From a virus (taxonomy: Duplodnaviria > Caudoviricetes), in IMG/VR virus record IMGVR_UViG_3300021091_002721, positions 1 through 34,140 of that record: a stretch of DNA of 34,140 nucleotides. The stretch is one strand, 5' to 3'. Below are positions 1 through 34,140 of the stretch, piece by piece (position 1 is the stretch's first letter; each line of letters starts with the position of its first letter). The notes beneath the pieces were generated by a model, which saw only the letters and a list, made by a program, of their open reading frames with translations, was not told the DNA's origin and ran no database searches. The translations under genes were made by a program, and so were the position numbers.

Positions 1-233
1 TGGAATCAAGAAAAAGAAGTTCTGTAAAATCGTTTAGTTTTGTAATATTTCATGTCACTATTGCAACATTAATATTTTCTGCAGCAGTATATGCAATTAC
101 TGGTGAATGGGAATATGAATATTTTAAACCCCTTAGTCTGGCATTTTTAACATACTTGGGCTGGGAAATTATTTCATATTATTGGCATGAAAGACTTTGG
201 AACATTATCCCTAAATTGAGGAGGTTTAAATAA
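1..233 (+). CDS. DUF2061-like small membrane protein (start codon clipped by window edge)
   Basis: Own translation: (M)ESRKRSSVKSFSF...SYYWHERLWN; the ES-KRS-K and YYxHERxW motifs are typical of DUF2061; TAA at 231-233. Confidence 0.65.
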   Translation, partial: ESRKRSSVKSFSFVIFHVTIATLIFSAAVYAITGEWEYEYFKPLSLAFLTYLGWEIISYYWHERLWNIIPKLRRFK

Positions 234-343
234 TGCGTATTAAAATCATTAAGTTTGTAGTTAAACTACTTGGTTATGAGTGGTCTGGAGATGAATTAAA
301 ACTTCCAGTATGGCAAGTAAAGGCTAAAACAAAGAAGAAGTAA
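233..343 (+). CDS. small hypothetical protein (36 aa)
   Basis: ATG overlaps upstream stop (TAATG), GAGGAGG upstream, stop overlaps next ATG; MRIKIIKFVVKLLGYEWSGDELKLPVWQVKAKTKKK. Confidence 0.55.
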   Translation: MRIKIIKFVVKLLGYEWSGDELKLPVWQVKAKTKKK

Positions 344-528
344 TGCCAACATACGAATATGATTGTATGTCATGTGCTGTACGATATACAAAAGTTAGAG
401 AAATTGCTGATGAAGATCCAGGGTATACCTGCGAAATTTGCAATAAAACTTTAGTTCGTGTATACTCTAATGTAGGAGTTATATTTGATGGCTCTGGATT
501 TTATAAAACTGACAATCGGAAGGTATAA
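343..528 (+). CDS. FmdB-family zinc-ribbon protein
   Basis: MPTYEYDCxxC...CxxC...GVIFDGSGFYKTD signature. Confidence 0.85.
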   Translation: MPTYEYDCMSCAVRYTKVREIADEDPGYTCEICNKTLVRVYSNVGVIFDGSGFYKTDNRKV

Positions 529-529
529 T

Positions 530-763
530 ATGTTTAGTATGTTAAAGAACAAACCAGAAGAGAAAGTATGGCTTCTTGATGCAACAGATCGTTGTGATCG
601 TTGCTATGCTCAGGCTTATGTAAGGGTAATCGGAAAGAGTGGGTCTGGCCTATTGTTCTGTGCACATCATTACAACAAGGTAATGGATAATGCATTGGGC
701 TATGATAATATGATGAAGTTTGCATTAGAGATAGTCGATGAAAGAAATAGACTTGAGGAATAA
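530..763 (+). CDS. small zinc-binding protein of a type conserved in Actinobacteria
   Basis: DRCDRCYAQAYVRV...LLFCAHH (CxxC..CxHH); ATG 530 chosen directly after upstream stop. Confidence 0.7.
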   Translation: MFSMLKNKPEEKVWLLDATDRCDRCYAQAYVRVIGKSGSGLLFCAHHYNKVMDNALGYDNMMKFALEIVDERNRLEE

Positions 764-768
764 AATAA

Positions 769-1470
769 ATGGCTAGAATAGTGCAGTTTTTTGGTATGGA
801 CGAGAAGGCTAGAACCGATATATCTATAGCATATGCAGAGCGAACAAATTCATGGCATGTGCTTGACACAGACCTGCCAATGGCCGAGTTGCAAGCACAG
901 TATGCTAGATGGCTTAGAACAATCTCTATATTTTTTACAAAAGATTATAATTCATCAATAGTGGTTAGTGGCTATTTTCCAACCAAAGAATCAAGGGATC
1001 AGTTTAGGGACGTTAGCGGATACATGCATCTGTCAGGTAATACAAAGTTTCCAGATATTTCGGTTTGGGTTGATACAACAGATAAAAAAGAGTTTATTGA
1101 TAAGTTTGGAAAAACAATTTCTTGGGAAAGCCCAACCGAAGAAGAGTATGATTTTAAAATAACAAATACTGGTAATGAGTATATTGATGCGCTTCCAACT
1201 AGGGCCTTTAGTATAATTAAAAAATATAAGACCTTTGACTGGAAGCCAGAGCAAACCCTGATGATTGGAAAGTTTCAGCCGTGGTCTAGTGATGATTTAG
1301 AAAAATATAATACGCTTTCTGAAACTAGAAATGTAGTAATAGGAATAAAGCATTGTATGGGTATGACTGAAGAAGATAAATTCTCTATAAATCAGATAAA
1401 AGAGATGATTTTTAAAGATCTTCCTAATGCTGATATAATTGTTCTTCCTAACATAGTAGAGGTGGTGTAG
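769..1470 (+). CDS. degenerate APS-kinase-like / cytidylyltransferase-like fusion protein
   Basis: Layout IVQFFG..., WVD...WESP...D, then LMIGKFQPW...VVIGIK...LPNI; P-loop and HxGH motifs are absent. Confidence 0.5.
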   Translation: MARIVQFFGMDEKARTDISIAYAERTNSWHVLDTDLPMAELQAQYARWLRTISIFFTKDYNSSIVVSGYFPTKESRDQFRDVSGYMHLSGNTKFPDISVWVDTTDKKEFIDKFGKTISWESPTEEEYDFKITNTGNEYIDALPTRAFSIIKKYKTFDWKPEQTLMIGKFQPWSSDDLEKYNTLSETRNVVIGIKHCMGMTEEDKFSINQIKEMIFKDLPNADIIVLPNIVEVV

Positions 1471-1472
1471 GT

Positions 1473-1889
1473 ATGTATATATATAGAGTAAACAAGATTA
1501 CGGGTGTGGTAGATGGAGACACCATTGATGTGGACATCGACCTTGGGTTCAACGTGTCTTACTCCCAGCGAGTACGCCTTGCTGGCATTGACACTCCAGA
1601 ATCACGGACTAAAGATAAGTTTGAAAAAAGTCTTGGACTTGAGTCAAAAGAATATCTTAAAACAAAATTAAAAGATGCAAAATCAATAGTAATTAAAACT
1701 GAAAAGCCAGATTCTTCTGAGAAGTATGGTCGAATTCTGGGATGGCTTTATGTAAATGAAGACACTGTATCTGTTAATGATCACATGATAGAAGAGGGGT
1801 ATGCTTGGGGTTATCTTGGAGAAACAAAAGTAAAAGATTTTGCTGCATTAGCACGACAAAGAGAAAAGGCTAAAAATGCAAAAAAGTAA
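1473..1889 (+). CDS. thermonuclease (SNase-fold) family nuclease
   Basis: VVDGDTID, RVRLAGIDTPES, KYGRILG, MIEEGYA motifs. Confidence 0.9.
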   Translation: MYIYRVNKITGVVDGDTIDVDIDLGFNVSYSQRVRLAGIDTPESRTKDKFEKSLGLESKEYLKTKLKDAKSIVIKTEKPDSSEKYGRILGWLYVNEDTVSVNDHMIEEGYAWGYLGETKVKDFAALARQREKAKNAKK

Positions 1890-2196
1890 TGAGTTTGATC
1901 AATTAATATTATCTGGAGCGATTGAGCCAGCAGGAGTAGATCCAGATACTGGGGAAATGCTTTATAACTTTACTAAAAAATTAAAAAAGGTTAGCCCAGT
2001 ATTACACAGAGAAGTAAACAATATGTTTTCTACACATATTATGGCATTATGGGAAAAAAACATGGTTGAGATGGATATCACAGAAGAAAATCCTATGGTA
2101 AAACTTACAGAGAAAGCGTTTAATAATGAAGAAATTAAGTTGTTAGATCCAGATATTGCCTACACCTTAAAAGAAATAAAGAGAAACTTATCTTAA
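1876..2196 (+). CDS. hypothetical phage protein
   Basis: 106 aa ORF overlapping upstream stop. Confidence 0.7.
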   Translation: MQKSNEFDQLILSGAIEPAGVDPDTGEMLYNFTKKLKKVSPVLHREVNNMFSTHIMALWEKNMVEMDITEENPMVKLTEKAFNNEEIKLLDPDIAYTLKEIKRNLS

Positions 2197-2224
2197 CAAT
2201 AACAAGTAGTATAATAGTGTTGTT

Positions 2225-2662
2225 ATGGAATATCTAATTGGTTTTTTTTCAGCATTTTTATTAATATATATTGTTTTTAAAATACAATTTAAAAATAATA
2301 TTTTTCAAGAGTCTAAAATAAAGCCATTAAAATATAGTCAAAGTCACATTCATTCTATAGTTTTCCCCCTATTGCCTAAAAACAAATCTGGTAAAAGAAA
2401 AAAGAAAAGTCAGGCAGTTTTACATGAATTAAACACCTCTGTAAGGGTTATTATTATGGAAAACAGCGCCTACTGGATTAAAGATAATGTATTTTATACG
2501 GCAGACATGAGCACAGAGGGCACCGTTGACAAAGATACAACAAGAAGAGTTGACACAATGGATATGAGTAGGGTACAATTAGATAAAATGATGTTCATCA
2601 TTGACAGGCTACGAGAGGAAAATTATAATGATAGTGGTGGTCCAGGGGACAAACAACTTTAA
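2225..2662 (+). CDS. hypothetical protein with N-terminal membrane anchor
   Basis: Hydrophobic N-terminus YLIGFFSAFLLIYIVF; TATAAT at 2209-2214 just upstream. Confidence 0.7.
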   Translation: MEYLIGFFSAFLLIYIVFKIQFKNNIFQESKIKPLKYSQSHIHSIVFPLLPKNKSGKRKKKSQAVLHELNTSVRVIIMENSAYWIKDNVFYTADMSTEGTVDKDTTRRVDTMDMSRVQLDKMMFIIDRLREENYNDSGGPGDKQL

Positions 2663-2978
2663 TGACTATCAAGTTTTTCTACGTGCTATTAGTGTTGCCC
2701 TATCAAGTCTTCCTAAAGAAGACAAAAGAATAGAAATATGTAGTGTTGGTCCAGCAAAGACAAACACTATGGCCATGGAATTTGTAAATGTTTCAGAAAG
2801 AAGCATGAGGTCCCGTGGCATTAAATTAAAACTAAGATACGTACCACCTTCATGGGTTATTGAAAATGTAAAGTCAATAAACTATTTTGCTTATTTATCA
2901 ACTCCTAGTGAGCCTAAAGGCAACTTAGTTAAAGAGGCAGAAAACAATAATGTTGAAGTGGGAATTTTTAGATACTGA
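2628..2978 (+). CDS. hypothetical protein, possible SLOG/YspA-like fold
   Basis: MIVVVQGTNNFNDY start resembles SLOG-family first strand; ATG 2628 preferred. Confidence 0.5.
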   Translation: MIVVVQGTNNFNDYQVFLRAISVALSSLPKEDKRIEICSVGPAKTNTMAMEFVNVSERSMRSRGIKLKLRYVPPSWVIENVKSINYFAYLSTPSEPKGNLVKEAENNNVEVGIFRY

Positions 2979-2986
2979 GGGAAAGT

Positions 2987-3211
2987 ATGTATATTAAATC
3001 ATTAGAACAAATGGAATCAATCGTTTCTGCAAATAAAAGTTTGTCTTGGTCTGGATGGGATGTTGTCAATTCAGAGCCTTCAGATAAAGCCAGAACATCA
3101 AAGTACGGCAAGTACTTGAATGGAAAATGGCATATGGTAAAAATTTTCAAACCAGGTCCAAATGGCTGGGACATACCAGATAGGATCCTGTTGAATGAAA
3201 GCAAACCTTGA
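2987..3211 (+). CDS. hypothetical phage protein
   Basis: 74 aa ORF with GAGG RBS. Confidence 0.7.
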   Translation: MYIKSLEQMESIVSANKSLSWSGWDVVNSEPSDKARTSKYGKYLNGKWHMVKIFKPGPNGWDIPDRILLNESKP

Positions 3212-3785
3212 AGATAAATTAAAAATATCTGACATATTCTTTTTTTGTCCAGGCACATTAAAAAATATACCAGACAATGACTTTAATCTTAATGTATATT
3301 CTAACGTTCAGTCAAAAATAACTGAACTTGGCTATCAAATATCTGATGAGCCTAGTCAAGATAAGTATCATGCGGTGGGATTAGTCATTGAAGAGGACAA
3401 TACCAAAGTTCAATTTTTTGGAAAACTTTTTAGTTTTTCACCAAGAGGTGCTGTAGCAAATGTTGGAGACATGTTTGTTTTTATAGACTCTTTAGGTTGG
3501 TCAATTGAAAAAGGCAAAGCAACCCCATATTTTTTTAAAATTTCAGAAAAAACAATACTTGGTTCTGGATCTAAAACTTACAGGGCACAAATAATTTTTT
3601 CAGATAAATATTACATAGACGTACATGCAAATACAGAGGAAGAAGCAATAGAGACTGCTTATTCTATACCTATGAATTCTTGGACACACGAATGGCCACA
3701 TGATGATGAATTAAATAATTTTCAAGGAATTAGGCAAAGTGTTTGGGGTAAAAAAATGATAGGGGCTTCTGAACTTAATGAATAA
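3195..3785 (+). CDS. hypothetical protein
   Basis: 196 aa ORF coupled to neighbours. Confidence 0.65.
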   Translation: MKANLEDKLKISDIFFFCPGTLKNIPDNDFNLNVYSNVQSKITELGYQISDEPSQDKYHAVGLVIEEDNTKVQFFGKLFSFSPRGAVANVGDMFVFIDSLGWSIEKGKATPYFFKISEKTILGSGSKTYRAQIIFSDKYYIDVHANTEEEAIETAYSIPMNSWTHEWPHDDELNNFQGIRQSVWGKKMIGASELNE

Positions 3786-4062
3786 GATAAAATGGAAAGA
3801 CAATGGTTCTTGTGTTGATTATGATACTAATTTATTTTTTGATAAATATGAAGAGTCTGAAAACTTTAGACCAGCAATAGACAAATTATGCTCAGGGTGC
3901 CCAGTAGTAAAAACATGTTTTTCTGTTGGAGTTTCTCAAAAAGAATGGGGCGTTTGGGGTGGAGTATACTTAGAGGGTGGAGAAATTTCTAAAGAATTTA
4001 ATTCTCATAGATCTCAGGAAGATTGGGGTGAGGTTTGGATTGGACTCACAAATGAGAGGTAA
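3778..4062 (+). CDS. whiB: WhiB-family Fe-S transcription factor
   Basis: C..(LFF)..CxxCPVxxxC...WGVWGG: four Cys plus GVWGG turn. Confidence 0.9.
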   Translation: MNKIKWKDNGSCVDYDTNLFFDKYEESENFRPAIDKLCSGCPVVKTCFSVGVSQKEWGVWGGVYLEGGEISKEFNSHRSQEDWGEVWIGLTNER

Positions 4063-4067
4063 AAATA

Positions 4068-4994
4068 ATGTTTGTTTATGGAGATTATAATAATCCTGCA
4101 ACGTTACCTGGTAGATACAATGTTACTATACCACAAGAAGGTACTGTTTGGCCTGTATTAACAAGTGTTGAAGAGAAAGATGCACGAGGAAGATTTATAG
4201 ATAAGCCAGAAGTTCATTTAGTTATGTGGCAAAAAAATTTTTTACATGCTTTCTGCAATATGGTTCAGTATATTTTATATTATTTTAAGTTAAACAAAGA
4301 TGCACATTTTGTTTTACTGTTTGGATTAGATTTTCATGAAAATGATTTAGAAATAACTCATGGAAAATTTATTTTAGAAATGTTAGATAAAAAAAATATT
4401 AATTATGAAATTGTAAAATTAAAAGAAGAAGAGATTAATGTACAAAATGCAAATTATATGAAGGTAATACCTTTTTCTTCATACGTATTTTCAGAAGTAT
4501 ATGACTATTGTAGTTCTTTTATTGATAGAAATAACATACCAGAAAAGATAGTATATTTAGCAAGATCAAAAGTCCAGCCAAAAGCAATTGGACTTATTCT
4601 TAATGGTAGAGAAGAAGATACTGTTAAAATAAAAAGTGATTTAAGAATAGATGATGAGGAAGTTTTAATAGATTATTTTATAAAACGTGGTTTTGAAATT
4701 GTATATCCAGAAGATTTTAAAACTTTTGAAGAACAGGCTATATTTTTTAATAATGTTAAAACTATGATCTGTCCTTCTGGGTCTGGAATGGCAAACCTAA
4801 TGTTTATGCAACCAGGGCAAATGGTTATAGAATTACAAACGCCAGTACTTGTAGGAGGAAATCAACAAATACACCCATTTTATGTGGCTTTTTCTTGGGC
4901 AAAAAAACATACTTATATCGCTGTTCCTCATGAAAGAAAATCTGATACAATAATAGAATACTTTAAAAATAAAGGATTTTTAAATTATTTATGA
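4068..4994 (+). CDS. glycosyltransferase family 61 (DUF563)-like
   Basis: VYLAR...RIDDE...GFEIVYPE...FEEQ..FF....SGSGMANLMFM..G..VIEL. Confidence 0.8.
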   Translation: MFVYGDYNNPATLPGRYNVTIPQEGTVWPVLTSVEEKDARGRFIDKPEVHLVMWQKNFLHAFCNMVQYILYYFKLNKDAHFVLLFGLDFHENDLEITHGKFILEMLDKKNINYEIVKLKEEEINVQNANYMKVIPFSSYVFSEVYDYCSSFIDRNNIPEKIVYLARSKVQPKAIGLILNGREEDTVKIKSDLRIDDEEVLIDYFIKRGFEIVYPEDFKTFEEQAIFFNNVKTMICPSGSGMANLMFMQPGQMVIELQTPVLVGGNQQIHPFYVAFSWAKKHTYIAVPHERKSDTIIEYFKNKGFLNYL

Positions 4995-5956
4995 TAAGAC
5001 AGCACCCTGTAGAGCCTGTACACTACAAAAGCATCTGTGTAGTTGAAGACGATTTTAATGCTGGCAAGCCAATAATAACAGAAATATTAAAAGATGAATG
5101 GCATAGTGAAGAGTTTCGTATGAGAACAATAAAACATGCTGATACTTTTATGGATGAAAATGGATTAAGAAAAATAGTGATTAGATTTGAAACAGAATTT
5201 TTTCATAGTTTATTGAATACCATAGCACCAATATTATGGGAATACAAACAAGACCCTAACATGGAAGTAATATTATTACATACTAGCAAAGAAATTTCCG
5301 CATTTGAGTCATCTGGAACTTTTATTGTTCAAGTATTAAGAAATTATAATATTAAATTTTCTGTTACTCAAACTCATTCAAAATATCCACCAATAATGTC
5401 GAATTTTTATTATTATGACAAGATAGAAATGTGTGGTGATTACATTAATATACTAGAAGAACTTTTTAATACTTATAGGGACATGGCTTTACCTAATAAC
5501 AAAAAAGTATATGTAACTAGAAATGGTCATCAAAATATTTCTGCAACTCAATTACATCTAATGTCTGAAGAAGCAAAAAAGGAATTGCCGTTTTTAAATG
5601 ATTTAAGAATAGATGACGAAGTAAGTTTAGAAAATTTATTTAGAAGTTATGGATTTGAAATAGTTAACCCTAAAAACTTTAAAACTCTTGAAGATCAAAT
5701 AAGATTTTTTGATCAGGTAGAAGTTATTGCTGGACTATCTGGATCTGGTTTAACTAATTTATTATTTATGAGGGATAAAACAACAGTAATAGAACTAAGT
5801 ACAATACAGGTAGTTAAGCAAAAAATAGAATTTCACTATCATTTCTTTTTATTGGCAACATTGTGGGCTAACAAAAAATACATTTCTGTACCAAATATTT
5901 CAAGGGAATATGGTAAAATAGAATACGAACTTAAAAGAATGCTTGATACATTATGA
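4991..5956 (+). CDS. glycosyltransferase family 61 (DUF563)-like, paralog
   Basis: VYVTR...RIDDE...GFEIVNP...LEDQIRFF...SGSGLTNLLFM...VIEL. Confidence 0.8.
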   Translation: MIRQHPVEPVHYKSICVVEDDFNAGKPIITEILKDEWHSEEFRMRTIKHADTFMDENGLRKIVIRFETEFFHSLLNTIAPILWEYKQDPNMEVILLHTSKEISAFESSGTFIVQVLRNYNIKFSVTQTHSKYPPIMSNFYYYDKIEMCGDYINILEELFNTYRDMALPNNKKVYVTRNGHQNISATQLHLMSEEAKKELPFLNDLRIDDEVSLENLFRSYGFEIVNPKNFKTLEDQIRFFDQVEVIAGLSGSGLTNLLFMRDKTTVIELSTIQVVKQKIEFHYHFFLLATLWANKKYISVPNISREYGKIEYELKRMLDTL

Positions 5957-6681
5957 CCAACATATTAATTCCAATAGCGGGCCTCGGTAGTAGGTTTCCA
6001 GTAGAAACATATAAAACTACAAAGCCATTAATTAAGATAAATGGCAAAACGATGATAGAGCATGCTGTTGAATCATTATCTATAAAAGGAAACTATCATT
6101 TTGTCGTAAGAGATAGTGTATTTTTTGATGAAATATATTCTGTATTAAAAAATATAGATAGTTCTTGTAATATTATAAAAATAAATAAATTAACAAATGG
6201 CCCAGCAGAGACTTGTTTAATTGCTAAAGAATATATAGATAATGATGATGAGTTGGTAATTGCAAACTCGGATCAAATAATGTGGTGGGATTCTGATTTA
6301 TTTTTACAGGTGGCTCGTCATTCTAAGTATGATGGAGTGATAGTAACTTACACCTCAAATACAGACAAAAACAGTTATGCCCAAATTAATAAACAAGGAC
6401 TTGTAACTAAAATAAAAGAAAAAGAAGTAATAAGCGATATATCATTAAATGGAATACATTATTGGAAACATGGTAAAGATTTTGTTGATAGTGCAAATAA
6501 AATGATAAACAATAATGAAAGATATAACAATGAATTTTATGTTGGTCCTACATATAACTCAATGATTATGGACGGTAAAAAAATTGGAATATACCATATA
6601 CCGTCATATCAGCATAATGCTGTAGGGGTTCCATCAGATCTAGAACTATATTCGGAGAAATTATGGAAATTAGAAGAATAG
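5953..6681 (+). CDS. sugar-phosphate nucleotidyltransferase (GT-A fold, NDP-sugar pyrophosphorylase-like)
   Basis: IPIAGLGSRF...KPLIKINGKTMIE, GPAET, IANSDQ, NNEFYVGPTYN, VGVPSDL. Confidence 0.85.
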   Translation: MTNILIPIAGLGSRFPVETYKTTKPLIKINGKTMIEHAVESLSIKGNYHFVVRDSVFFDEIYSVLKNIDSSCNIIKINKLTNGPAETCLIAKEYIDNDDELVIANSDQIMWWDSDLFLQVARHSKYDGVIVTYTSNTDKNSYAQINKQGLVTKIKEKEVISDISLNGIHYWKHGKDFVDSANKMINNNERYNNEFYVGPTYNSMIMDGKKIGIYHIPSYQHNAVGVPSDLELYSEKLWKLEE

Positions 6682-6986
6682 AAGAATTTACTAGAGGTTG
6701 GATAATTGGAGACTTTAGTCCATCCATACTAAAGACAGACAAGTTTGAGGTTGGCTTGCTTCAGCATAAGGCTGGAGAGATTTGGCCAAAACATTATCAT
6801 AAAGTTGGCACAGAATATAATGTTTTGGTAAGTGGTAAGATGATAATACAGGGTAGAGAATTAAATGCTGGAGATGTATTTGTTTTTAATCCAGACGATA
6901 TTGCAGATCCTGTTTTTTTGCAGGATTGTACAGTATTGGTTGTAAAAGTACCTTCTTTACCAGGGGATAAGTATGAAGTTTTATAA
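6663..6986 (+). CDS. cupin-fold protein
   Basis: GWIIGDFSP...HYHKVGTEYNV: HxH...E cupin metal motif. Confidence 0.8.
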   Translation: MEIRRIEEFTRGWIIGDFSPSILKTDKFEVGLLQHKAGEIWPKHYHKVGTEYNVLVSGKMIIQGRELNAGDVFVFNPDDIADPVFLQDCTVLVVKVPSLPGDKYEVL

Positions 6987-8178
6987 AGAATTAAACGACC
7001 TAGAAAAAGATAGATGTGTTATTGTTACATACTATATAGAAGTTAATTCGTTATATGGCAGACTTAATGATGCAGCATGGTCACTAGCAATAGGACAAAG
7101 TGTAGGAAATCCAAAACAAAGAAATAGTTGGGAAACAGATGAGATGTTTGAAATGTCTTCTTGTGTCATATACAACGACGAAGAATATCTAAAATCACAA
7201 TTAAATGGTTTTGTAAAAATTGGATTTCCAAAAATAAATTCAGATTGGGACAATGATGGCGTGTCCCATTTATTATGTCAAATAATGGGCGGTCAATTGG
7301 ATATAGATGTATTTAAAGTATGTCGTGTTGTAGATATAGAATTCCCAGAGTCTGTAAAAAATAGTTTCTTGAAACCAAAATATGGAATGTCTGGCATAAG
7401 GAAATTTACTGGACAATATGACAAACCTTTGTTTGGGGGCATAGTAAAACCTAAAACTGGCCTTTCTGTAAAACAACTTGGATATTTAGTAAAAGAATTA
7501 ATAGATGGTGGCGTTGATTTTATTAAAGAAGATGAAATTTTATCTAATCCAATTTTTTGTAGATTAGAAGAGCGTGTTGAACATATTGCAAATATAATTT
7601 CAGATTCTGGAAGAAAGATAGTCTTTGCACATTGCATTAATTCTGATCCACATGCTATTTTAGACAGGGCAAAACTAGTATATAAAAACGGTGGAAACGG
7701 TGTACATGTAAATTTTTGGAGTGGATTGGGATCGTATAATTCTATACGTAAACTAGATCTTCCATTATTTATGCATTTTCAGAAAAGTGGAGATAAGATA
7801 TTGACTAACTCACAGCATAATTTTAAAATAGACTGGTACGTTATTTGTAAACTTGCTGCCTTGATGGGCGTAGATACAATACATGTTGGTATGTGGGGTG
7901 GATATCTCAGTGATGATGAAGAAAGATTAGGTAAATCTATGAGATTATTAAACGATAATAACGTTGTTCCTGCCTTAAGTTGTGGTATGCATCCTGGGCT
8001 TGTGGAGGCCATTACAAGGCGTTTTGGTAAGGAGTATATGGCAAACGTTGGTGGTGCCATTCACGGTCATCCTGAAGGCACTACGGGGGGTTCTAGGGCA
8101 ATGAGGCAGGCCATCGATAAGGATTATGGTCAGGAATACATTAAAGCAATTGAAAAGTGGGGACTTGTTAATGATTAA
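6973..8178 (+). CDS. RuBisCO-like protein (form IV RLP)
   Basis: GIVKPKTG, GGVDFIKEDE (KxDE), DTIHVG, LSCGMHPG, VGGAIHGHP; lacks the H294/K334/N123 equivalents. Confidence 0.9.
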   Translation: MKFYKELNDLEKDRCVIVTYYIEVNSLYGRLNDAAWSLAIGQSVGNPKQRNSWETDEMFEMSSCVIYNDEEYLKSQLNGFVKIGFPKINSDWDNDGVSHLLCQIMGGQLDIDVFKVCRVVDIEFPESVKNSFLKPKYGMSGIRKFTGQYDKPLFGGIVKPKTGLSVKQLGYLVKELIDGGVDFIKEDEILSNPIFCRLEERVEHIANIISDSGRKIVFAHCINSDPHAILDRAKLVYKNGGNGVHVNFWSGLGSYNSIRKLDLPLFMHFQKSGDKILTNSQHNFKIDWYVICKLAALMGVDTIHVGMWGGYLSDDEERLGKSMRLLNDNNVVPALSCGMHPGLVEAITRRFGKEYMANVGGAIHGHPEGTTGGSRAMRQAIDKDYGQEYIKAIEKWGLVND

Positions 8179-8608
8179 AATATCACATAGAGGTAACTTA
8201 ATTGGACCAAATCAAGAACTAGAAAATAATCCTGAATACATAAGGAAGGCTATCAATGCTGGATATGAGGTAGAGGTTGATTTTCGGGTGCTAGATGGCT
8301 TATTATATTTTGGTCATGACTATCCACAATATGAAGTTGATAAATTTTTTATAGACCTATATGTAAAAAAAATATGGCTTCATTGTAAAAATTTAGAAGC
8401 GCTAGATTATATAACTAACATGCCAAAATATTATAAAGGGTTTTGGCATGAAAATGATAAGTATACGCTGACAACTAACAATTATATTTGGACATATCCT
8501 AACATGCCAGTTACAAACAAAAGCATACTTGTGCATTTAGATAAGCCAACAAATGATATTCCAAATTATATTTTTGGAATTTGTAGTGATTATGTTAGTC
8601 TGATATAA
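8171..8608 (+). CDS. short PLC/GDPD-like phosphodiesterase-fold protein
   Basis: ISHRGN...EN...GYEVEVD...GHD...LHCKN...GICSDY; ATG 8171 overlaps end of RLP gene. Confidence 0.75.
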   Translation: MIKISHRGNLIGPNQELENNPEYIRKAINAGYEVEVDFRVLDGLLYFGHDYPQYEVDKFFIDLYVKKIWLHCKNLEALDYITNMPKYYKGFWHENDKYTLTTNNYIWTYPNMPVTNKSILVHLDKPTNDIPNYIFGICSDYVSLI

Positions 8609-8615
8609 TCAATAA

Positions 8616-8852
8616 ATGTATACAGATGCTATGCGTAAGGCATTCAGGTCACTAGATCATTTTGCCCCCAAAGGTTTTAGTTTAGATTTAATAGATAATG
8701 ATAATTTTATTACAGTTCGTGCTTCAGAAAAATCTTTTATGTCTTTACTTGACGAGGATAAGCGTCGTGCTGTAGAATATATGGTACGGGTTAAAAAAGC
8801 CCTTGAAGACAATGGCGCAGTTGTTCTTTTAGTACGTGGAGGCGGATATTAA
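8616..8852 (+). CDS. hypothetical phage protein
   Basis: 78 aa ORF; TGATATAAT immediately upstream (near-leaderless). Confidence 0.7.
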   Translation: MYTDAMRKAFRSLDHFAPKGFSLDLIDNDNFITVRASEKSFMSLLDEDKRRAVEYMVRVKKALEDNGAVVLLVRGGGY

Positions 8853-9097
8853 TGTTGGATAATTCAATTGTGACACATAAATCTAAGCCACCATTACGAT
8901 GGATCGCAAATTGGGCGGGATCCATAGCATCTTCTGGGCTGTTAGAAATATCCTATATGGAAGATGAAGGCATGACTGATACATTTAGATATAAATTTCA
9001 GGGATGGAAATGGGATACATTCTGGCCTTTATACGAAAAATATGGAACACACTACACTTTAGATATAGATATGAGTGGAGGCGAATGGGATGATTGA
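8852..9097 (+). CDS. hypothetical protein
   Basis: 81 aa, TAATG coupling. Confidence 0.65.
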   Translation: MLDNSIVTHKSKPPLRWIANWAGSIASSGLLEISYMEDEGMTDTFRYKFQGWKWDTFWPLYEKYGTHYTLDIDMSGGEWDD

Positions 9098-9455
9098 TTT
9101 ATTAATTTTTGTAATTGTGGTAACAGTTGTTGCTGGTGCAGTAATAGAAAACATAAGACTAAAAAATAAAAACGTTGAACTAATGTTTTTATTGGCACAG
9201 TCAACTTTAGATATAAATGCCGTCAAAGATAAAATAAGTAATTTAAAAGATAATCCAGAAAAAGATCATTTTATTGCATTTTTAAATGATACAAGAAACA
9301 TGGCATATAAATATATCGAAGAGTTACAGGGTGAATTAATTACTTTTGCAAAAGTATTAGAAAAAGAACTTGAATCTCCAAATGATTTGTCAGTTCCGAG
9401 AATAGCAAAAGCCTTTGAGCAAGTAGAAAAAATGAGGCCACGTGAAGGCGAATAA
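9090..9455 (+). CDS. membrane-anchored coiled-coil hypothetical protein
   Basis: N-terminal TM LLIFVIVVTVVAGAVI; GGAGG upstream of ATG 9090. Confidence 0.65.
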   Translation: MIDLLIFVIVVTVVAGAVIENIRLKNKNVELMFLLAQSTLDINAVKDKISNLKDNPEKDHFIAFLNDTRNMAYKYIEELQGELITFAKVLEKELESPNDLSVPRIAKAFEQVEKMRPREGE

Positions 9456-10977
9456 AATAGTTATTGTTGGAGGTGGATCTGCTGGTTGGATGACGGCATC
9501 TGCTTTAATAAAAGCGTATCCAGAAAAAAATATAAGTGTAATTGAAAGCAAAGATATTTCAATAATTGGCGTTGGCGAAAGTACTACTTTTGAAATCAAT
9601 GGATTTTTTAATTTTCTAGGTATTGATTATTCTAGTATCATGAAATATACCAATGCTGCATACAAAGTTGCAATTGGATTTACTAATTTTAAAACAAAAG
9701 ACTCGCCTACTTTTTATTATCCTTTTGGACACCCCAATTTAGATAAAGATTTAACGTGTTTTGGATTAGATGATTGGTATTATAAAAAATCATTTTATCC
9801 AGATACAGAAGACCAAGATTATGTAAGGTATTTTTTTCCACAAGCAAAAAGCATGGAAACTAATAAAATAGTTATTGATAATATTGAAGAAATGAAGCCA
9901 TATCAACCACATAGGGATTTAGCATTACAAATGGATGCAACAAAACTAGGAAACTGGCTTGCAGAGTTTTATGCAATACCCCGTGGTGTAAAAAGAATTT
10001 ATGGCACGGTAAAGAAAATTAATCCGTCAAATAAAGGCATAGAGTCTTTAGTGTTAGACGATGACACAGAGATAGTTGCTGATTTGTTTGTAGATTGTTC
10101 TGGTTTTAATAGTATTTTGCTAGGCAAATTTATGAATGAAAGATTTGTATCGACTGCAGAATTTTTGCCCAACAACAGAGCCTGGACAGCCCATGTTCCA
10201 TATACAGATAAAGAAAAAGAACTGCAAACTTTTACAAATTGTACTGCCATTAATAATGGTTGGGTATGGAATATACCACTTTGGAATAGAATAGGGTCTG
10301 GATATGTATACTGTAATCAGTTTATTAGTGATGAAGACGCCCTTGAAGAATATAAAAATTATTTAGATTCTGAAAAAATGGTTGTGCATAATCCAGAAAG
10401 ATCAAAGTCATTAAGTTTTAAAAATATAAAAATTCATAACGGATATTATGAAAGGTTTTGGGTTGGAAACGTAGTGGCTGTTGGATTAGCAGCAGGATTT
10501 TTAGAACCTCTTGAAAGTACGGGCTTATTGCTTACACATCAAAACTGTTTTACTTTAATAGATGCTCTTGAGCGAGGACAGGTAACTCAATACGATATAG
10601 ATAATTTTAATTATAAAACTAAAACTAGAATAGAAAAAATGTTTGATTTTGTAGGCATTCATTATGCCTTATCACAAAGAGATGATACAGAATATTGGAA
10701 AAGTGTTACATCAAAATTTTATCCAAAAAATTATTTTAAATCAGATATTCAATGGGCAAACAATAATGTTGATACAATAAAGTCTGGTTTTGGTATAAGG
10801 CCTTTTTATAATACATACATAAGTTTATTAGAAAGTATGTCAGATAAAAATTACAACATTAAAAACAAGATAGAAATATATTTTCAGAAAAGGGCAAAAG
10901 CAAAACAAACTTGGGATAATATTGTAGACAACTCTAAAACACATTTTCAGATTTTAAAGGAAAAGTTTTATGAATAG
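9442..10977 (+). CDS. flavin-dependent (tryptophan) halogenase family protein
   Basis: GGGSAGW, IGVGEST, K in AAYKVAIGF, DLFVDCSG, GWVWNIPL, FLEPLESTG. Confidence 0.9.
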   Translation: MKANKIVIVGGGSAGWMTASALIKAYPEKNISVIESKDISIIGVGESTTFEINGFFNFLGIDYSSIMKYTNAAYKVAIGFTNFKTKDSPTFYYPFGHPNLDKDLTCFGLDDWYYKKSFYPDTEDQDYVRYFFPQAKSMETNKIVIDNIEEMKPYQPHRDLALQMDATKLGNWLAEFYAIPRGVKRIYGTVKKINPSNKGIESLVLDDDTEIVADLFVDCSGFNSILLGKFMNERFVSTAEFLPNNRAWTAHVPYTDKEKELQTFTNCTAINNGWVWNIPLWNRIGSGYVYCNQFISDEDALEEYKNYLDSEKMVVHNPERSKSLSFKNIKIHNGYYERFWVGNVVAVGLAAGFLEPLESTGLLLTHQNCFTLIDALERGQVTQYDIDNFNYKTKTRIEKMFDFVGIHYALSQRDDTEYWKSVTSKFYPKNYFKSDIQWANNNVDTIKSGFGIRPFYNTYISLLESMSDKNYNIKNKIEIYFQKRAKAKQTWDNIVDNSKTHFQILKEKFYE

Positions 10978-11176
10978 TGGTGTTGATCTAAGAGGAATTC
11001 CGTCTTCATGTTGTCCATTATGTGGTTCAACAGTAATAAAGGTTAAGGTTATTTTTGACCCAATAGACTATGAGGTAGGAATGTATTTTCTAGATGGAGA
11101 ATGTAGCGAATGTGGTGCTTTAATGACAGTTCCAACTCCATTAGATCATCCTAACAATATAAAAGGAGAAACGTGA
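10970..11176 (+). CDS. small zinc-binding hypothetical protein
   Basis: CPLCGS...CSECGA. Confidence 0.7.
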   Translation: MNSGVDLRGIPSSCCPLCGSTVIKVKVIFDPIDYEVGMYFLDGECSECGALMTVPTPLDHPNNIKGET

Positions 11177-11331
11177 AACAAATATTATTATCAACTATTA
11201 CAGGATTTGGATGTGGCGTTATATTTGCTGCATTTAAATTACCAGTTCCTGCTCCACCAGTTTTTGCAGGAGTGGCTGGTATAATTGGTTTATGGCTCGG
11301 TTACGACGCCATAGCAAAGTTCATATCCTAG
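11173..11331 (+). CDS. XapX/DUF1427-like small membrane protein (not in ORF track)
   Basis: GTG start after AGGAG; MKQILLSTITGFGCGVIFAAFKLPVPAPPVFAGVAGIIGLWLGY has the LPxPAPP..G..GI.G..LG signature. Confidence 0.75.
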   Translation: MKQILLSTITGFGCGVIFAAFKLPVPAPPVFAGVAGIIGLWLGYDAIAKFIS

Positions 11332-11342
11332 GAGGAAAATAA

Positions 11343-11600
11343 ATGGACGCAAAACTAAAAGCAATGTTAGCATCATACGGACGATCTGTTCTTGGTGCAG
11401 CACTTGCATTATACATGTCTGGAGTTACAGACCCTAAGACTCTTGCATACTCATTATTGGCTGCTATTGCACCAGTTGGGTTGAGAGCGCTTAATCCAAA
11501 CGATAAAGCATTTGGAAGATTACCTGCAATTTCTGCTATTGAAGCAGCGCTTGCAGATGTAAAGGTTAAGTCTCCTGCAAAGAAAGCAAAGAAGAAGTAA
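11343..11600 (+). CDS. putative holin-like membrane protein
   Basis: Two hydrophobic segments, basic C-tail, AGGAGG RBS. Confidence 0.5.
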   Translation: MDAKLKAMLASYGRSVLGAALALYMSGVTDPKTLAYSLLAAIAPVGLRALNPNDKAFGRLPAISAIEAALADVKVKSPAKKAKKK

Positions 11601-11612
11601 TGCTATAAGTAG

Positions 11613-11650
11613 GATGGGTTATTGTTTGTAATAGCCCATCTTTACTTTTT
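11613..11650 (+). terminator. rho-independent terminator between convergent genes
   Basis: GATGGGTTATTG-tttg-TAATAGCCCATC followed by TTTTACTTTT. Confidence 0.75.
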
Positions 11651-12503
11651 CATATAATTCATAATCTAAATTTTGATTTTCTTTAATTTTATTCATTATT
11701 GATTTAGGTATTTTATTAATAAAATTTTTATTTTCTCCAACATTTTGAAGTGGTTTTGTTGTTGGTACAGAAACGCCAAATTTTTCTGAAATAACTGAAT
11801 TTAGTTTTGATAAATCTTTTTCATTTTCTAAAATTTCAATATAATTAATGTTTTGTAATGCATCATCTATATTGTTGTACACTTTAACTAAGTTATGATA
11901 AAACAATGTCTGCGCTCTGTATTCATCCAATGTTATTTTATTTTCACATAATAGATTATAGTTAACTGTAATATCTTTTATATTTAATGTACAGGTAAGA
12001 TGTTTGTGTTGAATATTATTTTGTTTAAAATCGTTCATATGAAACTCTAAATCATCTATTGTTGGATTATCTTTTTTATATAAATAATTACTCAGAAATC
12101 TTTCTGTGGGTTCTCTTAATATTGTATATGTTAATAACTCTTGATTAAAAGTTTTAAATAACTCTATCGGGTACAGGGCAAAATGACCACTAATAAAATC
12201 ACATTTTATCATTTCATCATCATTAATATATTGTATAAAATTACTATACGCTCTGCGTTTATTAAATGCATGTAATAGGGGAACCTTTATAGACATTCCA
12301 GAAGTTTTGGGTATATGAAGAAAATAAAATGATTTTTTAGGAATGTATTCTTCATCATCTATATGACTAGTTTTATAGACTATTTGATTATTTTTTAAAA
12401 TAAATCCAGGGTGAACAAACCATGCTGGAAATGTATTTTCTAAACATTCTACTTTATCTTCTAAATTATATACAGTTTCGTTTATAATTTTTTTTAAAGT
12501 CAT
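11619..12503 (-). CDS. sulfotransferase-family protein
   Basis: FLHIPKTSG (5'-PSB), SGH, LREPTERFLSNY (3'-PB), NLDYELYE. Confidence 0.75.
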   Translation of the reverse strand: MTLKKIINETVYNLEDKVECLENTFPAWFVHPGFILKNNQIVYKTSHIDDEEYIPKKSFYFLHIPKTSGMSIKVPLLHAFNKRRAYSNFIQYINDDEMIKCDFISGHFALYPIELFKTFNQELLTYTILREPTERFLSNYLYKKDNPTIDDLEFHMNDFKQNNIQHKHLTCTLNIKDITVNYNLLCENKITLDEYRAQTLFYHNLVKVYNNIDDALQNINYIEILENEKDLSKLNSVISEKFGVSVPTTKPLQNVGENKNFINKIPKSIMNKIKENQNLDYELYEKVKMGYYKQ

Positions 12504-13240
12504 AAATTTTTATCTTGAAACTGATACTGTAGGTCTGTTGTATATGGAAATTCTATTCCTGCAAATCTTGTTTGTCTTTCTTTTTCTGATATCTCTGAGA
12601 AAAAAGATACAAAGGTGTACCTAATGCCAGATTTTATTGCATGAATTTGGTGCATATAACTATATGCTGAAGGAAATACAAAAAGTTGTCCAGCCTTTGG
12701 TTTTATTGTAACTCCAAAGTGCACAAACTCTAACTCCCCGCCCTCATAGTCATCGTTGGGATAATAAACCATGGACACGGTTCGTGGTGTTCCATATGAA
12801 TCATCTGCATGCATAGAGAACCATTCTCCTGGCTCATATCTTGATATTCTCATTGCTTCTCTACTTAATGGAGCAAGATCCCATTGCCATAAATAGGAGT
12901 CAATAACTTCTTGAAAGTTTTCAACAAACTTAGGATGATTCCAAATCCAACATGTTTCTGATCTTTTGCCATTTACTTCATCATAATAATCTTCACGAAT
13001 CCATTTTCTATTACCAGGGTGAGAAATTTCCCAAAATTTATCATCTTCTATTTCTTTGATAAAAGCCATCGAATCTGGCCAAATGTTGCCATAAATGTGC
13101 ATACCAGGAAATGGTGAGGAAAAATAAAATCTTTCTCCACTTCTGCTTTCTGTAAATCCCTCTTGCTGGTGTTTAAATTTAAGCGGATCCATTTCATTTC
13201 TCTTTTCTCTTTTTAGGCCATATTTGAAAAAGTATGACAC
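12500..13240 (-). CDS. 2OG-Fe(II) oxygenase (prolyl-hydroxylase-like)
   Basis: HADD...YYPNDDYEGGELEF...FPS...H...GIRY. Confidence 0.85.
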   Translation of the reverse strand: MSYFFKYGLKREKRNEMDPLKFKHQQEGFTESRSGERFYFSSPFPGMHIYGNIWPDSMAFIKEIEDDKFWEISHPGNRKWIREDYYDEVNGKRSETCWIWNHPKFVENFQEVIDSYLWQWDLAPLSREAMRISRYEPGEWFSMHADDSYGTPRTVSMVYYPNDDYEGGELEFVHFGVTIKPKAGQLFVFPSAYSYMHQIHAIKSGIRYTFVSFFSEISEKERQTRFAGIEFPYTTDLQYQFQDKNL

Positions 13241-13461
13241 CAGGTTCCGTCTGGCTTTAATGCTAAAGCATGTCTTGAAGTTACTTCTTCTGGCAGAGTA
13301 TAGTCAAATGCGTTTATAGAAATGGCACCCATCTCTTTTGCTTTTGCTGCTGCATCTTTTGGATATTCAAAACATTCAATACAAACATCATCTACTAAAA
13401 GTGGATACTTTCCGTCTTCACAACCATTAGAAGCGGCTCTCTCAATTCTAAAGGTAGGCAT
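13213..13461 (-). CDS. small hypothetical protein, paralog of 13461-13697
   Basis: TF...RAAS.GC....YPL..DD....CF..PKDAA shared. Confidence 0.7.
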   Translation of the reverse strand: MPTFRIERAASNGCEDGKYPLLVDDVCIECFEYPKDAAAKAKEMGAISINAFDYTLPEEVTSRHALALKPDGTWCHTFSNMA

Positions 13462-13697
13462 TACTTAAGAACCCATTTACCTTCTTCTTGAACTACAGTA
13501 AACAAGGCGTCTGATTCAAGATTGTCAACATCAAAAACAATTACTTCTGTTGCGCCATATTCATCTCTTGCATGATTTGCTGCATCTTTGGGCAAATAAA
13601 AACATCCCACTTGCTCGTCATCTTTAAATAACGGGTATTGTCTTTCACGGCAGCCCCCCGAAGCAGCACGTCCTACTTTAAAAGTACTCATATTCAC
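13461..13697 (-). CDS. small hypothetical protein, paralog of 13213-13461
   Basis: same shared motif; translationally coupled. Confidence 0.7.
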   Translation of the reverse strand: MNMSTFKVGRAASGGCRERQYPLFKDDEQVGCFYLPKDAANHARDEYGATEVIVFDVDNLESDALFTVVQEEGKWVLK

Positions 13698-14449
13698 ATT
13701 ATAGCATATTTTTTATCGCTGGATTTAACCTTTTCATAAAGATAATAGTCCGCATGATTTAATTCGTTTATTCTACCTATCCAAGAGTCTGGTATAGAAA
13801 AATCTAAAGGGTTGGGGATAGGGGTATTATGACCAGACCATTCGTAATCTGAAATTGCTTTTGTTATTTTATATTTCTTTAGAAAAATAGTGTTTAGAAA
13901 GTCTATTAGACGATCTCTACTCTCAACAGTTTCTACAATATAAGAGTCTAAGGCTTTATCTATTTCTGAAGGCTCAATGTTGTATTCTTTTAAACACCAA
14001 TCTGATCTCATCTTATCAATAGGCTCTGCAACCTTATTCCAAAGTTCTACGTCAACATAACCCAACAAAAATTTTGATTGTATGTTTGACGTTCCTCTAT
14101 AATAAGACTCATCGTATAAAAATTTTTCCATGAAGGACTGCGGTGTTCCGTATTCAGAACCAACAATTTTTGAATCTACTACCGTAAGACCTTGCCTGTA
14201 CATAAGCCAAAACCAACTAAGCCATTGTTCTTTTGGATTTCTAACTAATGAAAAAGAGATTATTCCGTCTACATATTTTTGTGGCAATTGCCCTATGTGT
14301 CCAGAAATATACTGTTTGTTTTTAAAATTATCTGTGTCTATTTTATCTGTGGGCTCTATAATATATTGAGCAAGTTCTTTTACTTGTTTAATGTAATGAT
14401 TTATAACTCCGCCAGACGTTCTTGGTATATGATTATGAAATATTGTCAT
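13694..14449 (-). CDS. sulfotransferase-family protein
   Basis: HNHIPRTSG, ISGH, VRNPKEQWLSW, ADYYLYE. Confidence 0.7.
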   Translation of the reverse strand: MTIFHNHIPRTSGGVINHYIKQVKELAQYIIEPTDKIDTDNFKNKQYISGHIGQLPQKYVDGIISFSLVRNPKEQWLSWFWLMYRQGLTVVDSKIVGSEYGTPQSFMEKFLYDESYYRGTSNIQSKFLLGYVDVELWNKVAEPIDKMRSDWCLKEYNIEPSEIDKALDSYIVETVESRDRLIDFLNTIFLKKYKITKAISDYEWSGHNTPIPNPLDFSIPDSWIGRINELNHADYYLYEKVKSSDKKYAIM

Positions 14450-14480
14450 TAAATAATTATATCATATGATACAATAAATT

Positions 14481-15047
14481 ATGCACAAAATATTAGGTCC
14501 AGGAATTGTATTATTTTATAATGTTTTTGATCAAGAGTACGTTGATTTTATAGAAACAAACTTTGCTGAACTTTTTCAATTAAAAATTAATAATCAAAAT
14601 GGGAGTTTAGTCAGAAAATCTTATTCGATACAAATGAGTGATTTCAAAAAAAATAATGAATATGTAAATGTTTTATATCAAGATTTTCAAAATAAACTAC
14701 AGGACTGTATTAATTTATACAAGTCAATATACGATGTTCAGAACATGGTTTTTGAATATGATGATGAAAACAATTCAATAGTTACTTTATTAAAATATGA
14801 AATAGACAATTCTGTTATATTTCATAGCGACACTTTAGGAATGGATAACAGGGTTGGCGCTGCACTTGCGTATTTAAATGACAATTATGAGGGCGGAGAA
14901 TTAGAATTTAAACATTTTGATATTAAAATAACTCCTCCAAAAAATAGTTTAATAATTTTTCCATCTAATTGGCCTTATGTCCATAGGTCAAGTCCAATAC
15001 TTAATGGTAAAAAATATGCATTAAGATGTTTTTTGGTTAGTAAATAA
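14481..15047 (+). CDS. 2OG-Fe(II) oxygenase
   Basis: HSD...YLNDNYEGGELEF...FPS..PYVH...GKKY. Confidence 0.85.
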   Translation: MHKILGPGIVLFYNVFDQEYVDFIETNFAELFQLKINNQNGSLVRKSYSIQMSDFKKNNEYVNVLYQDFQNKLQDCINLYKSIYDVQNMVFEYDDENNSIVTLLKYEIDNSVIFHSDTLGMDNRVGAALAYLNDNYEGGELEFKHFDIKITPPKNSLIIFPSNWPYVHRSSPILNGKKYALRCFLVSK

Positions 15048-15121
15048 AATTTGGAGGATCTTTTAGTTGTTTTTTTAATTTTCTCATATAATTCCATTTT
15101 TTAAATTTTCTATATATTGTT

Positions 15122-16012
15122 TTAAAAAACATTCCATTTCTCCTTTGCTGCTTTTAAAAAGCAATCAGCATAATACATGTTTATTAAAGTGCCAGCGTGA
15201 CCGTCTCTCTTCCTTAGATCATGCTCTGTTTTTTGCCAACCAGACTGGTATTGAGTTGCAATATAGTCTACCTGACTATCTATATCCATACTAACATACG
15301 AACTATCTAACATATTTAAAGTTTTTAAATTTTCTAAATCATTATAATACCAAGTAGACCATAAAATTTTGATATTGTTTAAGTTGCAATAATCTATAAA
15401 AAATCTCCAGCCAATAACAAAATTCATCAATGACTCAAAATATTCGCTGTTAGAAAGTATATTTGCGTCTTCTTTTTGAGACGGTCCACCAGGCAATTTT
15501 GGATATCTCTGCATATAGCAATAATCATTTGCGTTCATAGTGTTAAACTCAAACCTTCTAGATATATTGGGCAGTAAAATAAAAACATAGTCTGGCTTAC
15601 TATATTCACGTATATATATTCTTATATTGTCCATTATCATTTGCCATCCCCAGCCCGATTTAGACAAACTATACAAAGTTTTGTCTTCAATATTAGAATT
15701 TTGTAAAAAAATTGTTGGCCAAACTGTATCTAGGTTTCCACCTATCCCTTCGGTTTGAGAACATCCAGCAAACAAAACATGTGGTCTTAAAGGATTTTTT
15801 GTAAATTCATTAGATCTAAAAAAGTTTGAGTTGTATTTATATAAAACAGTTTTGTCGTCTATTACACCGATTTTCATTTCAGACTTAGTTATGGTTTCTT
15901 CTAAGACATCCGTTCCTTTATGCCAAGACAAATCAAACTTATCTGATATTGTTTCAGAAAGACCCCCCGTTACAATATTTTTTTTTAAAAGATATTCTTT
16001 GTCTATGCTCAC
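15122..16012 (-). CDS. SGNH/GDSL-like hypothetical protein
   Basis: FAGCSQTEG block I-like and DGHAG C-terminal motif; similar to 22119 and 23036. Confidence 0.55.
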   Translation of the reverse strand: MSIDKEYLLKKNIVTGGLSETISDKFDLSWHKGTDVLEETITKSEMKIGVIDDKTVLYKYNSNFFRSNEFTKNPLRPHVLFAGCSQTEGIGGNLDTVWPTIFLQNSNIEDKTLYSLSKSGWGWQMIMDNIRIYIREYSKPDYVFILLPNISRRFEFNTMNANDYCYMQRYPKLPGGPSQKEDANILSNSEYFESLMNFVIGWRFFIDYCNLNNIKILWSTWYYNDLENLKTLNMLDSSYVSMDIDSQVDYIATQYQSGWQKTEHDLRKRDGHAGTLINMYYADCFLKAAKEKWNVF

Positions 16013-16767
16013 CAGTTTCTCCTAAGATATATATCATAAAAATTTAATTTATGAAGAGCAATTGCGTCAACAGACCAGTTTTTATTATAATATAAAAACT
16101 CATTTACTGTTTGATATGTGCCATACTGAACCCCATCAATTATTCCGTCATAAATTAAATAATCATTTAGTCCTATTATTCCATCTACTGGTATTAATTT
16201 AGAGGCGTCATTTAAAACTTTTCTTGTTGCTGCTCTTCCATTATGTATGTCTATATAAATATAATCATATTCTTTACCGATAAAATTCGGAAGAATGTCT
16301 TCTGCATCACCCTTATATGTGGTCACGTTTCCATATTTACTAAATTTATTTTTAATAAAATCTTCTGATTCTTCGGCAGAAAAATCGTATGTATGCTTTA
16401 TTGGTTTACATTGACATTCACCAAACCTTCTCCAAGACCAACATTTCATATCTTGATCAAACCTGCAAACCAAATCAATAACTGACGGGCTGGCACTTTT
16501 GCAAACTATTTCAGAATAATATCCCCATGCCACACCAACTTCCATATATCTAATATTCTTTTTAAGGTTTTTGGCATACTCTTCTCTAGATTTATATATT
16601 TTGGCACTGTTTAATTGTTCTTGATTCAATTCTCTGGGATCTTCAATCTCATCTTTATTTAATTGTCGTATCTCATCTCGGCCAAAAGACTCTACTATCT
16701 TTTTGGATTTTCCGCTACTCTGTTCGACTTGTGCAATTATTTGTTTTTGCTCTTCTGTTAATGGCAT
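16009..16767 (-). CDS. class I SAM-dependent methyltransferase (Methyltransf_24-like)
   Basis: MEVGVAWGYYS, YDYIYIDIHN, GIIGLNDY. Confidence 0.75.
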   Translation of the reverse strand: MPLTEEQKQIIAQVEQSSGKSKKIVESFGRDEIRQLNKDEIEDPRELNQEQLNSAKIYKSREEYAKNLKKNIRYMEVGVAWGYYSEIVCKSASPSVIDLVCRFDQDMKCWSWRRFGECQCKPIKHTYDFSAEESEDFIKNKFSKYGNVTTYKGDAEDILPNFIGKEYDYIYIDIHNGRAATRKVLNDASKLIPVDGIIGLNDYLIYDGIIDGVQYGTYQTVNEFLYYNKNWSVDAIALHKLNFYDIYLRRNW

Positions 16768-16802
16768 AATAATGATTATACACTATGATATAATAAAGTA
16801 TT

Positions 16803-17465
16803 ATGAAATCTCCCAAAAAAGGACCTGCATATGAGCAATATATGCAACTTAAAAAATCACAAGAGTCAATTTCTAATCAAGATTTTGAACCTATAATTGT
16901 TAATAATATTTTTTCTACAGAAGACATAGAGCATTTGTATGAGATAGTTAACAATACTCCAGAAGAAAAAACACAAATTCAAAAATGGGGTGGGATGAAG
17001 GCTTGGCATATAGACTTAGGTCCAAGAATTAAAGAAAAAATTAATGAGGCAGTAAAAAGATCTTTGGGGGATTACGTTAGATTAGTAGAAGATCATTCTT
17101 TTTGCAGATATAGTATGGAATATGGTTGGATGACTAAACTGTTTCCACACACAGACATGAGAGACTCGCAAAGAATAACTTTTGACATACAAGTTAAAGC
17201 AGACGAAGAATGGGGAGTTGTAGTAGAAGATGTAGAATATTTTTTAGAAGATAATCAAGCATTAGTTTTTGCTGGCACACAACAGCCTCATTGGAGAAGA
17301 GCAAAAGAATTAAAACCAGGAAGTCATCAAGATATGATATTTTGTCATTTAGAGTATGTAAACGATACACCATACGATGAGCATCAAGATCAAATACTTA
17401 ATGAAAGAAATAGATTTTTTTCTGAGTATTATGATATGCATCCAGATCCTAGCACTTTTTATTAA
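16803..17465 (+). CDS. 2OG-Fe(II) oxygenase-like protein
   Basis: LFPHTD...ALVFAG...HWR. Confidence 0.65.
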   Translation: MKSPKKGPAYEQYMQLKKSQESISNQDFEPIIVNNIFSTEDIEHLYEIVNNTPEEKTQIQKWGGMKAWHIDLGPRIKEKINEAVKRSLGDYVRLVEDHSFCRYSMEYGWMTKLFPHTDMRDSQRITFDIQVKADEEWGVVVEDVEYFLEDNQALVFAGTQQPHWRRAKELKPGSHQDMIFCHLEYVNDTPYDEHQDQILNERNRFFSEYYDMHPDPSTFY

Positions 17466-17466
17466 A

Positions 17467-17646
17467 ATGAAAAATTTAGAAGAATCAATTAAAAATATAT
17501 TATTTAATATAGGAAAAGAAATTAAAGTTCATAAATTAATAGACGGAAACTTTATATTAGAAATAGATTACGACAAATACTGTAATGAAATTATTAAAGT
17601 TTTTAATGAATGTTTAGAAGAAAGTGACTCAAAAGATGTTCGGTAA
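17467..17646 (+). CDS. small hypothetical protein
   Basis: ATG 17467 just after upstream stop; MKNLEESIKNILF... Confidence 0.6.
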   Translation: MKNLEESIKNILFNIGKEIKVHKLIDGNFILEIDYDKYCNEIIKVFNECLEESDSKDVR

Positions 17647-18400
17647 ACTACATTTAATAGGATCTCCAATAGGCAATATGGTCGATGTCTCTAAAAGACT
17701 TACTGATGCATTGCTTGATGCAAAGTATATATGTGTTGAAGATATAGAAAGATTTAAAGAATATTGTAGTTTTAATAATTTTTCTTACACTGCCGAATTA
17801 ATAGATATATGTTTTTCTTTAAATAACAATAGAGAAAAAGACAGCAAAGACAGAGTTATATCTTTGCTTAAAAGCGGTCAAGATGTTTATATTGTTTCAG
17901 ATGAAGGGATGCCAGGGTTGGCAGATCCTGGAGAAGTTTTAGTAAAAGAAGCAATAATAAATAATATAGAAATTATAACAACTCCAGGCCCGTCAGTTGC
18001 TCTTGCTGCAGCATCTATTTCAAATACATTAAACAATTTTATATTTGAAGGGTTTATGTCAAATTTGGATGAAGACAGACACAGTAAGTTTAAGTTTCTA
18101 CAAATGTCTTCTATACCCATGATTTTTCTTTTACATAATCCAAACAATAGACCCATAGACAAAGACGATAAAATTCATATGATACACAATTGTTTTGATT
18201 ATGATGTATTTGTTGAAGAGTGTATTTATTTTTTTGGAGAAGAAAGAAATGCTGTTTTTTGTATAGATCTAACTACAGAAAAACAAAAAATAATTAGAGG
18301 AAAATTAAAAGATATTAAAAAATATTTTACAGATAATAAAATTTTAGGAAACATTTGCTTGGTTGTTGACGGCAAAACAAATCAAAAAATAACTATTTAG
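17636..18400 (+). CDS. rsmI: RsmI-like tetrapyrrole-methylase-fold methyltransferase, copy 1
   Basis: GKLHLIGSPIGNMVD, VSDEGMPGLADPG, PGPSVALAA, FIFEGF. Confidence 0.75.
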   Translation: MFGKLHLIGSPIGNMVDVSKRLTDALLDAKYICVEDIERFKEYCSFNNFSYTAELIDICFSLNNNREKDSKDRVISLLKSGQDVYIVSDEGMPGLADPGEVLVKEAIINNIEIITTPGPSVALAAASISNTLNNFIFEGFMSNLDEDRHSKFKFLQMSSIPMIFLLHNPNNRPIDKDDKIHMIHNCFDYDVFVEECIYFFGEERNAVFCIDLTTEKQKIIRGKLKDIKKYFTDNKILGNICLVVDGKTNQKITI

Positions 18401-18513
18401 TTTTTTTATTGTACTCTCCGTATTTACCTAGGATTGCCTTTATTCTTCCATCTTTTCTTAATCTTACAATCATTCCGTCTTTGATCTGAATTGGATTAAA
18501 TTTATGATTTGGT

Positions 18514-19104
18514 TTATATTGTCCAGAAGACATTTCCGCTACCACGTTTTCTTGTACTTTGTTTTTGTATAGGATTAAATATGTCTGAAAATATTTTTTT
18601 ATCTTTTTCAGAATTTACAATTCTCCTTGACCAAGAATAGCCAGCATCCCCACCCCATGCCAACCACATAATATACCCATTAGACGGATTAGATTGATTT
18701 CCCCAATCCTTCCCCTTTTTATCTACTTCGTGACGAGAAAAATAAGAATACATTCTTTTAACTGTGCTTAGTGAAAGTGATTCGCCTCTTGCTAATTGTC
18801 CTGCACGAGTCCATCCTACTGATGTACCTGCACCTTTTGCTTTACCTTGTTCTTTAAGTCTAATTGCTTTTTTTGCTGCTGCTCTCGCACCTGCTGGTGG
18901 AGAATAGCCGTCTGCTTTTTCTACAAAATCTGTTTCGTATGTAACTGTGTCATCATCTTCCCAAAGATCATCTGCTTTTTTTGCAGGAATACAATTAGGA
19001 ACTGGCTTACCATTTTTTCCAGGCTTCATTCCTCTTTGAACATATCCTTCCCAGCAAGGAGCCTTCTTTTCTACTTCATCTGGGCAGCATTCATGATATG
19101 GCAT
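18514..19104 (-). CDS. phage protein, possibly virion/head-associated
   Basis: CWEGY...GKPVPNC motif and RMYSYFSRH...WLAWGGDAG motif that I recognise from phage proteins. Confidence 0.55.
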   Translation of the reverse strand: MPYHECCPDEVEKKAPCWEGYVQRGMKPGKNGKPVPNCIPAKKADDLWEDDDTVTYETDFVEKADGYSPPAGARAAAKKAIRLKEQGKAKGAGTSVGWTRAGQLARGESLSLSTVKRMYSYFSRHEVDKKGKDWGNQSNPSNGYIMWLAWGGDAGYSWSRRIVNSEKDKKIFSDIFNPIQKQSTRKRGSGNVFWTI

Positions 19105-19127
19105 AAGAATATTATAGCATGTTAAAA

Positions 19128-19154
19128 GAGCAGTTTATGCACATGCTCAGGTGC
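19128..19154 (-). ncRNA. small H-type pseudoknot motif, copy 1
   Basis: GCAC-CUGAGCAU-GUGC-AUAAAC-UGCUC, 20 nt downstream of hsp20 stop. Confidence 0.7.
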
Positions 19155-19174
19155 TCAGTATGACCTACTGTTAT

Positions 19175-19594
19175 TTATTTGATTTTGATTGTTTTTGGTT
19201 TCTTTTCTTCGGGAATGTTTCGTTCCACAAAGATGTCAAGAATACCATCTGCCATTTCAGCACGATCTACCTCCATATACTCTCCAAGAGCAAAGGTGCG
19301 TGTGAATTTTCTGGTTGCGATACCCTTATGTAGAACCTCATTTGAGGACTCTTCGGTTTTCTCACCCTTTACCACCAAACTTCCATTATCCACAGAAACC
19401 TCTACCTCATCCTTGCTGAATCCAGCAATTGCTAAAGATAGTTTGTAAGTATCCTCATCAAGTTTTACCAAATCATACGGTGGGTAGGATTGACGAGTTG
19501 CCTCACGATGGATATTTGAAAGACGGTCCAACTCTCTGTTGAAACCAATAAAAAAAGGATCCTTAAAAAGATCCAATGACCATGAACTTACCAT
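19175..19594 (-). CDS. hsp20: small heat-shock protein Hsp20 (IbpA-like)
   Basis: SYPPYDL, LAIAGF, LHKGIATRKFTRTF, ADGIL..IPEEKKP. Confidence 0.95.
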   Translation of the reverse strand: MVSSWSLDLFKDPFFIGFNRELDRLSNIHREATRQSYPPYDLVKLDEDTYKLSLAIAGFSKDEVEVSVDNGSLVVKGEKTEESSNEVLHKGIATRKFTRTFALGEYMEVDRAEMADGILDIFVERNIPEEKKPKTIKIK

Positions 19595-19599
19595 TTTTC

Positions 19600-19615
19600 C
19601 TCCTTGTTAAGCGAG
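19600..19615 (-). promoter_or_regulatory. ROSE-like RNA thermometer hairpin sequestering the hsp20 SD
   Basis: CUC-G-CUU AAC AAG-GAG: UCGCU with bulged G opposite AAGGAG. Confidence 0.6.
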
Positions 19616-19656
19616 TCATGTTGTACCCCCCTTTGAGCAGGTACATTAATATTATA

Positions 19657-20238
19657 TCATAAACTTCCAGTAAAGTCTATATTAATAACACATCTAAAAT
19701 CACTGTTTATTGGGTTAGATGAAGCATGATATGTTAAGCCATCAAAAACTACAGCCTTTCCAGATTCTGGAGATATGCTTGTCATAATACTTAAATCATT
19801 AATTTTAGAACCATTATATTTTTCATTAAAAAAAATCGTATCTCCATCTGAATCGTTTACATAATATAAAAAAACTAAATGATCTTTGTCCGCATCAACG
19901 TGTGGATAATGTATTCCTTTGTTGCCATTTTTTAATATCATATTTGCTTTAATTCTAACTATATCTTTTACGGTTATATTATTTTTAACAGCAAATTTAT
20001 TTAATATAGATATACAATTATCTGCAAATGGTGATTTTTTTTGTTTATTAAACATTGCCATATGAACAAACTGTAGACTATCCACTACATCATTTCTATC
20101 AATTATTGCATAACTATCTGTTTTTATATTTGTAGATTTATTAAATATCCAAGGAAAATTCCATTTTGGTTCTTCATACATAACATTTTGTAAGTATTTA
20201 ATTTCTTCAATTGATAAAAACTCTTTATCTATAATCAT
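19657..20238 (-). CDS. 2OG-Fe(II) oxygenase-like protein
   Basis: PHVD...LYYVNDSDGDT...FDG..YH...R.VIN; ATG 20238 preferred to avoid overlap with divergent gene. Confidence 0.75.
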   Translation of the reverse strand: MIIDKEFLSIEEIKYLQNVMYEEPKWNFPWIFNKSTNIKTDSYAIIDRNDVVDSLQFVHMAMFNKQKKSPFADNCISILNKFAVKNNITVKDIVRIKANMILKNGNKGIHYPHVDADKDHLVFLYYVNDSDGDTIFFNEKYNGSKINDLSIMTSISPESGKAVVFDGLTYHASSNPINSDFRCVINIDFTGSL

Positions 20239-20272
20239 TAAATCATTGTACCACATAGTGTATAATTTATAT

Positions 20273-21028
20273 ATGACATACGGAAAATTATTTTTAGTTG
20301 GATTGCCAATAGGTAATTGGGAAGACATGTCTGTTAGATCATATCAATATATTAAAAATGCAAAAAATATAGTTATTGAAAGAGAAGAAGCATTTGAAAA
20401 AATTTGGCCACGGTTAGGTCTTGAAAAGCCAAATGTAAATACTATATCAATAGAGTATGATTCTGATGGAGGAGAACCAGGGGAAGCATATGAATTACAT
20501 AATATGGAAAAAATATTACAATTATTAAAAAATGGAGAGGATGTATATTTAATTTCTGATGAAGGAATGCCAGGTGTGGCTGATCCAGGGGCTAGGATTG
20601 TAAAAAGATGTATATCAGAAGGTATTGATGTTACGTCTACACCAGGACCATCTGTTGTGATGGCAGCAGTTGCAGTCACAGGTACTATGCACAACTTTAT
20701 ATTTGAATCTTTTTTACCTTTTGTCAAAGATGAAAGGTTGTTGTTCTTAGAAGAAAGAAAAGATTATAGATACCCAATGGTTTTGATGCTAAGAAATGCA
20801 AAACGTGGTCAAGAGTTTCATGATGAAATACCAAACTTTTTAGAAGAGGCAATTATTGTTTTAGGAAAAACAAGAAGGGCTGCACTTTGTTACAATTTAA
20901 CAATGAAAAATGAAAAAGTAATTCATAACACTTTAGAAGGTTTAAAATTATATTTTAATAATGAACAAAGAAACATATTAGATCAGATATGTATTGTTAT
21001 AGACGGAAAACATAATACTATGATTTAA
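20273..21028 (+). CDS. rsmI: RsmI-like methyltransferase, copy 2
   Basis: GKLFLVGLPIGNWED, ISDEGMPGVADPG, PGPSVVMAA, FIFESFLP. Confidence 0.75.
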   Translation: MTYGKLFLVGLPIGNWEDMSVRSYQYIKNAKNIVIEREEAFEKIWPRLGLEKPNVNTISIEYDSDGGEPGEAYELHNMEKILQLLKNGEDVYLISDEGMPGVADPGARIVKRCISEGIDVTSTPGPSVVMAAVAVTGTMHNFIFESFLPFVKDERLLFLEERKDYRYPMVLMLRNAKRGQEFHDEIPNFLEEAIIVLGKTRRAALCYNLTMKNEKVIHNTLEGLKLYFNNEQRNILDQICIVIDGKHNTMI

Positions 21029-21246
21029 AACAGCCCAGCATGCGAACCGTCGCAAAATGGTTTGTTTTTTGATGCATTGCAAACGCATAATTTTTTTCTT
21101 TTTAAATTACTAGATTTTAAAACTATTATTTCACCAGTGTCACACACCTTAACGGTAAAATTATCATTTTCCAAAGATATAATTTCTGCAGCCTTTTTAT
21201 TATGCTGTCCTTCGTCAGTTATCATGACTATCATTCCTGGTTTCAT
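21025..21246 (-). CDS. CDGSH iron-sulfur domain protein
   Basis: LCVCNASKNKPFCDGSH. Confidence 0.85.
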   Translation of the reverse strand: MKPGMIVMITDEGQHNKKAAEIISLENDNFTVKVCDTGEIIVLKSSNLKRKKLCVCNASKNKPFCDGSHAGLF

Positions 21247-21249
21247 AAA

Positions 21250-21390
21250 CTACCTTTCATAATCGTCTTCTTCTTTATCCCAAGCATCTTCCAAGTCGTC
21301 CATTGATTGTGCTAATTTAGCAAAAGAAATTGAAATAAATGTAGCAGCAATGCCAACGGCAACAAACAATGATATAAATATTTTTTTCAT
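21250..21390 (-). CDS. small membrane protein (46 aa)
   Basis: MKKIFISLFVAVGIAATFISISF...acidic tail; ATGA overlap with speD stop. Confidence 0.55.
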   Translation of the reverse strand: MKKIFISLFVAVGIAATFISISFAKLAQSMDDLEDAWDKEEDDYER

Positions 21391-21773
21391 CTGTAATCCT
21401 TTCCTGAGACCTCTTCAACAAATCCATTTTCTCTATCAAACAAAACAAATTCTAAAGAATCAACTGTAAAAGTTTGTTTAAAAATTTGTAATACTTTTTC
21501 AAGTTCTAAACTTCCGCAGGTATAAAGATCAAACTGAACTAAAGCAGGGTCAGCCTCATCCCATATATGAAATGCTATATGGCTAGTCTCTATCATAACT
21601 ACGGCAGTTAAGCCCCTGTTACCCTTCTTGTCAACATAACTTGCAAAAGGACCTTGTACAATCTTCATATCGATTTTGTCTACAAGGTTTTTTAGAAACT
21701 CAATACCCTGTTGTTCCGTATCAATTGGATTCTTAACTTTGGCATTAACCAATAAATGTTTGTGATATATCAT
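21387..21773 (-). CDS. speD: S-adenosylmethionine decarboxylase proenzyme
   Basis: HKHLL, GLTAVVMIETSHIAFHIW (self-cleavage Ser), DLYTCG; GAGG upstream of ATG 21773. Confidence 0.85.
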   Translation of the reverse strand: MIYHKHLLVNAKVKNPIDTEQQGIEFLKNLVDKIDMKIVQGPFASYVDKKGNRGLTAVVMIETSHIAFHIWDEADPALVQFDLYTCGSLELEKVLQIFKQTFTVDSLEFVLFDRENGFVEEVSGKDYR

Positions 21774-21794
21774 TTTGTTTTCCTCATATAACAA

Positions 21795-21968
21795 TTATAG
21801 CGCATGCGCCAACACTCCTAATAAAAAGCCAATTAAAAAAGATCCAAGAGCAACAGACCAATAGTAAGTTTTTTGTAGGTGGTCACGAATAATATCTCGT
21901 ATTACATTATCAGGAATGATAAGATCAGGACCAAGGCCATCTAAATCTGAAAAACGGTATTCTTTCAT
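21795..21968 (-). CDS. small membrane protein (57 aa)
   Basis: AAGGAG RBS; C-terminal TM WSVALGSFLIGFLLGVLA. Confidence 0.6.
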   Translation of the reverse strand: MKEYRFSDLDGLGPDLIIPDNVIRDIIRDHLQKTYYWSVALGSFLIGFLLGVLAHAL

Positions 21969-22069
21969 TTATGCTCCTTCATATGTCTATTAAGTGTATC
22001 ATGGGCAAAAATACCAAATCTAACCTGAATTTCTTTTTTGCATACGGGACACACAACAAATCGATTCAT
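21965..22069 (-). CDS. tiny C2H2-type zinc-finger protein (34 aa)
   Basis: MNRFVVCPVCKKEI...LNRHMKEHK; TTGACT-17-TATAAT promoter at 22104-22076. Confidence 0.6.
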   Translation of the reverse strand: MNRFVVCPVCKKEIQVRFGIFAHDTLNRHMKEHK

Positions 22070-22118
22070 ATAACCATTATATACTTTATGATTATAAAAG
22101 TCAAGTACAATAGATTAT

Positions 22119-23039
22119 ATGGATCATGAAAAATTGTTTGGTGATGTTATTATTCATAATAGGGACATTCTTAGTCCAAAGACCATAGTAAACGCTAGAA
22201 TGCAAAATGTATTTGATAAGGATGAAGAATTAAGGCAGAAGGCCCACCCTTACGTTCCCGACAGCATTGGACGCTGGGAAGATGACTATTACTATACATA
22301 TAACGTACATACAGGGTTGTCGCAATTTAATAAAATACTGTACAAATTAAATAAACAAGGTTTTAGATCTAACAATTTTAATACTGTAAATAAAGAAAAA
22401 TTTACAGTTTTGTATAGTGGATGTTCAGTAACATTTGGACAAGACTTACCAGAAGAAATGTTATGGACAAAACTAGTAACAAAAGAATTATCTAAAAATA
22501 AAGAAGTTGAAGAATACAATTTATCTATAATGGGTGGTTCTATATTTTTAACACTTAGCAATATATGTGCCTTTATTAATACTTATGGAATGCCAAATTT
22601 AATAATTGCATTAATGCCAGACATAACAAGAACAATAACTTTTGATCCAACCACTTCAGAGTTTTTTGATTTAACTCCAAAAATGATAAATGCTAACGCT
22701 AAAGATTTTATTCATCAATTAATGCCAGAAAATTTATTATTAAATGATTTGTTAATGTTTAAATTGTTGGAGTTATTATGTAAAAATTCTGGTTCTAGAT
22801 TTTTATTTTCTTCATATGAAAAATTAACTAATGATTGTTTTGTTATGTTTGCAGACGATCTAGATTGCTGGTTTGAGTCTGGATTGATTTTTCCGAGACC
22901 ACCAGTGCTAAGTGCATTTGCTGTTAAACCAGATTACGGAGATCACGAATCCCCATATTGGGAAATAGCAGGAGATAAAAAACATCCAGGCGGTGGGTGG
23001 CACGATAAATTTGCCAAAAGAGTATTTGAGATTTTATGA
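22119..23039 (+). CDS. SGNH/GDSL-like hypothetical protein
   Basis: YKLNKQGFRS, YSGCSVTFG, NLSIMGGS, DKKHPG. Confidence 0.6.
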   Translation: MDHEKLFGDVIIHNRDILSPKTIVNARMQNVFDKDEELRQKAHPYVPDSIGRWEDDYYYTYNVHTGLSQFNKILYKLNKQGFRSNNFNTVNKEKFTVLYSGCSVTFGQDLPEEMLWTKLVTKELSKNKEVEEYNLSIMGGSIFLTLSNICAFINTYGMPNLIIALMPDITRTITFDPTTSEFFDLTPKMINANAKDFIHQLMPENLLLNDLLMFKLLELLCKNSGSRFLFSSYEKLTNDCFVMFADDLDCWFESGLIFPRPPVLSAFAVKPDYGDHESPYWEIAGDKKHPGGGWHDKFAKRVFEIL

Positions 23040-23923
23040 CTTTAGATATTACTAAAAGTATATATGATAATATAACCGCTTTTGATCATTCGCAATTTCA
23101 TATCAAAAGTGTCGGTGGCTCCATGCTCACAAGAGAGGGTTATTGGGAAAATGATTATTTTTATACTAAAAGTACTAATGCTGAAGATGTAATATATAAG
23201 ATAAATAAAGATGGATTTAGAACAGATAATTTTGAGCCTTTAGATAAGAATAACTTTAACATATTGTACAGCGGATGCTCTTTTAGTTTTGGACAGGATA
23301 TCCCACAAGAATTTAGATGGTCTGATTTTACAACAGAGTACTTTCAAAACACAACAAATGCTAAAGGCTATAACCTTTCTATTATGGGGGCTTCAATTCA
23401 TTTAATAATAAAAAATATATGTGCCTTTATCAATAGATATGGAATACCAGATGTGTTAGTAATGATGTTGCCAGACATTCACCGAAAGATGATTTACAGT
23501 ACATATAAAGATCAGTTTATACCAGCCCAACTAAACGTTGATAAAAACAGTACGATTGACTGGATGTATGAAGAGTTATTAAAATATAAAGAAAATTATA
23601 TACCGCAAGAAAATGCAATAGTTTATCTAACAATGATAGATTTATTAGAAAATATGTTTAAAGCAAATGGTTCTATATTTTTGTGGAGCACGTGGCACAT
23701 TGATTCTGAATCAGTATTTCGTAATTTTGCTGACAAGTACAGTTCTTATTTTAAAATACCCACACTTTATCCAGACTATACTAAAAAGGATTACGGCAAC
23801 AAAGAATTAAAATATTGGTTTCTCGCTGGGGACGGTCAGCATCCTGGCGGTGGTTGGAATAAAGAAGTTTCTGAAACAGTTATAGAACTAATAAACAAAC
23901 GCTTAAAGTTCGGCGGAAAATAG
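23036..23923 (+). CDS. SGNH/GDSL-like hypothetical protein, tandem paralog
   Basis: YKINKDGFRT, YSGCSFSFG, NLSIMGAS, DGQHPG. Confidence 0.6.
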   Translation: MTLDITKSIYDNITAFDHSQFHIKSVGGSMLTREGYWENDYFYTKSTNAEDVIYKINKDGFRTDNFEPLDKNNFNILYSGCSFSFGQDIPQEFRWSDFTTEYFQNTTNAKGYNLSIMGASIHLIIKNICAFINRYGIPDVLVMMLPDIHRKMIYSTYKDQFIPAQLNVDKNSTIDWMYEELLKYKENYIPQENAIVYLTMIDLLENMFKANGSIFLWSTWHIDSESVFRNFADKYSSYFKIPTLYPDYTKKDYGNKELKYWFLAGDGQHPGGGWNKEVSETVIELINKRLKFGGK

Positions 23924-23956
23924 AAATGTCAAACCATTTTATGCTAGACACTAGCA

Positions 23957-24493
23957 CTAAGGTTTAATAGTTCTACTATCCACCTTATTATAATATTCTG
24001 ATAACCTCTTATCCATAATACTCTTCAATACTATTTCTGGATACATCGATTCTTTAAATGCATCTTGATAAGGTTCTGACCACACCTCAAAAGAGATCTC
24101 TCTGCCCATAATTTCATTAAATAAAGAATCTTTGCCTGTCTTGGTTTTCCAATTTGTATCTTCAAGGGCAAAATGATCAAACAAGGCCTTGGTCAAAATA
24201 TCTAAATGTTTGAAGGATTCATAGTTAATAATGGTTTTAGCATTTTCATATATGTAATCTGAATATATCCTATATTTTTCTATAGCAGCAGAAGTTTCAC
24301 ATCCTAAGTAAATTAGATCAGCAACTGCCTCATGTGGTTTTCTACATATTCCAATGACGTGATCTACACTGTCTTCTGGCATATCTGGTCCAAAGGTATA
24401 TTTAAACGATACGTGAGGTATCTCAAATTTAATCTGTATATATTCCCCAACAGTGGATTTTGTTCCAGGTAGGGTAAGAAGATGTACTCTCAT
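23957..24493 (-). CDS. hypothetical protein (weak sulfotransferase-like layout)
   Basis: 178 aa ORF; ICRKP.EAV and INYESF segments. Confidence 0.55.
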   Translation of the reverse strand: MRVHLLTLPGTKSTVGEYIQIKFEIPHVSFKYTFGPDMPEDSVDHVIGICRKPHEAVADLIYLGCETSAAIEKYRIYSDYIYENAKTIINYESFKHLDILTKALFDHFALEDTNWKTKTGKDSLFNEIMGREISFEVWSEPYQDAFKESMYPEIVLKSIMDKRLSEYYNKVDSRTIKP

Positions 24494-24672
24494 TGAATAT
24501 CCTTTATGACTGGATCAAGCCTATCCCAATGACCACCATTGTTTCCTTGATAGACCTGTCCTGTTTCTTTATCTACAAGAAGCCATTTAGTGGGTGCTTT
24601 GGTTTTTACCATAAGTTCGACGGGATTTATAAGTTCTTCGTAATCCCTATTATCTCTATTACCCAATAGCAA
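24490..24672 (-). CDS. hypothetical phage protein
   Basis: 60 aa; TKAPTKWLLVDKETGQVYQG. Confidence 0.65.
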   Translation of the reverse strand: MLLGNRDNRDYEELINPVELMVKTKAPTKWLLVDKETGQVYQGNNGGHWDRLDPVIKDIQ

Positions 24673-24757
24673 TGCCTATTCCAGTAAACACCAATACAAT
24701 AATACCTATCAGGAATAAAAAGGTTCTAAAGTTAGCATCAGCCTTATTCTTGTTCAT
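24659..24757 (-). CDS. small membrane peptide (32 aa)
   Basis: MNKNKADANFRTFLFLIGIIVLVFTGIGIAIG fills the intergenic gap. Confidence 0.5.
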   Translation of the reverse strand: MNKNKADANFRTFLFLIGIIVLVFTGIGIAIG

Positions 24758-24759
24758 AA

Positions 24760-24885
24760 TCACCCCATATACATATATTTAAAATGTTTTTTACAGACAT
24801 CGATGATAGCGCCAGTAATTTTGTCTGGTTGAATATACTCTGCTGCGTTATCGCAATAGTAACATTTTGTTAACGTGTCTGCCAT
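24760..24885 (-). CDS. small zinc-binding protein (41 aa)
   Basis: CYYC...VCKKH; TGCTATAAT just upstream. Confidence 0.55.
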   Translation of the reverse strand: MADTLTKCYYCDNAAEYIQPDKITGAIIDVCKKHFKYMYMG

Positions 24886-24900
24886 ATTTCTATTATAGCA

Positions 24901-25056
24901 CTATGCATGAGTATACCATGATGGTGTAGGTTCGTCATCTATGGCCTCAACTATCTGTTCCGCCAATTTTTTAGATAAGGCATCCTTGTGTTTGCCTTTT
25001 ATATGGTCATATATTATTTCTACGATAATGTCTATTTTGGATTCACGAGATATCAT
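24901..25056 (-). CDS. small hypothetical protein (51 aa)
   Basis: TAATG coupling with upstream gene; MISRESKIDIIVEII... Confidence 0.55.
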   Translation of the reverse strand: MISRESKIDIIVEIIYDHIKGKHKDALSKKLAEQIVEAIDDEPTPSWYTHA

Positions 25057-25559
25057 TATTTTGTCCTTACATAAAAAAATAAAATCTTAACATAATCTCC
25101 ATCATTGAAGATTAGTTCTGGTCTATGGTGATATTGGTTACATGGACTAAAAATAATAGCACTATTATTTTCTAAGGTAAAGCAGTCCTTTTCTATGCAT
25201 ATTGGCCAATCTACGTTTGCATCTATTAGATAATCAAAAGTTAAACCCTGCTCAGTATGAATAGGATCTTTGTGTGGTGGAAGGTTAGGGTTTGTGTGTT
25301 TGTTATTATATTCACTGTAGGTTATGTTATCTAGGAATGTACCCTCATCAAAAAATGAAAGCACTCTATCACATATCTCTTTTGCTATAGGGTGTGTTTT
25401 TTCAAATACAGGAACACCATCAGTTGTTAAAACGATGTCTTCTCTACCTCGTTCTAAAGCATATTGAGTACTTACCTTATCACTGCTGTCTAAGATTAGT
25501 TGATTAATAAAATCTATCTGAGCCTGTGTAAATACGTCTTTTATCATGGCAAAGTCCAT
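25056..25559 (-). CDS. 2OG-Fe(II) oxygenase-like protein
   Basis: LPPHKD...WPI...AIIF...HHR; similar layout to 16803. Confidence 0.65.
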   Translation of the reverse strand: MDFAMIKDVFTQAQIDFINQLILDSSDKVSTQYALERGREDIVLTTDGVPVFEKTHPIAKEICDRVLSFFDEGTFLDNITYSEYNNKHTNPNLPPHKDPIHTEQGLTFDYLIDANVDWPICIEKDCFTLENNSAIIFSPCNQYHHRPELIFNDGDYVKILFFYVRTK

Positions 25560-25739
25560 TATAGCATTGCTTATTCTAAAAAATAAATCTTACTGTTATT
25601 TTATATGTGGAGTAAAGTGGAGCAAAGTGGAGAGGTATGGGTAATGGAGCGTTTTTGAGGGCGGGCTCGTAATGTCAAACCATCAAACCATATACCACAT
25701 ATCCCCCATATCCGTCAAACCATGGTATAAAGGTTTGGC

Positions 25740-25768
25740 ATTATACATCCAAAACCATGGTTTGTCAA
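25740..25768 (-). promoter_or_regulatory. consensus sigma70/SigA promoter
   Basis: TTGACA-17bp-TATAAT. Confidence 0.75.
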
Positions 25769-25884
25769 GTATCTTCGTAATCTATTTTGGATTAAAAATT
25801 GCCAAAAATCTGGGAAAATTCTAATAATATCGTAATATGTTTTAAAAAGTTTGAAAACATTTAAAAACCAGAAAATATGGTTTG

Positions 25885-26121
25885 TTATTCCTTATTAGGG
25901 GGATTATGGGAATGATCGTAATCTTTTTTATACCCGCCATTTTCGGCCCCAAAATCGCCCCCGTTAAAATCGAGCGGGGTAAATGAAAAGAACTTACTAA
26001 GACCTATCATATGAGTAAAGGCTACAAAAGAGTTATGTAAATTATCACTAAAGGTTTTATATCCTTTTGGATCTCTTTTGCTATAAGTATAAAAATGTCT
26101 TGGCATAATATAGATAATCAT
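25885..26121 (-). CDS. hypothetical protein
   Basis: 78 aa ORF inside repeat-rich region. Confidence 0.45.
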   Translation of the reverse strand: MIIYIMPRHFYTYSKRDPKGYKTFSDNLHNSFVAFTHMIGLSKFFSFTPLDFNGGDFGAENGGYKKDYDHSHNPPNKE

Positions 26122-26162
26122 AACACGAATTTATTATGGTTTGGGGAAAAAATGGTTTGTAT

Positions 26163-26205
26163 CGTAATGGTTTGTATGCCTTGAAAAATACACCGACCAC
26201 TTTTG
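26163..26205. repeat. bipartite boundary motif, copy 1
   Basis: CGTAA ... caCCGACCACTTTTG. Confidence 0.65.
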
Positions 26206-26208
26206 TGG

Positions 26209-26478
26209 CTAATTGTCAAATCGTTTTAACAATTCATCAAGTGTAGAAAATCCAGTATCTTCTGTTTTCAATGATTCTAAAAATAAATCCCAAGTTTCGT
26301 TAATATATTTTGTTACTAAGTCATTGGTTGGAATTATCTCTTGACTAATAAAAAATGCTAGAGGCAAACCCAAGTCATTGTATTCTACAAAATCAGCAAA
26401 CTCACCATCATGTTTATAATTCATCCACAGGTCAGCAAGTATATTACAACGACTAGAAAAGTCTGTATTGGTGCTCAT
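26209..26478 (-). CDS. hypothetical phage protein
   Basis: 89 aa; GAGGAG RBS. Confidence 0.7.
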   Translation of the reverse strand: MSTNTDFSSRCNILADLWMNYKHDGEFADFVEYNDLGLPLAFFISQEIIPTNDLVTKYINETWDLFLESLKTEDTGFSTLDELLKRFDN

Positions 26479-26668
26479 GTGTATAGTTCTCCTCTTTGTG
26501 ATACTGTGCGCTCTCTGCGATAGTAATAAGCCTATTATACGATACTGTTGGTGCTATTTTTGCTAAATACTCGCCTATCTGCTCAATGTCAAGGCGAAGG
26601 TCAGACACAATGGCAACAAGGCGCATGGCTACCCTCTCCTCCTCAGTAAGTCGTCTGCGTATGGACAT
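26453..26668 (-). CDS. hypothetical phage protein
   Basis: ATG 26668 with GAGGAG and own promoter. Confidence 0.65.
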   Translation of the reverse strand: MSIRRRLTEEERVAMRLVAIVSDLRLDIEQIGEYLAKIAPTVSYNRLITIAESAQYHKEENYTHEHQYRLF

Positions 26669-26678
26669 AGTTCTCCTC

Positions 26679-26707
26679 ATTATAGCAAAAAAGTGAGAGG
26701 AGCGCAA
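26679..26707 (-). promoter_or_regulatory. sigma70-type promoter
   Basis: TTGCGC-17-(TGC)TATAAT. Confidence 0.65.
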
Positions 26708-26745
26708 GGCCAACAAAGAAAGGTGGAATCTTTACCTCACGCTCC
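26699..26745 (-). other. 12-bp RNA hairpin with CCUUUCU in loop
   Basis: GGAGCGUGAGGU / GCCUUGCGCUCC stem just after stop of 26753 ORF. Confidence 0.6.
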
Positions 26746-26752
26746 AATATTA

Positions 26753-27112
26753 TTATCCTTTAACTAACTGAGAACTATGATAGTTAATATAGTCCTCTAT
26801 TGAATGCCATTGGTTTCCAGTGCCCACAGTCATATTTGTGAAATCAATAGTGATTGGATGGTCTAAGTAACCAGGGTCCGACGGATTCATGGCTGTAATG
26901 CCATAGCCAGTCTCTTCTAAGATACTATCCTGCATGATATAACTAATAGCCATTCGAGTTGCATACGGGATGTCATTCATCTGTATACGTGGCGTTGCAT
27001 GCTGCAGGGCTGCTGCCAGGAGTGTATCCATATGGTCTTCATCCCAATGACTATACAAGGCCACGGCGTGGTCCTCTGATTGTTTAAAGATAAAATTACA
27101 ACGTGCTCCCAT
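26753..27112 (-). CDS. hypothetical phage protein
   Basis: MGARCNFIF...LYSHW; AGAAAGG RBS. Confidence 0.75.
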   Translation of the reverse strand: MGARCNFIFKQSEDHAVALYSHWDEDHMDTLLAAALQHATPRIQMNDIPYATRMAISYIMQDSILEETGYGITAMNPSDPGYLDHPITIDFTNMTVGTGNQWHSIEDYINYHSSQLVKG

Positions 27113-27144
27113 TGCTAGGCCTTTCTGTAGTAGGGTTTATTCCA

Positions 27145-27173
27145 ATGATATCAAGTTCTAGGTCCAATGTCAA
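27145..27173 (-). promoter_or_regulatory. sigma70-type promoter
   Basis: TTGACA-17-(TGA)TATCAT. Confidence 0.7.
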
Positions 27174-27183
27174 CTGGATCCAT

Positions 27184-27462
27184 TCATTCATTCGCTGCCT
27201 CCTTTGCAGCAATGGCAAATGATAGGTCATATGTCAAACCATATAAATTTCCTAGAGCGTCAAGTTGACCTTCCCAATACCTACGCTCCATAGAATCTAA
27301 GGCCTCTTCAGTGTGGTCCTCTTCTTCCTGTGCTGCCTCTAGTTCCTTCTCAGCCTCTAGCATTAGGAACTTAAGGTGCCCATGCATGATATCAATTCCG
27401 CTAATACCATTGCTTACCTGTCTCTGCAGGTATGGGTCTAGAGTTGTTGGCGTTACTTCCAT
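27184..27462 (-). CDS. acidic helical hypothetical protein
   Basis: 92 aa, TAATG coupling. Confidence 0.7.
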   Translation of the reverse strand: MEVTPTTLDPYLQRQVSNGISGIDIMHGHLKFLMLEAEKELEAAQEEEDHTEEALDSMERRYWEGQLDALGNLYGLTYDLSFAIAAKEAANE

Positions 27463-28199
27463 TATGTGGTTGGCTCCATTCTATAACTAGGCACGTGCTC
27501 GTCGTCTAAGTATATCTTGTGGTGTTCGCATTCCGCAACTGCTTCTAAGTCTGCCTCACCCATGTAGTGGCAGTCACTGCAGATTTCTCCACAGTCATTG
27601 TCACAATACTCCATTGTGTTTATACTGTCACAATCTCTGCATTTGTTGTCATAAGATTCTATTTCACTACCCTGACCATTTATGAATAGGTGCTCTCCAC
27701 CCCAACCAGTCTCTTCTTCATAAGATAAAGACATCTCAAGGTCAGGATACTGTTCTGATAGTTTTGTTATAGCCTCAATAGGTGGAGACCATGCGGTATT
27801 GAAGCGGTATGCAAGAGTATCAGGAGTATCAATCGTTATCTCAGTATCAGAATACTCTTCTCCGTCATGAACTGCAACATCCCATTTAGTTCCCCAGTTA
27901 CGCACATTCCAGTCATACCAATTATTACCCTTAAACATAATAGCCTCTGATATAGGTTGCGTATGGTCTGATTGTTTGTTGTATTCCTCGTCTGATACGC
28001 CTGCTTGTTTATGGTTATAAATGTTGTGGAATGCAAATACAGGATTTGAATATGTAGTATCTGATAACTCCATTTTACCTGTTGTTTGATTCCATGAGTC
28101 GTGTGTTTGTGTGAATGGCCTATTGAGCATGCGCTTTACATCTGCAATAAGTTCTTCGCTACCCTCCATAGTTAGAGAGTTGTAGCACCAATTTGGCAT
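27462..28199 (-). CDS. Api92/YubB (DUF1281-like) ferredoxin-like-domain protein with Cys-rich tail
   Basis: MPNWCYN, WYDWNVRNWGTKWD, FNTAWSPP; C-terminal CxxC repeats. Confidence 0.75.
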   Translation of the reverse strand: MPNWCYNSLTMEGSEELIADVKRMLNRPFTQTHDSWNQTTGKMELSDTTYSNPVFAFHNIYNHKQAGVSDEEYNKQSDHTQPISEAIMFKGNNWYDWNVRNWGTKWDVAVHDGEEYSDTEITIDTPDTLAYRFNTAWSPPIEAITKLSEQYPDLEMSLSYEEETGWGGEHLFINGQGSEIESYDNKCRDCDSINTMEYCDNDCGEICSDCHYMGEADLEAVAECEHHKIYLDDEHVPSYRMEPTT

Positions 28200-28227
28200 T
28201 GGGGGCCCTTTCTTTGTTGTTGGTATT

Positions 28228-28256
28228 ATTCTAGCAAAATATCAGGGTGTTGTCAA
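28228..28256 (-). promoter_or_regulatory. sigma70-type promoter
   Basis: TTGACA-17-(TGC)TAGAAT. Confidence 0.75.
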
Positions 28257-28408
28257 ATACGTCCTTCAGCAATTAAGCCATTCAGGAAATCCTCTAGTTC
28301 TCTCAATGTTTCCCTATCCTCATCTGCAAACCTTCCAGTCATGTGATGATGAATAGTATAGTTTAAAGTCATCATCATTTTATCTATCTGTTCTTCTGTA
28401 TATCCCAT
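28253..28408 (-). CDS. small hypothetical protein (51 aa)
   Basis: MGYTEEQIDKMMMTLNY...GLIAEGRI downstream of own promoter. Confidence 0.55.
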   Translation of the reverse strand: MGYTEEQIDKMMMTLNYTIHHHMTGRFADEDRETLRELEDFLNGLIAEGRI

Positions 28409-28423
28409 TAATCCCATAGATAA

Positions 28424-28452
28424 ATCATAGCAAAAATTATGGGAAAAAGCAA
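28424..28452 (-). promoter_or_regulatory. sigma70-type promoter
   Basis: TTGCTT-17-(TGC)TATGAT. Confidence 0.6.
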
Positions 28453-28495
28453 GTTCTACGTAATAAAAAAATTTTGTGAGATTTTTAATCGGCTA

Positions 28496-28536
28496 CGTAA
28501 TAAAATAAAATTATGATATTTTTAGTCGGGCACTTG
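28496..28536. repeat. bipartite boundary motif, copy 2
   Basis: CGTAA ... AGTCGGGCACTTG abutting tRNA 3' end. Confidence 0.65.
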
Positions 28537-28612
28537 CGATGCGTATGGGATTTGAACCCATGATCTCTACCGTGACAGGGTAGCGATTTAAACCAAACTA
28601 ATCTAACGCACC
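28537..28612 (-). tRNA. trnD: tRNA-Asp(GTC), no encoded CCA
   Basis: GGTGCGT/ACGCATC acceptor, GATT/AATC D stem, CTACC-CTGTCAC-GGTAG anticodon arm, ATGGG-TTCAAAT-CCCAT T arm, G discriminator then CAA. Confidence 0.93.
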
Positions 28613-28623
28613 AAATAAATTGT

Positions 28624-28650
28624 GAGCAGTTTATACTCTTGCTCAGGAGT
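28624..28650 (-). ncRNA. small H-type pseudoknot motif, copy 2
   Basis: ACUC-CUGAGCAA-GAGU-AUAAAC-UGCUC between DUF932 stop and tRNA. Confidence 0.7.
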
Positions 28651-28659
28651 TGCAATTAC

Positions 28660-29676
28660 TTACGCAACTGCTAGAACATCTTTCACTACTTTGAGCAGAC
28701 GATTTTTTTCTGCTGTGATAGCAGGGTCAAAACCACTTGAACCCATTAGTATTGATTCAGTAAGACCACGCTTACCTCCACGATACCAATCAATTCTTTC
28801 TGTGAGTGCGTTCCAAGCACCCCAAGCAGTTCCAGAAATCATGCCGTTAAACTCACCAGTATAGATGTCATTGATTGTGTCAACTTTTTTAGTCCATTTA
28901 GTGAGAGCCTGTTTAGCATTTTTATCAGGCTTTGGATAAGCAGCGAGAACAATATCATTGAATTGTTGCGCTGTGATTTCTTTCTCAATCATAGCCTTAG
29001 CCATTATTGAAAACTCATCCATGTAAGCATTAGCAACAGCAAGAGCCTCACGAGCCTGTTGCACTTTACCATTGGCAGATTGCGTATGACGAATCTTGAA
29101 AGATTGCTTAACGCCATCCTTCTTTTTCTTGCCACCTAGAGCAACAGCAAGAGTGTTAGCGCATACAACACGAACAGGGGTGACAGACGCTTGAATTGCA
29201 ATAGAGCCATCGTGTGATGTATTAACAAGAAGATAAGTCTTGATAACATCAGCAACACCACTAGGGTCTAATACAGTTTCACGCTGTAAGGCAAGAGAGC
29301 CAAATACAACACGACCACCACGCAACGAGCCAGCAGTTTCCCAACGACCTCCGCCATCAAGAATTGCATCACCAAATGAGAATAGGTCTTCGTTTTGTAG
29401 TGGAACATAGCGCTCACCTACAACACCAAGAACATCTGTCTGAGTGTTATCTGTGGGGTTAGTTCTCACAACATACTGATAAGATTTATCTGAGGTGAGA
29501 TAATTTGGAATATCTAATTCCTCTAATCTAACATTCCAATTATTTAGATTAGCAGCAACTAACATTTCGTTAGTATTTTTTTCTTCTGTGAAAACTGTGC
29601 CTAAGCCATGCCAAGCAGGTTCTCTGAAAGAAGCAAATGAAGCAACGCCATTTTGCGTTTCTAATTCATGAGCCAT
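28660..29676 (-). CDS. DUF932 family phage/plasmid protein (TIGR03299-like)
   Basis: MAHELE...REPAWHGLG, LGVVGERYVPLQN, ETAGSLRGG, NTSHDGS, VRVVCANT, IRHT, GTAWGAWNALTE. Confidence 0.9.
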   Translation of the reverse strand: MAHELETQNGVASFASFREPAWHGLGTVFTEEKNTNEMLVAANLNNWNVRLEELDIPNYLTSDKSYQYVVRTNPTDNTQTDVLGVVGERYVPLQNEDLFSFGDAILDGGGRWETAGSLRGGRVVFGSLALQRETVLDPSGVADVIKTYLLVNTSHDGSIAIQASVTPVRVVCANTLAVALGGKKKKDGVKQSFKIRHTQSANGKVQQAREALAVANAYMDEFSIMAKAMIEKEITAQQFNDIVLAAYPKPDKNAKQALTKWTKKVDTINDIYTGEFNGMISGTAWGAWNALTERIDWYRGGKRGLTESILMGSSGFDPAITAEKNRLLKVVKDVLAVA

Positions 29677-29705
29677 TTTTTTCCTTCCTATTTGTAGTTA
29701 TTCTA

Positions 29706-29734
29706 ATCTTAGCATAATGTATAGGAAAATGCAA
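29706..29734 (-). promoter_or_regulatory. sigma70-type promoter
   Basis: TTGCAT-17-(TGC)TAAGAT. Confidence 0.65.
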
Positions 29735-29762
29735 ATCTTAAATGAGGAAAACATATAATCTA

Positions 29763-29806
29763 CGTAAAACGGACATTTAGGTATAAAACGGGCCGACCAC
29801 TTTTTG
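29763..29806. repeat. bipartite boundary motif, copy 3
   Basis: CGTAAAACGGACATTTAG ... GGCCGACCACTTTTTG. Confidence 0.7.
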
Positions 29807-29818
29807 AAGAAAAACTTT

Positions 29819-30040
29819 AAGCAGTTTCACTGGACGTGCTTAGGTCCCATGCTGCTACAGCCAGAAAGGATCAATCAACTGCAGCACCGATTCTCTACGA
29901 AATCACGCACCGCCAAGGTCATAGGCCGACGGTTATGACGCCCGTCGGGTTGGTGCGCTAAAAATAGAGCCTCTAGGCTTGCATATCCAGACATCCCAAG
30001 GTCAACGGATAGCGACATTGACCTTAGCATTGTCAGGAAT
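29819..30040 (-). ncRNA. candidate multi-domain structured ncRNA ending in pseudoknot copy 3 (29819-29847)
   Basis: GC-rich non-coding gap with stems AAGGUCAA/UUGACCUU, CGCACC/GGUGCG, CCGACGG/CCGUCGG, GUCAUA/UAUGAC, UGCUGCAG/CUGUAGCA, then GGAC-CUAAGCAC-GUCC-AGUGAAAC-UGCUU. Confidence 0.65.
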
Positions 30041-30047
30041 TCTTATT

Positions 30048-30515
30048 TCAGTATTCTGCAGTAGAAATATTATCTACTTCTACTTCTACATCAACATCAT
30101 GAGACGAAGAATCAGCCCAAACATTTAAATCAATATCCTCGACATCAAATGTTGAAAGTTCATTAAATGGCACCCTTACAACTCCTGTGATTGTTGCAGT
30201 TGCTTCAAAGTGAATTTCCTTTTCAGGGGCAAATCCAAATATTTGACAAATCTCAGATACAATATCTTCTGCAGATGTGTCGTTTTCTAACCATCCGTGA
30301 AGTTCGCCTTCTAACTGGCGATGAAGTTTGTTGTGATTGTCAACCACTCGTTGGTAATAACGAGCATTTTCTAATTGATATTCAATATCAGTTACTTTTA
30401 CTGTGGGGTAGTGGTTTGTTACCCCTCTTCCTTCATCATTATCAATAACTTTATAAGTTACTAATTGATTTGGGTTGTAGTGGTCAGGCACTACGATTTC
30501 ATTAGTCGTTTCCAT
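30048..30515 (-). CDS. acidic hypothetical phage protein
   Basis: 155 aa, GGAGGA RBS. Confidence 0.75.
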   Translation of the reverse strand: METTNEIVVPDHYNPNQLVTYKVIDNDEGRGVTNHYPTVKVTDIEYQLENARYYQRVVDNHNKLHRQLEGELHGWLENDTSAEDIVSEICQIFGFAPEKEIHFEATATITGVVRVPFNELSTFDVEDIDLNVWADSSSHDVDVEVEVDNISTAEY

Positions 30516-30774
30516 TTACTATATCCTCCATAGATTCTATTTCATTTATAGTAGATAGCATATCATTTAATTCTGATTCTGTCAATAATGCGCTAGTTAC
30601 TAAACTTGTTGTTAAAGAAGCAAGCAGAGCAGAATACTGATACAGTTCTTTAATAAACTCCTCGTCATTAACTTCATTTCTAATGTCTAGAATGTGCTTA
30701 ACACACACCAACATCATTTCGTCATGAACGGCGTCTCTTGACGCTTCTTGTAATTTGATAGCGGTTGCTAACAT
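30502..30774 (-). CDS. hypothetical phage protein
   Basis: ATG 30774 after AGAAAGGA. Confidence 0.7.
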   Translation of the reverse strand: MLATAIKLQEASRDAVHDEMMLVCVKHILDIRNEVNDEEFIKELYQYSALLASLTTSLVTSALLTESELNDMLSTINEIESMEDIVNGND

Positions 30775-30800
30775 TTGTTTATCCTTTCTTATATAATCTA

Positions 30801-30829
30801 ATAATATCACTTATGACTGACAAATACAA
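30801..30829 (-). promoter_or_regulatory. sigma70-type promoter
   Basis: TTGTAT-17-(TGA)TATTAT. Confidence 0.6.
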
Positions 30830-30837
30830 ACTGGAGT

Positions 30838-30895
30838 CGTAAATAATCTCACATAATGGACTGTGTTTTACATCACATGTGGTCGGGCACTTTTG
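30838..30895. repeat. bipartite boundary motif, copy 4, containing CRP-like box
   Basis: CGTAA/CATAA ... TGTGT-N6-TCACA ... GGTCGGGCACTTTTG. Confidence 0.65.
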
Positions 30896-30900
30896 AGGTG

Positions 30901-31030
30901 GAGCAGTTTAGACACTAAAGGATTTCCTCCATACTCAGGTGTTTGGGAGTGTCAAGGGACATTGATAACAAGATCAACATAGTTGCAACTACATCGCAGG
31001 TTATCGTGAACGCAGACTGGCACCCAATTC
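30901..31030 (-). ncRNA. candidate structured ncRNA ending in pseudoknot copy 4 (30901-30942, with inserted hairpin)
   Basis: UUGG-GUG/CAC-CCAA enclosing stem, AUGUAGU/ACUAUGU hairpin, GAUAAC/GUUAUC; then ACAC-CUGAGUAU-[GGAGGAAAUCCUUUA]-GUGU-CUAAAC-UGCUC. Confidence 0.5.
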
Positions 31031-31048
31031 TATTTAGTTTTATTTGGT

Positions 31049-31075
31049 GAGCAGTTTTATTTCATGCTCAGGAAA
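31049..31075 (-). ncRNA. small H-type pseudoknot motif, copy 5
   Basis: UUUC-CUGAGCAU-GAAA-UAAAAC-UGCUC, 6 nt after stop of 31082 ORF. Confidence 0.7.
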
Positions 31076-31081
31076 GTAATT

Positions 31082-31504
31082 TTACAAGTATCTTGCGATA
31101 GAATTGTAAGTAGAAGTAGAAACTACTTCCTCATCAGTCATTTTGAGAATACGAATTGCGTTCTCAATTTCCTCTACGATTTCTTTATACTGCCAATCGT
31201 TGAGAGTATCAAAGTCCTTTTCAGGCATTTCAGGAACTACAATACAACCTTTAGGTAAATTGAAATCTACATTGACCTCGCCATTGTAGCGAACATTAGC
31301 CGTTAGGTCTGTTGCCTTAGAGAGTTTAGCAAGTGCTAATTCGCCTACCTCTTTACGCCAAGCCAATAAAGCCTTTTCGTGTTTGTCCTCGTTTGCTTTT
31401 TGGTTGTCCTTATCTTTCTTGATTTGGACTAACTTACTTTCAAGTGCCTTGATTACTTTGGAGGTAGCAATCTTGACATTTATACTTTTGCCATTTCTAG
31501 CCAT
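31082..31504 (-). CDS. hypothetical phage protein
   Basis: 140 aa, AGAAAGGA RBS and own promoter. Confidence 0.8.
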   Translation of the reverse strand: MARNGKSINVKIATSKVIKALESKLVQIKKDKDNQKANEDKHEKALLAWRKEVGELALAKLSKATDLTANVRYNGEVNVDFNLPKGCIVVPEMPEKDFDTLNDWQYKEIVEEIENAIRILKMTDEEVVSTSTYNSIARYL

Positions 31505-31531
31505 TTATTTCCTTTCTTTGTTGTTGTATCT

Positions 31532-31560
31532 ATCTTAGCATTTCTACGATAGAAAATCAA
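31532..31560 (-). promoter_or_regulatory. sigma70-type promoter
   Basis: TTGATT-17-(TGC)TAAGAT. Confidence 0.65.
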
Positions 31561-31562
31561 GT

Positions 31563-31592
31563 GAGCAGTTTTGGTTGTCATGCTCAGGACAA
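31563..31592 (-). ncRNA. small H-type pseudoknot motif, copy 6
   Basis: UUGUC-CUGAGCAU-GACAA-CCAAAAC-UGCUC. Confidence 0.7.
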
Positions 31593-31618
31593 TTAGCCCA
31601 ACTTCGGATAGTGGCGGG

Positions 31619-31792
31619 CTAAGACTGTTTTGCTGTCCAAGTAGTCCAGCGTGGTGAGCCATTGACATCAAGTTTTACACGAACGCTTGTTCCGTCTGTG
31701 TTTGGCTTGATTTCAGTAATGACTCCAGTTATCTTAGACTTCTGTGAAGTATAAGTATCGCCCACTTTGTATAGTGCGTTTTTTACTGACAT
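31619..31792 (-). CDS. small beta-rich (SH3-like) protein, 57 aa (not in ORF track)
   Basis: GAAAGGA RBS; MSVKNALYKVGDTYTSQKSKITGVITEIKPNTDGTSVRVKLDVNGSPRWTTWTAKQS. Confidence 0.75.
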   Translation of the reverse strand: MSVKNALYKVGDTYTSQKSKITGVITEIKPNTDGTSVRVKLDVNGSPRWTTWTAKQS

Positions 31793-31834
31793 GTGTTCCT
31801 TTCAGAGCATAGTGTTTTTGGTATTACATGTATT

Positions 31835-31863
31835 ATTATGACATTTATGGGATTATTTGTCAA
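31835..31863 (-). promoter_or_regulatory. sigma70-type promoter
   Basis: TTGACA-17-(TGT)CATAAT. Confidence 0.75.
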
Positions 31864-31894
31864 ATCCCACAAATACCATAAAATGTGATTTACC

Positions 31895-32065
31895 TCACTT
31901 AGAGGTTTTGACCATAGCAAAACGGCGAGAACCATTTGCTAGGATAAGATTTACACGAGTGACCTTATTACTAAGAGGTGAGAACGAGGCAATTCTGCCT
32001 GTAATTCCTGTCCTAGAAGTAGTGAACAGGTCGCCTAGTTGATAAGTGTATCCGCCTAGAGTCAT
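31895..32065 (-). CDS. small beta-rich protein, paralog of 31619-31792
   Basis: AGAAAGGA RBS before ATG 32065; YQLGDLFTTSRTGITGRI...TRVNL...NGSRR. Confidence 0.75.
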   Translation of the reverse strand: MTLGGYTYQLGDLFTTSRTGITGRIASFSPLSNKVTRVNLILANGSRRFAMVKTSK

Positions 32066-32094
32066 GTCCGTCCTTTCTTTGTTGTTGTTGTATA

Positions 32095-32123
32095 AGTTTA
32101 TCAAAAAAATACAAGAAATACAA
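32095..32123 (-). promoter_or_regulatory. sigma70-type promoter
   Basis: TTGTAT-17-(TGA)TAAACT. Confidence 0.6.
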
Positions 32124-32174
32124 ATCAATCAGGGGATTTAGGGTGTATTTTTAATGTGTCCTTAATCACAGAGT

Positions 32175-32216
32175 CGTAACTTGACAAATAAGATTTTGTG
32201 GGGCCGACCACTTTTG
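32175..32216. repeat. bipartite boundary motif, copy 5
   Basis: CGTAA ... GGCCGACCACTTTTG. Confidence 0.7.
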
Positions 32217-32290
32217 CGGGGGATCTATTGATAAACGAAAAAGTAAAATATTAACCAGAGAAGAAACCAATATTCTATTTTCACAAAATT

Positions 32291-33010
32291 TTATTTTTTC
32301 TTAGCAGAAAAAACTATATCTGCTTTGTTGTAAACACATAGACTACATTTTACACATGCAGACCCCTCTTTGTCAATTAAGGGAATTGCTTTTTTATTCT
32401 CAGGACACTTAGCGCCTACTTTGCCAATCATGGCTTTGAGGTCTGCCTGCCCAATTGCAAAAGTGTCTGCAAGATATGCTAGTCTTATTCCTTTATCTTT
32501 GTTTAGACCAATAGCAATATCTTTGTTATCTTTATCTGTTGAGAAATAAAGAGATAGGTTTTCAATATTCTTGAGCATGTCTGCAGCGGTAGCCACACGA
32601 GTATAAACCCAAAATTGTATATCAGGATTATTAAGGATTACATATTGCCATGCTCTTGTGTAGGTATCACTAAAGAAATCTCCGTCCCAGTGAATACGGA
32701 ATAACTTCTCAGCATTGCGCTTATCGCAATCAGACTTAAAATCTGTAATCATATCCTCTAATAAATCTACCATAGTGGGCTCATCCGCATTGCGTAGTAA
32801 TTCCCAATTATGGAGCAGGTTATCTCTTACTCCCTTGTATATCTTTTCAAGTTTTCCTGCGTAGCATACACTCTCGCAAGTATTAGTGGCACCAGGACAC
32901 GAGAAAGCCTTTCCAGCAGGCAATCCAAAAGTGTTGGCAATTGTTGGGGTCTTTCCGTTTTTAGATACGGCATTAGCAACCTTCCTATCCATAGAGCGTT
33001 TTAATTTCAT
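32291..33010 (-). CDS. gene product 88 (Gp88)-like Cys-rich phage protein
   Basis: FGLPAG...SCPGAT..C...CYA, FRIHWDGDFF, FWVYTR, CP...C..C..C. Confidence 0.7.
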   Translation of the reverse strand: MKLKRSMDRKVANAVSKNGKTPTIANTFGLPAGKAFSCPGATNTCESVCYAGKLEKIYKGVRDNLLHNWELLRNADEPTMVDLLEDMITDFKSDCDKRNAEKLFRIHWDGDFFSDTYTRAWQYVILNNPDIQFWVYTRVATAADMLKNIENLSLYFSTDKDNKDIAIGLNKDKGIRLAYLADTFAIGQADLKAMIGKVGAKCPENKKAIPLIDKEGSACVKCSLCVYNKADIVFSAKKK

Positions 33011-33153
33011 TTAGGCCTTTCTTTCTTTTCCAATTCTAACATTTCTTTATTGCTTTGTCTAGTGTATCTTTTTTTATTTGGCAAGGCGGAGGCAGCATTA
33101 GATCGACGTAATTCTTGAATACGCTTTAATTCCTCTTTACTTTTTCTAAACAT
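33007..33153 (-). CDS. small basic protein (48 aa)
   Basis: MFRKSKEELKRIQELRRSNAASALPNKKRYTRQ...; ATG 8 nt after -10 box. Confidence 0.6.
   Translation of the reverse strand: MFRKSKEELKRIQELRRSNAASALPNKKRYTRQSNKEMLELEKKERPK
33033..33061 (-). promoter_or_regulatory. sigma70-type promoter
   Basis: TAGACA-17-(TGT)TAGAAT. Confidence 0.65.
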
Positions 33154-33161
33154 AACAAATA

Positions 33162-33190
33162 ATAATATCATAAAAACATTACAAAATCAA
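33162..33190 (-). promoter_or_regulatory. sigma70-type promoter
   Basis: TTGATT-17-(TGA)TATTAT. Confidence 0.6.
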
Positions 33191-33213
33191 ACTGGGAGGT
33201 TCTTAACAATTAA

Positions 33214-33255
33214 CGTAAAACGGACATTTAGTACAAATTGGTCGGGCGGTTTTTG
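33214..33255. repeat. bipartite boundary motif, copy 6
   Basis: CGTAAAACGGACATTTAG ... GGTCGGGCGGTTTTTG. Confidence 0.7.
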
Positions 33256-33262
33256 CGGGATT

Positions 33263-33490
33263 TTATTCTACAAAAACATACCATTCAATTTTGACATCAT
33301 CTAAAACAAAGTGTTCAACTTCATCATCAAAGTCATCAACCAAAATTAATTTAAATCCATCACGAGTTTCAGTTATAGTTTTAACTGTTAAATATTCCTC
33401 ATTTATTTTGATTAAGTCACCTTCTGCTAATTGATTGGGCAGAAGGTAGTCAGCGAATACTAGATCCATATTCATCATTGTATCAGACAT
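33263..33490 (-). CDS. hypothetical protein
   Basis: 75 aa, abuts upstream stop. Confidence 0.7.
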   Translation of the reverse strand: MSDTMMNMDLVFADYLLPNQLAEGDLIKINEEYLTVKTITETRDGFKLILVDDFDDEVEHFVLDDVKIEWYVFVE

Positions 33491-33700
33491 TTATTTCACC
33501 AATACATTTCCATTAGCATAGAAGGTTTTGGTATACATTTTACCCATTGGGTCAGATAGATTATAGGTTGCGTATTCTTTAGCGTTTCCGTGGTCTACGC
33601 ATTTATCCCACGCTTTCACCGCTTCAAGCAAATCTGATACTCGCAGGGTATTTACCAATTCTCCGTCATACGAAGTGGTAAGCGCATAAGTGTATTCCAT
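33491..33700 (-). CDS. hypothetical protein
   Basis: 69 aa, GAGGA RBS. Confidence 0.7.
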   Translation of the reverse strand: MEYTYALTTSYDGELVNTLRVSDLLEAVKAWDKCVDHGNAKEYATYNLSDPMGKMYTKTFYANGNVLVK

Positions 33701-33982
33701 TTAGTAGTCCTCTCTTTCAATTAGCCACTCGTTTAAGTGGTGTTGTTCAATAATAGCCCAAGCAGGGGCAGTAGTCAAACCCTTATAGGTTATGCCTTCG
33801 GGCATTGGTATTTCCAAATCCCATAAGCCTAAGTCATTTACGGCATCTATGGCTTCAACACAAGGCTGAATCATAGACTTAGGAACGGGAGGGAAGTGAT
33901 TAGCAGTTAAGTGAATTGCTAACTGCCTTTCAATAGTCATGTCATCAAGGTTGGCTAAGTCGTGAGCGAAGTTGCTTCCCAT
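33701..33982 (-). CDS. hypothetical phage protein
   Basis: 93 aa, GGAGG RBS; HL..NHFPPVP...AIIEQHHL. Confidence 0.75.
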   Translation of the reverse strand: MGSNFAHDLANLDDMTIERQLAIHLTANHFPPVPKSMIQPCVEAIDAVNDLGLWDLEIPMPEGITYKGLTTAPAWAIIEQHHLNEWLIEREDY

Positions 33983-33984
33983 TA

Positions 33985-34140
33985 TTAGTTAGCCTCCGCA
34001 GTTTCCCAAATAGTTTTCTCAAGGCTTTTATCTGCCCAAATAACTTCTCCGTCATAGTCAAAGATTATTTCGTGTGGATTACACTCGCAATTCTCAAAGT
34101 CATAGTCCTCGCCATTTCCCCAATAGTGAGTGCCTCTGCC
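33985..34140 (-). CDS. hypothetical protein, 3' part (5' end outside window)
   Basis: Open frame ...GRGTHYWGNGEDYDFENCECNPHE...WETAEAN*. Confidence 0.6.
   Translation of the reverse strand, partial: GRGTHYWGNGEDYDFENCECNPHEIIFDYDGEVIWADKSLEKTIWETAEAN

What the first reader, a model, noticed from the sequence alone, without database searches (positions are those of the whole stretch)
4068..8608. Phage-encoded RuBisCO-like protein in a coupled sugar-nucleotide/glycosylation cassette
Seen: six genes with overlapping start/stop regions, GT61 - GT61 - nucleotidyltransferase - cupin - RLP - phosphodiesterase-fold, inserted between whiB and small phage genes. Established: characterised form IV RLPs act in methionine salvage (MtnW enolase, MTRu-1P isomerase) or in catabolism of acid sugars (oxo-tetronate phosphate and oxo-isoapionate phosphate decarboxylation/transcarboxylation); none of those partner genes is here. 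Inference: this RLP works biosynthetically, isomerising or rearranging a phosphosugar that is then NDP-activated, adjusted by the cupin and transferred by GT61s to virion, DNA or host surface. That would be an uncharacterised RLP pathway carried by a virus.
Basis: partly seen in the sequence, partly recalled or inferred. Interest (0 to 1): 0.9.

Follow-up and report, generated by a model that had tools for sequence, protein, structure and literature searches.

The report
Phage RuBisCO relative replacing a phosphatase
A lake phage carries an intact RuBisCO relative that lacks key CO2-fixing residues and fills the same slot of a sugar-activation gene module that a phosphatase fills in related phages and microbes, so it likely reshapes a sugar phosphate for building a surface glycan, an untested job for this enzyme family.

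Summary
The six genes are real, overlap, and lie on a tailed-phage fragment. The RuBisCO-like protein (RLP) keeps the Mg/carbamate site, lacks carboxylation residues, and forms its own clade, probably Jaffe's published phage 'IV-like' group. It is not virus-specific: SAR11, DPANN archaea, Legionellaceae and Azospirillum carry it. The conserved partner is the nucleotidyltransferase (76 of 80 viral, 38 of 41 cellular loci; gene fusions exist), then a miniature GDPD-fold phosphodiesterase. GT61 is lineage-specific (5 of 80). Main result: RLP and HAD phosphatases look like alternatives. Of 67 phosphodiesterase-anchored loci with the transferase, 62 have a HAD only, 3 the RLP only, none both; sibling phages carry a HAD in this slot. 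Best reading (inferred): the RLP moves the carbonyl of a ketose phosphate, probably a pentulose-5-P to a pentulose-1-P, which is NDP-activated, cyclised by the phosphodiesterase and transferred to a surface glycan. Substrate untested; known xylulose O-antigen clusters lack such genes. This scan noted the cassette before on other DNA (8 notes); my one look-up found no note on the HAD/RLP interchange.

The parts
3778..4062 (+). whiB-like regulator, left flank (suggests an actinobacterial host; inferred)
   Evidence: PF02467 43.5 bits; phrog_472
4068..4994 (+). GT61 glycosyltransferase 1 (308 aa); likely the lineage-specific transferase
   Evidence: PF04577 E 9e-16; in 5 of 80 RLP loci; alternates with c4/WavE in phosphodiesterase loci
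4991..5956 (+). GT61 glycosyltransferase 2 (321 aa), 29% identical to the first
   Evidence: PF04577 E 4e-14
5953..6681 (+). Sugar-phosphate nucleotidyltransferase (242 aa), 4EVW-like family; core partner of the RLP
   Evidence: PF00483 over cut-off; PDB 4evw E 2e-15; 76/80 and 38/41 loci; fusions
6663..6986 (+). Small cupin (107 aa), H44/H46/E51 conserved; predicted epimerase or isomerase
   Evidence: phrog_24762; in 67/80 RLP loci but 4/80 HAD-fusion loci
6973..8178 (+). RuBisCO-like protein (401 aa): K175, K177, K201, D203, E204, S379, G381 kept; E60G, T65N, N123G, H294Q, R295K, H298D, K334Y, G380C (form I numbering)
8171..8608 (+). Miniature GDPD-fold phosphodiesterase (145 aa), H6-R7, N19, E35, D37, H49, K73 invariant; predicted cyclase

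Best explanation
The cassette is a nucleotidyltransferase-phosphodiesterase module in which a RuBisCO-like protein sits where relatives carry a HAD phosphatase, and the RLP likely works as a Mg-dependent ketose-phosphate isomerase that supplies the transferase's substrate for a surface-glycan sugar. Shown: intact genes, active-site pattern, own clade, linkage and fusion to the transferase, near mutual exclusion with HADs, GDPD fold of the last gene. Inferred step by step: (1) the RLP shifts the carbonyl of an abundant pentulose-5-phosphate two carbons, giving a pentulose-1-phosphate, the 1,3-isomerisation known for DeepYkr RLPs but on a substrate with a free hydroxyl; the HAD versions would reach a ketose-1-phosphate by removing one phosphate from a bisphosphate. 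(2) The transferase makes an NDP-1-ketose. (3) The cupin may epimerise it. (4) The mini-GDPD lets the neighbouring C2 hydroxyl displace NMP, giving a ketose 1,2-cyclic phosphate, which puts phosphate on the anomeric carbon. (5) A GT61 transfers the ketofuranose, directly or after re-activation, to a virion or host-surface glycan. My odds: RLP feeds the transferase in glycan building 0.85; does so as an isomerase 0.5; this exact pentulose and cyclic-phosphate route 0.25-0.3.
For: Linkage: transferase in 76 of 80 viral RLP loci (3 of the 4 misses are contig ends) and 38 of 41 cellular loci; RLP-NTase, RLP-NTase-cupin and PDE-RLP fusion proteins. Interchange: of 80 phosphodiesterase-anchored loci, 67 have the transferase: 62 HAD only, 3 RLP only, 0 both, 2 neither; RLP loci with the transferase lack a HAD in 71 of 76 viral and 36 of 38 cellular cases; 1 of 80 HAD-fusion loci has an RLP, and it is the query's own locus. 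Sibling phages keep whiB and the phosphodiesterase (73% and 69% identical) but carry NTase::small-HAD + cupin (L271) or HAD::NTase (L273) in the slot. RLP-linked transferases are scattered over the transferase tree, two nested among HAD-fused ones. In Legionellaceae, LicD lies beside HAD::NTase in 8 of 16 fetched RLP-free loci and beside RLP + NTase in the 4 RLP loci, with no phosphodiesterase. Other partners point to pentose phosphates: an RpiB fusion with a PfkB kinase and a HAD, a PRK-family kinase with a HAD, a RibB fusion. Active site in 102 sequences: Mg/carbamate and first-phosphate residues kept, second site polar (K/D/H/S), invariant new Cys and Tyr. Precedents: RLP 1,3-isomerase (PMC5893883, passages); GDPD cyclic-phosphate intermediate (PMC10404611, passages).
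Against: No activity data. Both RLP and a HAD occur in 5 of 76 viral loci, and in L074 the RLP follows a HAD-fused transferase; L289 has neither. HAD detection used five profiles built from these loci, so other HAD classes could be missed. Counts are not independent (kin), and half the dereplicated sample was RLP-anchored (79 clusters: 37 HAD only, 36 RLP only, 7 both, 2 neither, mixed clusters counted under each state). Interchangeable modules may make different sugars. The four Legionellaceae RLP loci are one clade, LicD is divergently transcribed there, 8 of 16 other LicD loci have no such neighbour, and I did not check whether the RLP genomes hold a HAD::NTase elsewhere. Known xylulose O-antigen clusters have no recognised donor-synthesis genes (PMC11380512 section 11; PMC7685785 passages). 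In the one GDPD paper read, hydrolysis of the cyclic phosphate gives LPA, not a migrated 2-phosphate. K295 and H327 could still hold a second phosphate. This phage has one transferase while the route may need two activations.
Confidence: 0.5

Rival explanations
1. The RLP acts on a bisphosphate and removes one phosphate by elimination or cleaves the chain, giving a deoxy-diketo sugar phosphate or a small acid phosphate (glycerate or glycolate type) that the transferase activates.
For: Standing in for a phosphatase is most simply phosphate loss. R295K and H327 keep a polar second site. One cyanophage fuses the same transferase family to RibB, an eliminating and rearranging enzyme. Loop-6 and N123 mutants of RuBisCO favour elimination (recalled).
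Against: H298D puts a carboxylate in the second site in 92 of 102 sequences. RuBP is not expected in actinobacteria, SAR11 or Legionella (recalled). No reductase is conserved in the cassette.
Confidence: 0.2
2. The RLP makes a branched sugar (hamamelose- or apiose-like) by carboxylation, transcarboxylation or a 1,2-carbon shift, and that sugar phosphate is activated.
For: Acid-sugar RLPs are the nearest reference clade in the quick tree (support 91) and do C-C chemistry. The Mg/carbamate site is intact.
Against: H294 and K334, kept in all six acid-sugar references, are Q and Y in 102 of 102 family members. No four-carbon acid kinase or dehydrogenase is among the recurring neighbours. It does not explain the interchange with HADs.
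Confidence: 0.12
3. The RLP is a simple epimerase or one-step keto-shifter acting on a hexose phosphate (for example towards fructose-, psicose- or tagatose-1-phosphate), with the cupin doing part of the shift.
For: A related transferase lies beside an EcbF-BcbF phosphatase in E. coli O78 (27% identity, E 9e-14), and BcbE/BcbG are needed for capsule fructose (PMC13552107, passages). FBP is a plausible HAD substrate in most hosts (recalled).
Against: Fru6P to Fru1P needs a three-step carbonyl walk with no RLP precedent known to me. Several RLP loci, including SAR11 and the 4 Legionellaceae loci, lack the cupin.
Confidence: 0.12
4. The RLP serves methionine salvage or carbon fixation as an auxiliary metabolic gene, or is a passenger in a variable island.
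For: An AdoMet decarboxylase lies elsewhere in the window. RLP plus cupin is the DeepYkr gene pair. Best PDB and fold hits are form III RuBisCOs.
Against: Scores are far below the MtnW, OiaX and form III cut-offs; separate clade; no mtnA/B/K/X among recurring neighbours; second site polar rather than the Pro/hydrophobic pocket of MtnW and MtnKA-linked RLPs; E60, N123, H294 and K334 lost; fusions to the transferase.
Confidence: 0.05

Closest known systems
'Form IV-like' RuBisCO-related proteins of phages and Beckwithbacteria (Jaffe et al., bioRxiv 10.1101/386292; Mol Biol Evol PMC6389311)
   Same: Divergent RLP clade, about 90 sequences on phage contigs, function left open (passages). Two IMG dataset numbers in their supplement (3300000116, 3300005805) also appear among my loci L036 and L044.
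   Different: The main text has no hit for glycosyl, nucleotidyl, adjacent, neighbor or Pelagibacter. Their Fig. S1 shows genomic context of two genomes and could not be seen. Their sequences were cut from the stored supplement, so identity with this clade is not shown by sequence.
DeepYkr RLP, 5-methylthioribulose-1-P 1,3-isomerase (R. rubrum, R. palustris Rlp1) with its cupin
   Same: Non-carboxylating RLP that moves a carbonyl two carbons, turning a 1-phosphate into a 5-phosphate; encoded beside a cupin (PMC5893883). This is what I propose it works like.
   Different: Different clade (stand-ins L133, L134 beside mtnK/mtnA). They have K-D-D-H, H294 and P295; this family has K-E-D-E, Q294 and K295. 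No MTA genes nearby; opposite, biosynthetic direction proposed.
BcbE/BcbF/BcbG fructose-branch genes of P. multocida capsule B (and C. jejuni HS1.08)
   Same: Capsule-locus genes required to add a ketofuranose; donor chemistry not given in the passages read. A relative of this transferase lies beside a TIGR01689 EcbF-BcbF phosphatase.
   Different: BcbE and BcbG themselves were not available to compare; the label 'BcbE-like' is recalled. In the O78-type module an APH-like kinase and BcbF are present and no RLP is.
HAD::nucleotidyltransferase + mini-GDPD modules of cultured cyanophages (S-CAM9, B23, Bellamy)
   Same: Same transferase and phosphodiesterase families, cupin in Bellamy.
   Different: HAD or RpiB in place of the RLP; no RLP match in 50,697 cultured phage records. 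No characterisation of these modules turned up in my searches.

Membership tests
RuBisCO superfamily | N-terminal domain plus catalytic barrel with K201-x-D203-E204 Mg site | tested here: met
   PF00016 137.7 bits; model TM 0.87 to form III and 0.84 to MtnW; K, D, E invariant in 102 of 102
Bona fide RuBisCO (forms I-III) | E60, T65, N123, H294, R295, K334 conserved | tested here: not met
   G, N, G, Q, K, Y in this protein; TIGR03326 195.8 vs cut-off 497
Bona fide RuBisCO (forms I-III) | RuBP carboxylase activity | not testable with these tools
   needs assay
MtnW / IV-YkrW enolase | Family score, clade and mtn gene context | tested here: not met
   TIGR03332 137 vs 513.6; separate from L130 in the tree; no mtn genes among recurring neighbours
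DeepYkr MTRu-1P 1,3-isomerase | Clade, P295 hydrophobic pocket, mtnA/mtnK context | tested here: not met
   Tested against two mtnK/mtnA-linked stand-ins, not R. rubrum itself
OiaX / acid-sugar RLPs | H294, R295, K334 and an adjacent four-carbon acid sugar kinase | tested here: not met
   kinase not among recurring neighbours
Form IV-like (Jaffe 2019) | Phage-rich clade apart from all described RLP groups | tested here: met
   48 members form one branch, SH-aLRT 100, against 19 references in a quick tree lacking form II, IV-AMC and GOS groups; 243 viral stretches
Form IV-like (Jaffe 2019) | Groups with the published IV-like sequences | tested here: inconclusive
   Sequences cut from the stored supplement; 2 of 8 dataset numbers tried match
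GDPD phosphodiesterases (ORF 8171-8608) | Barrel fold with H-R, E-x-D and second His | tested here: met
   invariant H6 R7 E35 D37 H49; Z 10.9, rmsd 3.2 over 139 residues to 1o1z; only 145 aa, no Pfam GDPD hit
GDPD phosphodiesterases (ORF 8171-8608) | Cleaves a phosphodiester through a cyclic phosphate | not testable with these tools
   precedent only
BcbE/BcbG-type capsule proteins (ORF 5953-6681) | Homology to P. multocida BcbE or BcbG | tested here: inconclusive
   no BcbE/BcbG sequence on hand; indirect link through the O78 protein beside an EcbF-BcbF phosphatase
GT61 | PF04577 over cut-off | tested here: met
   both genes

The most novel reading that the evidence does not exclude
A whole RLP clade, spread by phages and present in SAR11, DPANN archaea and other bacteria, is the first biosynthetic branch of the RuBisCO superfamily, and it marks an unrecognised general route to activated keto-sugars: ketose-1-phosphate (made by an RLP, a HAD, or a kinase plus HAD), NDP-1-ketose, then a 1,2-cyclic phosphate formed by a 145-residue GDPD, which moves phosphate to the anomeric carbon for ketofuranose transfer.
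Probability: 0.27. Interest if true: 0.85.

Novelty: new variant of a known kind. Interest (0 to 1): 0.62.

Why it matters
The RLP functions I know of are salvage or catabolic (recalled), and the phage 'IV-like' clade was published without a function. The interchange with HAD phosphatases gives a short substrate list and a control enzyme, so the clade's function can be assayed with four small phage proteins. If the cyclic-phosphate route holds, it would also explain how some microbes activate keto-sugars for surface glycans; an E. coli O-antigen review lists no synthesis genes for the xylulose donor in its clusters. The modules are common in aquatic phages: 243 RLP stretches, about 780 HAD-fusion and about 2,500 phosphodiesterase stretches estimated in IMG/VR. 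These hits should also not be counted as viral carbon-fixation genes.

Tried and rejected
RLP in cultured phages: no match in 50,697 records. RLP 5 kb from a transferase on a Rhizobium plasmid: coincidence, it is an mtnK/mtnA-linked RLP on the other strand. LicD as an RLP-specific partner: rejected, LicD in 32 of 121 Legionellaceae genomes, RLP in 1 with a single-protein query. Enolase beside one LicD locus: it is the genome's only enolase. My guess that sibling phages carry an RpiB fusion was wrong; it is a small HAD. Kinase and phosphodiesterase as alternatives: not clean, 15 of 25 kinase loci also hold the phosphodiesterase. c4 as a WavE homologue: no profile match. E. coli searches for a cluster of known structure: nothing; one search gave only O78-type hits. 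Terminase by PF03237: 0 of 5 records; found with a relative's protein instead. Foldseek on the phosphodiesterase model: best E 0.017. Careful RLP tree did not finish; the quick tree is reported. Expression: no RNA holder listed. Motif search of Jaffe's supplement gave 0 because the sequences are cut. Literature: 10 searches; none of the listed papers ties an RLP to a nucleotidyltransferase (one search listed 20 of 52, none with the term RuBisCO-like); most subscription journals are not in the library. No complex prediction was sent, as no binding is claimed.


Full report
Observation. The six ORFs are present with overlaps of 4, 4, 19, 14 and 8 nt. Both GT61s, the nucleotidyltransferase (NTase) and the RuBisCO domain pass Pfam cut-offs; the cupin is weak; the last ORF has no Pfam hit. 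Its 56-sequence family keeps the GDPD catalytic pattern, hits a GDPD by profile, and its model aligns to GDPD barrels at Z 10.9 over 139 of 145 residues, so 'phosphodiesterase-fold' holds, in a shortened form. The record is a virus fragment, 31% complete, with phage-type genes, held by 23 of 24 listed runs, all lake-water metagenomes, 18 of them marked as possible sources. The cassette is identical in a longer contig and syntenic in L002, L003, L004 and L047; three of five records searched, all relatives, encode a terminase. dN/dS against two relatives is 0.03-0.15 over the four core genes.

The RLP. It scores below every curated cut-off (form III 196 vs 497, MtnW 137 vs 514, OiaX 148 vs 700). 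In 102 distinct family sequences K175, K177, K201, D203, E204, S379 and G381 are invariant, as are the substitutions E60G, T65N, N123G, D202E, H294Q, K334Y and G380C; R295 is K in 93 and H298 is D in 92 (numbering from a form I reference). Carboxylation is therefore unlikely, and the second pocket is polar, unlike the Pro-lined pocket of MtnW and of two mtnK/mtnA-linked RLPs. A quick tree of 48 members and 19 references puts the family on one long branch (SH-aLRT 100); form II, IV-AMC and GOS groups were not included and the careful search did not finish. The protein search returned 2,780 relatives, other RuBisCO forms possibly among them; 243 viral stretches and 41 genome loci encode it. The latter include a complete Pelagibacter chromosome, Legionella and Azospirillum isolates and many DPANN bins; a few short bin contigs carry phage genes and may be viral. 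No cultured phage record has it.

Prior description. Jaffe et al. reported about 90 phage 'IV-like' RLPs of unclear function (bioRxiv passages; journal passages; supplement headers). Two of eight dataset numbers I tried occur in both sets, but the sequences were cut from the stored file, so membership is likely, not shown. Their Fig. S1 on genomic context could not be seen and may show some of these neighbours. Yooseph 2007 noted unplaced marine RuBisCO groups (passages).

Neighbourhood. Among the best 80 viral loci (two are copies of this phage) the NTase is in 76, the phosphodiesterase in 69, the cupin in 67 and GT61 in 5. In 41 genome loci the counts are 38, 20 and 10. Recurrent neighbours are glycosyltransferases, epimerases, methyltransferases and WavE. 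Fusions exist: RLP-NTase (P0122), RLP-NTase-cupin (P0271, P0272), phosphodiesterase-RLP (P0156, partial).

The interchange. The same NTase family occurs without the RLP, fused to a beta-PGM-like HAD (S-CAM9, B23), RpiB (Bellamy) or RibB (S-SKS1). Anchoring on the phosphodiesterase gave 80 loci, 67 with the NTase: 62 with a HAD only, 3 with the RLP only, none with both, 2 with neither. RLP loci with the NTase lack a HAD in 71 of 76 viral and 36 of 38 cellular cases. One of 80 HAD-fusion loci has an RLP, the query's own; these loci share the phosphodiesterase (71) and the unknown family c4 (48) but rarely the cupin (4). After clustering, the pattern stays (37 HAD only, 36 RLP only, 7 both, 2 neither), though the sample is not neutral and the HAD profiles were built from these loci. 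Sibling phages show the swap directly: L271 keeps whiB (73%), a GT61 and the phosphodiesterase (69%) but has NTase::small-HAD and cupin; L273 has HAD::NTase. RLP-linked NTases do not form one branch; two nest among HAD-fused ones (FastTree, 72 rows), and L069 and its kin lack the cupin. In Legionellaceae, LicD occurs in 32 of 121 genomes and the RLP in 1; of 16 RLP-free LicD loci fetched (of 28 other full-length hits), 8 have HAD::NTase beside LicD, while the four RLP loci have RLP + NTase there; LicD is 56-71% identical across the two types, and no phosphodiesterase is present. Those four are one clade. GT61 and c4/WavE exclude each other in phosphodiesterase loci (22, 31, both 0, neither 27), so GT61 is a plausible transferase in this lineage.

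Mechanism (inferred). What can a phosphatase, a kinase plus phosphatase, and an RLP all deliver? A ketose-1-phosphate: the HAD from a bisphosphate; RpiB, PfkB and HAD, or a PRK-family kinase and HAD, from pentose-5-phosphates; and the RLP by the 1,3 carbonyl shift shown for DeepYkr RLPs (PMC5893883, passages). Cytidylylation of a ketose at its primary phosphate has precedent in a different enzyme (PMC10918830, passages). GDPDs work through a cyclic phosphate formed by the adjacent hydroxyl (PMC10404611, passages); on an NDP-1-ketose that hydroxyl is the anomeric one. LicD, which transfers phospho-alcohols from CDP donors (recalled), would use the NDP-1-ketose directly, matching the missing phosphodiesterase. 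Many DPANN and SAR11 loci carry two NTases, as two activations would need. Against this: mixed and empty loci exist (L074, L289); xylulose O-antigen clusters show no such genes (PMC11380512 section 11; PMC7685785 passages); the GDPD precedent does not migrate phosphate; the kinase/phosphodiesterase alternative was not clean; and a bisphosphate substrate is not excluded. The link to fructose capsule genes is indirect: BcbE and BcbG are needed for fructose (PMC13552107, passages), HS1.08 likewise (PMC7901785 and PMC11924219, passages), and a 27%-identical NTase lies beside an EcbF-BcbF phosphatase in E. coli O78. PMC8707391 (passages) only confirms xylulose as a rare glycan sugar. The acceptor is unknown; cellular context favours a surface glycan over DNA.

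Verdict. Real and under selection; a probably published but unassigned RLP clade in a glycan-donor module, with no paper on the module in my ten searches. This scan noted the cassette on other DNA in eight earlier notes, which is not independent support; a look-up for the HAD/LicD interchange found none. New variant of a known kind; interest 0.62.

Noticed in passing
L026, L027, L033, L035, L040-L042, L045 (downstream of the RLP): NTase-cupin-RLP is followed by an APH-like kinase, a dehydroquinate-synthase-like sugar-phosphate cyclase and (where the contig reaches) a short-chain-reductase-like gene: a possible cyclitol pathway in phages.
   Followed up: no
L122:5998-7425 (S-SKS1) and L124:6992-8149 (Bellamy): Cultured cyanophages carry NTase::RibB and NTase::RpiB fusions of this family, annotated only as DHBP synthase and phosphatase.
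   Followed up: partly
L173-L188 (Legionellaceae): LicD followed by a HAD::NTase fusion in 8 of 16 loci, an apparently uncharacterised two-gene surface-decoration unit.
   Followed up: partly
L427:2242-8172 (E. coli APEC O78 O-antigen cluster): WavE, an EcbF-BcbF phosphatase, a 540-aa kinase-bearing protein and a 244-aa NTase suggest an acid-labile keto-sugar branch; I did not check the published O78 structure.
   Followed up: no
L289:1804-4484; L398 and L418: whiB-GT61-NTase-cupin-phosphodiesterase with neither HAD nor RLP (L289); a HAD-IIB gene, phosphomannomutase-like by eye, in the same slot in L398 and L418.
   Followed up: partly
window 9442-21794: Dense tailoring-enzyme region: tryptophan halogenase, three 2OG-Fe(II) oxygenases, two sulfotransferase-like genes, a methyltransferase, two RsmI-like methyltransferases, Hsp20 and AdoMet decarboxylase.
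   Followed up: no
window 28536-28612 (-): tRNA-Asp(GTC), next to DUF932 and GP88-family genes.
   Followed up: no
cluster c4, e.g. L031:3991-4740: A ~245-aa family without Pfam cut-off hit, near this module in 41 of 80 RLP and 48 of 80 HAD loci and alternating with GT61: a candidate new glycosyltransferase family.
   Followed up: partly
P0196, P0175, P0273: RuBisCO-superfamily fusions: a TIR domain on an RLP (P0196), and family RLPs joined to unidentified 320-330-residue domains.
   Followed up: no

What the first reader, a model, noticed from the sequence alone, without database searches (positions are those of the whole stretch)
29819..30040. About 220-nt GC-rich multi-pseudoknot non-coding RNA candidate
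Seen (minus strand), four modules in a row. (a) UCC-U-GACA/UGUC-U-GGA enclosing an AAGGUCAA/UUGACCUU hairpin whose loop UAUCC can pair with downstream GGAUA. (b) CUCUA/UAGAG and CGCACC/GGUGCG enclosing a CCGACGG/CCGUCGG hairpin whose loop GUCAUA pairs with UAUGAC (pseudoknot). (c) A hairpin with UCCUUUCU in its loop. (d) The repeated 3' pseudoknot. No long ORF covers it and it is visibly more GC-rich than its flanks. I do not recognise it as tRNA, tmRNA or a known ribozyme.
Basis: partly seen in the sequence, partly recalled or inferred. Interest (0 to 1): 0.75.

Follow-up and report, generated by a model that had tools for sequence, protein, structure and literature searches.

The report
Stacked RNA modules ending phage mRNA
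A freshwater phage that likely infects actinobacteria places, right after an early gene's stop codon, four folded RNA blocks: two shared with many related phages (a loop copying the ribosome's mRNA-docking tail and a small knot that likely caps the message) and two found in no relative, one of which may imitate the start-codon tRNA.

Summary
The structure is real, but it is better read as a stacked 3' tail of an early phage gene than as one new multi-pseudoknot RNA. It fills the gap between the stop codon of a 155-codon gene and the promoter of a DUF932 gene. It folds far better than shuffles (z -3.95) and matches no Rfam family. Module d is a covarying H-type pseudoknot found behind stop codons throughout this phage group. 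Module c is a covarying hairpin whose loop carries the last eight bases of actinobacterial 16S rRNA, complementary to the phage's early ribosome-binding sites. Earlier notes of this scan already describe both. Modules a and b are stable (z -6.1 and -3.4) but occur only in near-identical records, so covariation cannot be tested; relatives carry other, shorter modules in the same slot. The proposed pseudoknot in a is chance-level and sterically unlikely; that in b is possible only with a shortened stem. Most likely d caps the transcript and c damps early translation, with a and b as lineage-specific cargo. Untested lead: b's loop resembles the initiator-tRNA anticodon arm (about 2% by chance).

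The parts
30557..30585 (-). sigma-70-type promoter-like site (10 of 12, extended TG) that likely starts the transcript carrying the element
   Evidence: consensus match only (25 sites found in the region, 22 expected by chance)
30522..30529 (-). ribosome-binding site of the 155-codon gene; candidate cis target of loop c
30048..30515 (-). 155-codon gene of unknown function whose stop codon precedes the element
   Evidence: no named family; relatives
29986..30038 (-). module a: irregular 20-bp hairpin (12-bp core 30027-30016 with 30007-29996, 8-nt loop); found in no relative
   Evidence: z -6.1; no homologue
29893..29969 (-). module b: outer stem 29969-29964/29898-29893 and stem 29958-29952/29911-29905, enclosing hairpin 29948-29942/29932-29926; found in no relative
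   Evidence: z -3.4; no homologue
29931..29944 (-). top of hairpin b: 13 bases identical to the actinobacterial initiator-tRNA anticodon arm with one inserted base; its CAU can dock on the AUG at 29923-29918
   Evidence: 67 of 3,000 shuffles reach the score with any of 45 anticodon arms
29853..29886 (-). module c: hairpin whose loop (29876-29863) shows UCCUUUCU, the last eight bases of actinobacterial 16S rRNA (anti-Shine-Dalgarno)
29818..29847 (-). module d: small H-type pseudoknot (stem 1 29847-29844/29835-29832; stem 2 29842-29837/29823-29818), repeated behind genes
29807..29814 (-). U-rich run after the pseudoknot; likely near the 3' end of the transcript
   Evidence: sequence
29706..29734 (-). 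promoter-like site of the next gene (TTGCAT, 17 nt, TG-extended TAAGAT), conserved in relatives
   Evidence: read from sequence; not listed by the consensus scan
28660..29676 (-). DUF932 gene downstream, with its own ribosome-binding site at 29690-29682
   Evidence: PF06067, E 6e-48

Best explanation
The stretch is a stack of four folded RNA modules lying between an early gene's stop codon and the next promoter, and it is likely the 3' untranslated tail of that gene's mRNA, in which the terminal pseudoknot would cap the message against decay and the 16S-like loop would pair with ribosome-binding sites of early mRNAs to damp their translation. Shown: position, folds, covariation of c and d, their reuse behind many genes, the identity of the loop with the 16S tail, and the swapping of the modules upstream of c between relatives. 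Inferred: that it is transcribed, that d sets or protects the 3' end, and that c pairs with its own gene's site (5'-3' closure) or with other early sites in trans. Modules a and b are a lineage-specific insert that replaces the short partner hairpin which in relatives can pair with the 5' half of loop c. They likely act as protected cargo: a as a 5' boundary or double-strand processing site that could release the tail as a stable small RNA, b as a display scaffold for a binding partner.
For: Position: starts 9 nt after the stop, ends about 85 nt before the next promoter, no promoter-like site of its own. Module d: all 80 loci fetched by the DUF932 protein carry at least one copy, always on the gene strand; 228 of 230 distinct sites lie outside ORFs and 107 of 220 within 30 nt of a stop. 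With stem 2 left free, 214 of 232 sense-strand sites have a complementary stem 2 against 1 of 10 on the other strand, with 28 stem-1 and 12 stem-2 sequence types. In the cultured Streptomyces phage NootNoot the same stop-to-promoter slots hold GC-rich terminator-like hairpins and no such pseudoknot, so d occupies the place of a 3'-end signal. Module c: in 34 distinct copies 8 of 9 stem pairs show two-sided changes and 96% of 525 cells pair, against 31-44% for slid controls, while the CCUUUCU loop core stays nearly invariant. The 16S gene ends in CUCCUUUCU in all 3 of 5 actinobacterial genomes where it was found. 7 of 10 minus-strand AG(A/G)AAGG words precede an AUG, all in the early block. The loop pairs better with its own gene's site than with the next gene's in 23 of 27 loci. 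An upstream AUGAAAG hairpin goes with a complementary CUUUCA in the loop in 25 of 25 copies and 0 of 9 without it. Swapping: relatives whose upstream protein is 62-93% identical carry other modules in the slot; at least a dozen recurring modules occur in 221 stop-to-pseudoknot segments. DUF932 homologues lie near the genome end, in two places per record, in the 15 best cultured phages, which fits an early block.
Against: No expression or end-mapping data. The window is one of the 4 of 27 loci where the loop pairs no better with its own site (-9.4) than with the next gene's (-10.9), and an equilibrium fold of the whole mRNA gives near-zero probability for the 5'-3' pairing. The gene family keeps the GGAU-type site with or without module c (17 of 19 against 10 of 15), so co-evolution of loop and site is not shown. 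Only 112 of 317 pseudoknots are followed by five or more U in ten bases and many sit inside operons, so d is not a standard terminator. The copies compared are related and not independent, and the c+d set was fetched with a pattern that fixed the pseudoknot letters. Nothing supports the roles given to a and b beyond their fold. The true host's 16S was not available.
Confidence: 0.55

Rival explanations
1. Modules b and c together mimic the two RNAs that read a translation start (initiator-tRNA anticodon arm and 16S tail). The tail is released as a small RNA that blocks initiation regions or serves as bait for proteins that bind or cut the initiator anticodon arm.
For: 13 identical bases with one insertion, centred on the hairpin loop; the best of 45 anticodon arms is the initiator's (score 11, next 7.5); 67 of 3,000 shuffles reach it with any arm, 0 of 3,000 with the initiator arm alone. 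The CAU can pair with a downstream AUG (70 of 5,000 by chance). In relatives loop c itself reads CAU directly before the anti-SD. VapC toxins cut initiator tRNA at the anticodon stem-loop (PMC8522696, passages read).
Against: Found after the fact. The loop is 9 nt and lacks the third G-C pair of the initiator stem. A viral scan for this loop gave 76 distinct hits with chance-like stem extension and no second family member. Other 3' stacks show no excess of anticodon-arm matches; 2 of 221 reach the same score with other tRNAs.
Confidence: 0.1
2. The whole 220 nt is one free-standing non-coding RNA with its own integrated fold, possibly a switch in which the 5' arm of a alternates between partners.
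For: Most stable of the stop-to-pseudoknot segments of 120 nt or more, among 286 collected. The 5' arm of a can form 11 bp with a strand of b (2 of 2,000 shuffles) and resembles an antisense copy of the pseudoknot's 5' half (the only intergenic case among 4 such matches in 104 loci; 12 of 400 shuffles).
Against: c and d occur without a and b in all relatives; no own promoter. The alternative folds cost 13-17 kcal/mol and have probability near 1e-9. With all of a+b as search space the pairing with its own pseudoknot is not special (892 of 1,000 shuffles).
Confidence: 0.15
3. Modules a and b are a recent, neutral or near-neutral insertion (an inverted duplication plus captured GC-rich DNA) in an otherwise ordinary 3' tail.
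For: No homologue in any search; the few records holding it are identical over the element. Both arms of a resemble pseudoknot halves, as an inverted duplication would give.
Against: Module b is a three-helix nested fold (1 of 500 shuffles) and a folds much better on the gene strand, with G-U pairs (a+b z -4.1 against -1.7 on the other strand), which points to selection on RNA structure.
Confidence: 0.12
4. The insert is a small protein gene (51 codons, 30030-29875) or a self-cleaving ribozyme.
For: An open frame covers a, b and part of c.
Against: No protein shares three words with it; GC 53% against 36% in the neighbouring gene. No hammerhead core and no hit of a loose HDV-like descriptor that 9 of 20 shuffles satisfy; no Rfam ribozyme match.
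Confidence: 0.05

Closest known systems
icaR mRNA 3' UTR of Staphylococcus aureus (PMC3868564, abstract read)
   Same: A pyrimidine motif in the 3' UTR complementary to the Shine-Dalgarno site of the same mRNA, blocking initiation.
   Different: Here the motif is shown in a covarying hairpin loop, is identical to the 16S tail, fits many early genes, is followed by a pseudoknot, and no pairing has been tested.
Cuckoo RNAs of Alphaproteobacteria (PMC4615179, abstract read)
   Same: Modular hairpins with variable stems and a fixed anti-SD-like loop.
   Different: Cuckoo RNAs repeat a CCUCCUCCC loop in 2-4 hairpins as small RNAs; here there is one UCCUUUCU loop among unlike modules in a phage gene tail.
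STAXI motif, RF01728 (PMC2864571, passage read)
   Same: A small repeated pseudoknot near DNA-handling or antirestriction genes of mobile DNA.
   Different: STAXI is 2-3 tandem copies with UUCG loops in Enterobacteriales; no match here. This pseudoknot is dispersed behind stop codons.
Coremin / Watson-Crick coremin exonuclease-resistant RNAs and luteovirus-type H-type pseudoknots (PMC10321173, passages read)
   Same: Very small H-type fold with adenosines predicted to contact the stem-1 minor groove.
   Different: Those block a eukaryotic 5'-3' nuclease or shift frames in RNA viruses; d lies at the 3' end of phage genes and has a different loop consensus.
Intercistronic and terminal stem-loops (REP elements, intrinsic terminators, phage T7 early RNase III sites; recalled, no call)
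   Same: Structured RNA right behind stop codons that ends, stabilises or processes mRNA.
   Different: Here the end element is a pseudoknot, mostly without a U-tract, and it carries interchangeable upstream modules.
Bacterial initiator tRNA anticodon arm (RF00005)
   Same: 13 bases around CAU identical, shown at the top of a hairpin.
   Different: One inserted base, 9-nt loop, no D or T arms, no acceptor end; ARAGORN and Rfam see no tRNA.

Membership tests
Any Rfam 15 family | covariance-model score above gathering, or a significant E-value | tested here: not met
   17 related loci gave tRNAs only
freshwater-2 (RF02980) | match to the model | tested here: not met
   two weak matches elsewhere in the window, none at the element
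STAXI (RF01728) | tandem pseudoknot repeats matching the model | tested here: not met
tRNA / tmRNA | cloverleaf or tRNA-like domain with tag frame | tested here: not met
Small self-cleaving ribozymes (hammerhead, HDV-like, twister, pistol) | catalytic core words and nested double pseudoknot | tested here: not met
   (descriptor and core words recalled, crude); Rfam
Small self-cleaving ribozymes | self-cleavage in vitro | not testable with these tools
   bench test needed
icaR-type 3'-5' UTR pairing | 3' UTR motif complementary to the mRNA's own SD | tested here: met
   complementary, though with G-U pairs in this window
icaR-type 3'-5' UTR pairing | pairing forms and blocks initiation; compensatory evidence | tested here: inconclusive
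   near-zero predicted probability in the window; no co-evolution shown
Cuckoo RNAs | 2-4 hairpins each with a CCUCCUCCC loop | tested here: not met
   sequence; definition
Intrinsic terminator | GC hairpin followed at once by a U-tract | tested here: not met
   none called at the element; U-rich tail after 112 of 317 pseudoknots
Initiator-tRNA anticodon-arm mimic | 7-nt loop with CAU on three consecutive G-C pairs | tested here: not met
   9-nt loop, one inserted base
Initiator-tRNA anticodon-arm mimic | sequence match beyond chance and conserved in homologues | tested here: inconclusive
   67 of 3,000 shuffles; no homologue

The most novel reading that the evidence does not exclude
The phage builds a small RNA that imitates both RNA readers of a translation start at once, the initiator-tRNA anticodon arm (module b) and the 16S anti-Shine-Dalgarno tail (module c), capped by a pseudoknot, to block initiation or bait host proteins that target initiator tRNA; it is one assembly from a phage-wide kit of plug-in RNA modules stacked in early 3' UTRs.
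Probability: 0.1. Interest if true: 0.85.

Novelty: new variant of a known kind. Interest (0 to 1): 0.5.

Why it matters
Phage early regions are usually read as arrays of small proteins. This phage group also swaps folded RNA modules behind those genes faster than the proteins diverge, which suggests an overlooked RNA layer of early control or counter-defence in phages of abundant freshwater bacteria. The element gives three small, separately testable parts: a pseudoknot in the place of a terminator, a 16S-tail loop, and an orphan fold. The first two were noted before in this scan; this window adds the longest-folding example seen and two modules with no known relative.

Tried and rejected
Homologues of a and b were sought and not found. 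BLAST against phage and plasmid records. Loci of three neighbouring proteins in viral contigs (best 80 of 472, 5 of 5, best 80 of 380) and one in metagenomes (25 loci). Single-sequence covariance models: b on 50 whole records, 84 and 79 loci; a on 100 loci. BLAST of a+b on 50 records (5 of the 6 short non-self hits were inspected and lie in open frames). These searches need exact words or close similarity, so diverged copies could be missed. Expression: no RNA holder listed. Long-range switch between a and b, a and loop c (1,113 of 2,000 shuffles as good), or a and d: possible on paper, disfavoured in energy. Protein-coding reading rejected. No match of 9 or more bases between the element and a 16S gene in either orientation, so only the 8-base tail is shared. 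Literature: nine full-text searches listed nothing describing this element, the pseudoknot or anti-SD loops in phage 3' UTRs. The supplement of PMC5737381 could not be read. In PMC10690425 three supplementary files were searched without a pseudoknot-word hit, but three others were not searched and the three largest cannot be read; seven candidates there lie within 25 bases of DUF932 genes, so modules c or d may be among its 10,006 candidates.

Full report
Setting. The window is a linear virus record estimated 31% complete. It encodes a WhiB-like protein, which PMC6802176 uses as the mark of actinobacterial phages (passages read), and complete relatives are 105-123 kb. The finding lies on the minus strand in a block of small genes, between the stop codon of a 155-codon gene without a named family (30515-30048) and a promoter-like site (29734-29706) ahead of a DUF932 gene. 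The 15 best DUF932 homologues among cultured phages are Streptomyces phages that carry the gene about 1-2 kb from the genome end, in two places per record. I infer an early, host-takeover block.

The observation. The RNA folds at -84.1 kcal/mol, z -3.95, against z -1.63 for the other strand and z -3.0 with DNA parameters. GC is 51% against 33%. Rfam has nothing at gathering score or at E up to 10 over the element, and freshwater-2 and STAXI do not match. Of the three pseudoknots only d is supported. The one in a is a 5-bp match seen in 484 of 5,000 random stretches; it competes with the outer stem and would need 7 nt to span 12 bp. The one in b is a 6-bp match (70 of 5,000) with a 2-nt linker over a 7-bp stem; opening two or three pairs makes it feasible at a cost of 4-8 kcal/mol, about what the new helix returns, so it is marginal.

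Module d. My loose pattern finds six sites in the window including this one, and at least one in each of the 80 loci fetched by DUF932, all on the gene strand. Of 230 distinct sites 228 lie outside ORFs, and 107 of 220 with a measured distance are within 30 nt of a stop; small genes missed by my caller inflate the rest. With stem 2 unconstrained, 214 of 232 sense sites have a complementary stem 2 against 1 of 10 antisense sites; stem 1 takes 28 forms and stem 2 takes 12. In Streptomyces phage NootNoot the equivalent stop-to-promoter gaps hold GC-rich hairpins and no such pseudoknot on the gene strand. That positional match is my main reason to infer a 3'-end role. Against a plain terminator, only 112 of 317 sites have a U-rich tail, and many lie between genes of one operon.

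Module c. A scan for the loop plus pseudoknot gave 47 viral loci; with other loci there are 34 distinct copies. The stem covaries (8 of 9 pairs with two-sided changes; 0 of 500 shuffles; slid controls far lower) while the loop core stays nearly invariant. The copies are related, so this is not a formal probability. The loop's UCCUUUCU equals the last eight bases of 16S rRNA in the three actinobacterial genomes, of five searched, where the gene was found; none is the known host. Seven of ten minus-strand AG(A/G)AAGG words precede an AUG, all in the early block. Next to the shared eight bases the loop has A where 16S has C, which matches the GGAU site of the upstream gene family; the loop pairs better with its own gene's site in 23 of 27 loci (one of the four exceptions is a miscalled start). 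The window is an exception, its predicted mRNA fold does not form the pairing, and the site is the same in loci without c. In 25 of 25 copies with an upstream AUGAAAG hairpin the loop has the complementary CUUUCA, and in 0 of 9 without it, which suggests a loop-loop contact that a and b have replaced in this lineage.

Modules a and b. They are present only in records identical over the element. Relatives whose upstream protein is 62-93% identical have different, shorter tails. All further searches were blank (see Tried and rejected). Across the group at least a dozen other recurring modules are stacked in varying order behind early genes; 30 of 286 stop-to-pseudoknot segments are 150 nt or longer, and this one is the most stable of those of 120 nt or more. 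So long stacks are normal for the group, but these two blocks are orphans. Two weak leads remain. First, the top of hairpin b matches the initiator-tRNA anticodon arm at 13 bases with one insertion; any of 45 arms from genome G052 reaches that score in 67 of 3,000 shuffles. The test was chosen after seeing the match, the loop is not canonical, a viral scan found no family, and other stacks show no excess of such matches. Second, the 5' arm of a looks like an antisense copy of the pseudoknot's 5' half (12 of 400 shuffles) and can pair with a strand of b (2 of 2,000), but these folds cost 13-17 kcal/mol.

Mechanism. I commit, at about 0.55, to a 3' UTR stack. The gene is transcribed from the promoter-like site at 30585-30557; d caps the transcript; c pairs with early ribosome-binding sites to damp translation; a and b are added cargo, a possibly a processing or 5' boundary hairpin (an analogy to phage T7 RNase III sites, recalled) and b a display scaffold. 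Structure, position and conservation of c and d are shown; every functional step is inferred.

Relation to what is known. It works most like the icaR 3' UTR (abstract read) and, in modular design, like cuckoo RNAs (abstract read); it is a member of neither. STAXI (passage read) and coremin RNAs (passages read) are analogues of d only. Nine literature searches listed no description of this element; PMC5737381 (passages read) and PMC10690425 (passages and part of the supplements) have supplements I could not see that may hold c or d. Earlier notes of this scan describe the stop-codon pseudoknot and the anti-SD loop in other genomes and initiator-arm mimics in other phages; none matches this sequence. 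They are leads, not support.

Verdict.

Noticed in passing
window 31564-31588, 31050-31072, 30902-30939, 28625-28647, 19129-19151 (all minus strand): Five more copies of the small pseudoknot, behind genes, one 12 nt before the tRNA-Asp gene.
   Followed up: yes
window 30900-31075 minus strand; L004:2068-2309, L073:2899-3125, L057:3051-3238, L037:3026-3222: Other long 3' stacks built from recurring modules (G-rich-loop hairpins, a hairpin with invariant AGGCUGAUUA loop, a stem with a conserved GUUC/AAGUCCC internal loop, a second pseudoknot type), in varying order. None matched Rfam in 17 loci.
   Followed up: partly
L004:3143-3259 and 24 similar loci: An AUGAAAG hairpin loop always goes with a complementary CUUUCA in the anti-SD loop (25 of 25 against 0 of 9), a likely loop-loop contact.
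   Followed up: partly
DUF932 start regions in 34 loci: The DUF932 ribosome-binding site reads AAGGAU in 1 of 19 loci with module c and 6 of 15 without, as if it avoided the loop's best complement; confounded by relatedness.
   Followed up: no
window 30038-30016: The 5' arm of module a is close to an antisense copy of the pseudoknot's 5' half, the only intergenic case in 104 loci.
   Followed up: partly
window 28456-28529: A 37-nt direct repeat, two copies 84% alike, just downstream of tRNA-Asp.
   Followed up: no
window 29770-29775 and L546 intergenic gaps: A TGTCCG word (or its reverse, CGGACA) lies between the 3' structure and the next promoter both in these phages and in Streptomyces phage NootNoot.
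   Followed up: no
window 9442-25559: A run of accessory genes: tryptophan-halogenase-like, sulfotransferase-like, several 2OG-Fe(II) oxygenase-like, methyltransferase, Hsp20 and SAM decarboxylase-like.
   Followed up: no
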